A stretch of DNA of 64,000 nucleotides from Candidatus Nomurabacteria bacterium (lineage in GTDB: Bacteria > Patescibacteriota > Minisyncoccia > Phycocordibacterales > UBA9973). Positions within the stretch are counted from its first letter, which is position 1, and every line of letters starts with the position of its first letter. Below, piece by piece: positions 1 through 64,000 of the stretch. Location of the stretch: the NCBI GenBank assembly GCA_025361085.1, contig JANYAX010000012.1, positions 255 through 64,254 on the forward strand, given 5' to 3'. The notes beneath the pieces are model-generated. The model saw nothing but the letters and a program-made list of their open reading frames with translations. It ran no database searches and was not told where the DNA came from. Made by a program: the position numbers and the translations under genes.

Positions 1-158
1 TTGTCGGACAATTGTATCCGAACGGATGAAATATAAAGCAGTTTATATTTCATATCCACACTTCCTTTTATTAACGCAACTCTGACTATATTAGCATATT
101 TATTCGATTTATAAAATATGATTGAGAAATAAGCACTAATATGTTATTTTATAAATAC

Positions 159-245
159 GGAGCCGTGTCAGAGTGGTCTAACGTACCTCTTTGCTAAAGA
201 GGCAGGGTGTAACAGCCCTCGCTGGTTCGAATCCAGCCGGCTCCG
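159..245 (+). tRNA. tRNA-Ser (anticodon GCU)
   Basis: Cloverleaf read directly: acceptor GGAGCCG/CGGCTCC, anticodon stem CCTCT/AGAGG with loop TTGCTAA, long variable arm, T-arm GCTGG-TTCGAAT-CCAGC, discriminator G. CCA is not encoded. Confidence 0.85.
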
Positions 246-264
246 CAAATCTTTAAACTCATAT

Positions 265-295
265 TTGACAAATAAAAACCAAATATGGTAGTATT
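265..295 (+). promoter_or_regulatory. sigma70-like promoter for the marR-emr operon (-35 TTGACA at 265-270, -10-like TATGGTAGTAT around 284-294)
   Basis: Consensus TTGACA hexamer followed by an AT-rich -10 region with appropriate spacing, directly upstream of the operon. Confidence 0.4.
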
Positions 296-297
296 TA

Positions 298-320
298 GTT
301 TACCTAACTATTAGGTAAAC
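298..320 (+). promoter_or_regulatory. Perfect 10-bp inverted repeat GTTTACCTAA-cta-TTAGGTAAAC, candidate MarR autoregulatory operator
   Basis: Perfect palindrome ending 2 nt before the marR ATG (323). MarR-family dimers bind such pseudo-palindromes overlapping their own promoter. Confidence 0.55.
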
Positions 321-322
321 TT

Positions 323-751
323 ATGAAAAATACAAAAATAACAGTGCATAAAGAGTTAGACGATATATTATTGGACTTTCGTCGTATCATGACATCTTCT
401 TTACTGAAGGAATCTCATGGGTCAGGGTTCTCACTTTCGCATTTTGAGATTATCAAGTATGTAGCAGAGAAAGGTAGAGTCTCAATGAAAGACATAGCAA
501 CATGGCTTCATATCACTCCCCCATCAGCAAGTGCCCTTGTCGACGTACTTGTAAAGAAAAAGCTTGTAACCAGAATCCCATCTGAAAAAGACAGACGAAC
601 CATCCACATTATTTTAAACAAAGAAGCACATAAACTCTTATTTAAGATACATAAGAATAAAATTACTGCCTTCAAGAAAATGCTTTCAAAGCTAGACAGT
701 AAAGATAAAGAAGATCTGGTCCGTATTATTAGCAAATGTATATCTAACTAG
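323..751 (+). CDS. MarR-family winged-helix transcriptional regulator
   Basis: 142 aa. wHTH signature (…LSLSHFEIIKYVAEKGRVSMKDIATWLHITPPSASALVDVLVKKKLVTRIPSEKDRRTIHI…). First gene of the efflux operon. Confidence 0.8.
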   Translation: MKNTKITVHKELDDILLDFRRIMTSSLLKESHGSGFSLSHFEIIKYVAEKGRVSMKDIATWLHITPPSASALVDVLVKKKLVTRIPSEKDRRTIHIILNKEAHKLLFKIHKNKITAFKKMLSKLDSKDKEDLVRIISKCISN

Positions 752-756
752 AAAAT

Positions 757-1734
757 ATGAAAAACAAACTTACAAAAATTTTATCAAAACCAAAAATAGT
801 TATTCCGGTCGTTGCTATTATCGGAATTTTCTTGATGATTGTCGAATACAACCACATCGGGAAAGCTCCAGAAGTGAACGTCGCACTTAACGCTCCCTCA
901 TCTTTTATCGAATCGAAAGGAATTATCGATCTTTCATTTCCTAAAAATGGTCGCGTAGCCGAAGTTCTAGCCACGAATGAGCAAACGGTGCATAAAGGAG
1001 ACATACTAGCTAGACTTTCTGCTCCCGATCAAGAAGGAGCGGCAAGTCAAGCCAAAGGAGCACTTGATTTGGCTGAAGCAGAATTCGCTTCACTCAATTC
1101 CCAATACGCAAGCACAAAGAAACAGCAAGATTTGATTGTGAAAAACGCTTATCAAACACTTCTCTCAAGTGGGCTCGAAGGGGTACCAAGTGAGCAAGAC
1201 ACAAACGTCCCAATAATTTCTGGAGCATATACTTGTGGCAAAGAAGGATCATACCTTATTAGTCCTTACAAATCAGCCGATGGTGATACTGGGTATTCTT
1301 TCGTTTATTCAGGGTTAGAAAATGGAGTTACAAGTGTTAAATATGACAATCCTGTTCTCTTGGGTAATTGCGGGCTTCAAATAAAATTTGCTCAAACAAC
1401 ATCTTTTAATGTAAGCACAAAATGGACTATCAATATCCCAAATACAAAAAGTCCTACATATCTGGCCAATAAAAATGCTTATGAATTAGCAAAACAAAAC
1501 GAAGAAAAAGCATTATCAGATTTGGCAACAACGATAGGAAATAGCGATAATAATAGTATCGAGAAGGCAAAAGTCGCCGCCGCTCGTGGAGCATATGAAG
1601 CTGCGCTCGGAGCATATCAAAACAATCTGATCGTTGCCCCCGAGAATGGAACTATCAGCTTCATCGACAAAGATTTACTGGTTGGTCAGTCGGTAATATC
1701 AAACAAAATTGTTATCAGCATAACTGCAAAATAA
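757..1734 (+). CDS. HlyD/EmrA-family efflux adaptor (membrane fusion) protein, subunit 1
   Basis: N-terminal TM helix, lipoyl-like halves (KGDILARLSAP … NGTISFIDKDLLVGQSV) flanking a coiled-coil region. Sits between marR and the MFS pump. Confidence 0.6.
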   Translation: MKNKLTKILSKPKIVIPVVAIIGIFLMIVEYNHIGKAPEVNVALNAPSSFIESKGIIDLSFPKNGRVAEVLATNEQTVHKGDILARLSAPDQEGAASQAKGALDLAEAEFASLNSQYASTKKQQDLIVKNAYQTLLSSGLEGVPSEQDTNVPIISGAYTCGKEGSYLISPYKSADGDTGYSFVYSGLENGVTSVKYDNPVLLGNCGLQIKFAQTTSFNVSTKWTINIPNTKSPTYLANKNAYELAKQNEEKALSDLATTIGNSDNNSIEKAKVAAARGAYEAALGAYQNNLIVAPENGTISFIDKDLLVGQSVISNKIVISITAK

Positions 1735-1736
1735 AT

Positions 1737-2369
1737 ATGGAAAAACCAAAGACAAGTATATTCGCAAAATCATGGATCCAAAGTTTAACAGGAATAATAG
1801 TTATTATTCTCGTTGTTGGTGGTGCATTATTTTACAAATCAATCTCATCCTACGTCAGTGTCGAAGATGCAATAATTTCTTCTCCTGTTATATCAATCGC
1901 GCCAGAAACACCAGGCACACTAGACCAAGTATATGTAAAAGAAGGTGATGCCGTCGTAAAGGGTCAACAGCTTGCAAGAGTTGGGGCTGAAATATTAACA
2001 GCAAAAGTTGACGGTATAATAATTTTCACAAACAATACACCGGGGCAAGTTTTCAATTCTTCACTTGCGGTTATAAAAATGATCGACCCAAATGAATCAA
2101 GAGTTCTAGCAACAATAAAAGAAAATTCTGGATTGTCAAAAATCGCAATTGGTAACCCTGTTTCATTCACCGTTGATGCTTTCGGGTCAAAACAATACAC
2201 AGGTGTAGTCGAAGAGATAAGCCCCACAGCTAATGATACAAATATTGTTTTCAATATTTCAGATAAAAGAGCAATCCAAGAATTTACAATAAAGGTCAAA
2301 TACGATGTGCCATCACACAAAGAATTTAAAAATGGCATGTCTGCAAAGATAAAAGTTTTCTATAAATAA
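1737..2369 (+). CDS. HlyD-family adaptor protein, subunit 2 (lipoyl + beta-barrel domains)
   Basis: N-terminal TM helix, YVKEGDAVVKGQQLARV lipoyl motif, C-terminal beta-barrel-like region. Start is 3 nt after the preceding stop. Confidence 0.55.
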   Translation: MEKPKTSIFAKSWIQSLTGIIVIILVVGGALFYKSISSYVSVEDAIISSPVISIAPETPGTLDQVYVKEGDAVVKGQQLARVGAEILTAKVDGIIIFTNNTPGQVFNSSLAVIKMIDPNESRVLATIKENSGLSKIAIGNPVSFTVDAFGSKQYTGVVEEISPTANDTNIVFNISDKRAIQEFTIKVKYDVPSHKEFKNGMSAKIKVFYK

Positions 2370-2372
2370 AAT

Positions 2373-3857
2373 ATGGAGACCAAGCAGAATAATCTGCGCT
2401 GGTGGATTCTCTTGACCGTCATTATCGGCACATTCTTGGGCCGACTTGATCAAACGATTGTTAACCTTGCGCTTCCTAAAATAATAAATACTTTCAGTAT
2501 CACTGTTTCATCAGCGGGGTGGATAGCCACGGCGTATATTTTAGCGAATGCGATATTTGTCCCTATCTGGGGGAAGCTTGGAGACACGATCGGGCGCAAA
2601 AAAGTTTATATAATCGGTTTTGCAATATTTATTCTCGGTTCAGTACTCGCGGGTCTCTCTTGGAATTTGAATTCTATGTTGGTGTTTCGAGTTATCCAAG
2701 CTATAGCCGGTTCAGCCGACTACCCTACCGCCATGGCGATAATCGCCGTAACTTTCAGTGCAGGGAAAGAAAGGGCTCAAGCTCTTGGACTTTGGTCTAC
2801 TTCATTTGCGGCCGCAACAGTTTTCGGCCCACTTCTCGGAGGACCACTAATCGATACCTTCGGCTGGCGTTCAGTTTTCTTTATCAATATTCCGATCGGT
2901 ATAGTTGGCATCTTGATGGCACTGCGATTTATTAATGAATCGAAATCCGCAATCAAAACAAAATTCTTCGACTGGTGGGGTGCAATAACGCTCGGCATAA
3001 TGCTTTCATCTCTCGTCTTGGTTCTCGACAAGGGTTCAGGCTGGGGGTGGTTGTCGCTTGATAGTTTTATCTGCTACGCACTAGTTGTAGTTTTCACTAA
3101 AATATTTATACAAGTAGAACACAGGGCGAAAGAACCAATCGTTGATCTGAAGTTTTTCAAAATCCCTGCGTTTGTGAATACCCTTTTGAATAATTTCATC
3201 GTCTTCATGGGAATGATGGGCGGGGTTTTCCTCATCCCGATTTTTGCCCAGACGTTTCTCGGTTACAATGCCACCGAAACTGGTTACCTATTCATCCCGA
3301 TGGCCGCAATGATGATGATCGCTTCACCACTCGGGGGAGCATTGTCTGGAAAAGTAAAAGCCAAATACATAATATTCGCAAGTACTTTCGTAGCCGCTAT
3401 TGGACTTTTCCTTTTTTCTTTCCTTGATCCAAAATCAGGACCCCTCGCTATCATAGTACCTCTGTGTATCATGGCTTTTGGCCTTGGTTTCGGAATGGCA
3501 CAAAGAACAAATATCATCGCTTCGGTTGTAGAGCCAAACGAAATAGGTATAGCTTCTTCGGTTCTTGCTATTGTTCGTAATATTGCTGGAGCTTTCGGGA
3601 TCGCCCTTTTTGGAACAATTTTAAACAATAGAATTAATCACAACATAATACAAATAAATGATTACAGCCACATCATAAGCAACAAGGTAGCTCAAGTTGG
3701 ACAATACATATCACTCATCATATTAAAAGCACAAGTTAATGCTTATGATTACGTATTTATAATTTCTGGTTTCGTTGTGGCCATTGGTGCTTTCGCCATC
3801 TTAACTCTCAAATTAAAAAACGAAAAAACAAATGTGACTGTTCATGTCGAAGGATAA
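2373..3857 (+). CDS. MFS drug:H+ antiporter, 14-TMS EmrB/QacA family
   Basis: 494 aa with about 14 hydrophobic segments. MFS motif GKLGDTIGRKK after TM2 and LGLWSTSFAAATVFGPLLGG motif C. Confidence 0.8.
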   Translation: METKQNNLRWWILLTVIIGTFLGRLDQTIVNLALPKIINTFSITVSSAGWIATAYILANAIFVPIWGKLGDTIGRKKVYIIGFAIFILGSVLAGLSWNLNSMLVFRVIQAIAGSADYPTAMAIIAVTFSAGKERAQALGLWSTSFAAATVFGPLLGGPLIDTFGWRSVFFINIPIGIVGILMALRFINESKSAIKTKFFDWWGAITLGIMLSSLVLVLDKGSGWGWLSLDSFICYALVVVFTKIFIQVEHRAKEPIVDLKFFKIPAFVNTLLNNFIVFMGMMGGVFLIPIFAQTFLGYNATETGYLFIPMAAMMMIASPLGGALSGKVKAKYIIFASTFVAAIGLFLFSFLDPKSGPLAIIVPLCIMAFGLGFGMAQRTNIIASVVEPNEIGIASSVLAIVRNIAGAFGIALFGTILNNRINHNIIQINDYSHIISNKVAQVGQYISLIILKAQVNAYDYVFIISGFVVAIGAFAILTLKLKNEKTNVTVHVEG

Positions 3858-3865
3858 ATTACCAT

Positions 3866-3880
3866 TTTTTGTGGTATAAT
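3866..3880 (+). promoter_or_regulatory. Extended -10 promoter element (TGgTATAAT) 8 nt upstream of the kinase ATG, suggesting a leaderless or short-leader mRNA
   Basis: TATAAT at 3875-3880 with upstream TG. ATG at 3888. No Shine-Dalgarno between them. Confidence 0.4.
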
Positions 3881-3887
3881 ATATCTT

Positions 3888-4637
3888 ATGGATGAATTGG
3901 AAAAATTGAAAAAGGAAGTGAGCCAATTAAAAGAATTAAACGAAAATAAATCCGATATTATTTCTATTACGGCCCACCAACTTCGCACATCCCTTTCAGC
4001 TCTCAAATGGATATTCAAAATGTTTATAGACAGAGATGTCGGCGAACTTACCAATGAACAAAACGAGCTAATGCAAAAAGCATATGTCAGTAACGAGCGT
4101 ATGCTAGTACTCGTGAATGATTTGCTCACACTAAGCCACAGTGAAGATGCGTTTATAAAATACAATTTCAAAAAAATAAATATTATTCACACGATTGAAC
4201 AAACAATATTTGAATTTTCTGGTGAATTAAGTAAAAAAGGCATCGAGTTAATTTTCTTGAAACCAGAAGAATCTTTCCCAGAATTAAATTGCGATGAAGA
4301 AATGATACGCGTAGTTATACAAAATTTGATTGAAAATGCCATAAAATACAGCAACAAAGGAGGAAAAATCTTCATATCACTTAAACAAGAAGATCATAAT
4401 ATAATAATGTCTGTCCACGACTCGGGAATCGGTATAGAAGAAGAAGATAAGCCAAGTATATTCAAAAAATTTTTTAGATCTGAAAAAGCTAAAGTGAAAG
4501 ACCCCATTGGGTCAGGGCTTGGTTTATTTACAACAAAAAATATAGTCGAAAAACACAATGGTAAGATATGGTTTGAAAAGACCGACGGAGATGGAACAAC
4601 CTTCTTTGTATCATTGCCAATTTCATTAAAAGTATAG
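3888..4637 (+). CDS. Cytoplasmic sensor histidine kinase (HisKA + HATPase_c), no transmembrane or sensor domain
   Basis: H-box ITAHQLRTSLSAL, N-box IQNLIENAIKYS, G1 DSGIGI, G2 GSGLGL. N-terminal coiled coil only. Confidence 0.8.
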   Translation: MDELEKLKKEVSQLKELNENKSDIISITAHQLRTSLSALKWIFKMFIDRDVGELTNEQNELMQKAYVSNERMLVLVNDLLTLSHSEDAFIKYNFKKINIIHTIEQTIFEFSGELSKKGIELIFLKPEESFPELNCDEEMIRVVIQNLIENAIKYSNKGGKIFISLKQEDHNIIMSVHDSGIGIEEEDKPSIFKKFFRSEKAKVKDPIGSGLGLFTTKNIVEKHNGKIWFEKTDGDGTTFFVSLPISLKV

Positions 4638-4651
4638 TATAATATAATCAC

Positions 4652-5020
4652 ATGAAAAAAGTGCTTATAATAGAAGATGACAGTTTTCTCCAGGGACTTG
4701 AAGCTAACAAACTTGAAAATGTTGGTTACAGTATCATTACAGCTTCAACAGGAGAAGAAGCAATGGAGAAAATTAATGAGCCAAAGATCGACTTGATACT
4801 TCTCGACTTGATACTTCCTAATTTTGATGGATTTGAAGTTCTCAAAAAAATTAGAGAAACCGAAGCTACAAAGAATGTACCAGTTATTGTATTTTCCAAT
4901 CTATCAGAAGAGAAAGATCAAGACAAAGCAAAGAAAATGGGAGCCAGCGACTTCATGGTCAAATCAAATTTTACTCTTGATGAATTAGTAGAAAGAATAA
5001 AAAAGGTACTGAAGAAATAG
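4652..5020 (+). CDS. Single-domain response regulator (CheY-like receiver, no output domain)
   Basis: 122 aa. Acidic pocket (IIEDD … LILLDLILP), conserved T/S and K (VFSNLSEEKDQDKAKKMGASDFMVK). Confidence 0.8.
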   Translation: MKKVLIIEDDSFLQGLEANKLENVGYSIITASTGEEAMEKINEPKIDLILLDLILPNFDGFEVLKKIRETEATKNVPVIVFSNLSEEKDQDKAKKMGASDFMVKSNFTLDELVERIKKVLKK

Positions 5021-5048
5021 TCCGCCATCTGGCGGATTTTGTTTTTTA
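5021..5048 (+). terminator. Rho-independent terminator (TCCGCCATCTGGCGGA + T-run)
   Basis: GC-rich hairpin immediately after the response-regulator stop, followed by TTTTGTTTTTT. Confidence 0.7.
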
Positions 5049-5192
5049 TATGGTTATTGTTTGTATGATATACTTAACAAATGAGAGATTTGACCAAAAC
5101 TGAAACCATAATTCTTCTTATTATTTTCATTGCAATAGGCGGAATCGTCCTATATGGGAGAAATTCTATTAACAACTTTTCACCTCTAGATT

Positions 5193-7469
5193 ATGTATTT
5201 AAATGACAATATCGAATCTCATTTTCGAATAGACGCGAACCAAAAGAAAGCGATCACTCACCTCGGCATTACCCGCGTGCGTGATTTACTTTACTACTTC
5301 CCTTCGCGATATACCGACATCAGTGAATTCCGCAATATAAATACTCTACAAGATGGCGATACAGCAACTGTCATTGGGAAAATTTCTAATCTCAAAACCA
5401 AAAAAAGTTTCAAAAGTAAAATCCCGATGGGTGAAGCACTCATCACGGACATCACAGGCAAGATTCATATCATATGGTTCCATCAACCGTATCTAGCCAA
5501 AATGTTACAGGAGGGCGCAACTGTCCGCGTGACTGGCAAAATTTCTGACAATAAAACTTATGGTTTGACGCTGACAAACCCAGAAATAAGCAAGGAAGAT
5601 ATTTTGCCGATTGATTTGCACGACTCACTTTTCCAAAAATCCGAACGAAGTGAACAGTTTGGCTACCCCATTTACCCAGAGACAAAAGGGATTACTTCAA
5701 AATGGATGTATCATGCCATCGGAAAAATTCTAAAAAATGATTGCGTGAAAAATATAGAAGATTATTTAGATAAAGAAATATTAGAAAAATACAAACTGCC
5801 AAGCCTTCACACTGCTCTCGTTTGGATTCACTTGCCAAAAACAAAAGAGCACGCCGAAATCGCTCGCAAGCGATTTGCTTTTGAAGAAGTTTTTTTCATC
5901 CAACTTACTCGCCAGCAAGAACGTAAAAAATATGAAGAAAACTTTTCCTATAAACTTGTCGTCGATGACAAAGATATAAAAGATTTCACTTCACGTTTTC
6001 CTTTTACTCCGACACTTGCTCAAGACAATGCCATCCGCACAATATTGGCAGATTTGAAAAAAGATAAACCGATGTCTCGCCTCATCGAAGGTGATGTAGG
6101 AAGTGGTAAAACATTTGTAGCTGCAACCATCGCATACGCGGTTATAAAAAATACGACAGGAACTTCAAAATATGGTGATTTTGGCAATCTGCAAGTTGCC
6201 TATATGGCACCGACCGAAGTCTTGGCAATTCAACTATATGAGAACTTTGTAAAATATTTCGAACACACTGGCATCTCGATCGCTCTCATGACTTCAAGCG
6301 GTTGTCGCAAATTCCCAAGTAAAAGTGCAGGTTGGGAAAATGGGAAACAAATCAAAACTTGGACAACAATATCGAAAAATCAACTTTTGAAATGGATTAA
6401 AAATGGCGAAATTCCAATTGTTATCGGTACTCATTCACTTATTTCAAAATCTGTAGAATTTGAAGATTTGGGACTTGTAATAATCGACGAACAGCATCGT
6501 TTCGGGACAAATCAAAGAATGAAACTCGCCAAAAAAGAGGGGCACTCGCCTCACTACCTCTCGATGACGGCTACTCCTATCCCCCGCACATTGGCTCTGA
6601 CGATATATGGCGACTTAGATCTCTCAATCATCGACCAAATGCCAGCTGGAAGAAAAGAAGTTATCACTGAAATTGTTTCAGAAAACAAGAGAGAAAGTGC
6701 ATATGAAAAAATTAAAAAAGAATTAGAGGATGGACGACAACTTTACGTCATTTGTCCGAAGATAGAAGGAGGCGAAGAGATAGGACAAATTGTTCCAGGA
6801 AGCATTACGGAGGCCGACGGGCCGAGTACTAGCAAAAAACTCAGCAGAGTTTTATTGCGTGCTGACGGGAATAATTTGTCCGATCTCAAAGCCGTAACAT
6901 CAGAAGCCAAAAGATTAAAGAAAGATATTTTCCCAAATTACAATATTGAAATAATGCACAGCAAAATGACAAAAGATAAAAAGGAGAAAGTCATGCGTGA
7001 TTTTGCTGGTCATAAAATTGATATTTTAGTCTCCACTTCTGTTATTGAAGTCGGGGTAAACATTCCAAACGCAACCGTCATTGTTATCGAGGGAGCTGAA
7101 CGTTTTGGGCTCGCCCAGCTTCACCAACTCCGTGGACGTGTTATCCGCTCTACCTTCCAATCGTATTGTTATCTTTTCGCCAATGCCAAAACGGCTAAAA
7201 CTATGGATCGCCTAAAAGCACTCACGAAAGCTGCCAATGGCTTCGAACTTGCCGAGCTTGATTTACAACTTCGTGGAGCAGGGCTACTCGGTGGAGACAA
7301 GCAATGGGGCATCACCGACCTCGGGATGGAAGCCATAAAGAATATTAAAATGGTAGAAGCGGCGCGAAGCGAAGCAATCGCGATTATTCAAAAAGATATT
7401 GACCTAAAATCATCCCCTCTCCTTGCCCAAACCCTCGCCTCCAAAAACCTCAAATTGCATTTTGAATAG
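5193..7469 (+). CDS. recG: ATP-dependent DNA helicase RecG
   Basis: 758 aa. N-terminal wedge/OB region, helicase motifs GDVGSGKT, DEQHRFG, QLRGRV. An ~80-aa insertion between the RecA-like domains. Confidence 0.8.
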   Translation: MYLNDNIESHFRIDANQKKAITHLGITRVRDLLYYFPSRYTDISEFRNINTLQDGDTATVIGKISNLKTKKSFKSKIPMGEALITDITGKIHIIWFHQPYLAKMLQEGATVRVTGKISDNKTYGLTLTNPEISKEDILPIDLHDSLFQKSERSEQFGYPIYPETKGITSKWMYHAIGKILKNDCVKNIEDYLDKEILEKYKLPSLHTALVWIHLPKTKEHAEIARKRFAFEEVFFIQLTRQQERKKYEENFSYKLVVDDKDIKDFTSRFPFTPTLAQDNAIRTILADLKKDKPMSRLIEGDVGSGKTFVAATIAYAVIKNTTGTSKYGDFGNLQVAYMAPTEVLAIQLYENFVKYFEHTGISIALMTSSGCRKFPSKSAGWENGKQIKTWTTISKNQLLKWIKNGEIPIVIGTHSLISKSVEFEDLGLVIIDEQHRFGTNQRMKLAKKEGHSPHYLSMTATPIPRTLALTIYGDLDLSIIDQMPAGRKEVITEIVSENKRESAYEKIKKELEDGRQLYVICPKIEGGEEIGQIVPGSITEADGPSTSKKLSRVLLRADGNNLSDLKAVTSEAKRLKKDIFPNYNIEIMHSKMTKDKKEKVMRDFAGHKIDILVSTSVIEVGVNIPNATVIVIEGAERFGLAQLHQLRGRVIRSTFQSYCYLFANAKTAKTMDRLKALTKAANGFELAELDLQLRGAGLLGGDKQWGITDLGMEAIKNIKMVEAARSEAIAIIQKDIDLKSSPLLAQTLASKNLKLHFE

Positions 7470-7472
7470 GAA

Positions 7473-9185
7473 TTATTCTGTGTCATTAATTATTCTTTCC
7501 TGCTTGCTAATTTCTCCATTTGAAAAAGAATTTTTATTAGTCTCTCCCTGGGGCATGGCTTTATAATCTATATTAAAAATTGGCTTATTTTCATTATCAA
7601 ATGAAACAGCTAAATCCTTTATTCCAATAGGCTTATCCGCTGCAAGAGAATCGGCGTTGTATGTTCTTGAAAATTCTTGAGCATATCCGCCTTGAGCTCC
7701 AACACTGCATGAAATAAAACCAACTCTCGGGGTTTCGACAAAAAATCTTTTCGCTTTTTTGAAACCCTCTCCCTTAAAATCATCCTTACTTAAATATCTT
7801 TTATCTTCAGATCTTACAAAGTCAGCTTTTGATACTTCTTCAATACTTTTTTCATCAAAATCTTGGGTTAGAATTATTCCGTCTGGTGAGCCGTGTCCAA
7901 AAACAATTGCGTATTCTATTTTATTTTGGTCACCGAACTTAATGTCTTGTCTCAATAATCTTTTTGCTAAATCTATTTTATTTGCAACTTCTATATATCT
8001 AGTAAGATAATCATGATTAGATAATTCGTTTGAAATATTTTCGAGTTTTGGCCCCAATCCATTTTTTTCAAAAGCATTATTGTGATCATGGCGCGAAGTT
8101 ATAAACATTCCATATTGCCCTTCTTGGTCTGCTATTTCTAATTGTTTAATCCAAAATTCTGGTGACATTCGATCGAAACGAGTCACGCCATTGTTTTCAT
8201 ATAGTTTTTTTACTGCCCCTTTTTGAATTTTTTCTAAATCACTAACATTTTTTAAATTTTTAATAACACATGATCCGTCTTCAAAATAATCTGCCTCAAG
8301 CCAACTATTCGTAAAAACAGAAGCATCTTCTATCCCTATTTTAGAAATAAAATCAGATAGTTCACTTTTATACAAAAAAGACATCTCCTGTGATTCCTCA
8401 ATCATCTCCCACCTAGGTAATTTATTAAAATCACCCTTATCAAAAATATCCCTAAGCGTCAAAACATATCCGCGCCTAAAACGAAGATCATCTTTTAAAT
8501 AAAAATCTAATAATTTTGGATACAAAAATGGATTTTCTTTAAAATTTTCTGACTTGTCTTTTATTTCATCTATTATTTTTATTATCTTAGGATCATCTAA
8601 TTTTAAAGATTCGGTTGATAAAACATTATTAAAGAATTTAGCGTGGTTGTGGCCAGAAGAATCATAAGTTTCTGGATCAATTTTTTCATTTTCAATGACA
8701 TAATCTTCAGATGAGAATTTCTCTTTATAATATGATTCAAATATTTGTTGTTGTATAAATGAGTATTCACTTTTTGAGTCAATTATTTTCCAATGATTAC
8801 AAATCAGGTCTTCAAAATAAGGATTATTTTGTAATTCACATTTTATGTTTGAAATAGAAAAAGCTTCAGAGATAGCATTATCAGAGAAAAAGTATTTTGT
8901 TGCCTCTAAAAAATCTTTCATTTTTTCAAGATCAGAAGTTTCTTCCATCAGTTTCTTCAATTCATATATTGAAGAAACAACACCAGGATAAGATCCTTCA
9001 GCTTTCACCTCTGCATAATTTTCTAAATCTTTTTTATTTTTTTCTTTTAAATCATCTAGTATTTTTTCTTTTTTTGTTTTTTCTTTACTACCAATAACAC
9101 TCATTTCTTCAGTACTTTCTGGTTGAAAATTTTCTACTTTATTATCTCCAATATTTTCTGAATTATTTGGTTGATTAAAATTCAT
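7473..9185 (-). CDS. Hypothetical protein; acidic/Lys-rich N-terminus and C-terminal region with a caspase/CHAT-like His-Gly … Cys signature
   Basis: 570 aa. Motifs AIVFGHGSPDG and GFISCSVGAQGG resemble the catalytic His and Cys blocks of the caspase/CHAT/clostripain fold. No other recognisable domain. Starts 6 nt after the tRNA 3' end. Confidence 0.3.
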   Translation of the reverse strand: MNFNQPNNSENIGDNKVENFQPESTEEMSVIGSKEKTKKEKILDDLKEKNKKDLENYAEVKAEGSYPGVVSSIYELKKLMEETSDLEKMKDFLEATKYFFSDNAISEAFSISNIKCELQNNPYFEDLICNHWKIIDSKSEYSFIQQQIFESYYKEKFSSEDYVIENEKIDPETYDSSGHNHAKFFNNVLSTESLKLDDPKIIKIIDEIKDKSENFKENPFLYPKLLDFYLKDDLRFRRGYVLTLRDIFDKGDFNKLPRWEMIEESQEMSFLYKSELSDFISKIGIEDASVFTNSWLEADYFEDGSCVIKNLKNVSDLEKIQKGAVKKLYENNGVTRFDRMSPEFWIKQLEIADQEGQYGMFITSRHDHNNAFEKNGLGPKLENISNELSNHDYLTRYIEVANKIDLAKRLLRQDIKFGDQNKIEYAIVFGHGSPDGIILTQDFDEKSIEEVSKADFVRSEDKRYLSKDDFKGEGFKKAKRFFVETPRVGFISCSVGAQGGYAQEFSRTYNADSLAADKPIGIKDLAVSFDNENKPIFNIDYKAMPQGETNKNSFSNGEISKQERIINDTE

Positions 9186-9190
9186 ATTTG

Positions 9191-9264
9191 TCCGTCCTCT
9201 AGGACTCGAACCTAGGACCCTCGAGGTATAAGCTCGATGCTCTAACCAACTGAGCTAAGGACGG
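9191..9264 (-). tRNA. tRNA with anticodon UAU (reads AUA; tRNA-Ile2-like), discriminator A73
   Basis: Minus-strand cloverleaf: acceptor CCGTCCT/AGGACGG, D-arm GCTC-AGTTGGTT-AGAGC, anticodon stem TCGAG/CTCGA with loop CTTATAC, T-arm CTAGG-TTCGAGT-CCTAG. CCA is not encoded. Confidence 0.7.
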
Positions 9265-9271
9265 AAATTGG

Positions 9272-9505
9272 TTAATTACAAAACCATTCTTTTTCACTTA
9301 TTCCTGACTGAAGAATGACTCCCTTTAAGGTTCTAGGCTTAATTGATTGTTTACCATGAAAAGGAACACAAACATTTCTTAATATTCCTTCATGATACCC
9401 AACATAATAAAAATGACTGGCATTCGTATAATTAAGTTTAAACCCTTTTTCTTTTAGGAAAGATTCTACATCTTTAAATGTCCAATTAAAAAATCTTTTT
9501 GGCAT
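9272..9505 (-). CDS. hicA: HicA-family mRNA interferase toxin (YcfA-like)
   Basis: 77 aa. SH..Y … VPFHGKQSIKPRTLKGVILQSGI matches the HicA dsRBD-like fold motifs. Overlaps the upstream partner by ATGA. Confidence 0.6.
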   Translation of the reverse strand: MPKRFFNWTFKDVESFLKEKGFKLNYTNASHFYYVGYHEGILRNVCVPFHGKQSIKPRTLKGVILQSGISEKEWFCN

Positions 9506-9807
9506 TATACTCTTGAAACTCCATACATGTTAACTAAATATGGAGATTTAACAGGCGTGGGAGAATGAAGAATTTCCCAAAGTTTTTCATATTCATTATC
9601 CACTTTTTGATTCAATGATTGGTATCGCGAGCCCTTTATTTTTTTTGCAGATTCAATGTATCCGCTCACAGCTTGAAGAAGATTAAAAAATGCAAGCTTG
9701 GGATCATCACTAGATTCAACAATATTAAACTCAAGTGCCACAGCATACCATGTATCCTCATCCTTGAAAACTATATGCCTAAATGTACCTTTTGTCAGTG
9801 TATTCAT
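9505..9807 (-). CDS. hicB: HicB-like antitoxin (UPF0150/RNase H-like fold)
   Basis: About 100 aa. FRHIVFKDEDTWYAVALEFNIVESSDDP … resembles the HicB N-terminal domain. The ORF could start at 9828 (first in-frame ATG) or 9807. Confidence 0.5.
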   Translation of the reverse strand: MNTLTKGTFRHIVFKDEDTWYAVALEFNIVESSDDPKLAFFNLLQAVSGYIESAKKIKGSRYQSLNQKVDNEYEKLWEILHSPTPVKSPYLVNMYGVSRV

Positions 9808-9879
9808 ACTAACAATATAGCATAACAATGTAAAAAATTAAAGTCGTTAGAAAAACCAGAAAATTATGATAATAATCAT

Positions 9880-9912
9880 CCCCCAGATAGTGGCCTTGCC
9901 ACTATCTGGGGG
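9880..9912. repeat. Palindromic element copy 1 (CCCCCAGATAGTGGC-ctt-GCCACTATCTGGGGG); probable ftsH terminator
   Basis: Perfect 15-bp stem. The same element in inverted orientation is at 43396-43427. Confidence 0.7.
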
Positions 9913-9917
9913 AGTTT

Positions 9918-9985
9918 CGTATGTGTTATGTGTTATATGTTATATGTTATGCGTTATTCGTTATTCGTTATTCGTTATTTGTTTC
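9918..9985. repeat. Simple-sequence repeat tract (GTTAT hexamers followed by 3-4 x TTATTCG heptamers) spanning the ftsH stop codon
   Basis: Read directly: …tgttatgtgttatatgttatatgttatgcgttattcgttattcgttattcgttattt…. Confidence 0.6.
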
Positions 9986-11896
9986 TTCGCGTTTCTTTGG
10001 CATTATCCCGTTCGCAATTATTATCTCATTGAATTCTTTCTGTTCAAGTGTTTCTGCTTCGATAAGCTTCCCAGCGATAGCATCGAGGACTTTTCTCTTG
10101 TCGGAAAGTATTTCGCGAGCTATATTGAATGCACCGTTCATAATTTTTGAAACTTCTCCGTCGATAAGAGCGCTAACTCTCTCGGAATATTCTTTATCAT
10201 TTACACCTTGGCCAAACATTGTCCTTCCCCCATCACTTTCAAGCGCGATAGGCCCGATCTCATCACTCATCCCCCATCTGGTCACCATAGCGCGAGCAAG
10301 ATTTGTCGCTACTTGCAGATCATTCGACGGTCCAGTCGTAATATCACCGAAAATCATTTCCTCTGCGACATAACCACCGAGAGACATCGCAATATCATCA
10401 AGAAATTCTTTTTTACTTTGCATTCGGCGTTCTTCAAGTGGAAGATTGAGTGTGTAACCTCCAGCACGCCCACGAGACACGATAGAAACTTTGTGGACCG
10501 GGTCGGCATATTCGAGAATCGAAGCCAGAAGTGCATGGCCGGCTTCATGATAGGCAGTAATCTCTTTTTCTTTTTTAGAAAGCAAATGACTTTTTCTTTC
10601 TGGCCCCATCATAACTTTTTCAATAGAACGAACAAGGTCAAACTGTGCAACTTTCTTTCGATCTTCTCGAGCAGCGAGAATTGCCCCTTCGTTCATAAGA
10701 GAATACAAATCCGCACCAGAAAAACCCGGGGTACGCTCAGCAATAACTTTCAAATTTACATCTTCGGCAAATGGTTTCTTTTTCGAGTGTATTGTGAGGA
10801 TGTCCAAGCGGTCTTCTCTGTCTGGCAATTCAAGCACAACCCTCCTGTCGAAACGCCCTGGGCGAAGAAGCGCTGGATCGAGAACATCGGAACGATTAGT
10901 GGCCGCCATAACAATAACTTTTTCATTTGGTTCAAAACCATCCATCTCAACGAGTATTTGGTTTAATGTTTGTTCGCGTTCATCGTTCCCGCCGCCGACA
11001 CCAGTTCCACGTACACGCCCAACGGCGTCGATCTCATCGATAAAAACTATTGATGGAGCAGCTTTTTTGGCCATTTTGAATAAATCACGCACACGGCTTG
11101 CTCCGACTCCAACGAACATTTCAACGAATTCAGAACCTGACAAATGAAAGAATGGCACCGATGCTTCCCCAGCAACAGCACGCGCCAGCAAGGTCTTGCC
11201 TGTTCCTGGTGCACCCGTTAAGATAACTCCCTTAGGAATTCTGGCGCCAATATCCAAAAACTTTTTAGGATTTTTCAAAAAATCTACAATTTCTTTCAAT
11301 TCTTCTTTCGCTTCTTTAGCTCCAGCGACATCTTTAAATGTAACTTTATTATTTTTATCATTTGGATCGGTGATACGTGCTTTCGATTGACCAAAAGTAA
11401 AAGCTTGCATTCCTTGGCCTTTGACTTGTCGAGTTAGCATCCAAACAAAAAATACAATCAATAATACTGGTAACAAAAATGGCATAATATTTAACAACCA
11501 AAACCAAAACCCTGTTTGATTTTTTATTTCAATAGGAGTCGATGCGAGCTCGGCAGGAGTCACTCCGTAATTGAACAACGTTGTCGAAAGAGAACTCTCT
11601 ACTTCTTTTTTTGCTTTACCTAGTATGCCATCTTTGAAAGTTACATTCACATCGTTACCCTCTACATCAATCTTTTGTATTGTTCCGGCCGACACTCCTT
11701 TGGCAACATCAGAAATAGTGAGACTTTTAATATTTTCAGCTGGCTTTGATAGGTACGAATACGCAACAGTAATCGCCATGAAAATGAAAATCGCGATGAA
11801 AATCTGATTCACCAATTTTGGCGTTTTCTTCGGTATCATCCCCTTTGGTAATTGGGGCATATCTTTATTGTTTGGTTTATTATTATCTGTGTTCAT
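9968..11896 (-). CDS. ftsH: ATP-dependent zinc metalloprotease FtsH
   Basis: 642 aa. Two N-terminal TM segments, Walker [19 protein letters not shown], second region of homology, zinc motif HEAGHAL. Confidence 0.95.
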
Positions 11897-11930
11897 AGTC
11901 TCTGCATTATACCCTAAAAATCAAACCTCC

Positions 11931-11980
11931 CCAACCCCTCCTTATCAGGAGGGGCGACCTACCCTGATAAGAGGAGGATT
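11931..11980. promoter_or_regulatory. Long imperfect palindrome (CCCCTCCTTATCAGG … CCTGATAAGAGGAGG) in the divergent ftsH/smpB promoter region
   Basis: Inverted repeat arms of 15 nt separated by 13 nt, lying between two divergent start codons. Confidence 0.35.
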
Positions 11981-12030
11981 AAGGAAGGGGGTTAGATAAA
12001 ATTCAAAGTTTTGTGATAATATATAAATGC

Positions 12031-12474
12031 ATGACAGTATATATCGACAACAGAAAAGCGCACTTCACCTATACAATCGAGGACACATACGAAGCTGGGA
12101 TAAAACTCATGGGGCATGAAGTGAAAGCGATAAAAAATGGCCAAGGAAATATCAACTCGGCTTTTTGTATAGTGCGTGGAGGAGAAGCATATATAATAGG
12201 AATGCACATTCCGCCTTATCAACCTCACAATATTGATTTGGGTTACGACCCAGACAGAACTCGCCGTTTGTTACTATCAAAAAAAGAGATAAAAAAAATG
12301 GGAGAAAAAGATGACATCAAAGGGTTGACTCTTGTTCCGATTTCAGTGTATAGTAAGGGTCCTTATATCAAAGTCTCAATAGCTATCGCTCGAGGTAAAA
12401 AAGAATTCGACAAGCGAGAAACTATCAAGAAACGAGATTTGGATAGAGAGATAAGGAGAGAGTATAAGGGATAG
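12031..12474 (+). CDS. smpB: SsrA-binding protein SmpB
   Basis: MTVYIDNRKAHFTYTIEDTYEAGIKLMGHEVKAIK… matches SmpB. Immediately upstream of tmRNA. A GTG six codons upstream (12013) is an alternative start. Confidence 0.9.
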   Translation: MTVYIDNRKAHFTYTIEDTYEAGIKLMGHEVKAIKNGQGNINSAFCIVRGGEAYIIGMHIPPYQPHNIDLGYDPDRTRRLLLSKKEIKKMGEKDDIKGLTLVPISVYSKGPYIKVSIAIARGKKEFDKRETIKKRDLDREIRREYKG

Positions 12475-12537
12475 TTTTTTGAAAAATATAAATCTGCCCT
12501 TCGATAAACTCAGGGCAAAATTTATTTCATAAATTTT

Positions 12538-12927
12538 GGGGATGATCGGCTTCGACAAGTTGAATCATCTTATATATGCATGTAGAGTATGGAGGTATCT
12601 CTTAAAACTTCTTCCAAAAGACTAAGTGCAAACAAAGTCGCTTCGGTAAAGTCTCCATACTTCGGTATGAATAACTTTGCTTTCGCTTTCGCCTAATTTA
12701 GGCCAGAGCGATGTTCGCTTTCTAGACATCCGATATAGAAAGTGAGCATCATTTATCGGGTTACGAATTTATAACAGCTTGATATAAATTCCGACAATTT
12801 AAAGCTCGGTGTTTATTTTTTCTTGAATGTTCTCTAGAATAAACATTTAAACCCAATTGAACATTCTACACATGTAGATTTCTATAAAAGTTCATTTTGC
12901 ACGCGGGTTCGATTCCCGCCATCTCCA
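12538..12927 (+). ncRNA. ssrA: tmRNA (ssrA), one-piece
   Basis: 5' GGGGATGATCGGCTTCGACAAG. 3' tRNA-like T-arm GCGGGTTCGATTCCCGC plus acceptor CATCTCC-A. Internal tag ORF predicts (A)NKVASVKSPYFGMNNFAFAFA-stop. Directly follows smpB. Confidence 0.8.
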
Positions 12928-12940
12928 CACGTAGAAAAAA

Positions 12941-12968
12941 GAGCCCGTCGCAAGACGGCCTTTTTTCT
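12941..12968 (+). terminator. Rho-independent terminator of ssrA (GCCCGTCGCAAGACGGC + TTTTTTCTT)
   Basis: Hairpin plus U-run 14 nt after the tmRNA 3' end. Confidence 0.7.
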
Positions 12969-12969
12969 T

Positions 12970-13021
12970 GTGTGGAGATGAGCGAGCAAACTGCTTTGCT
13001 CGCGTGCGGGAATCGAAAGAC
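12970..13021 (-). repeat. Inverted partial copy of the tmRNA 3' end (TTCGATTCCCGC … CATCTCCACAC) containing an internal 22-nt hairpin
   Basis: GTGTGGAGATG at 12970-12980 is the perfect reverse complement of CATCTCCACAC at 12920-12930. GCGGGAATCGAA mirrors the T-arm. Confidence 0.6.
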
Positions 13022-13286
13022 TTTTCGTTCTCTGGTGTTAACCAGAGCGAAAAGTACCTGGCGATGTAATCGCCGATACATGTACTCATGATCCCGCCAT
13101 CGTTTGAGTAAAGACCGAAAGCGGTACTCCGCGGTTCCCGCGAACGGAAAAGGTGTACTAAACTTGTAAGGTTAGATAAGCGTACTCGCGGTCCCGCCAT
13201 ATGTGTGTGCACATTACCGAACACCCCATTGACAACACCTACATTGAGCGTAATATTAAGATAAACAATCACTAAAATTTACAACT

Positions 13287-13670
13287 ATGAGTAGTATATT
13301 TAATCGGGGAGCAAAATCCTCACAAATCGTTGTATTTGTTGACTCTCCATATTTGGATAAAGTCAAAGATTTTTTAAAGGAAAATTACGGTGGAAAGATC
13401 AAAGTGATTTCTGATCCTCAAAAGCCATGGGGTATGGCTATCGTGGATCCGTATACCATTATGAATTCGGGCTTAAAAATGGGCCCTATTCAAAAAGGCT
13501 TCTCGGAGGGGAAACCACTATTTTCCGCATCTCTTGGATCATCTGACCTTGGAAAAATCAAGATCCCAGAAAGAGCCAGCGAAGAACTAAATCGGCTTGA
13601 TCCTGAACACTTAGAGGAAGGATTGGCCACTGTTATTAACCTGCTCAATAAGATCAAAACAACCAATTGA
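13287..13670 (+). CDS. Hypothetical protein (127 aa)
   Basis: ORF with coding-like composition. No recognisable motifs. Followed by a strong terminator. Confidence 0.4.
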   Translation: MSSIFNRGAKSSQIVVFVDSPYLDKVKDFLKENYGGKIKVISDPQKPWGMAIVDPYTIMNSGLKMGPIQKGFSEGKPLFSASLGSSDLGKIKIPERASEELNRLDPEHLEEGLATVINLLNKIKTTN

Positions 13671-13680
13671 ACTGGTTCGA

Positions 13681-13728
13681 CCCACCAAAAGAAACCCACC
13701 ATTTTCTTTTGGTGGGTTTTCTTTTTAT
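13681..13728. terminator. Bidirectional rho-independent terminator (CCCACCAAAAGAAA … TTTTCTTTTGGTGGG)
   Basis: Perfect 14-15-bp stem flanked by A/T runs, between convergent genes. Confidence 0.7.
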
Positions 13729-13737
13729 AAATATTTT

Positions 13738-15108
13738 TTATTTCCCCGCTAGTTTACTTGCTAAACCCGTATAAGATAGCGGGGTTGTTTTTTTGAGTTC
13801 AGATTTTATTTTTGGAGAAACTTTCAACCCATCGATAAATTTTGCAAAATCATCCGTTGTTACCTCCTTCCCTCTTGTTAATTCTTTCAGAGCTTCATAA
13901 GGTATTGGGTAATTCTCACGACGAAGAACTGTCTGAATCGCTTCAGCAATAATTTCAGGGTGAGAAGATAATTCTTCTTTTATTTTATTTTCGTTTACAA
14001 AAATTTTACCTAAACCTTTCAACAGTGAAACATATGCAAGAAGTGAATGCCCAAATGCCGTCCCGAAAGAACGTTCTACTGTCGAGTCTGAAAGATCACG
14101 CTGAAGTCGTGAGACTGGAAGCTTGCGAGCAAAGAATTCAAACAAGGCATTAGCTATCCCCAAGTTTCCTTCACTGTTTTCAAAATCAATTGGGTTTATT
14201 TTGTGTGGCATTGTCGAAGACCCTACTTCGCCGTCTTTTGGTTTCTGCATTACCCAACCGTCAGAAATATATCTCCACATATCTTGATTAAAATCGATCA
14301 AGATATTATTTACTTGTTTTAATTTGTCAAAAACTTCTACATATGAATCATGGGGTTCGATCTGAGTAGTGAAATAATTAAGTTCAATAGATATTTCTCT
14401 TTTCACATTTAAATTCGCAACAAAATCTTTTGAAAATTTTAGCCAATCAACTTTGGGGTAAGCGACCATGTGAGCATTATAATTCCCGGAAGCGCCGTTT
14501 AGTTTTGCTAAAATTTTCTGTTTTTCTAAATGATTTATTACCCTACCGAGCCTTTGCGCAAAAACTTTCATCTCCTTCCCAAATGTTGTAGGCGTTGCTG
14601 GCTGGCCATGTGTGCGAGCAAGCATTGGTAAATCTTTGTACTTTTTTGCAAGATTATTAAGCTCGGTAATTATCTTGTTGATTTCAGGTATGATAACTTG
14701 CCCAAGTGAGTCAGAAAGAATAAGCGCATAAGAAATATTGTTGGTATCTTCTGAAGTAAGAGCGAAGTGTACCCATTCTATACTATCTTTAAGCGATGTC
14801 TTCTCAATTTTTTCTTTAATAAAATATTCTACCGCTTTCACATCATGATTGGTTGTGGTTTCAAAAGTTTTTATTTTCTCGTATGAACTTTCATCAAACT
14901 TTTCATACAAATCTGTAAGCATCTTAACTTCACCTTGAGAGAATTTTCTTAAACCCACTTTGCCAGATAGTGATAGAGCAATCAAATACTTTACTTCCAT
15001 CATTACCCTATACTTCATGAGAGCTTGTTCGCTAAAATACGAAGACAAAATCTTTGTCTTTTCATAATATCTGCCATCAAGTGGATTTATATTTGTTCCT
15101 CGCGTCAT
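13738..15108 (-). CDS. purB: Adenylosuccinate lyase PurB
   Basis: 456 aa. Fumarate-lyase family with PurB-specific N-terminus and C-terminal ADSL domain. Confidence 0.9.
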   Translation of the reverse strand: MTRGTNINPLDGRYYEKTKILSSYFSEQALMKYRVMMEVKYLIALSLSGKVGLRKFSQGEVKMLTDLYEKFDESSYEKIKTFETTTNHDVKAVEYFIKEKIEKTSLKDSIEWVHFALTSEDTNNISYALILSDSLGQVIIPEINKIITELNNLAKKYKDLPMLARTHGQPATPTTFGKEMKVFAQRLGRVINHLEKQKILAKLNGASGNYNAHMVAYPKVDWLKFSKDFVANLNVKREISIELNYFTTQIEPHDSYVEVFDKLKQVNNILIDFNQDMWRYISDGWVMQKPKDGEVGSSTMPHKINPIDFENSEGNLGIANALFEFFARKLPVSRLQRDLSDSTVERSFGTAFGHSLLAYVSLLKGLGKIFVNENKIKEELSSHPEIIAEAIQTVLRRENYPIPYEALKELTRGKEVTTDDFAKFIDGLKVSPKIKSELKKTTPLSYTGLASKLAGK

Positions 15109-16091
15109 ATATTCTTTAGATTATTATTAATTCTCTCCATTATTGGAGTATCGAAATCGTGTACAAATTTTTTACCAGTGATTTTCTCATATATTTCTAT
15201 GTAACGACGAGAAAGCTCGGCGATCATCTCGGGTGGAGCAATCGGCAAAACTTCATCTTTGTATGGATCACAATTATCTTTGAACCACATTCGCAAAAAT
15301 TCTTTATCAAAATATTCTGGTTCCTCACCTTTTGCGATTCTATCTTCATAAGTATCGGCCTTCCAGTAGCGAGAAGAATCGGGAGTGTGAATCTCATCGA
15401 TCAAAATTAATTCGCCATTATCATCAAGACCGAATTCGTATTTTGTATCTACAAGAATAAGCCCACGAGAAAGCGCAATTTCTTGTCCACGAGCGAAAAG
15501 AGCTTTAGCAGTCTTCTCAACTTTGTCGGCGATCTCTTGTGTGACCAACCCTTCAGCAACCATTTCGCTTGGCGTTATTGGCCGGTCGTGTTCTTCATGC
15601 TTCGTTGTCGGAGTGAATACTGGCTCTGGTAATTTTTGATTTTTCTTCATTCCATCTGGAAGAACAAAATTACCAAAATCACGCTGACCATCTTTGTAAT
15701 GCGTCCAAAGTGAAGTCGAAGTCACGCCAGAAATAAACCCGCGAACGATAGCTTCGATAGGAAGTGGCTGACACTTCTTGGCAACCAAAATATTTGGATC
15801 AGGAATACTAAGCACGTGGTTTTGAATTATGTCTTTCGTCTGCTCAAACCAATAAGCACTGATTTGGTTTAGCACTTCCCCTTTGAATGGCACGAGGGCG
15901 ATAATACGATCGAAAGAAGAGTGACGATCGGTTGAGACAAGCATGATCTTGTCTGGCATTGTGTATATATCACGAACCTTACCAACTTTTTTCTCACCAA
16001 AACCCACAAAATCAGTTTTCTCTAAAACATCCCCAATATGATTCTTTATTATTTCTATATTCATATGATTTAGCGAAATCATGTCGCGCAA
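15105..16091 (-). CDS. purC: SAICAR synthetase PurC (long, eukaryote/archaea-like form)
   Basis: 328 aa. SAICAR synthetase motifs (…GKVRDIY…, …LVDTKYEFG…). Overlaps purB by ATGA. Confidence 0.85.
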   Translation of the reverse strand: MRDMISLNHMNIEIIKNHIGDVLEKTDFVGFGEKKVGKVRDIYTMPDKIMLVSTDRHSSFDRIIALVPFKGEVLNQISAYWFEQTKDIIQNHVLSIPDPNILVAKKCQPLPIEAIVRGFISGVTSTSLWTHYKDGQRDFGNFVLPDGMKKNQKLPEPVFTPTTKHEEHDRPITPSEMVAEGLVTQEIADKVEKTAKALFARGQEIALSRGLILVDTKYEFGLDDNGELILIDEIHTPDSSRYWKADTYEDRIAKGEEPEYFDKEFLRMWFKDNCDPYKDEVLPIAPPEMIAELSRRYIEIYEKITGKKFVHDFDTPIMERINNNLKNI

Positions 16092-16113
16092 CCGTCCTCT
16101 TAGCGCGACATGA

Positions 16114-17154
16114 TTATTTTAAAATTACCTTCTTACTACCATTTATAATTTTACCAATTTCGTAAGCTTTAAATTTTGGATAATCAACCAGAATAGATTT
16201 TATTTTTTCTTTTTCTGATTTTGGAACAATAAGCATTAAACCAATGCCCATATTAAATGTTCTATACATATCGGTCTCAGAAATGTCTCCAAGCTTCTGC
16301 ATGTATGGAAAAATTGGAACCATTGGCCAAGTATCTTTTTTTATTTCAGCATCAAGTTGCTCTGGCAAAACACGAGGGATATTCTCGAGGAATCCTCCGC
16401 CGGTAATATGCGCAATCCCGTGTATTTGTATACCATTATCAAGCATTTTAAGAACTGGCATAGAATAATTCGTATGAACTTGAAGTAATGCTTCCCCGAC
16501 GGTCATCCCGAGCTCATCTATCTTTGTATCTACTTTATTTAGGGCTATTTCAAAGAATAATTTTCGAGCAAGAGAATACCCGTTCGTGTGCAAACCACTT
16601 GAAGGAAACCCGAGAATGATATCACCTTCAACAACTTTCTCTCCGGTCACAATTTTTTCTTTTTCTACAACACCAGTAATACACCCAGCAATATCGTGTT
16701 CACCATCTCTATACGTTCCTGGCATTTCTGCTGTCTCACCTCCTAAAAGTGAAACTCCATTTTCTCTGCAAGCTTTTGACATCCCCGAGACCATCGCCTC
16801 CATAACTAGAGGGTCCAATTTATCGTGCGCAACATAATCAAGAAAAGTGAGAGAACGAGCCCCCATCGCCAGTAAATCATCACAACAATGATTCACAATG
16901 TCTTCCCCGACTGAATCATATTTATTCATCATTTTAGCGACAGAAAGTTTGGTCCCAACTCCATCAATACTCTGAACTAGAACCGGATTTTTGTATGATT
17001 TTAAAACCTCTCCAATGTCGTACAAACCGCCAAAACTGCCAATACCTGTAAGTACGGCTTTGGTGTGAGTACTCGCGACATCTTTTTTAATTCGACGAAC
17101 AACCTCATTTCCCGCATCGATATTCACCCCCGCTTTTGTATATAAATCACTCAT
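16114..17154 (-). CDS. purM: AIR synthetase PurM
   Basis: 346 aa. PurM N- and C-domains (…VGTKLSVAKMMNKYDSVGEDIVNHCCDDL…). Confidence 0.9.
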   Translation of the reverse strand: MSDLYTKAGVNIDAGNEVVRRIKKDVASTHTKAVLTGIGSFGGLYDIGEVLKSYKNPVLVQSIDGVGTKLSVAKMMNKYDSVGEDIVNHCCDDLLAMGARSLTFLDYVAHDKLDPLVMEAMVSGMSKACRENGVSLLGGETAEMPGTYRDGEHDIAGCITGVVEKEKIVTGEKVVEGDIILGFPSSGLHTNGYSLARKLFFEIALNKVDTKIDELGMTVGEALLQVHTNYSMPVLKMLDNGIQIHGIAHITGGGFLENIPRVLPEQLDAEIKKDTWPMVPIFPYMQKLGDISETDMYRTFNMGIGLMLIVPKSEKEKIKSILVDYPKFKAYEIGKIINGSKKVILK

Positions 17155-17157
17155 AAA

Positions 17158-17679
17158 TTATTTTTCTGCCAAGTATTGTTTATAGCCAATTTTAGATAAT
17201 TTCTCCCCTTTTGCTTCGATATCAGCTGACATTTTTTTTCGGTAATCAATTAATTTATTTTCTAGATCTTTGTCATTTACTGCAAGAATTTGAACTGCAA
17301 GAATTCCAGCATTCTTTGCTCCGTCGATTCCGACAGTTGCAACTGGGATTCCAGGAGGCATCCCGACAGTTGAAAGTAATGAATCGAGGCCATCTAAACT
17401 TTTCGCTTTGACGGGGATCCCGATAACAGGGAGCGTCGTAAGCGACGCCACAACCCCTGCTAGGTGTGCTGCCCCACCCGCACCGGCGATAAATACTTTT
17501 ACTCCATTGGCGACGGAATCAGTAACATACTTGTGAACCAAAGACGGTGTTCTGTGAGCCGAAGCCACTGTTATATTGTAAGAGATACCAAATTCTTCTA
17601 ATAAAGAGGAAGCCCCTGAAATGACCCCAAGGTCAGAATCTGAGCCCATAATAATAGATACTTTTGCATCTGTTTTCAT
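17158..17679 (-). CDS. purE: PurE (N5-CAIR mutase or class II AIR carboxylase)
   Basis: 173 aa. [14 protein letters not shown] … ASAHRTP PurE signature. Confidence 0.9.
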
Positions 17680-17724
17680 ACTATTACTTTATCACCTAGA
17701 CAGAAATAAGACAATCAATCAGGT

Positions 17725-19032
17725 TTATAATTCTAGCGCTTTCTTGCCGATATCTTTGCGATAGTACATACCTTCAAAATTTATTTTCTTTACCGCTTCG
17801 TACGCTGTGGCAAGTGCAACAGATAAATTTTCTCCAATTGCTGAAACTCCGAGAACCCTTCCCCCATTTGTAACTAGATTCTCCATTCGGCCATGCTCAG
17901 AATCTTCGACTTCTTCCATTTTTGTTCCCGCGTGAAAGACGACAATATTTGGCATCTGTTCAGCTTCAGGAATTCCAGAAATTATTTTCCCTTTCTCGTA
18001 ATTACCAGGGTACCCACCGGATGCAAGAATAATAGTGCAAGCGCTCATATCTTTCCATTTAACTTTCACATCAGAAAGTTTGTGATCAATACATGCATCC
18101 ACAATATCGAGCAAATCTGTTTCGAGAAGTCTCATATAAGTTTGTGTTTCTGGGTCACCAAAACGAGCATTATATTCAAGAATTTTCGGACCAGCAGTCG
18201 TGAGCATTAGCCCAGGGTAAAGTATCCCTTCAAAAATATTGCCATCCGATTCCATCCCTTTTAGTGTTTCCGCCACAATTTTATTTTTTATATCTTCATA
18301 CAGTTCACTCGAAACAAATGGCAACGGGGCTATGGTCCCCATCCCTCCTGTGTTTAGCCCTTCATCATTCTCTCCAATTTTTTTATGATCTTGTGATGTA
18401 GGGAATAGCGAAAAATTTATTCCATCTGAAAATGCATGCGTAGAAATTTCAGGCCCAGTCAAAAATTCTTCTATCACCACTTCATTCCCAGCTTCGCCAA
18501 AAACTTTTTTCACGAGTATATCTTCGAGCGCCAAATGAACCTCTTTTCTGGTTTGCGCAATGATTACACCCTTCCCAAGCGCAAGACCACTTGCCTTTAT
18601 CACGATTGGTAATGTTTCCATATCTGTGTACCTGATAGCTTCATCGAAATTGGTAAAAACTTTAAATCGCGCTGTCGGCAAATTATGCTTTTTCATAAAG
18701 TTCTTTGAAAATGCTTTTGAATATTCGAGCTGCGCCGCCGATTTCGTCGGGCCAAAAATCCGTAGATTCTCGGTTCTAAACGCATCGACAATCCCGAGAG
18801 CAAGTGGGTCATCGGGTAAAGCAAGAGTTAAATCAATCTTTTCTCTTTTTACAAATTCAATGAGTTTGTCGATTTCTGTGGCTTTAATAGCTATATTTGT
18901 TCCGATCTTTGTGGTTCCAGCATTCCCGGGAGCAAAATAAATCTCTCCTGCTCGTGGTGACTGTGATACCTTCCACCCGATCGCATGCTCTCTTCCCCCA
19001 CTCCCTATTATTAATATTTTTTGTTTTTGCAT
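17725..19032 (-). CDS. purD: GAR synthetase PurD
   Basis: 435 aa. ATP-grasp enzyme (…KILIIGSGGREHAIGWK…). Confidence 0.9.
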   Translation of the reverse strand: MQKQKILIIGSGGREHAIGWKVSQSPRAGEIYFAPGNAGTTKIGTNIAIKATEIDKLIEFVKREKIDLTLALPDDPLALGIVDAFRTENLRIFGPTKSAAQLEYSKAFSKNFMKKHNLPTARFKVFTNFDEAIRYTDMETLPIVIKASGLALGKGVIIAQTRKEVHLALEDILVKKVFGEAGNEVVIEEFLTGPEISTHAFSDGINFSLFPTSQDHKKIGENDEGLNTGGMGTIAPLPFVSSELYEDIKNKIVAETLKGMESDGNIFEGILYPGLMLTTAGPKILEYNARFGDPETQTYMRLLETDLLDIVDACIDHKLSDVKVKWKDMSACTIILASGGYPGNYEKGKIISGIPEAEQMPNIVVFHAGTKMEEVEDSEHGRMENLVTNGGRVLGVSAIGENLSVALATAYEAVKKINFEGMYYRKDIGKKALEL

Positions 19033-19050
19033 AAAATTTTTATATCACTA

Positions 19051-20826
19051 TTAATACACTTCTTTTTGATAACAACTCTCACAATAGATTATCTCCGGTC
19101 TCTCTGGTGCATACGAGGTCTCGAATTCGTTAGTACAACCAGGTTTCATACAACGTCTGTGCCATAATTTCATAGGGTTAAGTTGCAAAGATCTTTCATG
19201 GTGTCTACAGTTTGGACACAATCTTGGAAGCGGTATATTTATCTGCCTGTAAAAATTCAATTCTTGTTGAGTAATTTTAAAAGCGGTTGTACACCCTTGT
19301 TTACATTTTCCTAGATGCGCACAAGCGATAATATCATTTAAGATAGAATCATCAACATCATTTATATGATCAGGAATATCTTCAGTTTTCTTTGTGATAA
19401 CGTAATTCCTTTCTATTTCATTCATAAAATGGTAGCCATTTCTTTCGATTTCACTTTTTTCTAGTGGAATATATTCTTGAGCGAAAGTTTCATTATAGGC
19501 AAAAGGGGAAAGCTCCGCAGGAAAAAATTCACCATATTTATAAATAATTCCACGAGAATCCTTATAAGGGAATGAATCCATTTCTCTAATTATCTTATCT
19601 TTGAGCACATAGTATTCTTCTTTTGTATATTGTTTATTTAAAATACAATAATCCTTACTACGCATACAAATACAACCAAAAAGTTCTTGAGAGGACATAC
19701 AAATGTCAGAATATGTTATATCCCTAGAAAACCAACATGTGGTAGAAAATAGTTTATTATAATTTTTTTCTATATTGGCACTTTCGTATAATAACTCAGA
19801 ATTGTCAGCGTGACTGAAATCATAACTATCTTTAATATTTGAACAAAAAGATGCATATTTTAAATTTTCTGATTTTATAACAAAGAAACAGTTATGAGAA
19901 TTTTTTGTCTCAACCAACTCATCACCATCAGAGTTAACACACATAATCGTTCTAGCAAAACGCCGTGGCAATGTTAATGATAAATCTTTTGTGTCTTTTT
20001 TTAATTTTTCTAACACGGAGAAAGAACCAAGCCCTTCCCTTTTCACTTTATATTCTTCCGGTGAAATTAGTTGATTAAGATAATGATATTTTTTGTTTCT
20101 TAAGTTAATACAACCTAGGCAATTGCTGATATTTTTACAATCTACCGCGACTGTGCTTTCAAGTACATTTTCACAATTCTCTACAAAATTAGTTTTGAAC
20201 CCTTTTGAACTTTGAATATTTTCATAGCAAAGATTAGATTCCTGCATACCAAAACAATCTTGAGAATTTTTTGATTTGAATGTTCTGTAAATATAAGCGC
20301 AGTCTTCGTCTTTATCACACCCAACAGCAAAATAACAATTTTTCAATCCCCCTGAATAATTTACATAATTACAATCTACATTACTTTCTGCTATTAATTC
20401 CGGTCTTGGTACAGTCAACATAAGCTCATGCCATTGTTCAAAAAAAGATTTAGATGGATCATAATCCTTGCCAAAGGAACGTGCATCCCAAGCGTCAGAC
20501 CACCAACATTTATTACAATAAACAGGAAAAGGCGACTTTTCTGAATGCACAGATATTATATTTTCTTTACATAAATCACAGGTACGCTTATATAGATAAC
20601 GTTCATTACGAAATGCCATACGACGCTGAAATCTACACTCCGGACAGAACGTTGGCGCTGGAACTTTGATTTTTTCATAAAATGAAAAATCATCAGACTC
20701 GATTGTGAAATCTTTTTTACAATTCTGGCATACCCGTAGTGAGCTTGTCGAATCTATTCTACTTTCTGATTTGTATTCCATGTTTTTACAACTTGGCATA
20801 TTTACGCCATGGCATAAATATGCCAA
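19051..20826 (-). CDS. Uncharacterised cysteine-rich protein (591 aa, about 48 Cys) with N- and C-terminal zinc-ribbon-like CxxC pairs
   Basis: CQNC…CPEC, CDLC…CNKC at the N-terminus. CPNC … C..C … CESC at the C-terminus. Central degenerate NC-x-F/Y repeats. No match to any pur enzyme. Lies between purD and purN. Confidence 0.5.
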   Translation of the reverse strand: MAYLCHGVNMPSCKNMEYKSESRIDSTSSLRVCQNCKKDFTIESDDFSFYEKIKVPAPTFCPECRFQRRMAFRNERYLYKRTCDLCKENIISVHSEKSPFPVYCNKCWWSDAWDARSFGKDYDPSKSFFEQWHELMLTVPRPELIAESNVDCNYVNYSGGLKNCYFAVGCDKDEDCAYIYRTFKSKNSQDCFGMQESNLCYENIQSSKGFKTNFVENCENVLESTVAVDCKNISNCLGCINLRNKKYHYLNQLISPEEYKVKREGLGSFSVLEKLKKDTKDLSLTLPRRFARTIMCVNSDGDELVETKNSHNCFFVIKSENLKYASFCSNIKDSYDFSHADNSELLYESANIEKNYNKLFSTTCWFSRDITYSDICMSSQELFGCICMRSKDYCILNKQYTKEEYYVLKDKIIREMDSFPYKDSRGIIYKYGEFFPAELSPFAYNETFAQEYIPLEKSEIERNGYHFMNEIERNYVITKKTEDIPDHINDVDDSILNDIIACAHLGKCKQGCTTAFKITQQELNFYRQINIPLPRLCPNCRHHERSLQLNPMKLWHRRCMKPGCTNEFETSYAPERPEIIYCESCYQKEVY

Positions 20827-20873
20827 GTTAATTAATGCTAAACTATTTTATCTTTGTTGCTGTTTTTTACTTT

Positions 20874-21593
20874 TTACCCTTTGGGATATTTTTCTATTGC
20901 TAATTTTTTGCATTCTTCGAGAATTTGTATTTCATCGTCGTGAACTAGTGGTTCCTCACGAATAAATTCTGCTACAGTACCATTTGTAAAATCGCGAAGT
21001 GTTTCGATTTGAACCTCGTGTTCAATGGGGAGAACTCGCGCTTTCAGACTCTCTGCTGTGTCGCTCGGAAAAATTGTAACCTGTTTTTGCTTTACGATTT
21101 TCCCCTCATCGAATCTTGCCGTGACCATGTGCGCCGTCGCTTCAGTCCAAAAATCACGATTAGTTTTTTGAACAAAAGAAAGTCTAGCTTGGTGAACTCG
21201 CATTCCGTACATTCCGATTCCCCCGAAATCAGGTCGCCCCGTATCAAGCGGGCCAGGGTGTTGATTTACAATCATTCCCTCGTATTTCTGGCAAACATTT
21301 TCAGGAGTTTTTGCAAGCCAACCATACTGACCAATAAAATCAATATTTCTTTTTTCACACTCTTTTATTATCGCTTCACCGAATGCCTCTGGAGTCACAA
21401 AATCTCTTGGTTTGATTACTAAAATATCTTCATCTTTTATTCCAAGATTTCGTGCTTTCTCTATTCCACCAGCATTTTCACGACTAGCTATCACAAGTGA
21501 TGGTTCGACATCTTTTAAATCACCACTCAGGCAAGCTTTGATGATTGATGCCATTGTTGTCCCTCCTCCTGAGATAAGTAAAGCGATTCGCAT
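20874..21593 (-). CDS. purN: GAR transformylase PurN
   Basis: 239 aa. MRIALLISGGGTTMASII … formyltransferase motifs with His/Asp. Confidence 0.85.
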   Translation of the reverse strand: MRIALLISGGGTTMASIIKACLSGDLKDVEPSLVIASRENAGGIEKARNLGIKDEDILVIKPRDFVTPEAFGEAIIKECEKRNIDFIGQYGWLAKTPENVCQKYEGMIVNQHPGPLDTGRPDFGGIGMYGMRVHQARLSFVQKTNRDFWTEATAHMVTARFDEGKIVKQKQVTIFPSDTAESLKARVLPIEHEVQIETLRDFTNGTVAEFIREEPLVHDDEIQILEECKKLAIEKYPKG

Positions 21594-21596
21594 AAA

Positions 21597-23000
21597 TTAA
21601 TCCTTAAATTTTAAACTGTCATATTTAATTTCTTTTTCATGTTCAAAAATAGGTAATGGATATTCTCCATTGAAGGCTGAAAGACAAAATACTTTTTTCG
21701 GTAAACCGGTAGCTTTGACCATTCCATCAACAGAAAGATATGAGAGTGAAGTTGCTCCTATAAATTTACAAATTTCTTTTATAGTTTTCTGCGAAGCGAT
21801 TAGATTTTCTTGTTTTGGAGTATCAATACCGTAAAAATCTGGGAATTTAACTGGCGCTGAAGCTACCATAAAATGAACCTCTTTTGCACCAGCATCAAAA
21901 AGCATTTTGACTATTGGTTTTGAAGTTGTTCCTCTAACAACAGAATCATCTATTATCCCTACACGCTTTCCTTTAACAACACTTCGAAGGACAGATAATT
22001 TCATTTTTAATTTTTCATCACGACCAGTTTGAGCGGGCTCGATAAAAGTACGATGAATGTAACGATTTTTATTAAGTGCAAGTTCAAGCGGAACACCAGA
22101 CGCTTGAGAGTAGCCGATAGCTGAAGGGATCGAAGTTTCTGGAACAGGGACAACAATATCAATTTTAATTTTAGGATGCTCTTCGAAAAGCATCTTTCCA
22201 AAATTTTTACGCACTTGGTAAACCGACTTACCCAAAACAGTACAATCATGGCGTGAGAAATATACAAACTCAAAAATATCAAATTTTGGTTCAGCTCTGG
22301 CTAAAATTTTACTTTTTATTCCATTTTTTGAAATCGTAATCATTTCTCCTGGCAACACTTCTCGCAAAAGATCTGCGCCAATAGCACGAAATGCACACGT
22401 TTCAGAGGCAACGATTGTTTCTTTACCATTTTTCCCTATCACAAGAGGGCGAATACCTCGCGGATCACGAAATGCGACCAATTCTTTATGAGACAATGCC
22501 ACACATGAGAATGCTCCAGTGAAAAGTGGGTACGAAAGTGTTACAGCCTCCGGCAAACTCTTTCCTTTCTTCATATAGAAACCGATTGCTTTGGCCATTA
22601 GTTCAGAATCTGAATTTTCCTCAGTTGATATTTTATTTTTTTTCAAAAATTCTAATAACGCTTTCGTACTTGGAAGATTCCCATTGTGTGCAAAAGCAAC
22701 TGTATTATTTATTATTGTTGGTTGAGCATGGTCGGTTGTAGACCCACGTGAAGTAGAATAACGATTGTGCCCTATTGCCGAGGAACCAACTAATTTTTTC
22801 AAAATTTCTTCTGTATAAACCTGGCTAACAAGTCCAGAATTTTTATAAGAAAATATTTTCTTGCCATCGGTTGTTGCAATACCAGTCTGTTCTTGACCTC
22901 TGTGCTGAAGAGCAAAAAGACCAAAATATGCTTGGCGCGAAGCTATTTCTGGGGCATTAAAGATACCGAAAACTGCGCATTTTTCATTTAAATCTCTCAT
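21597..23000 (-). CDS. purF: Amidophosphoribosyltransferase PurF
   Basis: 467 aa. Short propeptide then catalytic Cys (EKCAVFGIF). PRTase motif VGIIDDSVVRGTTS. Confidence 0.9.
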   Translation of the reverse strand: MRDLNEKCAVFGIFNAPEIASRQAYFGLFALQHRGQEQTGIATTDGKKIFSYKNSGLVSQVYTEEILKKLVGSSAIGHNRYSTSRGSTTDHAQPTIINNTVAFAHNGNLPSTKALLEFLKKNKISTEENSDSELMAKAIGFYMKKGKSLPEAVTLSYPLFTGAFSCVALSHKELVAFRDPRGIRPLVIGKNGKETIVASETCAFRAIGADLLREVLPGEMITISKNGIKSKILARAEPKFDIFEFVYFSRHDCTVLGKSVYQVRKNFGKMLFEEHPKIKIDIVVPVPETSIPSAIGYSQASGVPLELALNKNRYIHRTFIEPAQTGRDEKLKMKLSVLRSVVKGKRVGIIDDSVVRGTTSKPIVKMLFDAGAKEVHFMVASAPVKFPDFYGIDTPKQENLIASQKTIKEICKFIGATSLSYLSVDGMVKATGLPKKVFCLSAFNGEYPLPIFEHEKEIKYDSLKFKD

Positions 23001-23002
23001 TT

Positions 23003-23797
23003 TTATTTATTGAAATAATTAATTGCATTTTTAAATATAACAAACCCTGGACCATCAATTGGAAGCTTTATTTTACCATTTGAAGATTTTCTTTTCAAAA
23101 CTTCTTTTTGAAGTTGCCAATCTGGTCTGTGATGGAAGAATTGTGCGCGTTCTGGGTGTGGCATCAAACCCAAAACTCTCCCCTCGTGTGATAAGACTCC
23201 CGCGATATCGTGCATTGCTCCGTTTGGATTCGCTTCTAGATTTTGATATTTGCAAATATCTCCTTTGGTATAAGTAAGAGCTATCTCACCATTCTTTTTC
23301 ATTTCATTATATTTTTCATCTTCAATGATGTATCTGCCTTCACCATGAGCAATCGGCAACGACAAACTTTTCACCCCGACAAGCCATGGACTTTTACCTG
23401 TGCATTTTAGATCAACCCATCTGACAGTATATTGAGCGCTAGTGTTGTGAGAAAGAGCTCCGGGAAGTAAACCAAGATTGGTAATGATTTGAAAACCATT
23501 ACAAATACCAATGATCAAAGTATCTCGTTCAACAAATTCCTTTAATTCTTTTGATAAATGATTTCTCATTTTATTAGCAAAAGCTTTTCCGCTTCCTGTG
23601 TCATCCCCATAAGAGAATCCGCCTGGGAATGCAAGTATTTGATACTTTGAAAATTGTTTCGGATTGGCTATCAAATCATTAATATGAACAATATCAGCTT
23701 CTCCTCCAGCACGGTCAAAAGCAAGTTTTGTTTCTTCTTCACAATTTATTCCATAACCAGATAAAACTAAAACTTTTGGATTATTTTTAGTAGTCAT
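23003..23797 (-). CDS. purQ: FGAM synthase glutaminase subunit PurQ
   Basis: 264 aa class-I glutamine amidotransferase (…GICNGFQ… Cys, …HPE… His). Confidence 0.85.
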   Translation of the reverse strand: MTTKNNPKVLVLSGYGINCEEETKLAFDRAGGEADIVHINDLIANPKQFSKYQILAFPGGFSYGDDTGSGKAFANKMRNHLSKELKEFVERDTLIIGICNGFQIITNLGLLPGALSHNTSAQYTVRWVDLKCTGKSPWLVGVKSLSLPIAHGEGRYIIEDEKYNEMKKNGEIALTYTKGDICKYQNLEANPNGAMHDIAGVLSHEGRVLGLMPHPERAQFFHHRPDWQLQKEVLKRKSSNGKIKLPIDGPGFVIFKNAINYFNK

Positions 23798-23798
23798 A

Positions 23799-26774
23799 TT
23801 ATTGAGAGAGCTTTCGAGAAAAGCTATGGTAAGATTTTGCTAATTTTTCGACGTCTTCATTTATTATTTTTTTATTTCCATCTTTAATAACGAACTTTTT
23901 ATTATTCGACACTGTCCCAATTTTTGAAATGGTAATTCCTCCCACCGTCTTTTCAAAAATCTTGGTATCTTTCTTCGCCACTGTTACAACGATTCTTCCC
24001 TGACTTTCAGAGAATAGTTTTTCATCAACTTTTTTAGCATCACCTTTAATTTTTTTAAGATCAACGTCACACCCAAGTCCTCCGCCGATGGCCGATTTGG
24101 CTAATGATGTTGCTAACCCACCCGAACCAACAGAGATAGAAGAAACAATAAGCCCTTTTTGTATAGCTTTTTCAATGGCTAAATATGTTTTCTTATTTTT
24201 CTTCCAATCAACTTTCGGAATATTATTACCAATATTGTCCGGATTATTTTTTGCAAGAATTTTATAATATTCTGAAGCTCCAAGTTCATTATTTGTCTCT
24301 CCTAGAATATAAATAACGTCGCCAGCAATTTTGAATTCGGGGGTTACAACTTTATTTATATCAGGAACAATTCCAATCGTCGAAATTAAAAGTGTTGGAG
24401 GAATAGAAATCGAAACCTGATTCCCTTTTTCATCATAACCACGAAAATCATTAAACATGCTATCTTTACCAGAAATAAATGGCGTTCCATATCCGACAGC
24501 ATAATCATAACTTGCTCGAACCGCATCTATCAATTGAGCAAGGCGATTTTTGTCATAAGAAGAACACCAACAGAAGTTATCAAGTATAGCGAGCTTCGAC
24601 AAAACTCCACCAGAAGCGACAGCGTTTCGTATTGCCGTATCGATAGCGCACCCAGCCATGTCATAAGTACTAATGTCAGAATATGAAGGATAAATCCCGA
24701 TTGATAAAATTACCCCCTTGTCAGATGTAGGAACTGGACGAATAACTTGAGCATCGGTGTTCAACCAGCCACGACCTGAGAGTGGCTTGATAACAGAATT
24801 TGCTTGAACTTCGTGATCATATTGTTTCGAAATAAAATCAAACCCGGCAATATTACCATTACCCAAAAGTTCTTCTAAAATTTTCTCATAAGAAATATTT
24901 TTAGGAATAATCGGGGAATAATTTTCTGCTTTGGTCATTTCCGAAACCAAATGTCTCTCCGGTAAACCATTATGTAAGAAATCCATCGGCATATGCATGA
25001 TTGTTTTACCGTGATATTTGACGACACAATCACCAGAACCAGTAAATTCTCCAATTACAGTTGCTTCCACTCCTCGCGAAATCATTAATTTTTCAAATTC
25101 TTTCCAATTTTTCTTGGGAACAGAAAGCGTCATACGCTCCTGTGATTCTGAAATCCAAATCTGCCAAGGAAGTAACCCTGGATATTTCAATGGAACTTTT
25201 TCAAGTTGAACAATTGCTCCACCAGACTCTTTGGCCATTTCGGCGACAGAACAAGAAATACCTCCTGCTCCGTTGTCTGTGATACTACTATATAATTCTC
25301 TGTCTCTGGCTTCTTTGACGATAGCATCACTTAACTTTTTTTGTGTTATTGGGTCACCTATCTGAACGGCAGTTGCAGGAGAAGATGAATCCATAACAAC
25401 CGAAGAAAATGTTGCACCGTGAATCCCATCCGCTCCAACTCTCCCACCAATCACTACTATATAATCTCCTTTCTGGGCACACTTTTCATGAGATAATTTC
25501 CCATTTATTTTTCGAGGAATTAAACCGACAGTCCCCACAAAGACAAGCGGTTTACCACGGTAACGATCATCGTAGCGAGTAAAACCTGAAATTGTTGGGA
25601 TACCAGAACAATTACCTCCGACATTAACTCCACGAATAACTCCGTCCATAATTCTTCTTGGCGAAAGCATTTTCTGAGCGAGATTTTTATCACGGAATAA
25701 TAATCTTTCATCATCTGGGAAACCAAAACAGAAACCATAAGCATTTGCGATCGGCTTTGCCCCCATACCGAAACCGATAGTGTCGCGATTCACTCCCACG
25801 ATACCAGTAATAGCTCCGCCAAAAGGGTCAAGTGCCGAAGGGCTGTTGTGAGTTTCAACCTTGTGCGTGACCATATAATCTTTATCAAAAACAATTCCAC
25901 CTGAATTATCAGAAAAAACTGAAAGGCAAAAATCATCTTTCCCTTTTTGCTTACGAATCAGATTTGTGGCCCCTTTTATATATGTTTTATACAAACCATC
26001 TTTTATCTCATCTATCGAATTAGAAAAAATAGTATGCTTGCAATGCTCACTCCATGTCTGAGCCAAAGATTCAAGCTCGATATCGGTGGGCTCTCTTTTA
26101 ATCTTTTTAAAATAATCCTGAATAATTTTCATCGATTCGAGATCGAGAGCAAGCGGTCCACGTCTTATACCATTTGGACTTTTTATACCAAGTTTGCCGA
26201 TATTTATAAGTTCTTCATCAGAGACATTAAGTGAAACAGTGACAACATCTTTTTGTTTAGGGAGAACAACTTTAGGAATATATTTCGAAAGTCCTTCTTT
26301 TTTTATTTTGGGTGTTATTTTTATTATTTGAGATCTTTCAATCAAGGGGTTATGCAGAGACAGAGCAATTATTTCTAAATCATGCTGGTTTAAATTCCCT
26401 GAAATAAAAAATAATTTTGAAGTATAAACAGCTTCGTCTTTTTTAAATGGTCTTCTTAGTCCATCAGTAATCTCTTCCATTACTGTTTTAGCTACATTGT
26501 CTGTAACTCCAGGAGCAAAACCTATCTCAATAACATAAGAAAAACCCGACAATTTGGGCATTTTATTTACACTGAAATTCTCTAAATTTTTATTAACCAA
26601 AAGCTCTGCTGATTTAACAAGTTCTGGCTTTGCGAGACTAGCGCTAATAATATATGAATCAACCAATAGAACTTCTTTAACTTGCCCCGAAAGGCCCAAA
26701 CTATTAAAAGACTTTTTAGTAATATTTCCTCTACTATCTTCCCCTTTTGGAACTATATATATACGAGAAATCAT
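23799..26774 (-). CDS. purL: FGAM synthase PurL with an N-terminal ~230-aa extension that contains PurS-like sequence (PurS-PurL fusion)
   Basis: 991 aa. PurL signature …SEHCKHTIF…, AIR-synthase-related repeats. The N-terminal region resembles PurS (one or two copies). Confidence 0.8.
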   Translation of the reverse strand: MISRIYIVPKGEDSRGNITKKSFNSLGLSGQVKEVLLVDSYIISASLAKPELVKSAELLVNKNLENFSVNKMPKLSGFSYVIEIGFAPGVTDNVAKTVMEEITDGLRRPFKKDEAVYTSKLFFISGNLNQHDLEIIALSLHNPLIERSQIIKITPKIKKEGLSKYIPKVVLPKQKDVVTVSLNVSDEELINIGKLGIKSPNGIRRGPLALDLESMKIIQDYFKKIKREPTDIELESLAQTWSEHCKHTIFSNSIDEIKDGLYKTYIKGATNLIRKQKGKDDFCLSVFSDNSGGIVFDKDYMVTHKVETHNSPSALDPFGGAITGIVGVNRDTIGFGMGAKPIANAYGFCFGFPDDERLLFRDKNLAQKMLSPRRIMDGVIRGVNVGGNCSGIPTISGFTRYDDRYRGKPLVFVGTVGLIPRKINGKLSHEKCAQKGDYIVVIGGRVGADGIHGATFSSVVMDSSSPATAVQIGDPITQKKLSDAIVKEARDRELYSSITDNGAGGISCSVAEMAKESGGAIVQLEKVPLKYPGLLPWQIWISESQERMTLSVPKKNWKEFEKLMISRGVEATVIGEFTGSGDCVVKYHGKTIMHMPMDFLHNGLPERHLVSEMTKAENYSPIIPKNISYEKILEELLGNGNIAGFDFISKQYDHEVQANSVIKPLSGRGWLNTDAQVIRPVPTSDKGVILSIGIYPSYSDISTYDMAGCAIDTAIRNAVASGGVLSKLAILDNFCWCSSYDKNRLAQLIDAVRASYDYAVGYGTPFISGKDSMFNDFRGYDEKGNQVSISIPPTLLISTIGIVPDINKVVTPEFKIAGDVIYILGETNNELGASEYYKILAKNNPDNIGNNIPKVDWKKNKKTYLAIEKAIQKGLIVSSISVGSGGLATSLAKSAIGGGLGCDVDLKKIKGDAKKVDEKLFSESQGRIVVTVAKKDTKIFEKTVGGITISKIGTVSNNKKFVIKDGNKKIINEDVEKLAKSYHSFSRKLSQ

Positions 26775-26815
26775 ATACTCATATTATGATATTTTTGAAA
26801 TAAAGACAAACATGA

Positions 26816-26850
26816 GAAAGCCCGTTTTGGCTTCGCCAAAACGGGCTTTC
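26816..26850. terminator. Perfect palindrome GAAAGCCCGTTTTGGC-ttcg-CCAAAACGGGCTTTC (terminator upstream of purL)
   Basis: 15-16-bp stem, between the DUF378 gene stop and the purL start. Confidence 0.65.
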
Positions 26851-26867
26851 AAAGTGTTAAAAAACAA

Positions 26868-27131
26868 TTACATTGGGTTACTTGATGGTGTACTTGGAGC
26901 ACTTGCTGGCATTTCTTTCTTTACACACTTCTCACAACACTTACAATCCTTCTTGTGAGTTGCAATTAAATATATTGCAGATAATCCAACTAGTATATAT
27001 ATAACTCTTGAGATAAAAGCTGTTGGTCCTCCGAAGATAACACCAATATCCCATGAAAGTAGACCAACTAATAACCAGTTCAAACCTCCGATTATCACCA
27101 AAGTGGATGCTAAACAATGAGTTGATTTCAT
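26868..27131 (-). CDS. Small membrane protein (DUF378-like), Cys-rich C-terminus
   Basis: 87 aa, two TM helices (IIGGLNWLLVGL … VIYILVGLSAIYLIA), C-terminal KDCKCCEKC. Confidence 0.5.
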   Translation of the reverse strand: MKSTHCLASTLVIIGGLNWLLVGLLSWDIGVIFGGPTAFISRVIYILVGLSAIYLIATHKKDCKCCEKCVKKEMPASAPSTPSSNPM

Positions 27132-27232
27132 ATTACATTTTTCATCTAAATTAATAATTTCGACACTAGAACCATTGTGTATTTATTATACCAAATCGTG
27201 AGATTTTTAATAGTAAACATTTGTGTTAAAAT

Positions 27233-28618
27233 ATGAATATTATGCACAATAAACAAAGAATTAATGTTTCTGGATATAGAGGTCTTTGGGGTGAAAGTCT
27301 TAATAAAGAAGTAGTTGTTTTATACACTCGCGCTCTTGTGTCATTTCTAAAAGAGAAATACCCTATACCCAAAATACTGATAGGCAGAGATGGCCGAGAA
27401 AGCGGACCAGAGATTCGAGCATTAATTCTAAGCGAGTTGAAAAATCTAGGAGCTGAAGGAATCGATGGAGATATACTTCCAACGCCGACTGTTTTATTTT
27501 CTGTTCGTAAATATGAATACTCCGGAGCAATAATAATAACTGCTTCCCATAATCCAATAGAATATAACGGGTTGAAATTTGTAAATAGTAAAGGATTGTT
27601 CACCATAAAAGAAGAAGCTGACCAAATAAATAAATACTATGAAGAAGAAATAGAAAAATATAACAAAGGTGAATCTCCTATTATTACAAACTCTCAAGAA
27701 TCAAATAGCAACACTATGCCAAACTTTTTACGTGAACACACAGACAAAATCATCGAGAATGTGAACGTGGAAGCAATCAGAGCAAAAAAGTTTCGTGTTG
27801 TTGTCGATATGATCAACGCTTCTGCTTGCGTGATGGACCCATATCTTTTTGAATGTCTTGGGGTAGAAATTATCCCATTAAACAATATCCCTAACGGTAA
27901 ATTCGGACACCGCCCAGAACCACTTCGTGAAAATCTTCTAGGAACAGAAAAAGTGGCCAAGGAATCGAAAGCTGATCTCGGATTTATCCACGATCCTGAT
28001 GCTGATCGATTAGTAGTGATAAATGAAAAAGGTGAAGTCATTTCTGAAGAATTTTCTATAGCTCTAGCAATCGAAAATATTATGTCTAAAAACCAAGGCA
28101 GAAATATTGTCCTAAACTTATCCTCTTCAAGAAAAGGGGAAGATATTGCAATTAAATACGGCGGAAAATGTTTCCGCTCAAAAGTCGGTGAAGGTTTTGT
28201 TGTTGAAAAAATGATTGAATATAATGCGATTATTGGTGGTGAGGGTAACGGCGGAGTTATCTATCCAACAATCAATATATGCCGAGATAGTTTTGTAGGA
28301 ATTGCACTTATCCTTGAACTTTTGGCAGAAAGAAATAAAACAGTAAGTGAAATTACAAATGAAATACCAACTTATTTTATAAAGAAAGACAAATGGCCAA
28401 TCGGGATGGATTTAAAAGAAATGTATTCAAAATTAAAATCAAATTTCCCTGAGGCAAAAGTTGATGAACAAGATGGAATTCGTTTCGACTTCCCCGACAA
28501 TATCTGGCTTCATCTTCGTCCCTCAAATACCGAACCGATAATCAAACTCTTCGGCGAAGCAAAAACACAAAAAGCAATCGATGAGCTTTTCGAAAAAGCC
28601 AAAAAAATGATACTTTAG
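27233..28618 (+). CDS. alpha-D-phosphohexomutase (phosphomannomutase/phosphoglucomutase or GlmM-like)
   Basis: 461 aa. Active-site TASHNP, metal loop DPDADR, sugar loop GGEGNGG. Confidence 0.8.
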   Translation: MNIMHNKQRINVSGYRGLWGESLNKEVVVLYTRALVSFLKEKYPIPKILIGRDGRESGPEIRALILSELKNLGAEGIDGDILPTPTVLFSVRKYEYSGAIIITASHNPIEYNGLKFVNSKGLFTIKEEADQINKYYEEEIEKYNKGESPIITNSQESNSNTMPNFLREHTDKIIENVNVEAIRAKKFRVVVDMINASACVMDPYLFECLGVEIIPLNNIPNGKFGHRPEPLRENLLGTEKVAKESKADLGFIHDPDADRLVVINEKGEVISEEFSIALAIENIMSKNQGRNIVLNLSSSRKGEDIAIKYGGKCFRSKVGEGFVVEKMIEYNAIIGGEGNGGVIYPTINICRDSFVGIALILELLAERNKTVSEITNEIPTYFIKKDKWPIGMDLKEMYSKLKSNFPEAKVDEQDGIRFDFPDNIWLHLRPSNTEPIIKLFGEAKTQKAIDELFEKAKKMIL

Positions 28619-28736
28619 AGGTATTTAGCTCTATTTTTATCAACAATTATTACCTTATTGGGCATATTGCCATATTGTCATATATATGATAATATCTTTT
28701 ATAGGTAGGTAAATCTATTTTCTATCGGACACAAAA

Positions 28737-29276
28737 TTGAGAGAAAGAATAAACAACCAAATACGAGCAAACGAGGTTCGTGTAATCTCAAACGAAGGAG
28801 TTAATCTAGGTGTTTTGAGTATTAAAGAAGCTCTATCCCAAGCGGAAGCTTTGGGTCTCGACTTGATTGAAATTACTCCAAACTCAAATCCTCCGATAGC
28901 AAAAATAGCTGATTATGGTAAGTACAAATACGAGCAAAATAAGAAGCAAAAAAAGGCCAAAGCAGGAGCCAAAACTACAGAAACCAAATCTATTCAAATA
29001 AAGATTGGGACTGGAGATAATGATCTTGCTTTGAAAGCTCGAAAAGCTTCCGAGTGGCTAAAAGAAGGTCATCGAATAAAAGTAGAATTATTTTTATCAG
29101 GACGTTCAAAATATATGCCAGACGCATTTCTAAAAGAACGTCTAGATCGTGTACTTCACCTCATCACCGAAAATTATAAAATAGCAGAAGCTTACAAAAA
29201 GGGTCCAAAAGGTCCAACAATTACAATAGAAAAAGATAAAGTGGCTACAATTGCCCCAATATCTGAAAACAAATAA
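28737..29276 (+). CDS. infC: Translation initiation factor IF-3
   Basis: …RINNQIRANEVRVISNEGVNLGV… IF3 N- and C-domains. TTG start at 28737, consistent with infC autoregulation via a rare start codon. Confidence 0.85.
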   Translation: MRERINNQIRANEVRVISNEGVNLGVLSIKEALSQAEALGLDLIEITPNSNPPIAKIADYGKYKYEQNKKQKKAKAGAKTTETKSIQIKIGTGDNDLALKARKASEWLKEGHRIKVELFLSGRSKYMPDAFLKERLDRVLHLITENYKIAEAYKKGPKGPTITIEKDKVATIAPISENK

Positions 29277-29283
29277 TAAATTT

Positions 29284-29484
29284 ATGAGTATCAAAACAAA
29301 TAAATCATTAACAAAACGTTTAAAGGTTACAAAAAATGGTAAAATATTGGCACGCGCACCTGGATTTAACCATTTCAATGCCAAGCAATCACGAACCAAA
29401 CAATTATCTGGGAGAAAAAGTAACAATTTTTCAATTTCAAATAAGAACGCTCGCACATATCTTGCAACTTCAAAAAATAAATAA
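29284..29484 (+). CDS. rpmI: 50S ribosomal protein bL35
   Basis: MSIKTNKSLTKRLKVTKNGKILARAPGFNHF…. infC-rpmI-rplT gene order. Confidence 0.75.
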   Translation: MSIKTNKSLTKRLKVTKNGKILARAPGFNHFNAKQSRTKQLSGRKSNNFSISNKNARTYLATSKNK

Positions 29485-29577
29485 TTAAAATATTAATAAA
29501 TTATAAACCAGAGGTCTGACCTAGGGACAAATTCTTTTAAAAAAGACCCAAAGTTCGACCTCTGGACAAATATCAAC

Positions 29578-29919
29578 ATGACAAGAGTAAAAAATGGAGT
29601 AAACAAAAATAAAAGACGAAAGAATCTTCTGTCCCAAACAAAGGGTTTCCGTTTTGGACGTAGTACAAAAACAATTCAAGCCAAAGACGCATTGAAGCAT
29701 GCTGGAAACTATTCATTCGCTCATCGCAAAGACAAAAAAGCAGATGCAAGAAGTCTCTGGACAACACGAATCAATGCCGCAGTCAGACCACTTGGAATTT
29801 CATACAGTAAATTCATCGATGGACTAAAAAAGAAAAAGATCATGATAGATCGTAAAATACTTTCAGACCTTGCAATCAAAAACCCTGAAACATTTGAAAG
29901 AATCGTAAAAAGCATCTAA
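29578..29919 (+). CDS. rplT: 50S ribosomal protein bL20
   Basis: MTRVKNGVNKNKRRKNLLSQTKGFRFGRS… typical L20. Confidence 0.9.
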   Translation: MTRVKNGVNKNKRRKNLLSQTKGFRFGRSTKTIQAKDALKHAGNYSFAHRKDKKADARSLWTTRINAAVRPLGISYSKFIDGLKKKKIMIDRKILSDLAIKNPETFERIVKSI

Positions 29920-29923
29920 TAAA

Positions 29924-29950
29924 TAAAAATCCCAGGGGATTTTTATTTAT
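29924..29950 (+). terminator. Rho-independent terminator (AAAAATCCC-agg-GGGATTTTT)
   Basis: Hairpin plus T-run after the rplT stop. Confidence 0.7.
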
Positions 29951-29951
29951 G

Positions 29952-30953
29952 CTAATTTTTTACTTTATTTTTATCAACTTGGTTATATATATAACTAGAT
30001 AGTTCTTTCGTCGCTTTTCCTTGCGAGGCTAGATCATTACCTCGAGTCATAATACAAAGAAGATATGGGTTATTGGGATAATATATTATTCCACAATCAT
30101 GCAACTGAGTACTATCATTCTGATTGGGAATACTACGTTCTCCAAATTTATGAGAGACAATAGTCCCAGCAGGAACACCAGCAACAAGACCATCTTTATA
30201 ATCACCTTGAGAAAGAACCTCTAGTGCTTTTTCAGACATTTCTCTGTTTAAGTATGAAGAGTTATATAATACTCGAAAAAATCCAGCATAATCTTTAATT
30301 CCAAGATCAATTTCTGTTGAGGTATCTTTATAAGGAACTCCTACTGATTCAAAAACACCTTTTATATTATCTGGATTAATATTATTAAGCAAAATTGAAA
30401 CGGCAGTGTTGTCAGATTCAATAATCATATATTTAGAAATATCAAAAAGTGAATATTCTTGTCCGGCAACCAAAGTATTACTAGAAACAATATTTTGATG
30501 GAATGATTTATTTATATCAGACTCAGAGATTTTTACTTTCTTGTCTAAGATAGCTGGGTTATTTTCTGCTTCTTTTAAAAAAGCAATAAAAATCGGAACC
30601 TTTAATAAACTTGCTGGAGAAAATACTTCTTTTTCATCTATTCCAACCCATGGTCCATTATTTAAATCGCGAAAATATAAAGAAATGTGATCAAGCGAAT
30701 ATTTGTCTTTAATTTCATTTGTTTTTTCATTCACGTCCTTAGAAAAAACAATTAAGCTTCCCTCATTACTAGCGACTTCGCAGTCTAATATTGGGTTAGT
30801 CAATAAATAGTGATCATTTTTATCATGAGTAATTGTCATATTCTCTTTATTTGTTTTATTTGTAATAACAGTCACTGACAAAACAATTATCACCACAACA
30901 GATAAAATGTTTGTGATAAGTAATAACTTACTTGATGTTTTTATTTTGCCCAT
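29952..30953 (-). CDS. Membrane-anchored serine hydrolase, class A beta-lactamase-like
   Basis: 333 aa. N-terminal TM. SLLK (SxxK), SDN (IIESDNTAV), and a KFG/KTG-like motif (HKFGERS). Confidence 0.6.
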   Translation of the reverse strand: MGKIKTSSKLLLITNILSVVVIIVLSVTVITNKTNKENMTITHDKNDHYLLTNPILDCEVASNEGSLIVFSKDVNEKTNEIKDKYSLDHISLYFRDLNNGPWVGIDEKEVFSPASLLKVPIFIAFLKEAENNPAILDKKVKISESDINKSFHQNIVSSNTLVAGQEYSLFDISKYMIIESDNTAVSILLNNINPDNIKGVFESVGVPYKDTSTEIDLGIKDYAGFFRVLYNSSYLNREMSEKALEVLSQGDYKDGLVAGVPAGTIVSHKFGERSIPNQNDSTQLHDCGIIYYPNNPYLLCIMTRGNDLASQGKATKELSSYIYNQVDKNKVKN

Positions 30954-31002
30954 ATTTGATTATTCATATGAAATAAAAAAAGAAAAACACATTAATATAC
31001 AG

Positions 31003-32373
31003 CTAGCATTCAATCTCTACCGATTCCCCAGCTAGGGGAGTATACGCCTTAATGTCAAGATTGTCACGCAATTTTTGAGCAAGAAACATTGCTGACTTTG
31101 GTTCTCCCATAGTTACAAAAACTTTTTTAAGAGTATGCGCTGTGTTCTCAATGAACTCTACTAGATGATCTGAATCCTTATGGCCGGAATAGCCACTAAT
31201 CACGGCAACACTGGCACGAACTGTCACTTCTTCACCCATTATATGCACCTTTTTAGCTCCATCATAAATCATCCGACCAAGAGTCCCGACGGTCTGATAC
31301 CCAGTCAATAGAATGGTATCATTTTTATTTGGTAAATAATTCTTTTCATGATGAAGAATTCGCCCTCCATTAGACATCCCACTACCAGCTATTATTATCT
31401 TAGGAGGAGGGACTTGAAGAATTGCTTTTGATTCTTCTGTTTCGAGTGTTTCTTTTAACCCAGGGAAAGTAAACAATTTATCTCCTGATGCCAATATCTT
31501 CTTTGCTGTATCATTAAAATATTTATCATACTTCAGATACACATCTGTCAATTTTATAGAAAGTGGAGAATCTAAAAATATTGTCATTTCAGGAATAATT
31601 TTATTTTCTACGAGTGAATTCATTTCATATAGTAACTCTTGGGTACGTTCTAGAGAAAAAGTTGGGATGATTAATGTCCCCTTTTTGTAAAAATTATCTC
31701 TCATAATAAACTCGAGTTTTTTCTTTCTTTCATCACGTTTTTCGTGATTGCGATCTCCGTACGTTGATTCCATTATCATGTAGTCAGCATCATCTATCAC
31801 AGTGGTGTCAGGAAGAAGTGGCGACGGTGAATTACCGAGGTCGCCAGTGAAAACAATTTTTTTGCCATTATAAATAATTTCTAGCATCCCTGACCCGAGA
31901 ATGTGACCTGCATCTTTGTATGAAAATTGAAACCCATGATCAACGTTTAATTTCTGCCCATACTCAAGTGTCTCCCAAGAGTCGAGAGCTTTTTTAATAT
32001 TCTCTGGTGTATATATTTGATCAAGGTGAAGTTCTTCGTCGCGAGCAAGTAATCGAGCGGTATCTTCGAGCATGATTGCCGTAATTTCTTTGGTTGGAAC
32101 CACAGAATAAATCTTGCCATTAAAACCTTCACTTATAAGTTTCGGAATTCTTCCTATGTGATCTACGTGACCGTGAGTAATAAAAAGTATATCTATAGTA
32201 GAGGCATCATAAGGAAATGGTCCCCAATTTAAATCATCAACAAATTTTTCACCCTGAATTAGTCCACAATCAATCAAAAATTTCTTACCATTACCTTCCA
32301 ATAAAAAATTCGCTCCGGTAACAGTCCCTGCCCCGGAACAAAACGTGATTCTAAGTTTTTTATCATTCGCCAT
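31003..32373 (-). CDS. MBL-fold beta-CASP family ribonuclease (RNase J / CPSF-like)
   Basis: 456 aa. HGHVDHIG motif 2, further MBL motifs, beta-CASP region. Confidence 0.65.
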   Translation of the reverse strand: MANDKKLRITFCSGAGTVTGANFLLEGNGKKFLIDCGLIQGEKFVDDLNWGPFPYDASTIDILFITHGHVDHIGRIPKLISEGFNGKIYSVVPTKEITAIMLEDTARLLARDEELHLDQIYTPENIKKALDSWETLEYGQKLNVDHGFQFSYKDAGHILGSGMLEIIYNGKKIVFTGDLGNSPSPLLPDTTVIDDADYMIMESTYGDRNHEKRDERKKKLEFIMRDNFYKKGTLIIPTFSLERTQELLYEMNSLVENKIIPEMTIFLDSPLSIKLTDVYLKYDKYFNDTAKKILASGDKLFTFPGLKETLETEESKAILQVPPPKIIIAGSGMSNGGRILHHEKNYLPNKNDTILLTGYQTVGTLGRMIYDGAKKVHIMGEEVTVRASVAVISGYSGHKDSDHLVEFIENTAHTLKKVFVTMGEPKSAMFLAQKLRDNLDIKAYTPLAGESVEIEC

Positions 32374-32731
32374 TTATTCATTATACCCTATAAATTTCAA
32401 AAGTGAAATTAAAATAGTCGCCACAAAATAAAAAATCCTTCCGAATTGGAAGAATTCCTTATTAGGACTATCGAAGGAAGTATTACCATAGCTTAACACT
32501 AGGTGGGACTAAGAATGATAAGGATTTGTTAACGTAAAATGTATACAGTTCCTAACCAAAACTATGTAATCCCCTAAAATATTGTTCTAGGTAACACATT
32601 TCAAATAATCCTACTTAAAGTATACTCATCGAGAGAAACCATGCAAGTGTTTTCACAAAACAGCACACTTTTGACAGCCTTTCAATTTGAATTTAGAGTA
32701 AAAATCGAAGTCAAAAATAATAAAAATAGCT

Positions 32732-33406
32732 CTACATCTCAAAATTTTTCACTTTTTCAATATAATCTCGCGCAGATTCGTCTGTTATATCTTCTGGTTT
32801 GATTTTTGAATGAGAAAAAATCTGTTTTTCTATTTCTTTACCACATTCAACCAATTTATAGCGTTTTTCTTCTTCGATACTATTTTTATGATTTGCGTAA
32901 CGATGATCTGCATCTTTCATTCGATCATCATATGACAAAATACCATGAGTACAAACCCTTGAATCTGAATACTGTAATATTTTCAATGATAAATCATTTC
33001 CATGTCTATTTGTGCATAGATTAATAAAACGATTTTCTGAAATAAGGTCAATTATTATACTTGATACTCCTAGTTCCATTGCAATTGCACCAGTAGCTTC
33101 GTGTTCATTTAAACCATATTTTTGAATAAATTCGTCTTGTATTTCTTTAATTTCTATTATTTCTGAGTCCGATAACCCAAAAATTGATTTCGTTTGTTTT
33201 AAATCAAATTTAATTACATTACCAATATCATGAATCAAACAGGCCTTCACAATATTTTCTTTATCAGTTTCCAAAGATAATGAATCACAAATCATCAAAG
33301 CCACCGCCGCAGTTCTGATCTGGTGCATTGCAAGCATCGGCGTATTTTTGTATTCCTCATATATATCGGTAATCTTCATATTACATTTAATAAATAAAAC
33401 CCACAA
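32732..33406 (-). CDS. HD-domain phosphohydrolase
   Basis: 224 aa with an H…HD motif (LIHDIGNVIKF). Confidence 0.6.
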   Translation of the reverse strand: MWVLFIKCNMKITDIYEEYKNTPMLAMHQIRTAAVALMICDSLSLETDKENIVKACLIHDIGNVIKFDLKQTKSIFGLSDSEIIEIKEIQDEFIQKYGLNEHEATGAIAMELGVSSIIIDLISENRFINLCTNRHGNDLSLKILQYSDSRVCTHGILSYDDRMKDADHRYANHKNSIEEEKRYKLVECGKEIEKQIFSHSKIKPEDITDESARDYIEKVKNFEM

Positions 33407-33428
33407 AACGCGGGTCTTATTTATTTAT

Positions 33429-33944
33429 TTATTTTTTCTTTGCTTGTGTAAATTTTTCATGAACTGTTTCGTAATCAAACAATTCAGCTTCTGAAAACCA
33501 ATGTGCTATTTCTAGTTCTGCTTCAGATACATCTCCGGATGCGTGTATAATATTTGGAACCCCTATATTGTTTTCATCTGCATGGATGAAACTCATATGC
33601 GCATAATCACCTCTAATTGTTCCGGGTAAAGCAGACTTTGGTTCTGTAGTTCCTACCATCTTACGAATTAATGAAACTGCTTCTACCCCTTCAAGCACAA
33701 AAGCAATAACTGGACCAACATTCATCATTGAGAGTGTGACATCAAAAGTCTTTTGTCCTCGGCGAGAAATCATTTTCCCTATATTTTCATAATGATGAAA
33801 ATAATGATCATAGCTTGGCTGTAGCATTTTAGTACCTACAATTTTTAATCCTGTCTTCTCAAAACGAGATAAAATCTCACCAACAATACCACGTTGAACC
33901 GCATCTGGTTTAAAAACAATTAATGAACGTTCTGTAGTTATCAT
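33429..33944 (-). CDS. ndk: Nucleoside diphosphate kinase
   Basis: ERSLIVFKPDAVQRG…, active-site His in NIIHASGD. Confidence 0.8.
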   Translation of the reverse strand: MITTERSLIVFKPDAVQRGIVGEILSRFEKTGLKIVGTKMLQPSYDHYFHHYENIGKMISRRGQKTFDVTLSMMNVGPVIAFVLEGVEAVSLIRKMVGTTEPKSALPGTIRGDYAHMSFIHADENNIGVPNIIHASGDVSEAELEIAHWFSEAELFDYETVHEKFTQAKKK

Positions 33945-34025
33945 AGTAAATAATTAAGTTAAACTTATAAATATTCTTCTAACATACCATAAATATGGCA
34001 TAAAACAAAATGGCTCTTGAACTTA

Positions 34026-36767
34026 CTATTTTCTATATTTTGCCATTATTTCTTCCTCGACTTCTTCACGAGGGCGGCCATATTTGAGGTAAGATAATTC
34101 TTTTATCTTTTCTACCATCTCTTTGTTTCCTGGTGGTGTTAGACTCCAGTGAGAAGTCATATTAAATGGTTTAGTTGGCACCCCATTCACAAGCATACTT
34201 ACATATGAATTGAAATTATCTAATTTCATAATATCGCTTGCAGTAAACGTTGGTTTGAATTTTTGCTCGACAAAGTTGGCATCTTCGGTACTGATACGAT
34301 AAATAGCCATTGAACCAACGTTCCCAAACACTGCGTTTTTAATATTTTCTTCAAGCTGTGAAATGTATTGGTGTGCGATAGTCAAAGACAAGCGATATTT
34401 TCGAGCCTCTGAAAGAATCGAGGCGATGGAGTCGGTCGTGACGTTTTGGAATTCGTCTATGTAAAGATAAAAATCATTCATTTTCTGCCCATACATATCG
34501 ACACGAGAAAGTGCTGCCATCTGAATCTTCCCTACCAACACAAGACCGATAAGATTTGCATTTATGTCACCCAAGCGCCCCTTTGAAAGATTTACAAGAA
34601 GAATTTTTTTGTTGTCCATTATTTCGCGAAAATTAAAAACAGATTTTTCTTGAAGAACGACAGGTCTCATAATGTCGTTCGAAATAAAGTTATCAAATTT
34701 AGAAGAAATATAAGGCACGAAGTTTGCAAGGGATTGATCACCTGTCGTCTGCTCGGCTCCAACCCAGAATTGTTTGATAATTGGATTCTTACATCGAGAA
34801 ACTTTCATGTCACGAAACGCTTTATCTCCAAGTACACGAGTAATCTCAAGTAAGGTACACCCTGATTCTGGATCTTCCATCACAAGAAAAGCACTATTTC
34901 TAAAATACTGTTCAAACATTGCTCCCCCACCTGTTTTCATATCAAAAAGTTTATTGAAAATTCCCATGAGCTCATTTACCACAAGAGTTTTTTGCTCTGG
35001 ATATTTTGGATCATACTCGAGCATATTTAGCCCCATTGGGCGAGCGGTATAAGCAGGATCGAAATAAATAACGTCATCAATTCTTTCTTTTGGAACATAA
35101 GAGAGAATATCTTGAATATCACTTCCGTGTGGATCAATAAAGCAACAACCCTCCCCATTCCTGATATCTTGTGCAATCATATTTTTCAAAATAGTTGTTT
35201 TACCTGTTCCCGTCTGACCGATGACGTACATGTGGCGCATCCTGTCTTCACGAGACATGTGTATAGGCGTATCTTTGCCATGGTAACTATTAATTCCGAG
35301 AAGTATTCCTTCACTACCCATCTCGATCGGCGCAGGTGCGATGCCGGCTTTAGCTTGTTTAAGTTGTGAAGATACAACTCCGTATGGGAAGTGGAAAATT
35401 GTTGCGAGTTCTTTTAAGTTGAGTGGCATTGAATAATCGTCAGAGAAAGTTCTATAAATGTAATCGTGTACGAGTTGCGAGAGGGCTGCCCCTTCTAGAT
35501 GATTGAAATTAAAACCATTACGATCTGCTTCGGTAAACTGATTGAATGATGATTCAATATCAGACAAAATTTGTTTTGACCTTACCTTGTCTTCTGCCGA
35601 GGCGATGATGCGAATATTCGAAGCCATGATTGTGCTCTTCATCTTCTCGGTAATATTTTCTACCGCTTTGTCATTTACTTTTTTATCTTCTTTGTGCTTA
35701 GAAGTACCAAACAATAATTCTTTCGCAACTGTTTTGAATTCTTTTGTAACTTGGCGGGTGAAACTCGATGCTGTACGGACAGACATACCATTTTTCACAT
35801 CTCCCAAAATAATCTTGTATTTGCGTATAATATCATCATCTTCTGGACATATAGATAATTGAATGGCGGCGCCTTCCCCACTTTTCTTGAGCTTTGTGAA
35901 AATATTTAAAATAATATTGAGCGGATCATGGTCAAAAGAATCGTATAACTTTATGGGGTAAACATCGTGATGGGCGAGTGTCGCATATGATGCTGAAACT
36001 GAACAATTTTCTGAAAAAATATTGTAATCGTCTGGAACCTCTACAATTTTCGCATTTGGATGAACTCCAAATAATTGCTTTTCAAATAAATCTGATTTAT
36101 GAGATGGAACTGCTGCATAAAATACAAAGTTGTCACTTCCTTCTGAAAGGGCAATCTCAAGAGTGAAATGATTGCGATTATAATTCTCTCTTCCTTCACC
36201 GACAGAATGCATTCCAGAATAAAATTGCTCCATAGCGGTCAATAATTCTTTGAGCCCTTTCTTGGCTCCTTCATCGTCATTCATATCTGGAAGAGTAATT
36301 TCGAGAAGCTTCATATCAAGCGCTTTGAAAAGTGGAGTATTTTCTTTAAGACCAGGGACTTTGTGAGTACTATATAAATATTGAACTACGAATCTATGAA
36401 AATCACTATCAATATGTGGATTGTTCATCTTGGCAACAATTGAGAGAGCATTCGAGATTCCTTTATCGAGCAAAATACCGAGTAATTCTTCCATCTTTCC
36501 GTCATGAGTTTCAGGGTGAAGGCGAAGAATGAGTTGTTCTGATTCTTTAGCATTCATAACTGCGCTTTTGTGCATGACATCTTCTGGTCCAAATTTTTTG
36601 TATTCAGAAATCACATTGTGTGCGAGGTCTTCTTTGTTCACTTCTTTCCCTTGTTCAACCAACGCTTTTTCTTTTTCTGCAATATGTGCACGCAAAAACT
36701 CCAACTCCTCTTGCGGGGTTTTAAATTTTGGAGCATTCTCTAGTTTTAAACCAAAATTTTCTGCCAT
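34026..36767 (-). CDS. VirD4/TraD-like type IV coupling-protein-family P-loop ATPase with a large (~480 aa) soluble N-terminal domain of unknown function
   Basis: 913 aa. Walker A IGQTGTGKTT, T4CP-like CFIDPHGSD, Walker B LYIDEFQN, C-terminal TraD/TraG all-alpha region. No TM segments. Confidence 0.5.
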   Translation of the reverse strand: MAENFGLKLENAPKFKTPQEELEFLRAHIAEKEKALVEQGKEVNKEDLAHNVISEYKKFGPEDVMHKSAVMNAKESEQLILRLHPETHDGKMEELLGILLDKGISNALSIVAKMNNPHIDSDFHRFVVQYLYSTHKVPGLKENTPLFKALDMKLLEITLPDMNDDEGAKKGLKELLTAMEQFYSGMHSVGEGRENYNRNHFTLEIALSEGSDNFVFYAAVPSHKSDLFEKQLFGVHPNAKIVEVPDDYNIFSENCSVSASYATLAHHDVYPIKLYDSFDHDPLNIILNIFTKLKKSGEGAAIQLSICPEDDDIIRKYKIILGDVKNGMSVRTASSFTRQVTKEFKTVAKELLFGTSKHKEDKKVNDKAVENITEKMKSTIMASNIRIIASAEDKVRSKQILSDIESSFNQFTEADRNGFNFNHLEGAALSQLVHDYIYRTFSDDYSMPLNLKELATIFHFPYGVVSSQLKQAKAGIAPAPIEMGSEGILLGINSYHGKDTPIHMSREDRMRHMYVIGQTGTGKTTILKNMIAQDIRNGEGCCFIDPHGSDIQDILSYVPKERIDDVIYFDPAYTARPMGLNMLEYDPKYPEQKTLVVNELMGIFNKLFDMKTGGGAMFEQYFRNSAFLVMEDPESGCTLLEITRVLGDKAFRDMKVSRCKNPIIKQFWVGAEQTTGDQSLANFVPYISSKFDNFISNDIMRPVVLQEKSVFNFREIMDNKKILLVNLSKGRLGDINANLIGLVLVGKIQMAALSRVDMYGQKMNDFYLYIDEFQNVTTDSIASILSEARKYRLSLTIAHQYISQLEENIKNAVFGNVGSMAIYRISTEDANFVEQKFKPTFTASDIMKLDNFNSYVSMLVNGVPTKPFNMTSHWSLTPPGNKEMVEKIKELSYLKYGRPREEVEEEIMAKYRK

Positions 36768-36776
36768 ATGAGTTTA

Positions 36777-37544
36777 TTATACCATAGTCAAGATTTCTGC
36801 ATCACCTTCGGTAATTAAAATTGTATGTTCGAAATGAGCTGAATACTTTCCGTCAGCAGTTTTGATAGTCCAATCATCATCGGCTACTGTGATATCATCT
36901 TTCCCAAGATTGAGCATTGGTTCAATCGCTACAACCATTCCGGGAATTAGTTTTTGTCCCTTTCCTGCTTTACCATAGTTTGGAATGTAAGGATCTTCGT
37001 GAATTGCCACGCCTACACCATGCCCTGCAAGCTCGCGAACGATACCGTATCGATTATGCACAAAAGTCTCTATTGCATTCCCAATATCACCCACAGTGTT
37101 GCCACCATGTGCCGCCCAAATACCGATTTCAAGTGCTTTTTTTGTATCAGCCAAAAGTTGTTCATCTTTGGCAGAAATTTTCCCGACAGCAACCGTAATC
37201 GCATGATCAGTGAAAAGTCCACGGTGTTCAATTCCAAGATCAAGAGAAACAATATCTCCTTCTTTTAGAATTCTTTTCTTACTTGGAATTCCGTGAACTA
37301 TTTCATTATTTATAGATACACAAAGAGAAGCTGGATAGGCCGTTGGCATACCATCTGGCTTGTAATTCAAAAAGGCTGGTTTGTCACCACCATCGATTAT
37401 TAGCTTATAGACATATTGATCGAGATCATATGTAGAAACGCCTGGTGAGACCATTTTAGCCGTTTTAGCTAGTATCTCGGCCAATCTTTTGCCTCCTTCC
37501 CTTATAATCTCTATTTCTTTTGGCGTTTTTATAATAACACTCAT
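36777..37544 (-). CDS. map: Methionine aminopeptidase type I
   Basis: 255 aa. Pita-bread fold with metal ligands D…D…H…E…E. Confidence 0.9.
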   Translation of the reverse strand: MSVIIKTPKEIEIIREGGKRLAEILAKTAKMVSPGVSTYDLDQYVYKLIIDGGDKPAFLNYKPDGMPTAYPASLCVSINNEIVHGIPSKKRILKEGDIVSLDLGIEHRGLFTDHAITVAVGKISAKDEQLLADTKKALEIGIWAAHGGNTVGDIGNAIETFVHNRYGIVRELAGHGVGVAIHEDPYIPNYGKAGKGQKLIPGMVVAIEPMLNLGKDDITVADDDWTIKTADGKYSAHFEHTILITEGDAEILTMV

Positions 37545-37579
37545 ATATCCATACTAAAATAAAAATAAAATATAAGCAA

Positions 37580-38266
37580 TTATTTTATAACCGTTCCGAT
37601 AAAATCATCGCCATCTAGATATTTTTTCAAATTCCCTATTTTATTACCATTCAAAATCACAACTTCACTCCCATTAGATTCTGCTTCAAGAGCGGCCATT
37701 TGATCGAAGGGAACATTTTCTCCGGGAATCCATTTATTTCCAAAAATGTTTTTATAACCATCCCAAGACATTTTGTAAATTGCTTTTGCATCAGAGAATA
37801 TCCTGGGGTCTTTGTCACAAACAAAATCAATATTAGTAAGATTTATTATTTTTGTCGCACCGATACTTTTGGCCCCGTGAACAGCAGCGAGATCACTACT
37901 ATTCCCCGGTTTCCAGCCACAACCTATGATTATCGGTTTATCTGTTTCGGGAATATTGTCAGGATCTAGTACCACTTTCTCATATGCTAAATCACCAAAA
38001 CAAATTCGAATAAACTCGGCATTCAATCGTGTAACTGCAATTCCCATCCAATCCAAATCTTCATGTGAAGGTTCAACAATTTGTTTTAACGAATCATTAT
38101 ATTTGCGACATATTTTACCACCTCCAGTGATAAGCAAAAAACTATAACCTTTAGAAATATATTCTTGAGTTAATTTTAAAAAAGAATTAACAAAATCAAC
38201 ATCTATCTCATCTGGAATGATGAGCGAACCACCAAGTGACATTACAATTTGCTTTTTTTTGTCCAT
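37580..38266 (-). CDS. Amino-acid-kinase family protein, most like archaeal-type UMP kinase (PyrH) or isopentenyl-phosphate kinase
   Basis: 228 aa. VMSLGGSLI Gly-rich loop, ITGGGKICRKY. Confidence 0.5.
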   Translation of the reverse strand: MDKKKQIVMSLGGSLIIPDEIDVDFVNSFLKLTQEYISKGYSFLLITGGGKICRKYNDSLKQIVEPSHEDLDWMGIAVTRLNAEFIRICFGDLAYEKVVLDPDNIPETDKPIIIGCGWKPGNSSDLAAVHGAKSIGATKIINLTNIDFVCDKDPRIFSDAKAIYKMSWDGYKNIFGNKWIPGENVPFDQMAALEAESNGSEVVILNGNKIGNLKKYLDGDDFIGTVIK

Positions 38267-38279
38267 ATATATATATTAA

Positions 38280-38873
38280 TTAAATTTTTAATTTTGAAAT
38301 GATATTTTTGTGAATTTCTTCAGGACTTGGTTCACCATCAACTTCAATATATTTTGATGCTCTATTATTTTTTACTTCTTCTATCATCGGAGCGACAAAT
38401 AAATCAAACTCATTCAAGCGACTTTCTATCGTACTTTCGCTGTCATCACCTCTTCCACGGGAAAGCATTCTTTGTCTGACACTTTCTCTTCCAACTTCTA
38501 CATTAATAATAGTGTAATCATCTCTCTTGGCGTATGAAAGTAACTCTTCTGCAATCTTCAATTGGTCTATGTTCCTTGGATATCCATCAAAAAATAAAAT
38601 GGAATCTTGATCTATTTCATTGATAACCTTATTCACAAATAAAGAATTTGTCAAAAAATCAGGTTGAAATTTGCCTTGTTTCATCGATAGATCTCGAGCA
38701 ATATTGAAAATGTATCCCTCTTTCTTGAACAATTCACGGAAAATTTCTCCCATAATAATTGATTTAATAGAGATATTGGGGTATTTATTTTGTATGTAAT
38801 TTTTAAGTAAATTTAACTGCGTTCCCTTACCTGAACCAGACCTTCCGATAAATATAAATGTTTGCGGTTTCAT
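38280..38873 (-). CDS. adk: Adenylate kinase
   Basis: P-loop IFIGRSGSGKGTQ, LID region. Follows secY as in the spc cluster. The ORF could extend to 38909, giving a hydrophobic N-terminal extension MKLFVIFAIIMI. Confidence 0.8.
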   Translation of the reverse strand: MKPQTFIFIGRSGSGKGTQLNLLKNYIQNKYPNISIKSIIMGEIFRELFKKEGYIFNIARDLSMKQGKFQPDFLTNSLFVNKVINEIDQDSILFFDGYPRNIDQLKIAEELLSYAKRDDYTIINVEVGRESVRQRMLSRGRGDDSESTIESRLNEFDLFVAPMIEEVKNNRASKYIEVDGEPSPEEIHKNIISKLKI

Positions 38874-38960
38874 GATCATTATTATAGCAAAAATCACAAA
38901 TAATTTCATTATTTGTGATTTTTGCTGATTTTAATTAGTCATTAGTAATCAATAATTATC

Positions 38961-40229
38961 TTAATACTCTCTCATCGACAACTGTGCCTCAACTTTCTTA
39001 ATCAAATCAAGAACGACAGAAACGACAATCAATAATGCTGTTCCTCCAATTGCGAATGCAGTTATACCTGTAACTGATTTTATGATAAGCGGAAGGACTG
39101 CAATAATTCCCAAGAAGACCGCTCCCATCATTGTCGTACGATTCAAGATTGTCGAAATATAATCTCTTGTTGATGGCCCTGGACGAATACCTGGAATGAA
39201 TGCTCCATTTTTCTGTAAATTGGTTGAAAGTTGTTCCGGATCGAAAGTAACGGCAGTGTAGAAGTAAGTAAACAAGAAAACAAAGATAAAATAGAAAAGA
39301 GAATAAATCCATGTATTTTGTACAAACCACAACATTGCATCAGAAATATGTTTCAAAACACCTGTACTACTTGCAAGTACTGTACCTATAAGTTGAGGGA
39401 ATAATAATATAGAAAGTGCAAAGATTATAGGGATAACTCCGGCTTGGTTCACTCGAATAGGAAGGTATGTTTGAGTTCCACCTGCTACGTGGTCACCACG
39501 AACTTGCTTAGCATAAGTCACAGGAACTGGTCGTTCTGCTTCTGTTACAACAACTACTCCAGCAATGATTAATAAACCAACTGCCAAGAATAAAATGTAA
39601 ACTGGAAGGTTCGCGATATTGAAAGTAAACATAAATTGTGAAATTTCTTGTGGAATTCTCGCAATGATACCAGCAAAAATGATAAGAGAAACTCCATTTC
39701 CAATACCGAATTCAGACATCAATTCACCGATCCACATGATAAGCATTGAACCAGCAACAACAACGGAGAGATTCGTAAACATTCCAAATAATGAAATATC
39801 AGTTACGATTCCTTGTTTCTTGAGCAAGACTAATAATGCTAGACCTTGAACGATTGCCAAAGGAATCGTTAGCATTCTACTAAATTGTGTAAATTTCTTA
39901 CGTCCGATTTCTCCATCTTCTTGATACATCGCTTTCAATCGTGGAGACATTATAGTCAAAAGCTGCATTATTATTGATGATGTGATGTATGGACCAACTC
40001 CTAGCATGATTATTGAAAGTTTTGACAATCCTCCTCCTGAGAATAGATTGAGTACACCAACGAATTGGTTGTTATTTATAAAAGTTTGAAGTTTGATAGC
40101 ATCTACACCTGGAACTGGAATTGCAGATAGAAGCCGAAACACAACGAGAGCTCCAAGCACGAACAAGACACGATTTCTCAATGTCTTATCTATAAATATA
40201 GCTTTTATTTTGTTCCAAACGATTTCCAT
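38961..40229 (-). CDS. secY: Preprotein translocase SecY
   Basis: 422 aa, 10 TM helices, SecY signature. Confidence 0.95.
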   Translation of the reverse strand: MEIVWNKIKAIFIDKTLRNRVLFVLGALVVFRLLSAIPVPGVDAIKLQTFINNNQFVGVLNLFSGGGLSKLSIIMLGVGPYITSSIIMQLLTIMSPRLKAMYQEDGEIGRKKFTQFSRMLTIPLAIVQGLALLVLLKKQGIVTDISLFGMFTNLSVVVAGSMLIMWIGELMSEFGIGNGVSLIIFAGIIARIPQEISQFMFTFNIANLPVYILFLAVGLLIIAGVVVVTEAERPVPVTYAKQVRGDHVAGGTQTYLPIRVNQAGVIPIIFALSILLFPQLIGTVLASSTGVLKHISDAMLWFVQNTWIYSLFYFIFVFLFTYFYTAVTFDPEQLSTNLQKNGAFIPGIRPGPSTRDYISTILNRTTMMGAVFLGIIAVLPLIIKSVTGITAFAIGGTALLIVVSVVLDLIKKVEAQLSMREY

Positions 40230-40356
40230 CCCATTAGAAGCAGGTCGCGGTCAGTTTTAAACTTATTCCAACCTGCATATATTAATTTAAATAATAACTT
40301 TTACCTATAATCCTGTGAATTACCGCGACCGCGGCTTCTAACGGGATCCATTCCGC

Positions 40357-40785
40357 TTATGCCACACTTCCACCAACTTTCTCTATTTTAGCACGTGCAC
40401 TTGCGGAAACCTTACAGCCAACAATAGAAAGTTTTTTACTTAATTCTCCTGTTCCAAGAATTTTAACTGCGGGGAAATTACCTCCAACACGACGAACCAA
40501 ACTCTTTTCGAATAGTGATGCTGGGTTTACAACTGCTCCAGATTCAAAAATATTTAATGCTGATACGTTTACTGGTGAGATTTTGATTGAAGCTGAATGA
40601 AAACGATACCCACGTAATTTTGGAATCTTCTTTATTATATCACGCATTTGTGGACGGCGCTTATTACCAGCACGAGCTGTCTGACCCTTGCCTCCACGTC
40701 CTGAAGTTTTACCACGTGTGCCACCACGTCCAACTTGCTTGGCTTTTTTATTTGGATTTTTTCTTTTTAATTCGTGTATTTGCAT
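40357..40785 (-). CDS. rplO: 50S ribosomal protein uL15
   Basis: Gly/Arg/Lys-rich N-terminus typical of L15. Confidence 0.9.
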   Translation of the reverse strand: MQIHELKRKNPNKKAKQVGRGGTRGKTSGRGGKGQTARAGNKRRPQMRDIIKKIPKLRGYRFHSASIKISPVNVSALNIFESGAVVNPASLFEKSLVRRVGGNFPAVKILGTGELSKKLSIVGCKVSASARAKIEKVGGSVA

Positions 40786-40797
40786 ATAATTTATTTA

Positions 40798-41418
40798 TTA
40801 TTTAACTTCTACCTTTGGAGTTTCTTCTGGAATAAATGCGCTCACTTTTACGGCTGATGTTTTTTCTTTGAGTATGTAAAGTGTCTTGTAAGCGGCACGA
40901 GCATTGTTCAATTTGTTTTTTGTTCCAGAGTGAAGTTTAGCTGTAACATTTTTGATACCAGCAAGAACTAACATATCGCGGACAGTACTTCCTGAAACCA
41001 ATCCTTTTCCTCTGTTTGGCATGATTGAAAGTTTTGCACTTCCAAATTTGGCAGAAACTTCATGGGGAATAGACATTTCTTTTGTTGTCTTTATCTTGAA
41101 CATATTTTTCTTTGCTTGGCGAAGAGCTTTCGCAATTGCAATAGCTGTGTCCCCACCCTTTCCTGTCCCAAGACCAACCGAACCCTTCTTATCACCTATC
41201 GCGATAGCAACTGCAAATGTCATACGACGTCCTCCTGCAACCACACGAGTAACGCGACGGATAGAAACCATCTTTTGGTCAAATTCTGGTTTGGGACGAT
41301 CAAAAGAAGGTCGTGATCTGCGATTGTCACCTCCTTCACGCTTAGCTCCATAAGTAGGTTTACTGAAACTTCGGTTATTGTTTGGTGTATTTGTTTTTGG
41401 TTTTGCTGTAGTATCCAT
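40798..41418 (-). CDS. rpsE: 30S ribosomal protein uS5 (N-terminal ~45-aa basic extension)
   Basis: dsRBD and S5 C-terminal domain. Confidence 0.9.
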   Translation of the reverse strand: MDTTAKPKTNTPNNNRSFSKPTYGAKREGGDNRRSRPSFDRPKPEFDQKMVSIRRVTRVVAGGRRMTFAVAIAIGDKKGSVGLGTGKGGDTAIAIAKALRQAKKNMFKIKTTKEMSIPHEVSAKFGSAKLSIMPNRGKGLVSGSTVRDMLVLAGIKNVTAKLHSGTKNKLNNARAAYKTLYILKEKTSAVKVSAFIPEETPKVEVK

Positions 41419-41430
41419 AATATTTATGTA

Positions 41431-41772
41431 TTAAAATTTAAGACCAGCGGCACGTGCTGCATCTGCAAGAGATTTTACGCGACCTGTATATTTGAAACCG
41501 TTACGATCAAAAACGCATGCTTTGATACCTTTCGCAATTGCAAGTTTTGCAACTTCAGTACCGACAGTCTTTGCACGATCTCCTTTTGTACCAATTTTGA
41601 CTTTTATATCTGAAAATGAAGCAAGAGTTGTTCTCTTTTCATCATCAATAACTTGAGCATAAATATAATTGTTCGAACGAAAAACAGAAAGGCGCGGAAT
41701 TTTTGCAGTTCCTTCTATCTTTGTGCGGATTTTCTTTTTCAATCTTATTCTTTTTTCTAATTTTTTATTCAT
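41431..41772 (-). CDS. rplR: 50S ribosomal protein uL18
   Basis: Typical L18. Confidence 0.9.
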
Positions 41773-41775
41773 ACA

Positions 41776-42312
41776 TTATGCTGCTTTCTTACCCTGCTTA
41801 CGACGAACAACTTCATCAATATAATGGAACCCTTTTCCTTTGTAAGGTTCTGGTTTTTTCATCGTACGGATTGAAGCAGTGAATGAACCAACCAATTCTT
41901 TATCAATACCTGTAACTGTAATATTATTTTTCTCGGCTGTAACTGTGATTCCTGCTGGGATAGCAACTTTGACTGGATGAGAAAAACCGAGTGCGAGATT
42001 GAGTGTATTGCCAGCAACTTCTGATTTGAAACCAACTCCTTCGAGTACAAGCTTTTTGGAATATCCTTCGTTTACGCCGACAACCATATTTTTCACATGT
42101 GAAGCATATGTGCCCCAAAGTGCGTTTACACTTCTGTCGCCAGTCTTATTTGGAGTGAAAGTAATTTCATTGCCATCTATATGTAAAGTAACATCTCCAG
42201 GAAAATCGCGTGTAAGTGTCCCCTTTGGTCCTTTTACAGAAAAATTAATACCAGTAAGCTTTGCTTCTGTACCTGTTGGGATTATGACTGTTTGTTTTCC
42301 GATTCTACTCAT
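41776..42312 (-). CDS. rplF: 50S ribosomal protein uL6
   Basis: Two L6 repeats. Confidence 0.9.
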   Translation of the reverse strand: MSRIGKQTVIIPTGTEAKLTGINFSVKGPKGTLTRDFPGDVTLHIDGNEITFTPNKTGDRSVNALWGTYASHVKNMVVGVNEGYSKKLVLEGVGFKSEVAGNTLNLALGFSHPVKVAIPAGITVTAEKNNITVTGIDKELVGSFTASIRTMKKPEPYKGKGFHYIDEVVRRKQGKKAA

Positions 42313-42317
42313 ATATT

Positions 42318-42707
42318 TTAATATAATTTAAACAATACTTCTCCTCCGACCATTTCTTTTTTTGCTTGTCTGTCAGTTAAAATGCCTTTTGGTGTAGAAA
42401 GTAATGTGAGACCAAAGCCATTGCGTGCTAGTCGAATTTCTTTCACACCTTTGTATACTCGGCATGATGATTTTGAAACTCTCTCTGCCCCTGTTATTTT
42501 TGGAGCACCGTCTTCTGTATAGGCCACTGTCAATTCCATAACAGGAAAACCCTTTTTTGTCTTTTTTGTAACAGCCTTAAGATACCCTTCTTTGACTAGG
42601 CATTCTGCGATTGCGAATTTGATTTTTGAATGAGGAACAACGACAACCTCATGCTCGGCACGGCCTGCGTTTTTCACCATATTTATCATGTTTGCGATTT
42701 GATCCAT
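42318..42707 (-). CDS. rpsH: 30S ribosomal protein uS8
   Basis: Conserved S8 N-terminus MDQIANMINMVKNAG starts at 42707. The longer ORF to 42764 adds 19 non-conserved residues. Confidence 0.85.
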   Translation of the reverse strand: MDQIANMINMVKNAGRAEHEVVVVPHSKIKFAIAECLVKEGYLKAVTKKTKKGFPVMELTVAYTEDGAPKITGAERVSKSSCRVYKGVKEIRLARNGFGLTLLSTPKGILTDRQAKKEMVGGEVLFKLY

Positions 42708-42726
42708 AATATAATTTTGTGCGTTA

Positions 42727-42759
42727 GGTTTTGCCTTTATTGAGTCCGAGGCAATTCCT
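42727..42759 (-). promoter_or_regulatory. Conserved ~33-nt element, copy A (GGTTTTGCCTTTATTGAGTCCGAGGCAATTCCT), in the unusually long rpsN-rpsH intergenic region
   Basis: A near-identical copy is at 43161-43194 (copy B). Confidence 0.4.
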
Positions 42760-42773
42760 AGCACTCTTTTAAT

Positions 42774-42959
42774 TTACCAACTTGATTTGCGAACTCCTGG
42801 AAGCATACCTTCATTGGCAAGCTCGCGGAAACAAATACGACATAGCCCGAAATCTCTCATATAGGCATGTCCTCGTGAACAACGAAAACAACGATTTGTT
42901 TCTCGTGTACTAAATTTTGACTTCTTTAAATGTCTTGCTGTGACTGATGTTTTTGCCAT
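42774..42959 (-). CDS. rpsN: 30S ribosomal protein uS14, Zn-ribbon type (type Z)
   Basis: 61 aa with CxxC…CxxC. Confidence 0.9.
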
Positions 42960-43133
42960 AAATTAAGGAATGAAATGACTATAATTTATGAGCATCCCGA
43001 CGTAAGGAGGGAGCCTTAAATTAAGGAATGAAATGACTATAATTTATGAGCATCCCGACGTAAGGAGGGAGCCATAAATTAAGGAATGAAATGACTATAA
43101 TTTACGAGCATCCCGACGTAAGGAGGGAGCCAT
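42960..43133. repeat. Tandem direct repeat, 3 x 58 bp, beginning at the rpsN start codon
   Basis: Unit AATTAAGGAATGAAATGACTATAATTTATGAGCATCCCGACGTAAGGAGGGAGCCNT at 42961, 43019 and 43077 with 1-2 mismatches. Contiguous, with no spacers. Confidence 0.85.
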
Positions 43134-43144
43134 AAATAAAATTA

Positions 43145-43212
43145 GCGAGTTTTCGGGAAAGGTTTTGCCTCTAAATGATCCCGAGGCAATTCCTTGAGGA
43201 GAAAACTCTCGC
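43145..43212 (-). promoter_or_regulatory. Conserved element copy B enclosed by an outer stem (GCGAGTTTTC … GAAAACTCTCGC)
   Basis: Core GGTTTTGCCTCTAAATGATCCCGAGGCAATTCCT is about 85% identical to copy A. Confidence 0.4.
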
Positions 43213-43395
43213 AAGTAGATATCTCGTTATTTTTCTTCTTATCCCTTCCCTAATCTTTTCAAGACGGGCAAAGAAGGAGAACAACGGATCAAAACTCACG
43301 TGTCCCTATACTAGCAAATCAGGTTAATATTGTCAAATTATTGTACGCGTCCACCACATATACCCTTCCTCTGTAACCCCTTATTTTCCAACCTT

Positions 43396-43427
43396 CTCCA
43401 GATAGTGGCAAGGCCACTATCTGGAGA
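43396..43427. repeat. Palindromic element copy 2 (TCTCCAGATAGTGGC-aagg-CCACTATCTGGAGA), in inverted orientation relative to copy 1
   Basis: Core CAGATAGTGGC…GCCACTATCTG shared with 9880-9912. Immediately downstream of the membrane-protein gene stop. Confidence 0.7.
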
Positions 43428-43436
43428 GCATTATAA

Positions 43437-43928
43437 TTATAGGGGTTTTTGGTATTTTTTTATTTGGTGTTCTCGCCAGATGAGCCAGAGGATTATGATA
43501 TCCATGACAGTTAAGACTATCAGCAAAATCGAATGGCCTTTGAAAATATGGTAAATTTGATAAATAATCAGACCTCCCAACCCTACGAGCGAAGCCGGGT
43601 AAGCCCAAGCTTTTCTTAAATATAACCCTGTAATGATTGCAACTTTTATAATTCCATGACTTAAAAGATAGTAGACGATAAATAACTTCCCTGTCGATGT
43701 TATATGATTAGCATTATTCACCAAGAAATTAGCAATGAAATTGTTGGGCTCTTCAATGAGCTCACTATGAGTTATAGTAACAAGGAAATTTATTATTCTG
43801 TTGGTACTGACAAAATACAAAAATAAAGCAGATACAACTTCAAGCGATGCTTGGATGAACTTGAGTAGCAAGCTCACATTGTAAGCGATGTAAATATTCT
43901 TTTCTTCCTTCGCCTTGGTCATGTGCAT
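43437..43928 (-). CDS. Small polytopic membrane protein (DUF2127-like), inserted within the spc ribosomal operon
   Basis: 163 aa, 4-5 TM helices. Located between rplE and rpsN, where no gene is normally found. Confidence 0.5.
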   Translation of the reverse strand: MHMTKAKEEKNIYIAYNVSLLLKFIQASLEVVSALFLYFVSTNRIINFLVTITHSELIEEPNNFIANFLVNNANHITSTGKLFIVYYLLSHGIIKVAIITGLYLRKAWAYPASLVGLGGLIIYQIYHIFKGHSILLIVLTVMDIIILWLIWREHQIKKYQKPL

Positions 43929-43997
43929 AGTGACATTATAACATTACAACAAAAAATAGCTCGAGACGAGCTATTTTTTGTCTTAATTTTTATTTGT

Positions 43998-44537
43998 TTA
44001 ATTTTTGAATGGAATTCCGATAAGTTTGAAAAATTCGGTAGCTTCGGCTTTATTCTTGGCAGTTGAGACGATTGTTACAGCTGAACCGAAAACGTCTTTC
44101 AATTCTTCGTCACCTGTTTCAGGGAAGATTGTGTGTTCTTTGATACTCATTGTTAGATTCCCAATATCATCAACAATCTTTTTATCAATACCGCGGAAGT
44201 CTTTCGTTCGAGGGATTGCAACATTGATAAGTTTGTCCAAGAATCCATACATGCGTGCACCACGAAGTGTGACCATCACCCCGACAGGGTCGCCAATACG
44301 AATCTTGAAACTTGCGATTGATTTCTTTGCGCTCTTTGTGGCTGGTTTTTGACCTGTGATTTTCGAAAGACGATCGATAACTAGCTTATTGTGATCTTTA
44401 TTACGTTTTATTCCTGAACCAGTACCAGAAGCAACAACCACCTTTACAAGGCGAGGTGCTGCCATTACATTCTTATAACCAAATTGGGTTTTAAGCGTGG
44501 TATATATTTTTTTCTCTTTTTGTTTAACTGTTTCCAT
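43998..44537 (-). CDS. rplE: 50S ribosomal protein uL5
   Basis: Typical L5. Confidence 0.9.
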   Translation of the reverse strand: METVKQKEKKIYTTLKTQFGYKNVMAAPRLVKVVVASGTGSGIKRNKDHNKLVIDRLSKITGQKPATKSAKKSIASFKIRIGDPVGVMVTLRGARMYGFLDKLINVAIPRTKDFRGIDKKIVDDIGNLTMSIKEHTIFPETGDEELKDVFGSAVTIVSTAKNKAEATEFFKLIGIPFKN

Positions 44538-44562
44538 TTTATAATTGCTAAATTACCGATTA

Positions 44563-44781
44563 CTAATCTGTCTTTTTGACATTCGATACATTGATTGGCA
44601 TTGCCATTTCCAAAATCTGACTTGGATCACCTTTCTTTTTAGATTTGTGAGCTTTCTTTCTCATATTTACCCCCTCAACGACAACTTTGTTTAAAGCTGG
44701 AAGTGCTTTCAAAACTTTACCTTTCTTGCCTTTGTTGGCACCTGTTATAACTATTACATTGTCTCCTTTTTTGATTTTCAT
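44563..44781 (-). CDS. rplX: 50S ribosomal protein uL24
   Basis: KOW motif ([21 protein letters not shown]). Confidence 0.9.
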
Positions 44782-44785
44782 ATAT

Positions 44786-45157
44786 TTAAATAACTTCTTG
44801 AGCTAATGAAATAATCTTTTGGTATCCTCTTTCAGCAAGCTCTCTTGGGATAGGACCAAACACACGACCTCCTTTTGGATCAAGTTTATCTTTTTCAAGA
44901 ATAACAGCAGCATTGTCATCAAAACGAATATAAGAACCATCTTTTCGGCGATAGGCTTTCACTGTTCTTACAATAACAGCCTGACAAACATCTTTTTTCT
45001 TTATCATTTTTCTTGGGTCAGCGATTTTTATAGAGAGGATAACGCGATCACCAATACCTGCATAGCGTCTCTTCGAAGATCCAAGTATTTTGAAAACCTT
45101 TCCGACTTTACCGCCGGCGTTGTCTGTGATATTTACTATTGTTCCATCTTGAATCAT
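44786..45157 (-). CDS. rplN: 50S ribosomal protein uL14
   Basis: [17 protein letters not shown]…. Confidence 0.95.
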
Positions 45158-45167
45158 ATAATTTTAA

Positions 45168-45413
45168 TTATGCTACTACTTTAAACTTCTTGTCTTTAGA
45201 AATTGGACGTGTTTCTTCGATTTCTACGACATCTCCGACTTTTTTACTATTGTTCTCGTCATGAGCTTTGTACTTCTTTGTCTTCTTTATTCTCTTACCA
45301 TACTTCTTGTGTTCAACAAAGCGTGTAACTTCTACAACAACTGTTTTACTCATTTTGTCGGAAGTGACTACTCCTTTTAAAATCTTATTTGTTTTTTTAA
45401 TTTGTTTTTCCAT
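45168..45413 (-). CDS. rpsQ: 30S ribosomal protein uS17
   Basis: Typical S17 OB fold. Confidence 0.9.
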
Positions 45414-45418
45414 AATAA

Positions 45419-45835
45419 TTATCTCGCAACAACACGAGTAGTAACTGGCAATTTGGTTCCAGCTTTACGTAATGACTCTTTGGCCACTGCTTCAGGAACT
45501 CCATCGACTTCAAAAATAACTCTTCCTGGGCGAATATCTAAACAATATCCTTGTGGATCACCTTTACCTTTTCCCATTCCTACTTCTGCTGGCTTAGCAG
45601 TGAAAGGTCTGTCTGGAAAAATACGAATCCACATACGGCCAGTCTTACCAAGTGTTCTTGATGTGACCTTACGTGCTGATTCGATTTGGTTTGAGCGAAT
45701 ACGTCCACCACTGGTTGCTTTCAATCCATAAGAACCGAAAGAGACAGTTGTCCCTCGTGTATCAGGAGTAACCTTCGTCATATCAGTACGACCAGTTTGC
45801 CACTTTCTAAATTTTACTTTTTTGGGTGTTAACAT
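45419..45835 (-). CDS. rplP: 50S ribosomal protein uL16
   Basis: [16 protein letters not shown]…. Confidence 0.95.
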
Positions 45836-45840
45836 AAAAA

Positions 45841-46554
45841 TTATTTATATTGCTTATTATTTCTACTATCCCTGCTGTCTGTTCTGTTTGTATTTGTGGC
45901 TGGACCAGCAAAAACTTCCCCACGATATATCCAGACTTTTATACCGATATCTCCATAACTCATATGAGCTTTCTCACGAGCGAAATCAACATCGGCACGG
46001 AAAGTCTGAAGGGGAATAGAACCACGTTTAATTTGTTCACTTCGTGCGATTTCTGCTCCTGCTAGACGGCCTCCCAAGTAAATACGTGCTCCTTTAACTC
46101 CACGAGCAGACATTACCTTTTCGATTGCTTGCTTCATAACACGTCGGAAGGGAAGACGCTTCTCAAGCCCTTCAGCGATAGAACATGCAACGATAGCTGC
46201 ATCTGCATCAGGGTTTGTAACTTCTACAATATCAAATTTAAAATCTTCAGGGATAGCAATATCTTTCTTTTTCAAGGTTGCCACCATTTCACTTTTTAAT
46301 TTAGTTGCTCCTTCCCCAGAACGACCAATGATCATCCCAGGTCGTGAAGTGTAAACCATTATTTTTGTAGCTTTTGCATTACGTTCGATTTCGATACGAG
46401 AAACATAAAAACCGCGAAGCTTTTTTGCTAAAAATTCACGGATGATAACATCACTTTGTAAAAGAGTTTTGTATTTTTTGTCAGCAAACCAGCGTGATTT
46501 CCAATCACGGAGTGTTACTAATCTATGTGCGTATGGATGGACAACTTTTGACAT
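45841..46554 (-). CDS. rpsC: 30S ribosomal protein uS3
   Basis: KH domain plus S3 C-terminal domain. Confidence 0.95.
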   Translation of the reverse strand: MSKVVHPYAHRLVTLRDWKSRWFADKKYKTLLQSDVIIREFLAKKLRGFYVSRIEIERNAKATKIMVYTSRPGMIIGRSGEGATKLKSEMVATLKKKDIAIPEDFKFDIVEVTNPDADAAIVACSIAEGLEKRLPFRRVMKQAIEKVMSARGVKGARIYLGGRLAGAEIARSEQIKRGSIPLQTFRADVDFAREKAHMSYGDIGIKVWIYRGEVFAGPATNTNRTDSRDSRNNKQYK

Positions 46555-46560
46555 ATAGTT

Positions 46561-47007
46561 TTATTCTTTAACTTCTGGCTTCACAACTTTTTTCGACTTT
46601 GCAACTTTTTTAACTTTTTCTTCAGTTTTAACTTCTTCTTTCTTTTCTACCTTTTTTTCTGATTTTTTAGCCTTATTTTCAAGGGTTTTTTCGATAAGAG
46701 TAAGCATAATATGACTTGTTCTCTTGTTTATACGTGAAGCTGAACCACGTGCTCTTGGCATACTACGCTTTAGAACAATACCTTTGTTAACTGTAATATT
46801 TTCTATAAATAAATTCTCAACAGAAACACCTGCCTGTTTTGCATTAGCAATAGCAGAATTCAATAATGTATTCACTGGGCCTGATGCTCTCTTTGGTAAT
46901 GTATCAAGAATAAGAAGAGCGTCGGCAACCCTTTTGCCTTTGATGAGTTCCGCTACAAGGCGAACCTTGCGGGGGGACTGTCTATAATTTTTTAGAAATG
47001 CTTTCAT
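46561..47007 (-). CDS. rplV: 50S ribosomal protein uL22 (Lys/Glu-rich C-terminal extension)
   Basis: L22 core with a KKEEVK repeat tail. Confidence 0.9.
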   Translation of the reverse strand: MKAFLKNYRQSPRKVRLVAELIKGKRVADALLILDTLPKRASGPVNTLLNSAIANAKQAGVSVENLFIENITVNKGIVLKRSMPRARGSASRINKRTSHIMLTLIEKTLENKAKKSEKKVEKKEEVKTEEKVKKVAKSKKVVKPEVKE

Positions 47008-47020
47008 AAGTTAGTTGTAA

Positions 47021-47365
47021 TTATTTTTTCTTTGAGTCAACCGCGGCCTTAGCGGATTTCGATGCAGTAATTTCGGCCTCTTTCTTCTTTATCTCTAATT
47101 CTTTCTGCATCTTACCTCCATGTCGGACGAACTTGCGTGTCAGTGAAAATTCTCCAAGTCTGTGCCCTACCATATCTTCGCTGACCAGAACCTCTACGTG
47201 AGTTTTACCATTGTGGACACCAAATACGAATCCAACCATTTCAGGAGAGATAACGCATGCACGTGACCAGGTTTTAATCATACCAGTCTCGAGTGGTTTC
47301 TTGCCGGCAATCTTTTTCAAGAGCCTTTCATCAACATATGGGCCTTTTTTAAGTGATCTTGTCAT
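47021..47365 (-). CDS. rpsS: 30S ribosomal protein uS19
   Basis: [18 protein letters not shown]…. Confidence 0.95.
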
Positions 47366-47444
47366 CTGATTATTTTAGTTTTGTAAATATAAATAAGCTC
47401 TTTTGAGCTCGTTCGTCTATACTATCAAATATAAAATAAAAGTC

Positions 47445-47476
47445 AAATCCCCAGAGATGATGGTCTCTGGGGATTT
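47445..47476. terminator. Terminator hairpin (AAATCCCCAGAGA…TCTCTGGGGATTT) between pyrD and rpsS
   Basis: 13-bp perfect stem. Confidence 0.65.
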
Positions 47477-47491
47477 ATGTTAGTTGTGTTT

Positions 47492-48511
47492 TTAATACCT
47501 TTTTCGAAAAAGAACTTTGGCCGTCAGAATAATAAACGGCAAATTCCATAAGCGCAAAGAAATGCATGATCCCAATGAAATAGCATTAGCTCCCGCTTTT
47601 TTGAATTGCCATACATTGTATGGGTTCATAATACCGCCACCACCAATTATCGGCTTCGTTATACCCATTCTCCTAGCTTCTCTTATCCATGCCAAGGCAT
47701 AAGGTCTGATCGGATGTCCGGACACACCTCCACGTCCTTTGATTAAAAACTGATCCTGATGTTTGTCGAGGGGAGAAACACGATGGCCGAATTGCTTATC
47801 TTTTTTGAAATATTTCTCCTTAACAAAATCGGGTAGTTCATTGAACAGGATTGTATTTATGGCAGTGAACCCATAAATGTATTTAAGCTCTTGCAACCGC
47901 AAAGCAACTTCAATCGGGAACTGCCACCCAACTTTAACGATAATGGGTAATTCGAGCTGTGAAAGAATCGCATACTCTGGGATAAAACTTTCCAAAAAAT
48001 TGGCAAGAGCATTATGCCCGGTGTTTGGACAAGAAATATTCCAATTCAAGAATATTTTAGAAGCAGAAAATTTATGAAGATTTTCTTTCAGAAGCAATAC
48101 GATAAGCCTTGCTTCCCCTGTTCTTTCCTCAGCAGTATCTCCCACTAACATTATTGAAAGATGAAGCTCTCCTTTTATTTTATAGAGCTTACCTTGTCTA
48201 AGGATGGGGCCCAATCCAGGACCGGAAAGTGAAAAGTTATTCACCATCCAGCCTTTCCAAAAATTTAACCCCACACACTTGGGGAACATCTTTTCAAGAG
48301 AGTAGCCATCCGAGGCAAGTTGCGCATTACCAATTCTTTTGGTCGCCGTCGAGGTTTTGGATTGAAATGTAACCCAATTCCGAAGAATTAGTCCAAACAA
48401 CCCAAGGGTCAGAATGTTCAGGAGAAGATAATGTTTATAACCCTCCCCCATAAAACCCAAGCTACCAGACGCAGCTATCACAGGTTTAGCAAAATAATGA
48501 TGTTTCTTCAT
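47492..48511 (-). CDS. pyrD: Dihydroorotate dehydrogenase-family TIM-barrel flavoenzyme (PyrD-like)
   Basis: NISCPNTG active-site loop, GGGGI phosphate-binding motif. Confidence 0.6.
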   Translation of the reverse strand: MKKHHYFAKPVIAASGSLGFMGEGYKHYLLLNILTLGLFGLILRNWVTFQSKTSTATKRIGNAQLASDGYSLEKMFPKCVGLNFWKGWMVNNFSLSGPGLGPILRQGKLYKIKGELHLSIMLVGDTAEERTGEARLIVLLLKENLHKFSASKIFLNWNISCPNTGHNALANFLESFIPEYAILSQLELPIIVKVGWQFPIEVALRLQELKYIYGFTAINTILFNELPDFVKEKYFKKDKQFGHRVSPLDKHQDQFLIKGRGGVSGHPIRPYALAWIREARRMGITKPIIGGGGIMNPYNVWQFKKAGANAISLGSCISLRLWNLPFIILTAKVLFRKRY

Positions 48512-48671
48512 GATTCTTTTTTATTAAGTTTTGTTTATTATTTCAATTAGTTCAATTAAGGAATACCACAAAATCACCAAAGTAGCAAATACTACTTTTG
48601 ACAAAAAATTATCAAGATGTAGTATAAGGAAAAACGAAAAATAATTTCTAAACTCTTTATAAATCAATACA

Positions 48672-49778
48672 ATGAAAAAATCATTTCAAATCTTGTTGCC
48701 TTTTGACAGGCACGGCCACTTGCGTGAAGTAAATACGCTTATGCCTGAAGTCCTGATTCATTCACTGAAAAGTTTTTGGGGTATGGTTGTTATGCCAAAT
48801 ACTGCTATCCCAATTACTGATTATGAATCTGCAGTGCGTTATCGTGAAGAAATAAAAACCCTAAGCAATAAGTATGGGTTTGGGGGGAATTTCCTTCCGG
48901 TCATGACTGGCTACCTGACCGACAATACAAATCCGGAAAATGTAAAGAGCGGATTTCTAAATGGTGCATGGAAAGCCATGAAACTCTATCCACACGGTGC
49001 GACAACAAACTCCGACAAAGGTGTTACTAAACTGGAAAAAATATTTCCGGTATTAGAAATGATGCAAAAAATCGGAATGTCGGTGCTTGTTCATCCAGAA
49101 ACAGATGTTTCAAGGAGCGATATTCCATTCATGGACAGAGAGCGCGTATACACAGAAGAGTCATTGTTTTTAATCCATGAACGTTTTCCTGAATTAACCA
49201 TTTCGGTTGAACACATTTCAACCCGAGAAGCCATGGAATTTGTTGAGTGGTGTCCAGATAATGTTGTTGGAACAATAACTCCGCAACATATCATGTATAC
49301 ACATGATGCACTTTTCCATAATGGAGTCCCCCCGTTTAAACCAGGGCTCTACCCTGAGAATATGTGCTTGCCGATACTAAAAACACAGGATGATGTAAAT
49401 TACATCCGAAATGCCATCATGCACGGAGAGAGAAGATACAAATTCGGAGCTGGGACAGATACTGCACCTCACACCCAAACAGCAAAGAAAGAAAACTGTA
49501 GCAGATGTGGGGTGTTCAATGCCTCACACGCCGTTGAGTTCTACACCATGATCTTTGACCAGGAAGGGATGCTAAACGATGAGAAAGGAATTCAAACTTT
49601 CCAAAACTTTATGTCCGTAAACAATTTATGGATTTATGGAATTAAAGAATTTCCAACTGAAATGATCACTCTGGTAAAAGAAGATCAGCAAATCCCTGAA
49701 ATTTATCCGGGAGACATTCGACCTTTCAAAGCCGGTCAGACTATCCCTTGGACAATGAAAAGGGAGTTGATTAAATAA
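48672..49778 (+). CDS. pyrC: Dihydroorotase (amidohydrolase family)
   Basis: FDRHGHLRE metal-binding motif, VMPNT motif, additional His ligands. Confidence 0.7.
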   Translation: MKKSFQILLPFDRHGHLREVNTLMPEVLIHSLKSFWGMVVMPNTAIPITDYESAVRYREEIKTLSNKYGFGGNFLPVMTGYLTDNTNPENVKSGFLNGAWKAMKLYPHGATTNSDKGVTKLEKIFPVLEMMQKIGMSVLVHPETDVSRSDIPFMDRERVYTEESLFLIHERFPELTISVEHISTREAMEFVEWCPDNVVGTITPQHIMYTHDALFHNGVPPFKPGLYPENMCLPILKTQDDVNYIRNAIMHGERRYKFGAGTDTAPHTQTAKKENCSRCGVFNASHAVEFYTMIFDQEGMLNDEKGIQTFQNFMSVNNLWIYGIKEFPTEMITLVKEDQQIPEIYPGDIRPFKAGQTIPWTMKRELIK

Positions 49779-49799
49779 AATTGATTAAAAAACCTATAA

Positions 49800-49832
49800 A
49801 GAACCCCGCGAACACTGCGGGGTTTTCATTTG
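49800..49832 (+). terminator. Rho-independent terminator (AACCCCGCGAACACTGCGGGGTT + T-rich)
   Basis: Hairpin after the pyrC stop. Confidence 0.65.
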
Positions 49833-49892
49833 GCTTAATTTGACAAAAACCTGTGAAAATATAAGATGTGGGAAAACTAATCCTTAAAAAAT

Positions 49893-50624
49893 ATGGTTCC
49901 AGAAGAAAGATTTAATTCGAAAGAAATCAGCAAAGCGATAGCTTTGGCTGGGTTAAAGATCGGGGCAGTTAAAATAAGACCAGAGGATCCCTTTTTGTGG
50001 GCATCGGGTACTTATAACCCGATCTACAATGACAATCGGAGGTTTTTGTTTTATCCGGCATATCGCGAACTCATTACAAATGGGTTTGCCGAAATTATTT
50101 ACAAATTGGGTTTACATACAAATCCTAATTTAGTAATCGCTGGTACTTCAACCGCAGGGATTCCCCATGGATCCGCCCTTGCTACAAAACTTCACGTCCC
50201 CTTTATCTACATCCGGGATAAGCCGAAGGATCATGGACTCAAAAACCAAATCGAGGGAATTGATGTGGACGAAGATCTCAAAGGTTATCACGTCGTATTA
50301 ATCGAGGACTTAATTTCGACAGGGGGCAGTAGTGTCGCTGCAATTGCTGCAATACGAAACGCCAGCGGTTCCTGCAACTTATGTCTTTCGATTTTTAATT
50401 ACGGATTACCGAACCCCCCAAAAATGTTTAATGGAGATATCCCTTATAACGAAAAGGGAGATCGGCTACAAAGCCCCTGTGAAATAACTTCTTTACTTTA
50501 CTATCCTAAGCTGATATCCATAGGGATAGAAAAAGGATTAGTGAGTAAAAATCACGAGAAAACATTACTAGAGTGGATGAGTAATCAACCACACTGGGGT
50601 GAAAATCACGGATTCGTCCGATAA
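49893..50624 (+). CDS. pyrE: Orotate phosphoribosyltransferase (type I PRTase)
   Basis: PRPP-binding motif VVLIEDLISTGGS. Confidence 0.7.
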   Translation: MVPEERFNSKEISKAIALAGLKIGAVKIRPEDPFLWASGTYNPIYNDNRRFLFYPAYRELITNGFAEIIYKLGLHTNPNLVIAGTSTAGIPHGSALATKLHVPFIYIRDKPKDHGLKNQIEGIDVDEDLKGYHVVLIEDLISTGGSSVAAIAAIRNASGSCNLCLSIFNYGLPNPPKMFNGDIPYNEKGDRLQSPCEITSLLYYPKLISIGIEKGLVSKNHEKTLLEWMSNQPHWGENHGFVR

Positions 50625-50666
50625 AAAAAGAGCGCGCAGATACAATCTTGCGCGCTTTGTTTTTTC
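50624..50666. terminator. Bidirectional terminator (AGCGCGCA … TGCGCGCT flanked by A-run and T-run) between convergent pyrE and pyrF
   Basis: Hairpin with flanking A-run and T-run. Confidence 0.7.
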
Positions 50667-50674
50667 CTTCAGAA

Positions 50675-51460
50675 TTACTTTTCAATTTCTGCCATTGTCA
50701 ATCGGCAACTTTCTTCGGCACCTATACCAAGTTGCAAATTGCCTTTGGTTAATTGAGCTCCCATGACAACAAAAGTAGCTCCTAGATCAAGAGCTTCTCG
50801 GACTCCTGTTGTTCGTTTTTGGTGTTCGCCGGCCTTTTCCATCCATTTATCACGGATACCTGGGACAACAAAACCGCAACCAGCATAACAATTGAGATGA
50901 AGCATTGAAAGCTCGTGAGCTGAACATACAACCAGATCGTATGGCTCGGGGTTAATGTCTTTCTCAAATTTGATCTTCTTTTGATAGAATGAACGAAGCC
51001 GATCAATGTCAGAATAAATCTTATCAGCTGGGGTCATTCCAAAACGATCGACACATTCATCTTCACTTATATCAGTCGGTAGTGAGACCATCGCCAATTT
51101 GGTATTTGGCAATAACTTCCGAAGTTCAATGATGCCGGCGACGCTACATCCTGAAGATACAGTCAGGATGTTGGCTGGTGTATTTAAGTATTTTCTTAAT
51201 ACATTTACCAATGTGGCCGAAACATCGAAAATCTTTAAATCCAGGAAAAATCCGATCGGTAAACCTTTCCCTTTTAGACACTGCACAATCTCTTCGACGA
51301 TTTGTGGACCACCCAGATCCAAGTTGTGAACTCCGTCATTCAGTTTGATGTGAGAAATGATGTCCGTTAGACCTTTTATGTTTAGTGTCTTTTCAAGGGC
51401 ACCAAACAATGCGGCGGCTGTGGCATAGCCGTCGAGAGGAAGAATTGCTACTCTTTTCAT
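50675..51460 (-). CDS. pyrF: Orotidine-5'-phosphate decarboxylase
   Basis: DLKIFD (DxKxxD) catalytic motif. TIM-barrel length. Confidence 0.65.
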   Translation of the reverse strand: MKRVAILPLDGYATAAALFGALEKTLNIKGLTDIISHIKLNDGVHNLDLGGPQIVEEIVQCLKGKGLPIGFFLDLKIFDVSATLVNVLRKYLNTPANILTVSSGCSVAGIIELRKLLPNTKLAMVSLPTDISEDECVDRFGMTPADKIYSDIDRLRSFYQKKIKFEKDINPEPYDLVVCSAHELSMLHLNCYAGCGFVVPGIRDKWMEKAGEHQKRTTGVREALDLGATFVVMGAQLTKGNLQLGIGAEESCRLTMAEIEK

Positions 51461-51541
51461 AATAAATTGATTAATTTTAAATAACTAGATTTTTATTAGT
51501 TCAACCCTATTACAACTAATTAACTGTCTGAAAACAAAATG

Positions 51542-51772
51542 TTAACAAATTAAAATAGTGTACCGACAGTTTTGTTGATACCACATTTGTCTTAACCGTC
51601 GTATCTTCCTACGAGAAAAAAATCTGAAATCGCCATAGAACGCATATTCATTCCATTTGCGACGAAGTTCTTTTTTGAAAGATTTTTTACTCCCAAAAAA
51701 GACAAGAAGCTTTTCTGAGTTGTCACTCAATCCAAGGTTCTTATTCCGGATATTAGATAACAATTTCATCAT
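51542..51772 (-). CDS. Small basic hypothetical protein (76 aa)
   Basis: ORF only. No recognisable motifs. Confidence 0.2.
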   Translation of the reverse strand: MMKLLSNIRNKNLGLSDNSEKLLVFFGSKKSFKKELRRKWNEYAFYGDFRFFSRRKIRRLRQMWYQQNCRYTILIC

Positions 51773-51894
51773 TTAATATCGTCTTCTAAATTTTTTCATT
51801 TTCAAGATTTTAAGTTAAATTTATCTTAACATTATTCTTTTTCCCCTTTTTGTCAAATAGAAAATGGGCCATAACGACCCATTAACTTAAAATT

Positions 51895-52116
51895 TTACCC
51901 AACTGATCTGCCAAAATTACTAAAACTAAAACTCCGCATCCTCTTCTGCAACCTCAGAACGACTTCTACTAAGTGTTCATAGGCAATCCTTTGCGATTCA
52001 TAATCGCCATTCGGAAAAGGATTTTCATCAAGATATTTCCTAAGTTCGAGTTGAAGATCCTCTTCTTCTTTTCTATTTCTTGCGTGCATTTTTGCGACGC
52101 TTTCTTGTGTTGCCAT
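51895..52116 (-). CDS. Small hypothetical protein (73 aa)
   Basis: ORF only. Charged helical composition. Confidence 0.25.
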   Translation of the reverse strand: MATQESVAKMHARNRKEEEDLQLELRKYLDENPFPNGDYESQRIAYEHLVEVVLRLQKRMRSFSFSNFGRSVG

Positions 52117-52232
52117 TTTGTGAAAAATTAATAATTTTATTTGATACTACAATTATCAGTAATTTAAGTCAAATAAACAACTGTAACACTTACAAACGGC
52201 CGTTGCTATCTGTTACAAAAATCATGTACATC

Positions 52233-52258
52233 AAAAAACTCCCCGAAGGGAGTTTTTT
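52233..52258. terminator. Bidirectional terminator (AAAAAACTCCC-cgaa-GGGAGTTTTTT) downstream of rplB
   Basis: Perfect stem with an A-run and a T-run. Confidence 0.7.
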
Positions 52259-52346
52259 GATGATAGAATTTTTGTTGTTATTAAGACTTCTTTGTTTTTC
52301 CTCTGCCTGCGCAAGCGGGCAACCTTTTGGCAAAAATAATTTTTCT

Positions 52347-53198
52347 CTACTTATTATTTTTAGTTTTACCGACACGTCTTCGACTGACAATCCACATGTT
52401 TGAATACTTCTTTGGTGTTCTTGTTTTTTGGCCTTTTCCTGTTGGTTTACCCCACATACTTTTGGCTCGGCGTAGTCCGCGTCCTTGGCGTCCTTCACCT
52501 CCACCGTGTGGGTGATCAACTGGGTTCATCGCAGTACCACGAACAGTTGGGCGAATACCCTTCCAACGTGAGCGTCCTGCTTTCCCAAAATTTTGAAGTT
52601 TATATTCACTATTTGAAACTTCTCCAATAGAAGCCCAAGCATTTTCTTGAACTTTTCTGACTTCAGTTGATGGCATTTTGATATTGGTATAACCAAGATC
52701 ATTTGCGACAACTTGTCCGAACGTTCCAGCCGAGCGTGCGAGCTTGCCACCATTGCCTGGTTTGATTTCAATATTGTAAACAAATGTTCCAATTGGAATT
52801 ATTCGAAGTGGTAATCTGTTCCCAATTGTAAGAGGAGCTTTTTCTGAAACGATGAAAATATCTCCAACTTTCATTGACTTAGGGACGATAACGTATCTTT
52901 TCTCTCCATCGGCGTAACAAGCAAGACTGATGAATGCATTACGATTTGGATCATACTCAATTGAAGTTATCTTCGCAGGGATATCATGCTTGTTGTACAT
53001 GAAATCTATCTCACGATAAAGACGCTTGTGACCACCCCCTTTGTGGCGAGTAGTGATACGCCCTTGATTATTTCTTCCAACTGAACGTTTGAAACCTTTT
53101 GTTAAAGATTTCTCCGGAGTACCTTTGGTCAATACATTTCTGTAAGTGACAGTAGTCTGGTGACGTTTTGCTGGACTTGTAGGTCTATATGTTTTCAT
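52347..53198 (-). CDS. rplB: 50S ribosomal protein uL2
   Basis: 283 aa, typical L2. Confidence 0.95.
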   Translation of the reverse strand: MKTYRPTSPAKRHQTTVTYRNVLTKGTPEKSLTKGFKRSVGRNNQGRITTRHKGGGHKRLYREIDFMYNKHDIPAKITSIEYDPNRNAFISLACYADGEKRYVIVPKSMKVGDIFIVSEKAPLTIGNRLPLRIIPIGTFVYNIEIKPGNGGKLARSAGTFGQVVANDLGYTNIKMPSTEVRKVQENAWASIGEVSNSEYKLQNFGKAGRSRWKGIRPTVRGTAMNPVDHPHGGGEGRQGRGLRRAKSMWGKPTGKGQKTRTPKKYSNMWIVSRRRVGKTKNNK

Positions 53199-53210
53199 AA
53201 TTTATATTGT

Positions 53211-53251
53211 CCACATGTCGGACTTGTGTTTCCCACAAGTCCGACATGTGG
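53211..53251. promoter_or_regulatory. Perfect 18-bp-stem hairpin (CCACATGTCGGACTTGTG-tttcc-CACAAGTCCGACATGTGG) in the rplW-rplB intercistronic region
   Basis: Read directly. Lies between the rplW stop (53258) and the rplB start (53198). Confidence 0.6.
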
Positions 53252-53257
53252 TCTATT

Positions 53258-53587
53258 CTATGCAAATACTATTTTATCTCCTTTCTTCAAATGTACGACC
53301 GCTTTCTTCCCTCCTTGTTTGATACTTACAATTCCACGACGAGTAACGGTTTTCTTCGCAATTTGTGTAACTGCAACTCGAACTGGCATAACCCCATAAA
53401 CCAACTTGATGGCTTTTTTAATTTCATTCTTGTTAGCGCTTTGAGCTACGTTGAAAGTATAAACCCCTTTCTCTGCGTTGATAGCAGATTTTTCGGTGAC
53501 ACGTGCACCTTTTAGAAGTGGATGAGTTTTCTCTTTCTTTGTGTCTACTTTCTCTTCTTTATTCTTTTTTGTTTTTGTTGTTGCCAT
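53258..53587 (-). CDS. rplW: 50S ribosomal protein uL23
   Basis: L23 core with a Lys-rich N-terminus. Confidence 0.85.
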   Translation of the reverse strand: MATTKTKKNKEEKVDTKKEKTHPLLKGARVTEKSAINAEKGVYTFNVAQSANKNEIKKAIKLVYGVMPVRVAVTQIAKKTVTRRGIVSIKQGGKKAVVHLKKGDKIVFA

Positions 53588-53598
53588 ATACTATAAAG

Positions 53599-54360
53599 CT
53601 ATTTCTGCTTTTCCATTTTGCCACCCAAGAAAGCAAAACTTTCTGTTGGCTGTGAAATAATAATATACTTGAAAGCAAGCAAATCCACCGGATTTATATT
53701 GCGTATTTCGTCAATTTCAACCGTTTTAATATTGGCAAAACTCTTCTTCAAAGTATCACTTTTAGCTGGAACTGTTACATATGTATTCGGCTTTTTACCA
53801 CCAACCATTCTTTCAAAACCTTTGACTGTACTCAATTCTTTCATGACTGCTACAGCATCTTTAGTTTTGATATTTTTAAGAGTTAATTCTTCAACGAAAA
53901 GAATATTTCCTTTTCGAAATTTCTCAGAAAGTACGGTGAAAAGTGCTTTCGTCTTCATCTTCTTGTTTATTTTCTGATCATAACTCTTTTCATTGCGTGG
54001 CCCATGTGCAACTCCTCCACCAACCCATATTGGAGAACGGCTTGAACCGTGACGAGCACGACCTGTACCTTTTTGTCTCCATGGTTTCCTTCCTCCTCCA
54101 CGAACTTCTCCGCGTGTCTTTGTGTGAGCAACTGGTGTACGAGCATTTGCTTGCATCGCAGTTACTACTTGGTGAACTAGGTCACCATTCCAAGACAAAC
54201 CAAAGATTGATTCTGGAAGTGAAAGTTTCCCGACTGACTTTCCTTTTTGATTATATACGTCAGTTGTCATTACTTTTTCGGCTGTGACAGGCTTTACTTT
54301 TTTGACGGTCTCTTCAGCTACAACTTCACTATTCTTTTTTGTTGTTTCTTTTATAGTCAT
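53599..54360 (-). CDS. rplD: 50S ribosomal protein uL4 (possible ~30-aa N-terminal extension)
   Basis: L4 core. An alternative start at MTTDVYNQ would be about 54270. Confidence 0.9.
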   Translation of the reverse strand: MTIKETTKKNSEVVAEETVKKVKPVTAEKVMTTDVYNQKGKSVGKLSLPESIFGLSWNGDLVHQVVTAMQANARTPVAHTKTRGEVRGGGRKPWRQKGTGRARHGSSRSPIWVGGGVAHGPRNEKSYDQKINKKMKTKALFTVLSEKFRKGNILFVEELTLKNIKTKDAVAVMKELSTVKGFERMVGGKKPNTYVTVPAKSDTLKKSFANIKTVEIDEIRNINPVDLLAFKYIIISQPTESFAFLGGKMEKQK

Positions 54361-54364
54361 AAAA

Positions 54365-55018
54365 TTAGCCGATGATTTCTACGAGCGTTCCACGGCGTCC
54401 AGGAATCGCACCCTTAATAAGTAATTGATTGTTTTCGAGATCAACTCCAATAACTTCAAGATTCTTTATTGTGATACGATCTCCACCCATACGACCTCCC
54501 ATGCGCATTCCTTTTGGAACTTTATTTCGAAGACCTCCTCCGATAGAACCCGGTTCACGTTCTGAGTGTTTTTGACCATGCGATCGTGGCCCACCGTGGA
54601 AACCATGGCGTTTAACAACACCTTGGAAACCTTTACTTTTTGAAATACCAGAAACTGTTATGACGTCGCCTTTTTTAAATACGCCAACGTTTATAGTATC
54701 TCCTTCTTTTATTTCTTCAATGTCTCTGAATTCTCGAAGATGTTTGTAAGCACTGCCATCTTTCTCACCACCTTCTTTTTCAGTTTGTCCTGCATGCGCA
54801 GGCCTGGATGCCAAGACATGCCCAAGATGTGCCTTTGTCGCACGACTTGCTTTTTGTTCTTCGAAAGCAACTTGAATCGCTGTGTATCCATCGACGTCGG
54901 GGCTCTTTACTTGAGTCACGACGATAGGACCAGCAGAAATAACTGTTGCTGGAACTGCTGTACCATCTTCTAGAAAGCACTGCATCATATGCTGTTTTTT
55001 ACCAAGAATGAATTTCAT
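54365..55018 (-). CDS. rplC: 50S ribosomal protein uL3
   Basis: Typical L3. Confidence 0.95.
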   Translation of the reverse strand: MKFILGKKQHMMQCFLEDGTAVPATVISAGPIVVTQVKSPDVDGYTAIQVAFEEQKASRATKAHLGHVLASRPAHAGQTEKEGGEKDGSAYKHLREFRDIEEIKEGDTINVGVFKKGDVITVSGISKSKGFQGVVKRHGFHGGPRSHGQKHSEREPGSIGGGLRNKVPKGMRMGGRMGGDRITIKNLEVIGVDLENNQLLIKGAIPGRRGTLVEIIG

Positions 55019-55022
55019 ATAA

Positions 55023-55382
55023 TTACATCATTTTCACATCTATATCAACACCGGATGGTAATGATAGATTTGTGAGTGCCTCAATAGTTTTTGGATTTGG
55101 ATTCAAAATATCAATGACACGTTTATGGATTCGTATTTCGAACTGTTCACGAGCATTCTTAAAGACGAATGATGCTCGATTCACTGTATACTTTTTAATT
55201 TCTGTTGGAAGTGGAATAGGACCAACTATTTTCGCATCATAACGTAGAGCTGTATCTATAATCTGCTTGACTGAAGTGTCAAGAATTTTATTCTCGTATG
55301 CTCTTACGCGGATACGAAGCTGGACAACTACATCGTCCTTCCCTTTTTTTACTTTTGCTACTTTCTTTGTTGTCGTTGTCAT
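55023..55382 (-). CDS. rpsJ: 30S ribosomal protein uS10 (Lys-rich N-terminal extension)
   Basis: S10 core …QLRIRVRAYENKILD…. Confidence 0.9.
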   Translation of the reverse strand: MTTTTKKVAKVKKGKDDVVVQLRIRVRAYENKILDTSVKQIIDTALRYDAKIVGPIPLPTEIKKYTVNRASFVFKNAREQFEIRIHKRVIDILNPNPKTIEALTNLSLPSGVDIDVKMM

Positions 55383-55387
55383 AAAGG

Positions 55388-55445
55388 TTAGGTTCTAAGT
55401 TCTAGCTTCTAGCTTCTAATATTTCTATTATTAGAAGCTAGCGAC
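55388..55445. terminator. Hairpin / direct-repeat region between tuf and rpsJ (TAGCTTCTAATA…TATTAGAAGCTA), likely a tuf terminator or S10-operon attenuator
   Basis: Stem of about 11 bp plus TTCTAGC direct repeats. Confidence 0.5.
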
Positions 55446-55462
55446 TAGTTACTAACAACTAA

Positions 55463-56659
55463 TTATTTGTTGATTTTTGTTACGACACCTGCGCCGACTG
55501 TTTTACCACCTTCACGGATAGCAAAGTGCATTTGTTCTTCAAGCGCAACTGGGGTTACAAGTTTAACACCTAGCTTAACTGTATCTCCTGGCATAACCAT
55601 TTCTACACCAGCTGGAAGAGTTGTGTCTCCTGTAACGTCTGTTGTACGAATGTAGAATTGAGGTTTGTATCCAGTAAAGAATGGGGTGTGACGTCCGCCT
55701 TCTTCTTTCTTCAAAATGTAAACTTCACATTCGAATTCTGAATGAGGAGTAACTGTTCCTGGTTTAACAAGAACTTGTCCACGAGTAACATCTTCTTTCT
55801 TAATTCCGCGGATAAGGATACCGGCGTTGTCGCCTGCCATACCTTCTTTCAAATTTTTATTGAACATTTCGATACCAGTGACTGTTGTCTTTGCTGTATC
55901 TTTAATACCAACAATTTCAACATCTTCACCAACTTTCACAATTCCGCGTTCAATTTTACCAGTAACAACTGTTCCACGTCCTTCGATAGAAAAGATATCT
56001 TCGATAGGCATTAGGAATGGTTTTGTGATATCGCGTTCTGGAACTGGAATATATGTATCGAGAGCGTTGACCAATTCAAGAATATTTTTAGCGTATGGGT
56101 CAGAATTATCTTTTGATTCAAGCGCCTTCAAAGCTGATCCACGGATAACTGGAGCTTGTCCATCAAAGCCTTGTTTTACAAGGAGTTCACGGACTTCTTC
56201 TTCGACGAGGTCAAGCATGTCGGGGTCATCAACCATGTCGCATTTGTTTAAGAAAACGATAATTTTAGGAACGTTAACTTGCTTTGCAAGAAGGATGTGC
56301 TCACGTGTCTGTGGCATAACTCCATCTGTCGCAGCGACAACGATAACAGCACCATCCATTTGGGCAGCACCAGTAATCATGTTCTTAATATAGTCAGCGT
56401 GTCCTGGAGCATCAATGTGTGCGTAGTGACGTGTTGGTGTCCAATATTCGTTGTGAGAAAGAGCAATCGTGATACCACGAGCTTTTTCTTCTGGAGCTGA
56501 GTCGATTTGATCAACACCTTTAATTTTGGCTCCATATCCTTCACCTTGACGTGCCAAAATTGCTAAAATAGCCGCAGTTAATGTGGTTTTCCCGTGGTCG
56601 ACGTGACCAATAGTACCAACGTTAACGTGAGGCTTATCTCTGTTAAATTCTTCTGCCAT
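55463..56659 (-). CDS. tuf: Elongation factor Tu
   Basis: [18 protein letters not shown] motifs. 398 aa. Confidence 0.97.
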
Positions 56660-56840
56660 ATATTTTTTTATTGGTTGGTAATTGGAATAAAATATACGAG
56701 TGTTACTTTATTCAAACTATCAACATAAATTACTATTAATAAGTTTTTATCTTATTTTTCGAAATAATGATAAAAATAAACGCAATAAAGCGATTGCCTT
56801 TCATACTAGCAAATATGAGGGAAAAGTCAAATTTACCTTT

Positions 56841-59800
56841 CTATCTTTCTTTTATTATGAGATCAATGACCTTCGTCTTAATTTCTTTAGTGCCTGTTCC
56901 GGTACTATTGTTACATTTTAGGGTATAAGTAGTATTAACTTTAGGAGAAACCTTCACAGGAGGGATGTCATTACTGTCAGTTCTACCTTGAGTATTTACA
57001 ACCTCACCAGCAGTCGAACTGGTTATTGAACAAGAATCGGCAATTGTCGATTTCCAAATAAGAGTTGATACCCCCCCTTGGAAAATCGTTTCTGGATCTG
57101 CGGTAAACGTAAATATATCATCACCTCCACCAGGAAGATTTAGTTTGCATTTTGCTCCATCCCAAGTCGTATTATTTGCACAAGTTGCCGTCGTGTTAAT
57201 AGTCTTCACTAATTGTCCTCCGCTGTAAAGATTGAGTATTTTGTTCTCTAAGTGAGAAATATCGAATGAGGCTGTTCCAGAAACTGCTGGGGTAGAATTA
57301 ACCACAGTTAAGTTTCCAGGATTTGCAGTGAGAGATGAATTCCCAATAGGGTTCGTTACAGACCAACTGAGTCCAGCCGTGCAACTACTATGATCTGCTA
57401 TTATAGAACACCCCGGAGTAGAGATTTCACCAGAAGGCACAACACATTTACTTCCATCCCAGAAAGTTTGAACTGGGGTGTTTGTACATGTTGCATTCAC
57501 AGTCTTTTCATCTAATTTAACTCCATTATGATAGAGGAAGAATGTTCTACCTCCATACTCGACAGCGTAGCTAACCCCTATGGTGTTTGTATTTGCAGGT
57601 GTTCCGATAGTAATATTTGTTGGAGTAGTAACCGAAGAAGTTGCCGTTGCTAAAGGATATAGTGTTTGCCATTTTATCGTCGAGGAACAACTACTTTCCC
57701 CGGCTCCGATTTCACAAGAACTTGGAGTAGTTGTGACAATCCCACTCGGAGTCGTACATTTCATATTCGTAGAATCCCAAGTTGAAAGTGAATCACACGT
57801 TGCCGTTACTACTTGAGATTGAGACAATAATACAACATTATGATAAAGGTAGAATGTTGTTGAACCAAAATTAATTGCATTTGGAACATTTGTACCAGAG
57901 GTTAAAGCAGATATGGTTGTTCCAATTGGATTATTTTTTGTAACAGCGGTAGGGTTAGCAGTCAGATTCGCAGTTGTCCAATTTAATGTTGAATTACATG
58001 TACTTGCTCCAGCTGTGATAATACATGAGGTTGCCGATATATTCCCCGTTGGCTTCAATGTAAATGTTGCTGTACAAATTTTATTTGCATTCATTGTTAC
58101 TTGCCCACTTGCATTACAATCACCACTCCAGCTTACGAAAGTTGAACTTGCATCAGGTGTTGCTGTAGCAGTAACCGGGGTATTGTAATTAAATGAAGTC
58201 GAACATGTTGCTCCACAATTAATTCCAGCAGGATTCGAAGTTACTGTTCCTGTCCCTGATCCTATTTTGGAGATAGTTAGAGTATAAGAATCTATTACAC
58301 ACTTTGTGCCATCCCAATGATTATTAGCGGCACAATTTGTATTTACCGTTGCCTGAGCGAGCAAAACAGAATTGTTGTAAAGATTGAAGATCACACCAGA
58401 AACATTGTAAGGAGCAGTAAATGTTTGAGAACCAGAATTCCCGTTTGCTGGACTTGGTGTCCCCGTTGCGCTAGTCACAGCTGATGTTCCGATTGGATTT
58501 GTTGTCGTCCATGACAAGGTTGGAGTTGTACAACTACTTGCACCTGTTGCAATCGTACAAGTTGATGATGCTGGAGTTAGTGTCCCTGTCATTTGAATAA
58601 ATGTGGCACTGACAGTACAGTTAGATGTGATTGTTCCTGTTGTATATATTGTTCCAGAAAGTGAACCGGCACAACCTGAGGCTGAAGCAATGTATCCAGA
58701 ATTTGGAGTAACAGTAAATGTTGTTGTTGAACCATAATTTACAGTTCTTGTTGCAGGAGAAATTGTTCCACCGGTGCCAGCAGTTCCTGAGACAGTGTAG
58801 TTAGAAGGTACACATTTTAAGGTATCCCACACCGTCCCACTCACACAACTTGCATTTGCTGTTGCTTGGGCAAGTAAAACACTGTTGTAAAGATAAAATG
58901 TTCGAGAACCATAAGCAACGGTGTAAGTTGTAGAACCAGAGTTTCCATTTGCAACAGTAATACTTGTAGGAGTTGTGACTTGAGATGTTGCCTTGGGATT
59001 TGAAGTACTCCAATTTAATGTTGAGCTACAACTACTTGCACCTGATGCGATCGTACAATCTGAAGCGGTGATAGATCCTGATGACCCGACAGTGACAGTT
59101 GTTGAAGCACTTCCACTTGTACTATTTAATCCAGTACATGAGAGAGTAAATGTTGTATCTGCTGTTAATGCTCCTGTCGAAACACTACCTGATGTTCCCT
59201 TTGATCCTGACCATCCACCACTTGCTGTACATGATGTAGCATTTGTTGATGACCAAGTAAGAGTTGAGGAATCATTGTAAGCTATACTTGTTGGACTTGC
59301 AGTTAGAGTGACAGAGAGGGGTGCGCATTTTAACCCATCCCAAGTTGTCCCACTCACACAACTTGCATTTGCTGTTGCTTGAGAGAGAAGAACGGAATTG
59401 TTGTAGAGATATAGATTTCTAGAACTATAATATACAGTGACTGATTGATTCGTACCTGAGTTCCCAGAATAAACCGTGAAATTTGGAGTTGATACATTAC
59501 TATTATTCACATCACTTGTTATAGCAGATGTTCCGATTGGGTTTGTTGTTGTCCAAGTTATATTTGAAGTACAGTTATTTGACCCTGAAACAATAACACA
59601 ATTAGGAGCGGTTAATGACCCGTACATAAATGTGGCAGTAACAGTACAATCTGCAGTTATTGCGCCAGTAGTGTAAGTATTCCCTGAAAGTGACCCGCTA
59701 CAACCTGTAACAGATTTTATTGCACTATTTGTATTTGGAGTAACAGTAAATGTTGTTGTACCTCCATAGTTTACAGTTCTTGTTGCAGGAGAGATTGTTC

Positions 59801-62186
59801 CACCTGCGCCAGCTGTTCCAGTAACAGTATATGAATTAACTACAAAATTGGCTGTAACTGTATTAGCTGAAGTCATGACAACAGTACATGTTCCTGTACC
59901 AGAACAACCCCCACCACTCCAACCAGAAAATGTCGAACCTGTTGATGGTGATGCCGTGAGAGTAACCGAAGTATTATAATTAAATGCAGTTGAACAAGTT
60001 GCTCCACAATTAATTCCAGCAGGATTCGAAGTTACTGTTCCAGAACCGGTGCCAGCTTTGGTAACAGTGAGAGAATATGTATTAATTGTAAATGTTGCGG
60101 TACAAGTTTTTGAAGCATTCATTGTTACTGAACCATCTGTACAATCGGCATCACCACTCCAACCAGAAAATATTGAACCTGTACTTGCCGAAGCTGTCAT
60201 ATTCACAACTGTCCCAGAGTTATAGGTTCCAGCTCCAGTAACAGTTCCCGAGCCAGTACCTGCTTTATTTATCGTGAGAGTATAAGTTGGTAATGTTGTG
60301 AAAGTCCCCTGACTCGAATACCCTGGTCCTGGTACATTTGAAGCAAAACCAAAATAGTAATACAAAGTATTTGGTGATAAACCTGAAATGTTTAGAGAAT
60401 ATGTTCCTGTTATAGAACATGTAGTAGAACCACTATAAGTCGAAGGATTCGGTGAAATCCCCCAATAAAACCCACAATAAGGAGCAACAAGAGTAGCAGG
60501 AAATCCGAGCGAAGTGATATTCGCTCCTAGAGTTGCAGTTGTCGAAGTAATATTTGTTGCTGTTGGACTCGTAACAGTAGGAACTACATTGGGAGAAACA
60601 CAAGTCGAAGTTGCGCTATTCCAAACTGTTCCAGATGCACAAGAAACTGTGATACCTAAAGTGGCAAGCGTATTATCTACAGCTCCTCCATTATTTTCTC
60701 CATCAACTTTGTTAATTGAGGAAAGAGTTGTCGAACCGCTGTTGGCTCCATTGGTAATGATCCCACTTCCACTCAAGGTAAGACCTGTTCCTGAATTGCC
60801 CGTCGTTATAGCAGAGCCTCCTATTTTCAATGCAGTCGGAACTCCAGAATATGGGTTAGTTGTATCCCATGCTAAAGTTGACATCGAGCAACTCCCCGCC
60901 CCTGACGCAATAGTGCAAGAAGATCCACCACCTCCTGGAATGAGTATTCCTGATTGACCGAAAACAGTGACTACTGGAGAAGTTGCATTATCACAAATTA
61001 ATCGGAAATTATTAGTATTATCATTTATGGATACATTGGCTCTATTGCCAGGAGTATCTTGGGTGTATGTCTTAACCAAAGATCCATTTTTTTCCAAAGA
61101 ACAATTTTTACCTGATGGAAGTCCTGAGATTACAGCATACAAATATGTGTCTGAAAGAGGAGTTCCTTTCCCCACTGCCACTAAATCTTTCGTTGGATCT
61201 GAAAGAAGTCCTAAAGAAATTGAAATAGAAGGAGAAAATGTTGCAGTTACCGTACAATTAGCATTTATGGCTCCAGTTGTATATGTATTACCTGATAATG
61301 ATCCACTGCAACCTGTGACTGATGAAATGCTGTATCCTGAATCAGGAGTAACGGTGAAATAAGTTGTGTAACCTGGTGTAACAGATCTAGAAGATGGAGA
61401 AATAGAACCTCCTGAACCAGCAGTAGCCGTTACAGTATAAAGACTAGAAGAAACACATTGATTTGATCCATTATCCCAATATGAACCAGCCATGCAATAA
61501 GCATGTGCAGTTTTAGAATCGAGTTGAATACCATTATGATAAAGTCGATAATTCACCCCACCAGAAGCTTGAGAAATATATTCTAAAACTGACCCTGAGG
61601 TAGATGTGCCAATTACGTTATAACCAATATTAGGATAATTCATTCTGTCCATTTCGACAGAACTTGTCGCATTGTAAACATTCCAGCTAACGGTAGAATA
61701 ACAACCAAACTCTCCTATATCCATATAACAATCTGAAGCATTAATGGAACCAGAAACAGGACCAGGGCCACCTCCGCCCCCAACAGTAACAGTTATACTA
61801 CTAGAAGACTGTGTATACAAAGAAGCTGTACAAGTTACCGTAAAAGTCGTAGTTTTTAATATGTTAAAATTCTGTGAACTTACCCCATTACCTTGTGCCG
61901 CAAATGCAATTTTCGTCTTAAACCAATCAAATAAATTTTTATTATAATTATCGAGATTAACTCCTACAACAGGGGCTCCATCACTAGAAGCTGATGCTGT
62001 ACAGGTAGCAGTAGCTGGAGTAACATTCCAAGAGATAGTCACTGTTCCTCCTCCAGAAGGAAGGGGAGATGGCGGCGATGCTGTAAGACTATTGAAAGTA
62101 ATAGCCGCAGCCTCTACTCCTCTTGCAAAAAAAATTGAGCATAAAAACAAAATGGAAAGAAGAGATATTTGTAATACTTTTTTCAT
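56841..62186 (-). CDS. Giant secreted/surface protein (1781 aa) with a signal peptide and multiple divergent InlB B-repeat (Flg_new-like) domains plus Ser/Thr/Gly-rich Ig-like repeats
   Basis: Signal peptide [26 protein letters not shown]. Repeated [27 protein letters not shown]…FSGWSG…C…VTATF units. Cys pairs throughout. About 90-aa C-terminal domain shared with the neighbouring gene. Confidence 0.8.
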
Positions 62187-62290
62187 ATTTTTAAAAAATA
62201 AAAACTTAAAATTAATAAACTTGAGTAAATTTTAACTATATTAATTATAACATTAAAAGAAATAAAAAAATAGAAGAATGGGCAAAAAGA

Positions 62291-62326
62291 ATAGCCGTTG
62301 CATAAAGTAACGGCTTCTTTTTTTTA
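62291..62326. terminator. Terminator hairpin (AGCCGTTGCATAAAGTAACGGCT + T-run)
   Basis: Between the lipoprotein gene and the giant gene. Confidence 0.6.
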
Positions 62327-62347
62327 AACCAATTAAGGATGTCTTCA

Positions 62348-63313
62348 TCAAAATTTGGGATGAACATATGTATCTTCAATCCAAATTTTACCAACAGAGT
62401 CAGCATAAACTTTTATTGACTCATATCGACAGACTAATGTGTCCGTGCTAACTTTGATTAAAGTCCTTTCCCCAAAACCGTTTATTTTGTTCCCATTTAA
62501 CTTCCATTCACCCGTCCACATGCGTGGTTCGCTACCACAAAGAATCTCTCCTTTGTCTACTTTCACAGTTTGGTCAGGAAAAAATGTCAGAATATCATCT
62601 GCTAAACAAGGAAAGTCTTCGGCAGTGAGAGAAACTACCCATGGGCCAATATTTGGCGTAGGAGAATCTCTGCTAAAAATCCACATCCATGAACCAAAAT
62701 AGCTGAGTAGATCTTCATCGGCCGGAGGAAGGACTTCGATGTTCACGCTATCGTAAGCGATTTCACCACCTTTACCATAACCCCGTACAAAATAATTGCC
62801 GGTAGACGTTAAACCTTGGGCAATAAATGTTTGGGACATGCCAGATTTTGATAACCCTGGTATGTTTGTTTCAATAGAGTCCACATATTCGAGAGCAATA
62901 TTGAAAGTAGAGTTACCTCTGTATTTTACAACGAGAGGATTTGCGCTGATTCGGACAGTAGGTGCAGGAACCTGCAACTTTGGTGTTACCACTAAGGAGC
63001 CTTCGATAGTTTTACCATTTTCTGTGACACAAATAATAACTACTTCTTGTTTACCTTTTAATGAATCAATATCGTATGAATCATTCGGTTTGCTTGAAAT
63101 TTTTATTTTGTTCACATAAACTGAAACTTCTTTGAATTCTCCAGTAACATTCCAATTTACCTTACACGAACTCAGGTATTCCGGCGTCGTAGAAGGCAGA
63201 GCAATAAACGAAATTACAGGATCAGGATGAACTACAACAATAGGTTCTTTTTCACATCCTACAAGTAGCAGGGAAAGAAAAAGACCGGCGAGAAAGAAAT
63301 AAGTCTTTTTCAT
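62348..63313 (-). CDS. Lipoprotein of unknown function (lipobox LLVGC)
   Basis: Signal peptide plus LVGC lipobox at the N-terminus. 321 aa. Confidence 0.6.
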   Translation of the reverse strand: MKKTYFFLAGLFLSLLLVGCEKEPIVVVHPDPVISFIALPSTTPEYLSSCKVNWNVTGEFKEVSVYVNKIKISSKPNDSYDIDSLKGKQEVVIICVTENGKTIEGSLVVTPKLQVPAPTVRISANPLVVKYRGNSTFNIALEYVDSIETNIPGLSKSGMSQTFIAQGLTSTGNYFVRGYGKGGEIAYDSVNIEVLPPADEDLLSYFGSWMWIFSRDSPTPNIGPWVVSLTAEDFPCLADDILTFFPDQTVKVDKGEILCGSEPRMWTGEWKLNGNKINGFGERTLIKVSTDTLVCRYESIKVYADSVGKIWIEDTYVHPKF

Positions 63314-63485
63314 TATCGTGATTTTTAATTGATTTATTTTTATGTTAAAGGATTTTTTCTTTTTATAATAAATGCTTATTTATAGGCATTTATTGGAACA
63401 AATCCAAACAATATGTATTTAGTCTAATTATCTAAGTAATATTGATTTTTGTCAAGGACTTATCCCCCTCTTATCCACAGATGGA

Positions 63486-63521
63486 TCAAAAACCCTTTAA
63501 ACTTAAGTTTAAAGGGTTTTT
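63486..63521. terminator. Perfect palindrome terminator (CAAAAACCCTTTAAAC-ttaa-GTTTAAAGGGTTTTTG)
   Basis: 16-bp stem just downstream of the stop of the partial gene. Confidence 0.7.
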
Positions 63522-63549
63522 GATGATAAGTTGCTAATATATTCAGCTC

Positions 63550-64000
63550 CTATTTTTCTTTTAATTTAAAACCATTGACAATAACTGTGACATAATCGGT
63601 ATCTGTCGTTCCATCCTTGATACAGACAATTCCGTAAGTTGTCGTTACCAATGGGCTAACCTGCACTGGGTTGTTATCAGGATCACTATCTGGCTTTCCT
63701 TCTGTATCAAAGTACCCATACCCAGGCATAGCTGTACATCGGCTTGCGTTTGATTTCCAAGTTAAAAGTGAAGTTCTGCCTTTGAAAATTTTCGCTGGAG
63801 TAGCAGTGAGAGTTGCATTTAATTTGTTTCCATCTTTGTCTCCGTCAACTTTACAATTTTGTGCAAAACAAAATCTCGAGTCAGTTCCATTACCAGTCAC
63901 AGTACAAGAGCGTGTTCTTGTTTGGACTCCACTTTCACTACAATCTATTGCACTACATGAACTCCAATTTCCATAAGTACAGGTGCCATCGGTTCCATCT
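63550..64000 (-). CDS. C-terminal part of a secreted protein with a thrombospondin type-1-like repeat, a TSP3-like Asp-rich motif, and a C-terminal domain shared with the giant protein (5' end outside the window)
   Basis: The reading frame is open to the window edge. NWSSCSAIDCSESGVQTRTRSC matches the TSP1 consensus W..CS..CG.G.Q.R.R.C. DGDKDGNK resembles a TSP3 calcium-binding motif. C-terminal …LLTWKS…C…VSPLVTTTY…C… aligns with the giant protein C-terminus. Confidence 0.55.
   Translation of the reverse strand, partial: DGTDGTCTYGNWSSCSAIDCSESGVQTRTRSCTVTGNGTDSRFCFAQNCKVDGDKDGNKLNATLTATPAKIFKGRTSLLTWKSNASRCTAMPGYGYFDTEGKPDSDPDNNPVQVSPLVTTTYGIVCIKDGTTDTDYVTVIVNGFKLKEK

Follow-up and report, generated by a model that had tools for sequence, protein, structure and literature searches.

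Here we report that the gap of about 1 kb between rplE and rpsN is, judged from the loci of relatives, normal for Nomurabacteria and not a one-off scar. The whole arrangement is probably best explained by a built-in break in the spc operon, at which rpsN has its own promoter and leader, combined with a permissive slot for cargo and a repeat formed from the native rpsN-proximal UTR.

Layout of the rplE-rpsN gap

In the window (the whole 64-kb stretch of Candidatus Nomurabacteria DNA that was analysed; Paceibacteria, CPR), the operon lies on the minus strand and includes the following genes and signals.

43998..44537, minus strand: rplE (ribosomal protein L5; Pfam Ribosomal_L5 and Ribosomal_L5_C), the final gene of the upstream transcription unit
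43949..43981, minus strand: terminator-like hairpin 3' of rplE (terminator scan; fold -21.5 kcal/mol, z=-8.1)
43308..43336, minus strand: sigma-70-type rpsN promoter (TTGACA, 17-nt spacer ending in TGC, TAGTAT; 10/12 matches plus TG in the scan)
43206..43307, minus strand: conserved structured leader (alignment, covariation and CM)
42774..42959, minus strand: rpsN (S14, zinc-binding 61-aa form; Pfam Ribosomal_S14)
42318..42707, minus strand: rpsH (S8; Pfam Ribosomal_S8, E=1e-35), whose product is a candidate leader ligand

The gap spans 1,038 nt (42960-43997) of non-coding DNA and cargo. All items that the initial annotation had listed for it were confirmed in the sequence: the membrane protein gene (here identified as DUF2127), the palindrome, the duplicated hairpin element and the 58-bp repeats. 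That list had missed the conserved promoter (43336-43308) and leader (43307-43206). The unit downstream of the gap has the order rpsN-rpsH-rplF-rplR-rpsE-rplO-secY..., with rpsH as its second gene, and rpmD is absent between rpsE and rplO in the window. An identical copy of the rpsN protein is recorded in 352 index blocks of a public contig collection, and the species is carried by SRR23617164 and SRR23617162. The hairpin at the end of rplE has the predicted form of a Rho-independent terminator, a GC-containing stem-loop followed by a U-run, and with an A-tract on one side of its GC stem and a U-tract on the other it could terminate transcription both ways.

The break across Nomurabacteria

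The comparison of orthologous junctions that the initial annotation had suggested was carried out on about 80 loci titled Nomurabacteria or Paceibacteria, and it shows gap, promoter and leader kept and the cargo variable. The 79 loci containing both genes all keep rplE and rpsN apart, by 138-4149 nt. The premise that rplE is normally followed directly by rpsN thus does not apply to this clade. The promoter and structured leader directly 5' of rpsN are conserved across about 80 genomes, cargo-free ones included. A counterpart of the rplE-end hairpin was found in all seven of the relatives examined first, and a terminator at this position occurs in many genomes, all closest relatives among them (at least 32 of the 79 loci, in a crude count that is a known undercount and from which no percentage is drawn). 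In about a dozen compact genomes, the stretch from rplE to the promoter lacks a terminator, and there the split amounts only to an internal promoter plus leader.

From the gaps, promoter, leader and terminators of the relatives, we infer that the rplE-rpsN break predates the clade and is regulated. According to this scheme, rplE would close its own transcription unit with an intrinsic terminator, here and in many relatives, and a separate conserved promoter would drive rpsN-rpsH-rplF-rplR-rpsE-rplO-secY..., giving an mRNA that starts with the folded leader.

Promoter and structured leader of rpsN

The promoter boxes align across relatives, with the consensus TTGACA-N14-TGnTAGTAT. The leader is about 85-110 nt long across relatives and contains three covarying helices around an invariant GAUC (43290-43287 in the window) and GAUAUC (43223-43218). 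Helix P0 pairs 43300-43294 with 43216-43210, P1 consists of 6 bp and a bulge, the internal loop is UCUC/AAAA, and the apex of P2 is variable. The single-sequence MFE structure of the window's leader is the same fold.

Compensatory changes were present in 12 of the 17 leader pairs (RNAalifold) in an alignment of 54 distinct sequences, A2. Paired cells in P1/P2 amounted to 95.8%, compared with 79.2% after shuffling and 33-58% in slid controls, and the covariation score of these helices was 0.439 versus 0.140, a value reached by 0 of 500 shuffles. MAFFT and RNAalifold applied to extended sequences missed P0 because the linkers vary in length. In a position-constrained permutation test, P0 had an own-flank score of 5.56 versus 3.84 +/- 0.19, and none of 5000 permutations scored as high. 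We also considered the small hairpin after GAUAUC in minimal leaders as an independent P3 and rejected it, since the 3' arm of P0 makes up its 5' side.

The leader CM matched the window once, at 65 bits. Across about 82 loci (1.1 Mb), there was about one match per locus, always 5' of rpsN and on the coding strand; the sole other forward-strand match was a partial second one in L030, beside a scaffold gap. Relatives listed by the L5 homologue search were all close ones (at least 85% identity). Scans against Rfam 15, at gathering thresholds for the whole window and permissively for 42600-44100, found no leader family and only chance matches of the miRNA/snoRNA type, and the literature that we searched contained no published description of an rpsN leader or of any ribosomal-protein leader for CPR bacteria. 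In its position 5' of ribosomal-protein genes and its covariation-backed structure, the element has the form of a ribosomal-protein leader. We conclude from the comparative evidence that it is a previously uncatalogued, clade-conserved folded RNA preceding rpsN.

Accessory cargo

43935..43943, minus strand: extended -10 promoter-like box TGTTATAAT of the DUF2127 gene (read from sequence)
43437..43928, minus strand: DUF2127 predicted membrane protein, 163 aa (PF09900, E=6e-28)

The PF09900 match scored 98.3 bits against a Pfam gathering threshold of 24.3 and covers profile positions 4-139 of 140. In the NCBI annotation, the gene begins at the second Met, giving 161 aa. The consensus promoter scan missed TGTTATAAT because it has no -35 box. 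The first ATG follows 6 nt after the end of this box, and the DUF2127 mRNA may thus be leaderless.

Among the approximately 80 loci, DUF2127 occupies the rplE-rpsN site in this species only, and its nearest homologues (53-60% identity) reside in unrelated neighbourhoods, in agreement with the earlier proposal of a gene insertion at this point. The closest relatives (92% L5 identity) have a patatin-like gene and other genes in its place. Between rplE and the rpsN promoter, we counted 107 ORFs across the loci, 91 of them co-directional, which fall into 69 clusters. This region 5' of the rpsN promoter holds different accessory genes in different species, and the window's cargo is a single DUF2127 gene, preceded by an extended -10 box and followed by a palindromic hairpin. 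Gene gain and loss may be tolerated from the rplE terminator up to the rpsN promoter, making this a permissive slot, because the essential genes downstream would be independent of read-through from rplE. Transposase or integrase Pfam domains were absent from the cargo genes scanned, and no inverted repeats bracket the DUF2127 segment. An origin of the cargo from a mobile element (IS, MITE or integron cassette) was therefore set aside.

Palindrome and spacer hairpins

43394..43428, no strand assigned: REP-like palindrome with a 16-bp stem and a 3-nt loop, just past the DUF2127 stop (-29 kcal/mol, z=-7.3)
9881..9911, no strand assigned: second copy of the palindrome, 57 nt 3' of the stop of ftsH (identified by Pfam Peptidase_M41 and AAA)
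43145..43212, minus strand: P3, a long hairpin between leader and start region (-24 kcal/mol, z=-3.1)
42719..42764, minus strand: rpsN-rpsH spacer hairpin (-15.8 kcal/mol, z=-3.6; core 42726-42759)

The palindrome is REP-like in being imperfect, extragenic and located at gene 3' ends. Its two copies in the 64-kb window differ by compensatory changes at the base of the stem, and there were no copies in the loci of other species. As modelled from its fold and location, the copy at 43394-43428 probably serves as a transcript end or stabiliser.

P3 corresponds to what had been described as a structured element of about 70 nt, and the duplicated leader element is the apex of P3 (43160-43194), which is repeated in the rpsN-rpsH spacer at 42726-42759 with identical blocks of 14/14 and 10/10 nt. 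At 0 mismatches, the P3-apex 14-mer has no further copy in the window. Self-folding hairpins accumulate in two spacers, the one from leader to start codon and the one from rpsN to rpsH, and a hairpin family (CCACAGGTCCGACCTAGGG...) is found at either spacer, depending on the genome. L030 carries homologues of both P3, at the same place, and the spacer hairpin. Since they are also present in this other species, these hairpins are not debris of a recent event.

The 58-bp tandem repeat

42955..43137, minus strand: tandem array, period 58, 3.2 copies (TRF score 352, 97% matches)
43095..43133, minus strand: uORF1 (MAPSLRRDARKL, then stop), starting at the first ATGGC (read from sequence)
43037..43075, minus strand: uORF2 (MAPSLRRDAHKL, then stop), with AAG at the next junction (read from sequence)

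None of 100 shuffled sequences gave a match. Each unit contains a small hairpin (UCCC/GGGA), a second hairpin (GCUCAUAAAUUA/UAAUUUAUGGC) that is predicted from folds of the repeat unit to sequester the next AUG, and ATGGC. The repeat duplicates a translation start because the unit includes the rpsN start codon and two further bases. The stop codon of uORF1 immediately follows the 5' arm of the hairpin holding the next AUG, and the uORFs of L022 and L098 terminate at this same UUA-UAG. Because each uORF stops at this point, translation could be relayed from unit to unit towards rpsN. In the 3-copy allele, the relay would be interrupted at the junction of copies 2 and 3 (43017-43015), which reads AAG, not ATG.

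L022, L098 and L099 have a single-copy homologue of the unit as their rpsN-proximal UTR, and over the 3' 43 nt of the unit L098 shows no difference. We therefore rejected a foreign mini-element and its target-site duplication as the source. In L030, P3 is followed directly by the rpsN start, equivalent to 0 copies, and two diverged units joined by the same AUGGCUCCC sequence occur in L031. Unit counts in relatives are thus 0, 1 or 2, and a conspecific assembly (L092, 99.9% flank identity) has 2 copies compared with 3 in the window. The initial annotation had stated that an identical architecture with invariant repeats in relatives would count against an insertion or recombination junction; the repeats vary, even within the species, in line with a local duplication or recombination product. 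A 23-mer from the unit had 0 matches in the metagenome collection. On these comparisons, the array is a recent duplication, variable in copy number, of the native rpsN-proximal UTR with its uORF, small hairpin and start-codon hairpin. Slippage or unequal exchange between two 9-nt direct repeats (AUUUAUGGC), located at the starts of the uORF and of rpsN, would create it. Head-to-tail copies, boundary microhomology and the conspecific difference in copy number are all features of a slippage-type duplication (VNTR). Given that the unit carries the start codon, uORF and hairpin of an essential gene, copy number may alter translation control.

In our view, an assembly artefact, with strain variants of one or two units chained together, is an unlikely source of the repeat or at least of its third copy. 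The third copy could be an assembly choice, because there are only two assemblies of the species to compare and they disagree (2 versus 3 copies). The extra copy is distinct only by its AAG junction, Logan short-read contigs of the same species (L001, L002, L090 and L091) stop at the palindrome or within rpsN without crossing the array, and scaffold gaps occur at comparable repeats in L030 and L018. However, both assemblies independently contain at least two head-to-tail units and the same copy-specific SNP (CGT, then CAT), the AUGGCUCCC junction recurs in L031, and the array is only 183 bp long, with copy-specific SNPs that make paths resolvable.

A different account of the locus is that a single recent insertion or recombination, possibly of a mobile element, split a contiguous rplE-rpsN pair and left the repeats as scars. 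Consistent with such an event, DUF2127 is at this site in one species only, the 9-nt direct repeat AUUUAUGGC bounds the repeat unit, and the GC content of the cargo is below that of its flanks. Yet the gap, promoter and leader exist in about 80 species, some without any cargo, scans of cargo representatives found no integrase or transposase, the repeat unit consists of native UTR and not of foreign DNA, and P3 and the spacer hairpins are common to L030. We consider this account very improbable. The initial reading of insertion or recombination hence stands for the gain of DUF2127 and for the local repeat duplication, but the single event in an otherwise continuous essential operon is contradicted by the gap, promoter, leader and terminators of the relatives.

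Candidate ligands of the leader

By analogy, the leader most likely binds a ribosomal protein encoded downstream and would serve its feedback control; we tentatively advance S8 as the best candidate. S8 is the only spc-operon protein with documented autoregulation in bacteria (PMC3616713), and the context of the leader, exclusively ribosomal-protein genes, is atypical of metabolite riboswitches. In the leader core, two covarying helices flank an asymmetric internal loop, an arrangement like that of 16S helix 21. The core letters (5' GAUC, 3' GAUAUC) equal the S8-bound core of aptamer RNA-2, so that 10 invariant nucleotides match exactly. In that aptamer, the core comprises G13-C28, A14-U27, U15-A24 and C16, with U25 and A26 bulged and A26 playing the part of A642 (PMC4176348).

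We regard it as somewhat doubtful that the leader, although real, is no S8 operator and instead binds another ligand (S14, L6, L18, S5 or L15) or acts as a riboswitch, processing site or attenuator. Against the match to the aptamer and the precedent of S8 autoregulation stands the difference between the core and its natural helix-21 equivalent: the rRNA S8 core is AAGU/AUACU, and the nucleotide 5' of GAUC, the would-be equivalent of A595, is not conserved. The highly conserved segment UCUCCUUAAG / UUUAAGAAAA has no counterpart in the minimal S8 site, and many spacers contain a hairpin and a U-rich tract compatible with attenuation. The distance from leader to AUG varies widely, from 24 to 258 nt, which argues against simple start-site occlusion. 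A search of the metagenome collection for 16S-like sequence with a GAUC...GAUAUC helix-21 core gave 0 matches, with a pattern that may not fit CPR 16S, and exact rRNA mimicry is accordingly unsupported; no 16S gene was present in the comparison loci searched. The E. coli-type S8/spc operator was itself ruled out as a description of the leader, which lies downstream of rplE and before rpsN and does not overlap the rplE start, and whose invariant GAUC/GAUAUC differs from the E. coli-type core A595.(A596-U644), (G597-C643).U641, A642.

A more specific form of the S8 proposal, also by analogy, is that the leader is a natural S8 operator that acts through an aptamer-type GAU/AUAUC core as a CPR-specific invention; in the window's sub-lineage, a chain of short uORFs, each melting the hairpin over the next start codon, would relay the signal to rpsN, and tandem gain and loss of 58-nt copies (0-3) would tune S14/S8 synthesis. 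We consider this combination doubtful. If true, a non-canonical core so far seen only in an in vitro aptamer would be used naturally, and feedback in the spc operon would have arisen independently.

Implications

How the ultra-small and largely uncultured CPR bacteria control ribosome synthesis is essentially undescribed, and a well-supported structured leader in about 80 genomes with a testable ligand hypothesis (S8) is new. It is now explained for this clade, within the strength of the above reading, how the most conserved bacterial gene cluster admits variable accessory genes at one defined point. For annotation and for phylogenomics based on syntenic blocks, rplE-rpsN and rplB-rpsS are expected break points in Nomurabacteria and not misassemblies. 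A copy-variable duplication of the start region of an essential gene is, in addition, a small natural experiment in translation-initiation control.

Comparison with known systems

The E. coli spc S8 operator, a helix-21 mimic at the rplE start, resembles the leader in being a structured cis mRNA element within the spc series whose unit carries the S8 gene further downstream, and in having a conserved asymmetric loop, flanked by variable helices, that comprises a U-A pair, a bulged UA dinucleotide and two more pairs. By contrast, the leader sits before rpsN after its own promoter and not over the rplE start, its GAUC/GAUAUC core has A-U and G-C where E. coli has G597-C643 and A596-U644, and an additional bulge and another conserved loop (UCUC/AAAA) are present; the two elements have no sequence homology. 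The E. coli-type element is restricted to Gammaproteobacteria (PMC3616713). SELEX aptamer RNA-2, selected against Bacillus anthracis S8, shares the letters 5' GAUC and 3' AUAUC with the leader, but it is artificial, has a symmetric loop unlike the natural leader, and needs G11 and U12 (triple, quartet), the leader equivalents of which are not conserved (PMC4176348). The ribosomal-protein leaders in Rfam and in Eckert & Weinberg 2020 (PMC7247131) are likewise conserved 5'-UTR structures of one clade; the latter set includes no rpsN/rpsH leader and no CPR motif.

The 35-nt palindrome is similar to REP and other small palindromic extragenic elements in its two copies, compensatory stem changes and location at gene 3' ends, and the hairpins that fill the leader-to-AUG and rpsN-rpsH spacers recall dispersed palindromic elements. 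It differs from REP elements in having only two copies in 64 kb, and no RAYT-type transposase was seen. Finally, the 58-bp array shares head-to-tail copies, 9-nt boundary microhomology and variable copy number with VNTR-like slipped-strand duplications, but its unit carries the start codon, uORF and start-codon hairpin of an essential gene.

Structure of the rplE-rpsN region

The ribosomal genes of the window lie on the minus strand, and rplE and rpsN are separated there by 1,038 nt. Each of the items that the initial annotation had listed for this gap (a membrane protein, a palindrome, a hairpin, a duplicated element and 58-bp repeats) is present in the window sequence.

Features of the rplE-rpsH region of the window, with gap features numbered along transcription
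44537..43998, minus: rplE (Pfam)
43949-43981, minus: 1, strong hairpin of A-tract, GC stem and U-tract (terminator scan and fold)
43920-43943 region, minus: 2, extended -10 box TGTTATAAT, its last base 6 nt ahead of the 163-aa ORF's first ATG (sequence reading)
43928..43437, minus: 3, 163-aa ORF, DUF2127 (PF09900, E=6e-28)
43394-43428: 4, palindrome with 16-bp stem (fold z=-7.3)
43336-43308, minus: 5, promoter-like site TTGACA-17-TAGTAT with TG (promoter scan)
Between promoter-like site and 68-nt hairpin, minus: 6, leader, about 100 nt
43145-43212, minus: 7, 68-nt hairpin (fold)
42955-43137, minus: 8, tandem repeat, 58 bp x 3.2 (97% matches, score 352)
42959..42774, minus: rpsN, 61-aa zinc-type S14 (Pfam)
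42707..42318, minus: rpsH (Pfam)

The tandem array extends into rpsN, taking in its ATGGC. In the window, the start regions of rpsN, rpsH and rplF are without a Shine-Dalgarno sequence. The L30 gene rpmD is absent between rpsE and rplO (40357-41418), as is expected in CPR bacteria, and this fits a CPR organism.

A clade-wide break point between rplE and rpsN

An S14 protein identical to that of the window is recorded in 352 index blocks of a public contig collection, and in the seven places shown with it, 0.9-3.6 kb of unrelated genes lie between rplE and rpsN. A scan of GTDB species representatives provided 80 further loci, titled Candidatus Nomurabacteria, Paceibacteria or Paceibacterota (some auto-labelled Saccharibacteria), in which L5, S14 and S8 were located by tblastn. 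rplE and rpsN lie 138-4149 nt apart in every one of the 79 loci containing both; the gap is gene-free, at 138-300 nt, in about 25 genomes and contains accessory genes (cargo) in the remaining ones. The spacer between S14 and S8, by contrast, measures 5-138 nt everywhere except in L018, where it reaches 251 nt and encloses a scaffold gap. The rplE-rpsN gap is a clade-level trait. The initial annotation had interpreted the insert of about 1 kb as a junction left by insertion or recombination inside an essential operon. Such an accident is not borne out, given a gap of at least 138 nt in 79/79 loci and a shared promoter and leader; in place of a single junction, we identify a regulated break point that is shared across the clade and acts as a slot for cargo.

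The promoter TTGAC(A/T)-N14-TGnTAGTAT directly upstream of rpsN is common to all relatives. A terminator follows rplE in the window and its closest relatives; about 12 compact genomes are without it, and their -35 box lies 2-10 nt past the rplE stop. The universal feature is therefore the internal promoter plus leader, and the full split is a trait of only part of the clade. Genes from rpsN onward would be driven by their own promoter. Where an rplE terminator is combined with this separate promoter, DNA inserted between them would thus leave expression of the essential genes intact.

Counting ORFs of 70 aa or longer, the slots of the compared genomes together contain 107, which group into 69 clusters by similarity; 91 of these ORFs are co-directional. 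Most have no Pfam match, several representatives start with a hydrophobic N terminus resembling a signal peptide, and no integrase or transposase was seen among the cargo genes scanned. One genome has recG after rplE on the opposite strand. DUF2127, the cargo gene of the window, is absent from every other locus compared; its nearest homologues (53-60% identity) have unrelated neighbourhoods, and in the genomes whose L5 is most similar to that of the window (92% identity) the slot is filled by a patatin-like gene and four small ORFs instead. The DUF2127 mRNA may be leaderless, because the last base of the extended -10 box is 6 nt from the first ATG; the NCBI start is the second Met, giving 161 aa.

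A further interruption of about 5 kb (47366-52346) separates rplB (52347-53198) from rpsS (47021-47365). In the window it contains a dihydroorotate-dehydrogenase-like gene, a phosphoribosyltransferase and a weak OMP-decarboxylase-like gene (Pfam), together with a 368-aa ORF without a Pfam match. At this junction relatives have a diacylglycerol kinase, a dihydroorotase-like gene, a peptidase S8 or PKD-domain proteins, and it looks like a second variable slot of the clade.

Duplication of the rpsN start module

The repeat unit reads TCCCTCCTTACGTCGGGATGCTCATAAATTATAGTCATTTCATTCCTTAATTTATGGC on the minus strand. A foreign origin of the unit was ruled out by homology to the related loci L022 and L098: a version of the window modelled with one copy aligns over its whole length with the rpsN-proximal UTR of L022, and the 3' 43 nt of the unit are identical to the single copy of L098. 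The periodic region comprises 3 x 58 + 9 nt, from which it follows that AUUUAUGGC was present twice in the single-copy ancestor: at each end, as uORF start and as rpsN start. Slippage or unequal exchange requires microhomology of this kind, which the pair would supply.

Repeat units in the window and related loci
L030 (82% L5 identity to the window): 0
L022, L098, L099 (90-92% L5 identity): 1
L031 (77% L5 identity): 2 diverged units, about 70% alike by eye, with the same AUGGCUCCC junction
L092 (GCA_043723505.1; same species, 99.9% identical to the window over 6.4 kb): 2
Window: 3

No comparable array was seen in any other locus compared. The possibility of an identical architecture with invariant repeats, raised in the initial annotation, does not describe these loci, in which copies number 2 versus 3 within the species and 0-3 across relatives. 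An array of at least two units is reproducible, because a copy-specific SNP (CGT then CAT) is common to both conspecific assemblies; the third copy, which has AAG instead of AUG at its junction, reflects either a genuine allele or a choice made during assembly. The array, which adds to the cargo slot, arose by recent duplication of the rpsN start module and varies in copy number.

Each unit folds into a small hairpin and a hairpin GCUCAUAAAUUA/UAAUUUAUGGC, with the next AUG inside the 3' arm of the latter. The first two junction AUGs open 12-codon uORFs, MAPSLRRDARKL and MAPSLRRDAHKL, each closed by a stop directly after the 5' arm of the hairpin hiding the next AUG and 19 nt upstream of that AUG. 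The same UUA-UAG closes an 18-codon uORF in L022 and L098, and the first uORF of L031 stops within the corresponding arm. A ribosome terminating at a uORF would uncover the next AUG, and this arrangement resembles a relay of translational coupling that begins at the leader-proximal start and ends at rpsN. The relay would be intact in the two-copy allele and broken by AAG in the three-copy allele. In L031 (6880-7010), an upstream AUGGCUCCC start shares the reading frame of rpsN without an intervening stop, and S14 could be extended N-terminally by 19 aa.

Self-folding elements in the spacers

The apex of the 68-nt hairpin P3 (43160-43194) recurs in the rpsN-rpsH spacer (42726-42759). Homologues of P3 (43145-43212) and of the spacer hairpin (42719-42764) occupy the same two places in L030 (82% L5 identity); both are inherited and not recent debris. 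Both copies carry the same arm variant within a genome, TTGCCTCGG in the window and TTGCTTTGG in L030, hinting at exchange between hairpin copies (gene conversion) or a shared constraint. Elsewhere these two sites carry another palindrome family (CCACAGGTCCGACCTAGGG...) or CTAG-rich 14-nt periodic repeats; self-folding elements have therefore landed repeatedly in the leader-to-start and rpsN-rpsH spacers.

A long palindromic family, CC[AC][CT]AGGTC.GACCT.GGG.C ... reverse complement, lies in the rpsN-rpsH spacer of some genomes and the leader-to-start spacer of others (L003 6186-6269; L039 S14-S8 spacer; L009, L014 and L018 leader-to-ATG spacer), and its behaviour is that of a small mobile palindrome favouring two sites. 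Short repeats that are rich in CTAG or AATTAG and have a period of about 14 nt (ACTAGAAACTAATT, AATTAGTAATCAGT) recur clade-wide in intergenic spacers of the ribosomal cluster, including window 55387-55456, L004 after rplE, the leader spacers of L007/L011/L021/L023 and the S14-S8 spacers of L018/L019/L034/L042. Scaffold gaps at L030 (about 6772-6868) and in the L018 S14-S8 spacer are flanked by duplicated leader or rpsH-start sequence, reflecting either assembler trouble at repeated start regions or more tandem duplications. The gap palindrome of the window recurs shortly after ftsH (9881-9911), where the base of its stem carries compensatory changes; between this copy and the ftsH stop region is a 7-nt tandem repeat, TATTTGT x 9 (9920-9983, also scored with a 21-nt period).

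A conserved leader upstream of rpsN

Of broadest interest is the conserved rpsN leader, a new r-protein leader with a specific S8 hypothesis. It spans 74-115 nt directly upstream of rpsN across relatives. In an alignment of 54 distinct sequences, GAUC toward the 5' end and GAUAUC toward the 3' end are invariant, and UCUCCUUAAG and UUUAAGAAAA between them are close to invariant. The RNAalifold model consists of AUC/GAU, a one-base bulge, a 6-bp P1, an internal loop UCUC/AAAA, an 8-bp P2 and a variable apex, with compensatory changes in 12 of 17 pairs. On a structure-independent MAFFT alignment, 95.8% of cells are paired versus 79.2% in shuffles and 33-58% with slid partners, and the covariation score of 0.439 (versus 0.140) was reached by 0/500 shuffles. 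In an outer helix, P0, 5-9 nt ending 1-5 nt before GAUC pair with nucleotides starting 0-3 nt after GAUAUC. Its arms vary in step (CATGAG/CTCATG, GTGAGT/ACTCAC, ATAGGT/ACCTAT, ATAGAT/ATCTAT, TAGAG/CTCTA; CGTGAGT/ACTTGCG in the window), and pairing with the own flank scores 5.56 versus 3.84 +/- 0.19 for permuted flanks (0/5000 permutations). The MFE fold of the window leader is exactly P0-P1-P2.

A covariance model built from the alignment gives about one match per locus (about 82 loci, 1.1 Mb), always before rpsN on the coding strand, and no other match anywhere in the 64-kb window. No Rfam 15 family matches the leader, and the literature searched describes no rpsN/rpsH leader and no CPR r-protein leader.

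Comparison of the leader with known S8 sites

An invariant internal loop flanked by covarying helices, in a structure confined to one clade and placed at the 5' end of an r-protein mRNA, is what marks an autoregulatory r-protein leader, and this element is probably one. Most genomes have 24-40 nt between leader and AUG; the distance reaches 141 nt in others and 258 nt in the window. Many of the longer spacers are mostly hairpin-forming (one long hairpin in L009, L014 and L018), and a folded hairpin would hold its two ends near each other. Steric occlusion alone is nevertheless doubtful as the mechanism, because several long spacers are more complex than a single hairpin.

Among the proteins encoded downstream of the leader, S8 is the documented repressor of the spc operon: in E. 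coli it acts at the start of rplE, binding a mimic of helix 21 (PMC3616713). Its natural site has an asymmetric loop, a U598-A640 pair, bulged U641 A642, then G597-C643 and A596-U644 (PMC4176348). The leader core can form C-G, U-A, a bulged UA, then A-U and G-C. It differs from the natural site at the equivalent of A595, which is not conserved in the leader, and the minimal S8 site has no counterpart to the UCUC/AAAA loop. A scan of a metagenome collection found no 16S-like sequences with the leader's core. In the crystal structure of the Bacillus S8-aptamer RNA-2, which reads 5' GAUC and 3' AUAUC, the pairs are G13-C28, A14-U27 and U15-A24, C16 is next, and U25/A26 are bulged, with A26 in place of A642 (PMC4176348). 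Bound to S8, this aptamer has exactly the core pairs that the leader can form. Together with the documented role of S8 as spc repressor, this agreement makes S8 our favoured ligand, tentatively and at somewhat below an even chance.

Follow-up and report, generated by a model that had tools for sequence, protein, structure and literature searches.

Do the pyrimidine genes that lie between rplB and rpsS, in the middle of a ribosomal S10 operon, mark a recent insertion or an arrangement that the lineage has inherited? The question is raised by the window, the 64,000-nucleotide stretch of DNA analysed here, whose source is a Paceibacteria-type CPR bacterium. The gene order on its minus strand is tuf-rpsJ-rplC-rplD-rplW-rplB, a gap, and rpsS-rplV-rpsC-rplP-rpsQ-rplN-rplX-rplE. 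The ORF calls and Pfam matches for rplB (L2; 52347-53198, minus strand; Ribosomal_L2_N, E 1e-34, and L2_C, E 3e-50) and rpsS (S19; 47021-47365, minus strand; Ribosomal_S19, E 1e-32) place the two genes 4981 bp apart (47366-52346), in agreement with the 5 kb given in the preliminary description of this DNA. In the gap, pyrD, pyrC, pyrE and pyrF are accompanied by two orphan ORFs and four terminators. Because the sequences come from metagenome assemblies, and one contig at NCBI begins inside the gap, unrelated fragments might be suspected of having been joined during assembly or binning. Nevertheless, an NCBI MAG contig (GCA_043723505.1) and two Logan assemblies, independent and made from different runs, have the identical order rpsS-pyrD-pyrC-pyrE-pyrF-orf-orf-rplB, and more than 10 other samples show analogous arrangements, which makes this explanation practically negligible. 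As set out below, the rplB/rpsS slot with its pyr genes is best seen as an inherited trait of the lineage and not as a fresh insertion.

At the transcriptional level, all promoters, terminators and transcription units described here are read from sequence only. A putative intrinsic terminator follows rplB (52229-52262, minus strand; inverted repeat, RNAfold -21.6 kcal/mol). Its 15-nt arms are perfectly complementary and are flanked by an A-tract and a T-tract, so that it should be able to act both ways, and a strong terminator of the same type lies 3' of rplB in nearly all clade relatives. On the other side of the gap, rpsS has a dedicated predicted promoter (47419-47446, minus strand; TTGACT-N16-TAGTAT with an extended TG), and a TTGACW-N16/17-TAGTAT promoter is found upstream of rpsS in 21/21 clade loci. 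Beginning 8 nt past the -10 element, a leader hairpin (47395-47410, minus strand; GAGCUC-AAAA-GAGCUU) is followed by a U-rich tract. At least 16 of 20 relatives keep this architecture, where shuffled sequences would give 0.8, and the stems covary, taking 11 different sequences. Thus, rplB would be the last gene of an upstream transcription unit (tuf/rpsJ...rplB) and rpsS the first of a downstream unit, rpsS-rplV-rpsC-rplP-rpsQ-rplN-rplX-rplE; the terminator 3' of rplB and the promoter 5' of rpsS agree with the earlier proposal that the S10 operon is split into separate units. Within the gap, a 14-bp bidirectional terminator after pyrD (47444-47477) adjoins the -35 element of the rpsS promoter, and the terminator scan places one with an 11-bp stem after pyrC (49800-49826, plus strand) and another, with an 11-bp stem and 6 GC pairs, shared by the convergent pyrE and pyrF (50629-50658). 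The four terminators correspond to those first reported at 47445, 49800, 50624 and 52233. Promoter-like sites precede pyrC (48598-48625, plus strand) and pyrE (49840-49867, plus strand).

The age of the break can be judged from other genomes. All of the 20+ relatives whose RplB is at least 64% identical have rplB and rpsS separated: the gap measures between 164 nt and 8.1 kb, or else no rpsS lies within at least 0.9 kb. By contrast, in about 60 non-clade genomes, other CPR included, the gap is at most 270 nt and typically below 20 nt, which supports the initial statement that the two genes are adjacent elsewhere. The break is also present in relatives whose gap lacks pyr genes, where the cargo of outer relatives consists of MazEF, a MazE/ParE-like pair, DUF5674, unknown ORFs, and an IS200-like Y1 transposase with a PKD/CARDB protein. 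Since every clade relative is split and the other genomes have the two genes abutting, the S10 break between rplB and rpsS is lineage-wide and older than its cargo. The synteny comparison that the preliminary description had proposed therefore goes largely against its own reading, as the interrupted arrangement is typical of the lineage. A recent horizontal insertion, in which a foreign 5-kb pyr cassette broke the intact S10 operon of this particular genome, could draw on the closest genome-collection relative, L001 (RplB 89% identical), whose gap has no pyr genes. However, the break and the rpsS promoter and leader occur in all clade relatives, and the rplB terminator in nearly all, pyr-less ones included; the claim that the module was inserted into an intact operon is not supported on this point.

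Regarding the cargo itself, profile matches and intact catalytic residues bear out the four pyr genes and two tiny ORFs listed at the outset. pyrD (47492-48511, minus strand; Pfam DHO_dh, 50 bits) encodes a divergent class-1-like dihydroorotate dehydrogenase (DHOD) of "type A". The product keeps the class-1 catalytic set (K52, N91, N158, C161, N163, K193 and N219), which is invariant across the members of its small family, and the catalytic Cys of its NISCPN motif lines up with DHODB; its AlphaFold model has a pLDDT of 91.8 and the top 50 PDB fold matches are all DHODs. pyrC (48672-49778, plus strand) encodes a class II (homodimeric, E. coli-type) dihydroorotase, scoring 276.6 bits against TIGR00856 (cutoff 293), in which the candidate metal-ligand residues H14, H16, K104, H141 and D263 are invariant within the PyrC clade. 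About 27 homologues, 53-74% identical, make up this tight clade, and the next relatives, in Proteobacteria, are at 39-42%. pyrE (49893-50624, plus strand; NF001729, 126 bits; TIGR00336, 95.7 bits; Pfam Pribosyltran) encodes a PRK00455-type orotate phosphoribosyltransferase (OPRT) with homologues at 60-73% identity in related CPR and at 50-55% in DPANN archaea. pyrF (50675-51460, minus strand) encodes a type-1-like OMP decarboxylase with 26.7 bits to Pfam OMPdecase (cutoff 27) and 53.5 bits to PRK00230. Within its own family, the DxKxxD motif (D74/K76/D79), PGIR, R203 and Q214 are all invariant, and PDB matches to OMP decarboxylases align with the DLKxxD and PGIR motifs. The family is small and CPR-restricted, with only 37 homologues found. 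All four enzymes score below curated equivalog cutoffs and are therefore divergent, although the identifications hold; judged by profile matches, catalytic residues and predicted fold, they look functional. Of the two orphan ORFs, orf76 (51542-51772, minus strand) lies upstream of pyrF, with which it is possibly co-transcribed, and orf73 (51895-52116, minus strand) has a promoter-like site (52172-52144) and a terminator-like hairpin (51883-51863). Neither has a match in Pfam or NCBIfam, or a tblastn homologue in any fetched related locus; orf73 is predicted as a gene in independent assemblies too.

At least 11 independent loci of the window's subclade (L081, L084, L162/163, L164, L165/166, L167, L170, L173, L086, L087 and the window) have late-pyrimidine genes in the rplB/rpsS slot, and in 8 of them a diacylglycerol kinase (DAGK) gene adjoins rplB. 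A PyrC tree agrees at resolved nodes with a tree of 13 concatenated r-proteins; both are simple NJ trees of 8-12 taxa that carry no support values. Each has L164 and L081 as sisters, groups the window with L162 and places L084 deeper. This congruence indicates vertical inheritance of pyrC. The other members are mosaic. The slot DHOD may be of type A, type A' or a class-1A-like type, the OMP decarboxylase of type 1 or pyrF_sub2, and the OPRT of PRK00455 type, of pyrE_Therm type or part of a pyrF-pyrE fusion, and such differences occur between genomes whose RplB is 86-92% identical. The best match of the window pyrF among the fetched slot loci, in L162, is only 28% identical, and its nearest homologues (63%) sit outside the slot in other CPR, so that pyrF, at least, did arrive laterally after the subclade diverged. 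Hence, horizontal transfer finds support in the DHOD, OPRT and OMP decarboxylase families that differ between close relatives, but not as a recent arrival of the whole module. Reduced versions exist as well: the slots of L170 and L173 keep pyrE and pyrF only and that of L001 keeps DAGK only, although most relatives are short metagenomic contigs, so that "loss" from the slot could be relocation in the genome, and L082 does have pyrD-pyrC outside the slot.

These data also bear on recent insertion of the whole cassette. It could appeal to the best homologues of the window pyrF and pyrE, which belong to other CPR or DPANN lineages, to the proteobacterial nearest outgroup of the PyrC clade, and to GC3, which is somewhat raised in the pyr genes (0.37-0.39, against about 0.28 in most other genes). 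This last feature, by which all four genes consistently exceed their neighbours, could reflect a later whole-module exchange with a related lineage. Nonetheless, pyr genes hold the same slot in the related loci, the PyrC tree follows the r-protein tree, and no integrase, tRNA or flanking repeats were found in the gap region. Composition of the 47.4-52.3 kb segment, by codon position and tetranucleotides, deviates mildly and with no strong anomaly; its tetranucleotide correlation with the whole window (r = 0.949; typical values 0.95-0.98) stays inside the window's range. In addition, r-protein genes of the slot-bearing contigs are only about 50-65% identical at third codon positions, which argues against these contigs being one recombining population instead of diverged lineages. 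A recent insertion is consequently very improbable, and the horizontal acquisition first suggested finds no support as a recent event in this genome, given the slot loci, the PyrC tree, the mild deviation and the lack of mobile elements.

A different possibility is that the extremely conserved flanks rplB and rpsS and, internally, pyrC and DAGK serve as homology arms through which related lineages swap whole sub-cassettes, much as at capsule or O-antigen loci. In fact, the variable segments fall precisely between conserved anchors, with the DHOD between rpsS and pyrC, and the OPRT and OMP decarboxylase between pyrC and DAGK/rplB. Contigs often stop exactly at the slot (L003, L007, L174), which hints at strain-level heterogeneity, and in groundwater Patescibacteria horizontal transfer and genomic islands that include translation genes are reported (PMC12455944). 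Against this, no pair of loci carries near-identical cargo in otherwise diverged backgrounds, and the nucleotide identity of the flanks (about 80-88% for rpsS) matches that of other r-protein genes, so that no trace of recent exchange is seen. At less than 35% identity, the replacement genes are very distant, and their ultimate donors are therefore not close relatives. Exchange anchored in this way is possible but rather unlikely.

The surroundings of the module are also rich in nucleotide genes. A ten-gene purine operon (13738-26774, minus strand; Pfam) has the order purL-purQ-purF-purN, an unknown 591-aa ORF, and purD-purE-purM-purC-purB; ndk, for nucleoside diphosphate kinase, lies at 33429-33944 (minus strand; Pfam NDK, E 4e-37), and an archaeal-type UMP kinase gene, pyrH (37580-38266, minus strand; Pfam AA_kinase; TIGR02076 pyrH_arch, 152 bits), sits between adk and map and encodes the step after the pyr module. 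The clustering of nucleotide genes pointed out earlier thus stands, with the pur operon, ndk, pyrH, adk and the pyr module all within 64 kb; pyrB and carAB were not found within this window. Nucleotide genes might be kept within or beside r-protein clusters through selection for growth-rate-coupled expression or high dosage, in which case the functional theme would survive gene replacement. The theme does persist although the DHOD, OPRT and OMP decarboxylase genes are non-orthologous between relatives, and translation clusters harbour further nucleotide genes: besides pyrH and the neighbouring pur operon, ndk and adk here, L084 has purA and guaB in the slot and purB, purO and purH beside rplJL, and L082 has pyrD-pyrC, along with thyA, folA, dcd, tmk and nrdAB, next to secE-nusG-rplK. 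On the other hand, the pyr genes are in mixed orientation and each is insulated by its own promoter and terminator, which speaks against co-transcription with r-protein genes; the outer clade fills the slot with toxin-antitoxin pairs and a transposase, as expected of a merely permissive site; and part or all of the module is gone from several relatives. Selected co-localisation is therefore a tentative idea that we regard as doubtful.

The explanation that we favour, and consider quite probable, is an ancestral S10 break used as a variable slot and holding a mosaic late-pyrimidine module whose function persists. Long ago, the lineage would have divided the S10 operon between rplB and rpsS, so that it forms two transcription units, and the spacer would have become a slot whose genes vary. 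The cargo of the subclade would have come to comprise DHOD, dihydroorotase, OPRT and OMP decarboxylase, plus diacylglycerol kinase in most relatives. Judging from the conserved signals, transcription of tuf/rpsJ...rplB would end at the A/T-flanked hairpin, and rpsS...rplE would be read from its own promoter through the short conserved leader hairpin, while the pyr genes would be expressed as separate small units parted by terminators. The predicted chemistry leads from carbamoyl-aspartate to dihydroorotate, orotate, OMP and UMP, and the nearby pyrH and ndk would carry UMP to UDP and UTP. Within the subclade, pyrC was probably inherited vertically, the DHOD, OPRT and OMP-decarboxylase genes would have been replaced at their positions by distant versions, and some relatives may have lost one half of the module or the whole of it.

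This arrangement resembles several known systems in part. The canonical S10-spc-alpha supercluster carries the non-ribosomal passengers secY, adk, map and infA. Here, ribosomal gene order is canonical on either side of the gap and secY, adk and map are passengers, in the window with pyrH as well; unlike the canonical cluster, the clade has a terminator/promoter pair and variable cargo of 0.2-8 kb interrupting its rplB-rpsS junction, rpmC is absent between rplP and rpsQ, and there is a second variable slot between rplE and rpsN. In the Bacillus-type pyr operon, pyrR-P-B-C-AA-AB-K-D-F-E is controlled by PyrR attenuation. The late genes pyrC, pyrD, pyrF and pyrE are clustered in both cases, but the window module has no pyrR, pyrB, carAB or pyrK, its genes point in different directions and each has signals of its own for starting and ending transcription, its dihydroorotase is of class II (E. 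coli-type), and its DHOD is a divergent Cys-type enzyme without a PyrK partner. Variable cassette loci, such as pneumococcal cps between dexB and aliA or the E. coli O-antigen locus between galF and gnd, share with the slot a highly variable cargo at a fixed chromosomal position with strongly conserved flanking genes. They differ in that the pyr slot gives no evidence of recent homologous exchange, its cargo is central metabolism instead of surface polysaccharide, and the divergence between its carriers is that of genera or families instead of strains. Finally, mosaic operons, as outlined by Omelchenko and colleagues in Genome Biology in 2003, reportedly involve xenologous gene displacement in situ, a concept that papers citing this work treat as established. 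Like them, the slot keeps its neighbourhood function while members are replaced at the same position by distant homologues or analogues, in this case DHOD, OPRT and OMP decarboxylase around a vertical PyrC; in contrast to them, the genes are not co-transcribed but independently signalled within an inter-operon spacer of a ribosomal cluster, and replacement is combined with stepwise loss.

On the minus strand of the window, the S10 cluster and its neighbours run in the order tuf (55463-56659), rpsJ, rplC, rplD, rplW, rplB (52347-53198), a gap of 4981 bp, rpsS (47021-47365), rplV, rpsC, rplP, rpsQ, rplN, rplX and rplE. A preliminary description had placed four pyr genes and two small ORFs between rplB and rpsS, and this observation was confirmed by the ORF listing together with Pfam/NCBIfam scans. 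The gap, hereafter the slot, contains a DHO_dh-family ORF (pyrD-like; 47492-48511, minus), a class II dihydroorotase gene (pyrC; 48672-49778, plus; 277 bits with TIGR00856), the orotate phosphoribosyltransferase (OPRT) gene pyrE (49893-50624, plus), an OMP-decarboxylase-like ORF (pyrF; 50675-51460, minus) and the small ORFs orf76 (51542-51772, minus) and orf73 (51895-52116, minus). Hairpin terminators lie at 47444-47477, 49800-49826, 50629-50658 and 52229-52262, all four where they had been reported, and promoter-like sites of the TTGACW-N16/17-TAGTAT type precede rpsS, orf73, pyrC, pyrE and tuf. The canonical contiguity of rplB and rpsS is therefore lost, with the whole slot, a strong terminator 3' of rplB and a dedicated predicted promoter 5' of rpsS between them. 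The same order of slot genes was recovered in the NCBI MAG contig GCA_043723505.1 and in two sequencing runs assembled independently, which rules out an assembly artefact.

Apart from this gap, the canonical S10 gene order is kept in the window except for the absence of rpmC, the rplP-rpsQ spacer being only 5 nt long (45414-45418); no L29 gene was found by tblastn within the 64-kb window. Among the related loci fetched for comparison (numbered with L, mostly short metagenomic contigs), rpmC is also absent from this junction in every locus spanning it within the subclade formed by the window and its close relatives (L001, L081, L084, L162, L164, L170, L173), and it occupies its canonical place in the outer relatives L002-L014. 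Two further features of the cluster are worth describing. The 59-nt rplW-rplB spacer of the window is filled by a near-perfect hairpin with 23-bp arms (53206-53256), not followed by a T-run, present as a single copy in the window and absent from the relatives, whose spacer measures 4-10 nt. The hairpin may serve in processing or stability, or in controlling the translation of rplB. Immediately upstream of tuf, in the place normally taken by rpsL, rpsG and fusA of the str operon, stands a gene for a 1781-aa protein with Flg_new_2 (InlB B-repeat-like) domains (56841-62186, minus), in the region with the most deviant tetranucleotide profile of the window (r = 0.70-0.73).

The history of the break was addressed by using RplB as the query in a scan of a genome collection and by mapping the window proteins onto 80 fetched loci. 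The RplB scan places the window in Paceibacteria-type CPR, with labelled neighbours including Kaiserbacteria, Zambryskiibacteriota, Paceibacterota and Minisyncoccia. In all loci whose RplB is at least 64% identical, rplB and rpsS are apart, by 164 nt to 8.1 kb, or rpsS is absent from the remaining sequence of at least 0.9 kb; in all of the approximately 60 loci with RplB identity of 56% or less, other CPR included, the gap is at most 270 nt and usually below 20 nt. Nearly all loci of the separated group carry a strong A-tract/stem/T-tract terminator 3' of rplB, and a TTGACW-N16/17-TAGTAT promoter precedes rpsS in 21 out of 21. Since the break and the rpsS promoter are kept in all separated loci, and the terminator in nearly all, comparative evidence dates the predicted division of the S10 operon into two transcription units back to the common ancestor of the clade, and the pyr genes were not its cause. 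It had been claimed that insertion of these genes split the operon; the synteny of the 80 loci does not sustain that claim, as the split was already ancestral. Several contigs end at or inside the slot (L003, 2 nt past rplB; L174, which starts 8 nt before the end of pyrD; L007; L004), a hint that the slot varies between strains and thereby interrupts assemblies. A second variable slot was observed in the spc cluster, between rplE and rpsN/rpsH (42960-43997 in the window, rplE-rpsN; 3840-5193 in L162, 1818-4645 in L164 and 3797-6507 in L173). In the window it holds a DUF2127 membrane protein gene (43437-43928) with its own promoter and terminators, and in relatives a cyclodipeptide synthase with an NYN nuclease, a NUDIX protein with an NTP-transferase, or small ORFs.

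The predicted rpsS promoter and leader of the window (47395-47446, minus) have a characteristic architecture, in which a hairpin of 4-7 bp lies about 8 nt past the -10 element and is followed by a U-rich tract. The same promoter, hairpin and U-tract are present in L001-L014, L081, L084, L086, L087, L162, L164, L167, L170 and L173. Leaders were scored with a script for the occurrence of a hairpin plus U-tract against shuffles and not with a covariance model, because MAFFT alignments put the hairpins out of register; the architecture was found in at least 16 of 20 leaders versus 0.8 ± 0.9 in the shuffles. The stems fall into 11 sequence variants in which pairing is kept, so that structure and not sequence is conserved. 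Rfam gave nothing at gathering threshold in the window, and only sub-threshold chance matches in 46900-53400. The leader hairpin could be an attenuator or insulator, an autoregulatory site for r-proteins or a 5' stabiliser of the mRNA. A similar hairpin-plus-U leader was seen at the tuf promoter (56830-56803).

As all four pyrimidine enzymes score below the curated equivalog cutoffs, each was checked singly. PyrC reaches 276.6 bits with pyrC_dimer TIGR00856 (cutoff 292.95), covering positions 3-341 of the 341 in the model, and H14, H16, K104, H141 and D263, invariant across its clade, correspond to the HxH, Lys, His and Asp predicted for the binuclear metal site. PyrE obtains 126 bits with NF001729 (cutoff 245), 95.7 bits with TIGR00336 (cutoff 106.8) and 38 bits with Pfam Pribosyltran, above the cutoff of the latter; OPRT models are clearly the best-scoring phosphoribosyltransferase family, and its closest relatives are found in CPR (60-73% identity) and DPANN archaea (50-55%). 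The pyrF product falls just short of the Pfam OMPdecase cutoff (26.7 versus 27 bits) and belongs to a small CPR family, with 37 homologues found. It conserves D74-x-K76-x-x-D79, K39, D10, PGIR203 and Q214, of which DxKxxD, PGIR and Gln214 are invariant in the family. The Arg of the canonical phosphate-binding "GR" is replaced in this family by an invariant GAQ236 (Gly-Ala-Gln for Gly-Arg), a family-specific change at the predicted phosphodianion site.

For the pyrD product, scores far under the equivalog cutoffs indicate a divergent subfamily of dihydroorotate dehydrogenase (DHOD). Its NISCPN loop, with the catalytic Cys, and its C-terminal FMN-phosphate motif align with L. lactis DHODB. An exhaustive search retrieved just 660 cluster representatives at E <= 1e-3 among 1.84 billion, which makes the family small and distinct; within it K52, N91, C161, N163, K193 and N219 are invariant and N158 nearly so, a spacing that we take to fit the class 1 catalytic constellation (L. 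lactis DHODA numbering). The AlphaFold model has a pLDDT of 91.8 and its top 50 PDB matches are all DHODs (probability 1.00, TM 0.57-0.69). The TIM-barrel fold, the catalytic Cys loop and the FMN/orotate Lys and Asn residues of class 1 DHODs are thus all found in this protein. Sub-threshold HMM scores could also mean that the pyrD-like and pyrF-like ORFs are pseudogenes or misnamed, a reading that was rejected in view of the catalytic residues, the family-wide purifying conservation and the fold match. The four products are accordingly accepted as divergent members of their predicted families. The window DHOD, designated type A, has Cys as catalytic base, and its first strand is followed by a hydrophobic insertion of two helices (residues ~26-46); type A may constitute an undescribed DHOD subclass. 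No carA, carB or pyrB was found among the window ORFs or in the 10-kb flanks of the related loci.

Slot contents were read from the contigs that encode members of the PyrC clade and the closest PyrE homologues. The complete late-pyrimidine set (DHOD, pyrC, OPRT and OMP decarboxylase, OMPdc) is present in L162/L163, with a diacylglycerol kinase (DAGK) gene and a small ORF; in L164, with DAGK; and in L084, preceded by a further ORF and followed by purA and guaB (13300-16153). L167 has DHOD, pyrC and a fused pyrF-pyrE. DHOD and pyrC are accompanied by an additional ORF and DAGK in L081, and by an Asp/Glu-racemase-family gene adjoining pyrC (2264-3037 in L165) and DAGK in L165/L166. In L170 and L173 there are pyrE, pyrF and DAGK, along with DUF559 or small ORFs, respectively, and the slot of L001 contains DAGK only. 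On the short contigs L086 and L087 pyrC adjoins rpsS, with DHOD lying between them in L087. The presence of purA and guaB in L084 and of the racemase-family gene in L165/L166 points to a wider nucleotide-metabolism theme. The pyrD-pyrC pair was found outside the slot only in L082/L083, beside secE-nusG-rplK and with thyA, folA, dcd, tmk, glyA and nrdAB nearby. In the window the DAGK position is occupied by two orphan ORFs, orf73 and orf76; they were considered as DAGK remnants, and this was rejected because a DAGK tblastn was empty across the window. In the outer relatives (RplB 64-73% identical) the cargo is heterogeneous and often selfish, comprising MazE/MazF, a MazE/ParE-like pair, DUF5674, ORFs of no assigned family and, in L014, an IS200-like Y1 transposase beside a 1007-aa PKD/CARDB protein.

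The individual genes appear to have followed different paths. PyrC forms a tight clade of approximately 27 homologues at 53-74% identity, beyond which come class II dihydroorotases of Proteobacteria at 39-42%. A metagenome contig scan with the clade alignment added only three short clade contigs (L085-L087), the others being proteobacterial-type dihydroorotases 30-40% identical. Neighbour-joining trees of 13 concatenated r-proteins and of PyrC agree at resolvable nodes: in both, L164 and L081 are sisters, the window groups with L162 and L084 is deeper, the PyrC outgroup being Proteobacteria. Identity to the window declines in roughly the same order for PyrC (54-74%) as for RplB (72-92%), a pattern consistent with pyrC having been passed down vertically within the slot from the ancestor of the subclade. 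The horizontal acquisition suggested in the preliminary description hence finds no support for pyrC in the congruent trees, and the interpretation given there stands only in part. The remaining enzymes occur as several types. Type A DHODs, in the window, L162, L167 and L082, are mutually 55-70% identical; L081 has a type A' (32-35% to type A), and L164, L084 and L165 a class-1A-like type, so that the sister lineages L164 and L081 differ in DHOD type. OMPdc type 1 is found in the window and L162, with just 28% mutual identity, and pyrF_sub2 in L164, L084 and L167, which the OMPdecase genes of L170 and L173 (~300 aa) seem to resemble. The window pyrF type also occurs in other CPR, outside the slot. 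OPRT is of the PRK00455 type in the window, L170, L084 and probably L173, of the pyrE_Therm type in L162 and L164, and fused in L167. As judged from these gene comparisons, the pattern is one of in-situ gene displacement with the function of the neighbourhood maintained, together with stepwise loss from four genes to pyrE/pyrF only and then to none.

Composition gives a modest signal. GC3 is mildly but consistently elevated in the pyr module (0.37-0.39 versus ~0.28 in most other genes), and by tetranucleotide profile it correlates with the window at r = 0.949, a value inside the range seen across the window, where most 5-kb segments give 0.95-0.98. Pfam/NCBIfam detected no integrase or transposase in the gap of the window, there is no tRNA nearby, and the repeat search returned chance-level repeats only, with none bounding the module. 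A mobile element or genomic island in the window slot was rejected on these grounds, the compositional shift being mild. At third codon positions, the r-protein genes of the window and of its nearest relatives are just ~50-65% identical, which makes these diverged lineages. Nucleotide and third-position identities in the slot flanks are no higher than in other r-protein genes and lend no support to recent recombination there. It is conceivable, and we regard it as rather unlikely, that the rplB|rpsS spacer is a dedicated exchange locus with a persistent theme, where ultra-conserved r-protein genes, pyrC and DAGK serve as anchors for recombination by which these bacteria with reduced genomes repeatedly exchange, improve or drop nucleotide-biosynthesis cassettes, and where the rpsS hairpin is a new cis-element (attenuator/insulator or 5' stabiliser) that keeps r-protein expression independent of the cargo.

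At the level of sequence, terminator and promoter signals are present and conserved, the leader hairpin is conserved and the catalytic motifs appear intact. On this basis, transcription of tuf/rpsJ through rplB would end at 52229-52262 and that of rpsS through rplE would begin at the promoter 47446-47419. The pyr genes would form separate small transcription units, with pyrD and pyrC divergent and pyrE and pyrF convergent on one common terminator, and orf76 possibly co-transcribed with pyrF. The four enzymes would convert carbamoyl-aspartate to UMP, which pyrH and ndk would take to UTP; the stretch at 33.4-38.9 kb contains both of these, the pyrH being archaeal-type, together with adk. With a Cys base and no PyrK partner, and in a host probably devoid of respiratory quinones, the DHOD would most likely use a soluble electron acceptor such as fumarate.

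Other genes of the neighbourhood also deserve mention. The UMP kinase gene (37580-38266, minus) is inserted in the tail of the spc operon, with adk and map on either side. It belongs to the archaeal type (152 bits with TIGR02076 versus 37 bits with the bacterial model), and L081 carries a counterpart, 56% identical, in the corresponding place downstream of adk. Between ndk and map, within the extended translation/nucleotide neighbourhood, sits a gene for a 913-aa TraG/TrwB-like type IV coupling-protein homologue (34026-36767, minus). The ten-gene purine operon (13738-26774) includes an ORF of 591 aa (19051-20826, minus), flanked by purN and purD and with no Pfam/NCBIfam match. In Bacillus-type purine operons purH occupies the matching position, and for this reason the ORF may be an unrecognised analogue of AICAR transformylase/IMP cyclohydrolase.

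CPR bacteria are commonly described as devoid of nucleotide biosynthesis, for instance in the introduction of a study of groundwater Patescibacteria (PMC12455944). That work, on the same kind of MAG set, also reported genomic islands and horizontal gene transfer involving translation genes (PMC12455944). Unlike the usual description of CPR, the lineage studied here retains a purine operon and a late-pyrimidine module. The states of its relatives are consistent with erosion of the module, from four genes to pyrE and pyrF only, compatible with orotate salvage, and then to none. The slot offers a clean natural case of a metabolic function that keeps its place in the genome even as its genes are swapped for distant versions. 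To our knowledge, rplB-rpsS is among the most conserved prokaryotic gene adjacencies and is near-universal, and CPR phylogenomics and binning are built on the syntenic block of 16 r-proteins that includes it. A clade-wide predicted transcriptional break with 0.2-8 kb of variable cargo would account for contigs often ending at rplB-rpsS, and it bears on the extraction of marker blocks. Passenger genes in the ribosomal supercluster are a classical feature, the concepts of mosaic operons and of xenologous displacement in situ are established, and surface-polysaccharide loci hold variable cassettes between conserved flanks. No earlier account of a break between rplB and rpsS, or of pyr genes lying within the CPR S10 cluster, was found in the searchable literature. 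What is new here with respect to those systems is the position and behaviour of the locus: a clade-wide rplB|rpsS break with a dedicated promoter and leader, and a pyrimidine theme that outlasts the turnover of its genes.

Follow-up and report, generated by a model that had tools for sequence, protein, structure and literature searches.

Giant adhesins of the SiiE and BapA/LapA type, which are exported by type I secretion, contain long arrays of Ig-like β-sandwiches. Ig-like β-sandwiches also occur in type IX secretion (T9SS), where many secreted proteins terminate in such a domain. In the pairs TcpF-TcpB and CofJ-CofB a protein is displayed on type IV pili via a short terminal peptide. How ultrasmall CPR bacteria display their host-contact proteins is little understood; they are not known to have an outer membrane or a T9SS. 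Other secreted proteins carry tripartite C-terminal sorting signals, i.e. LPXTG/sortase, PEP-CTERM/exosortase or GlyGly-CTERM/rhombosortase (10.1101/2023.06.07.544157). In CPR bacteria type IV pili are the only attachment factor tested genetically (PMC11623550).

Here we describe a locus in a 64-kb window, i.e. the whole stretch of DNA that was analysed. It encodes a secreted multi-domain protein of 1781 amino acids (the giant) and, at the window edge, the end of a second such gene (the neighbour; Table 1). The best joint explanation, which we hold with moderate confidence, is that the giant is an Ig-modular surface protein, that the two genes form a paralogous pair and that the last residues of the giant may act as a docking or retention peptide.

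Table 1. Features of the locus (positions in the window; residue numbers are those of the giant unless stated otherwise).
Feature	Position	Strand	Basis
Gene of the giant secreted multi-domain protein, 1781 aa	56841..62186	-	ORF list; stop codon 56841-56843
Putative signal peptide, aa 1-26, followed by AA	62109..62186	-	Hydropathy and eye
Span with six InlB B-repeat modules	58059..61442	-	Pfam PF18998; single boundaries from sequence
Type A, N-terminal copy, aa 28-135, with ~30-aa insertion	61782..62105	-	
Type A, internal copy, aa 957-1033	59088..59318	-	BLASTP
Type A, C-terminal copy, aa 1690-1774 (module noticed in the initial annotation)	56865..57119	-	
Three consecutive type-B modules, B6-B8, aa 1381-1682	57141..58046	-	Alignment of 11 copies
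Other type-B copies	61449-61751, 60594-60938, 59319-59621, 58806-59078, 58293-58586	-	
Extreme C-terminal tail DLIIKER, aa 1775-1781	56844..56864	-	C-terminus-anchored profiles
Predicted lipoprotein, 321 aa, lipobox LLLVGC, between the two paralogues	62348..63313	-	ORF list
3' end of the paralogous 974-aa gene, truncated by the window edge	63550..64000	-	Translation
Weak TSP1-like stretch in neighbour	63853-63981	-	
Type A, C-terminal copy in neighbour	63574-63825	-	
Tail GFKLKEK of neighbour	63553-63573	-	
Hairpin and T-run after the lipoprotein gene, putative terminator	62293..62315	-	Terminator scan and sequence
tuf (EF-Tu), then S10 operon	55463..56659	-	ORF list and Pfam labels on contig

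Modular architecture of the giant protein

The reading frame and its signal peptide, both reported in the initial annotation, were retained. The N-terminus is the sole 19-residue window of the giant with a mean Kyte-Doolittle hydropathy above 1.6 and, with an A-x-A cleavage site judged by eye, fits a Sec signal peptide. On NCBI assembly GCA_043723505.1 (contig JAYSNT010000034.1) an identical protein is called. As had been noticed, the composition is rich in Thr (17.7%), Ser (14.5%) and Gly (10.4%). There are 59 Cys residues; Cys pairs fall inside individual modules and, as judged by eye, may form disulfides.

The giant is divided into about 20 β-rich or immunoglobulin-like modules: six InlB B-repeats, eight type-B modules, three to four type-A modules and two unassigned ones. 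The divergent InlB B-repeats, several of which had been recognized before, were recovered by Pfam PF18998 (Flg_new_2) in six stretches (E 7e-29; 100.1 bits vs a gathering cut-off of 23.6); read from the sequence, the single repeats comprise residues 249-317, 634-701, 703-782, 785-853, 1129-1196 and 1300-1376. Throughout their span they alternate with type-A, type-B and unassigned modules. With six repeats above cut-off, the giant resembles the InlB B-repeat proteins as a secreted, repeat-rich surface protein. However, these repeats account for only some quarter of it, the remainder being mostly two uncurated Ig-like modules, and its conserved tail falls outside the PF18998 family definition. 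The type-B module comprises about 100 residues with four Cys in the pattern C-x8-C...W.T.NP...FYLY...C-x10-13-C. The 11 copies aligned are the eight of the giant and three of the neighbour; searches of Pfam, NCBIfam and PDB sequences with this module gave no match.

Structure prediction had been proposed as a check. The AF2 model of the C-terminal end of the giant (pLDDT 87.7) was all-β, with two β-sandwiches and the tail as coil. One sandwich is module B8, the other the C-terminal type-A copy (pLDDT about 90), whose last strand comprises residues 1763-1774. Foldseek with this model retrieved tandem Ig domains (probability 1.0, E down to 3e-5). Types A and B are thus both predicted to have a two-sheet immunoglobulin-like β-sandwich fold. 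SiiE was among the Foldseek matches at a sequence identity of about 10%, and, as for SiiE, BapA and LapA with their long Ig-like arrays, a rod-like extracellular shape is expected. Unlike these adhesins, the giant carries a putative Sec signal peptide and not a type I secretion signal, has two to four Cys per module and is without RTX or Ca-binding repeats. The CPR cell that makes it has a single membrane. In our joint explanation the giant would be a Sec-exported, rod-like surface protein of CPR/Patescibacteria; the CPR origin and adhesin-like character surmised earlier are consistent with the relatives found. The gene was probably enlarged by internal cassette duplication, as suggested by a duplication at the DNA level (99 nt, 87% identity, 58701-58799 vs 59733-59831, spacing 1032 nt).

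The neighbouring gene and the type-A module

The last 90 residues of the giant indeed match the end of the truncated reading frame at the window edge (39% identity, E 3e-14). The initial annotation had limited the likeness to this region and had considered the two as different secreted proteins encoded by adjacent genes. The complete neighbour gene (974 aa) on the source contig (L001:5713-8637) led to another view. Residues 544-974 of the neighbour are collinear with residues 1377-1781 of the giant (31% identity, E 9e-26), and residues 447-680 align with 1380-1614 (37% identity, E 3e-32). Collinearity comprises the last ~430 residues, i.e. the last four modules (B-B-B/insert-A). On these alignments the giant and the neighbour are paralogues, and paralogy explains their C-terminal likeness. 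Between the two genes lies that of the predicted lipoprotein; its product is the single member of its own sequence cluster and had no match in Pfam and NCBIfam searches.

The TSP1-like character ascribed to the neighbour is weak in the window itself and is supported by relatives. The W-S-x-C-S...C...R-x-R-x-C pattern of thrombospondin type-1 repeats is present, and the relatives P0173, P0181, P0185 and P0208 carry precomputed TSP_1/TSP1_spondin hits. Yet in the window the PF00090 score remained below the Pfam cut-off (E 0.017; 15.8 bits vs 21.6). The full neighbour also has a CARDB match (E 1e-10).

The C-terminal module common to both proteins, type A, is a 2-Cys Ig-like module that is not curated in domain libraries. 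In both window proteins it is also located N-terminally and internally. The internal copy of the giant matched both C-termini (BLASTP, E 1e-7 and 7e-7) and is 40% identical to the internal copy of the neighbour; in the comparison of the two proteins the C-terminal pair and the internal pair each scored 50.8 bits. The N-terminal copy of the giant gave a weak type-A profile match in two halves and aligned with the internal copy at 37.7 bits (E 6e-9). A search for other proteins with this module yielded 10,962 representative (metagenomic) proteins with up to 46 tandem copies each, and these were mostly internal. In the best 150 of the 10,962, 1,447 copies were counted, and a copy near the C-terminus was present in only 16 proteins. 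The 'FDTGG' subtype was internal in 14 of 23 cases. The ~80-residue module is a generic Ig-like repeat and not terminal-specific, the outcome that the initial annotation itself had named as speaking against its domain. Going by these searches, type A is among the commonest tandem-repeat modules of metagenomic proteins.

This bears on the notion that the last ~90 residues constitute a domain devoted to sorting or anchoring, on which an enzyme akin to sortase or exosortase would act or which would operate in a T9SS-like manner. Although each C-terminus is the best match of the other, type A is the last module in many relatives and T9SS C-terminal domains are Ig-like β-sandwiches too, we consider this very improbable. 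Both proteins, which moreover are paralogues, have further copies of the module inside and at the N-terminus, and in thousands of others it is internal or in tandem. No LP.T[GASN] motif occurs anywhere in the giant or the neighbour; hydrophobic 19-residue windows of the giant are exclusively N-terminal, and a C-terminal membrane helix was not found. The Pfam scan of 23 ORFs in the window and 3 in L001 revealed neither a sortase nor an exosortase, the linked enzymes for which a check had been suggested. Por_Secre_tail (PF18962/TIGR04183) and the NCBIfam sorting domains gave no match at E ≤ 0.1 in Pfam and NCBIfam.

The conserved C-terminal tail

What stands of the proposed shared C-terminal element is considerably shorter. 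By C-terminus-anchored profiles the terminal-specific element is the final 7-10 residues, which are common to many CPR secreted proteins; this short, strongly conserved tail is apparently undescribed so far. With the preceding KVI the tail of the giant fits the consensus K-V-[IV]-[DT]-L-x-I-K-E-[QN]. In the neighbour tail NGFKLKEK just the Glu and a single hydrophobic position are retained, and both proteins end with hydrophobic-x-Glu-x-COOH. We define a CPR type-B family with conserved tail by at least one 4-Cys type-B module plus this end; the giant (IKER) and the neighbour (LKEK) both belong to it.

In 62 relatives selected blind to the tail, 45 ORFs (73%) had a penultimate Glu vs 15 of 305 background neighbouring ORFs (5%; p 1e-30). 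A DNA scan of genomes for KKP[IVM]F[IKMN]E[ND]-stop, the form of a second class of tails, gave 21 matches at the ends of long ORFs, each of them in a CPR MAG; the 18 non-CPR matches all lay within ORFs of 9-51 aa. The domain preceding the tail varies (type A, a WTWxC domain or CLNGxxNPPxC repeats). It was other than type A in 9 of the 21 genome matches, which again argues against type A as the sorting domain. Synonymous codons vary within the tail sequences; therefore, conservation acts at the protein level. The tail thus appears to be under selection as a terminal element.

The tail might be kept by common descent alone and have no function of its own, considering that the type-A and type-B modules and the synteny are common to the family and that the sampled loci possibly stem from closely related lineages. 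We regard this as unlikely. The penultimate Glu is invariant (27/27) across two synteny classes, in which the adjoining Ig module is just 30-40% identical. The tail persists behind unrelated replacement domains with differing codons, and its two consensuses track two gene neighbourhoods. It could also be conserved simply as the end of proteins of common descent and serve the structure of the protein itself in a way that a monomer model misses; the locus would then encode an ordinary repeat adhesin pair.

Like the tripartite sorting signals, the tail is a short motif at the extreme C-terminus of several secreted proteins per genome in one lineage. Unlike them, the motif itself is the C-terminus; neither a hydrophobic helix nor a basic cluster follows it, and a cognate sortase-like gene was not found nearby. 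In our preferred explanation it would serve as a short linear peptide that a second protein recognises, and not as a cleavable sortase-type signal. The exported protein may in this way be docked or retained on a partner in the envelope, probably by β-strand addition to the partner.

Two tail classes and their gene neighbourhoods

Genes with a KKPxFxE[ND] tail immediately precede pilB-pilC-pilin; those with a KV[IV][DT]LxIKE[QN] tail, the type of the giant, immediately precede tuf and frequently come as two genes in tandem. The tail gene has pilB next to it at 17 of 23 genome loci and at 19 metagenome loci, and tuf at 8 metagenome loci and in the window, L004 and L047; the sampled loci are possibly phylogenetically clustered (Paceibacteria-like lineages), and the counts then are less independent than apparent. 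We define the tuf-linked subfamily by the K-V-[IV]-[DT]-L-x-I-K-E-[QN] tail and a position of the gene directly upstream of tuf. The giant has both; the tuf start is 181 nt downstream of its gene. In this subfamily the penultimate Glu and a hydrophobic residue three before the C-terminal residue were each present in 11 of 11 tails. Two tail-bearing genes in tandem ahead of tuf were also seen in L004, L058, L084 and L062, and the giant and the neighbour probably represent such a conserved pair.

For the KKPxFxE[ND] subfamily the partner would most likely be part of the type IV pilus because the genes are directly upstream of pilB-pilC-pilin. This putative link is based on gene adjacency in relatives. 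At many of these loci a strong terminator hairpin separates the tail gene from pilB; therefore, adjacency does not imply co-transcription. As with TcpF/CofJ and the tip adhesin PilY1, a secreted non-pilin with a short terminal linear motif is encoded beside pilus assembly genes, yet the motif is C-terminal and not N-terminal and a β-propeller is absent.

Is the giant itself a pilus-associated adhesin whose tail docks on a minor-pilin tip complex? Type IV pili have a central part in CPR episymbiosis (PMC11623550), both tail classes have the penultimate Glu and the hydrophobic residue, and P0184 with the variant tail GAVIEL is pil-linked as well. Nevertheless, this seems improbable to us. The tail of the giant lacks the K-K-P signature and is of the tuf-linked class. 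PilB, PilC, pilin genes or a prepilin motif were not found in the 64-kb window, i.e. its proteins, unlike TcpF/CofJ and PilY1, have no pil linkage; and none of the tuf-linked loci examined had pilB within 4 kb downstream.

The conserved position directly upstream of tuf, together with an AT-rich promoter-like stretch between the hairpin and the ATG of the giant, could point to an S-layer or cell-wall-bound sheath protein. The tail would then attach to a wall polymer or to the intervening lipoprotein, and the tuf position would indicate very high expression. In the window, L047 and L122 the gene that immediately precedes the giant gene encodes a lipoprotein. Yet these three lipoproteins have no detectable homology to one another, and Pfam detected no SLH, CWB2, LysM or other wall-binding domain in the giant; we judge such a role to be quite unlikely.

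In our preferred reading, docking on an envelope partner, the tail of the giant, a member of the tuf-linked subfamily, is predicted to protrude unstructured past the final β-strand. More tentatively, the tail may be a new, helix-less docking or sorting signal specific for Patescibacteria, whose two forms jointly set the display for host contact in episymbiotic CPR cells. If so, giant Ig-repeat adhesins would reach the type IV pilus, or the complex at its tip, through the KKPxFxE[ND] form, and the conserved gene pair ahead of tuf (the giant included), with its KV[IV]DLxIKE[QN] form, would tether further fibres, as a second set, to a different receptor of the envelope. A lineage-specific tail whose two forms go with the pilus operon and with the tuf locus, respectively, is a concrete, testable handle, and the simple C-terminal pattern permits genome-wide lists of substrates. 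Types A and B, as abundant Ig-like modules missed by current domain libraries, also bear on the annotation of giant metagenomic proteins.

Two paralogous secreted proteins

The last 90 residues of a secreted 1781-aa protein (the giant) matched the end of an ORF which runs off the window (39% identity, E 3e-14). This demonstrated that the C-terminal likeness reported in the initial annotation is real. There, the second gene had been described as adjacent and TSP1-like, and the two products as different secreted proteins. The neighbour indeed lies in the same stretch, yet not directly next to the giant, because a gene for a predicted 321-aa lipoprotein is in between; its TSP1 label was sub-threshold in the window (E 0.017). 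An exact-sequence look-up identified an identical giant on contig JAYSNT010000034.1 of GCA_043723505.1 (locus L001; L-numbers denote related loci), from which the full 974-aa neighbour was obtained. BLASTP yielded long collinear alignments, neighbour 447-680 with giant 1380-1614 (37% identity, E 3e-32) and neighbour 544-974 with giant 1377-1781 (31% identity, E 9e-26). Thus, the proteins are paralogues rather than different, and the C-terminal likeness is the end of a paralogous block of ~430 aa. A second assembly (73.5-kb contig) had the same giant gene, but a neighbour of 980 instead of 974 aa. The 90% cluster of the giant was represented by fragments of 39-49 aa from Logan assemblies.

Coordinates of the features discussed (window positions unless a locus is named)
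Feature	Position	Strand	Remark
Giant	56841..62186	-	1781 aa; from ORF list
Giant, N-terminal type-A module	61782-62105		with insertion
Lipoprotein gene	62348-63313		321 aa
Neighbour, 3' end	63550..64000	-	runs off window
Neighbour, full gene	L001:5713-8637		974 aa
Neighbour, N-terminal type-A module	L001:5788-6114		with insertion
Neighbour, CLNGATNPPxCT repeats	L001:5713-8637, aa 755-830		Cys-rich
Interrupted part of S10 operon	46561-53198
L22	46561-47007
DHO dehydrogenase-like gene	47492-48511		S10 insert
Unassigned 368-aa ORF	48672-49778		S10 insert
Phosphoribosyltransferase	49893-50624		S10 insert
OMP decarboxylase-like gene	50675-51460		S10 insert
L2	52347-53198
Coupling-protein-like gene	34026-36767		913 aa
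DUF2127 membrane-protein gene	43437-43928
Type IV pilin-like gene	L058:9447-10124
PaaX/Cas2-like gene	L001:967-1446		159 aa

The giant is rich in Thr (17.7%), Ser (14.5%) and Gly (10.4%) and contains 59 Cys. Its sole hydrophobic segment, the N-terminal 26 aa, was read by inspection as a predicted Sec signal peptide. The only Pfam assignment was PF18998, the divergent InlB B-repeat, in six stretches (E 7e-29); NCBIfam assignments were absent. By the Pfam criterion it belongs to the InlB-B-repeat group, and in design it is similar to giant Ig-repeat adhesins; as a protein it is, in our view, nothing out of the ordinary. Self-comparison uncovered two further repeats, a 2-Cys Ig-like module of ~80 aa (type A) and a 4-Cys Ig-like module (type B; ~100 aa, four invariant Cys, pattern W.T.NP...FYLY...C..W....C), the latter without a sequence match in Pfam, NCBIfam or PDB. 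From the N-terminus the order is signal peptide, type A, B1, InlB1, an unassigned 2-Cys module, B2, an unassigned FN3-looking module, InlB2-4, B3, an internal type A, B4, InlB5, B5, InlB6, B6, B7, B8, the C-terminal type A and the tail. The giant is predicted to be an all-beta modular rod. At the DNA level its gene carries a cassette duplication (99 nt, 87% identity, spacing 1032 nt).

In the neighbour, a signal peptide and a type-A module with insertion are followed by CARDB (E 1e-10), two type A, three type B, four CLNGATNPPxCT repeats, the TSP1-like stretch and a last type A. Similar Cys-rich CLNG-type repeats directly precede a KKPIFxE[ND] tail in other proteins of the candidate phyla radiation (CPR; L017, L021), and six genomes have a distinct 'WTWxC...C' Cys domain in that place; Pfam lacks a model for either. 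The N-terminal type-A modules of both paralogues are broken by an amphipathic insertion (GFLKIKKVFAA in the neighbour) that was not seen in relatives. The idea that this insertion (F..FK.K..FAA) is conserved family-wide, which would hint at head-to-tail assembly, was dropped because the N-termini of relatives are unrelated.

The intervening lipoprotein had no family match, is the sole member of its own sequence cluster and had no detectable homologues next to the relatives. By eye, its N-terminal segments look Ig-like and its C-terminal ~120 aa resemble a lipocalin-like domain. Lipoprotein genes in the same position at L047 and L122 were not detectably homologous with it or with each other.

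Distribution of the type-A module

The ~90-aa C-terminal domain had been proposed to be specific for the extreme C-terminus. This was not borne out. The type-A pattern, ...L.W.S..A.SC...TTY.L.C...V.V, recurs in an internal copy of the giant (aa 957-1033) that matched both C-termini with E 1e-7, and, with an insertion of ~30 aa, at the N-terminus of both proteins. The C-terminal pair scored 50.8 bits, identical to the internal copies of giant and neighbour compared with each other. When 1.84 billion representative proteins were searched exhaustively by HMMER with a three-copy type-A profile, 10,962 matched at E <= 1e-3 and 613 at E <= 1e-30; the best matches contained 5-46 copies each. The best 150 proteins contained 1,447 copies, and in just 16 of these proteins did a copy come within 15 aa of the C-terminal end. 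An 'FDTGG' variant typical of C-terminal copies was considered as terminal-specific and rejected, being internal in 14 of 23 instances. Therefore, the shared module is a generic Ig-like repeat, as the initial annotation had allowed for. It has no Pfam model; the similarity to I-set, DUF5979 or fn3 was faint. Word-index searches with the 93-aa C-terminus (no match) and with a 30-sequence type-B alignment (no candidate scored despite clear relatives) were read as low sensitivity, not as absence.

The C-terminal tail and its gene neighbourhoods

Nearly all relatives with type B end alike (...KKKPIFIEN, KKPVFIEN, NVPIFKED, SLDIKEN, DISIIEQ, TLTVQEQ); the neighbour ends NGFKLKEK. We scanned the DNA of 185,579 species genomes for K-K-P-[IVM]-F-[IKMN]-E-[ND]-stop, using a degenerate stop pattern which admits TGG. 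Matches that end long ORFs (142 to >2248 aa, true stop codons) were in CPR/Patescibacteria MAGs in 21 of 21 cases, labelled Nomurabacteria, Paceibacterota, Moraniibacteriota, Minisyncoccia or 'Saccharibacteria'. The remaining 18 matches were all in ORFs of 9-51 aa, seven ending at TGG, and were read as chance. The preceding domain was type A in ~11, the WTWxC Cys domain in six, CLNGxxNPPxC repeats in two and another one in a single case. The tail codons differed synonymously, and conservation as a DNA element, e.g. a terminator or recombination site, was rejected for this reason. Taken together, the restriction to long CPR ORFs, the synonymous variation and the differing preceding domains indicated that the tail is an independent module. 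A second sample, 62 unique ORFs with a stop codon inside the locus, was picked by the type-B motif, blind to the tail. The penultimate residue was Glu in 45 of 62, compared with 15 of 305 other ORFs from the same loci (Fisher p 1e-30).

Two tail classes had different neighbourhoods. Around the genome matches (clustered ORFs, Pfam labels) 17 of 23 loci had a PilB-type ATPase gene adjoining the tail gene, 13 had PilC and 5-6 had pilin/minor-pilin genes. In the tail-blind sample, 19 ORFs were followed by pilB-pilC-pilin within 16-140 nt; 16 of them end K-K-P-x-[FIY]-x-E-[ND] (KKP class) and the remaining three look frameshifted. A strong terminator separates many KKP-class genes from pilB. Eight other ORFs preceded tuf, the EF-Tu gene, all with the penultimate Glu (consensus K-V-[IV]-[DT]-L-x-I-K-E-[QN]). 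The giant, 181 nt upstream of tuf, fits this consensus with its tail DLIIKER and the preceding KVI; tail-bearing genes also precede tuf in L004 (P0151, 2682 aa) and L047 (P0199). Tuf-linked loci often have tandem pairs of tail-bearing paralogues; giant and neighbour thus constitute a conserved two-gene cassette.

Tandem pairs of tail-bearing paralogues
Locus	Upstream	Downstream
L058	594 aa (...STINIKES)	758 aa (...VIDMSIKEQ)
L084	836 aa (...NSINIIER)	2344 aa (...VVDPVVNEN)
L004	882 aa (...SVNIIEM)	2682 aa (...ISIIEQ)
Window	974 aa (...NGFKLKEK)	1781 aa (tail DLIIKER)

The giant has neither LPXTG nor a membrane anchor. The linked sortase-like processing enzyme envisaged initially was not found in the window, nor were pil genes or a prepilin motif, and the giant did not pass the tests that define sortase-type, exosortase-type and T9SS C-terminal signals. 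An isopeptide bond via the last tail residue is unlikely because this residue varies (N/D/Q/K/R/H/F). In an AF2 model of the C-terminus built from a 16-row alignment the tail is predicted to be exposed; a single-sequence run (pLDDT 50) was set aside. Probably the tail is a linear peptide to which another protein binds, thereby docking or retaining the exported protein. In the KKP class the most plausible partner would be the type IV pilus, as suggested by gene adjacency, which is not interaction and was sampled in loci that may cluster phylogenetically; for the tuf-linked class the adjoining lipoproteins (window, L047, L122) are candidates. In the searchable, incomplete literature no relevant paper was found on the motif strings or a CPR C-terminal sorting signal. 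The tail, whose two forms go with different gene neighbourhoods, is in our view a variation on the C-terminal-signal idea, its function being putative.

At L050 and L125 a KKP-class gene is directly followed by tpiA-pgk without the usual pil operon in between, which suggests that pilus genes were lost or relocated in some lineages. At L058, a locus with a tail-bearing gene pair upstream of tuf, a type IV pilin-like gene (MYKFKNKKGFTLIELLVVVAIIG...) is located within the ribosomal operon, flanked by L2 and S19, possibly a faint link of the tuf-linked class to pili.

Other genes nearby

The S10 ribosomal-protein operon is broken between L2 and L22 by pyrimidine-pathway genes on both strands; related loci have a DAGK gene at this position instead, and in one case a pilin gene. 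The PaaX/Cas2-like gene at L001 is flanked by the genes for trigger factor and H+-PPase; a CRISPR context was not visible. A protein with VirD4/TraG-type coupling-protein signatures (TrwB_AAD_bind, TraG-D_C) is encoded beside the ribosomal cluster, at its secY-adk-map end, and the DUF2127 gene is located inside the spc ribosomal operon, beside L5.
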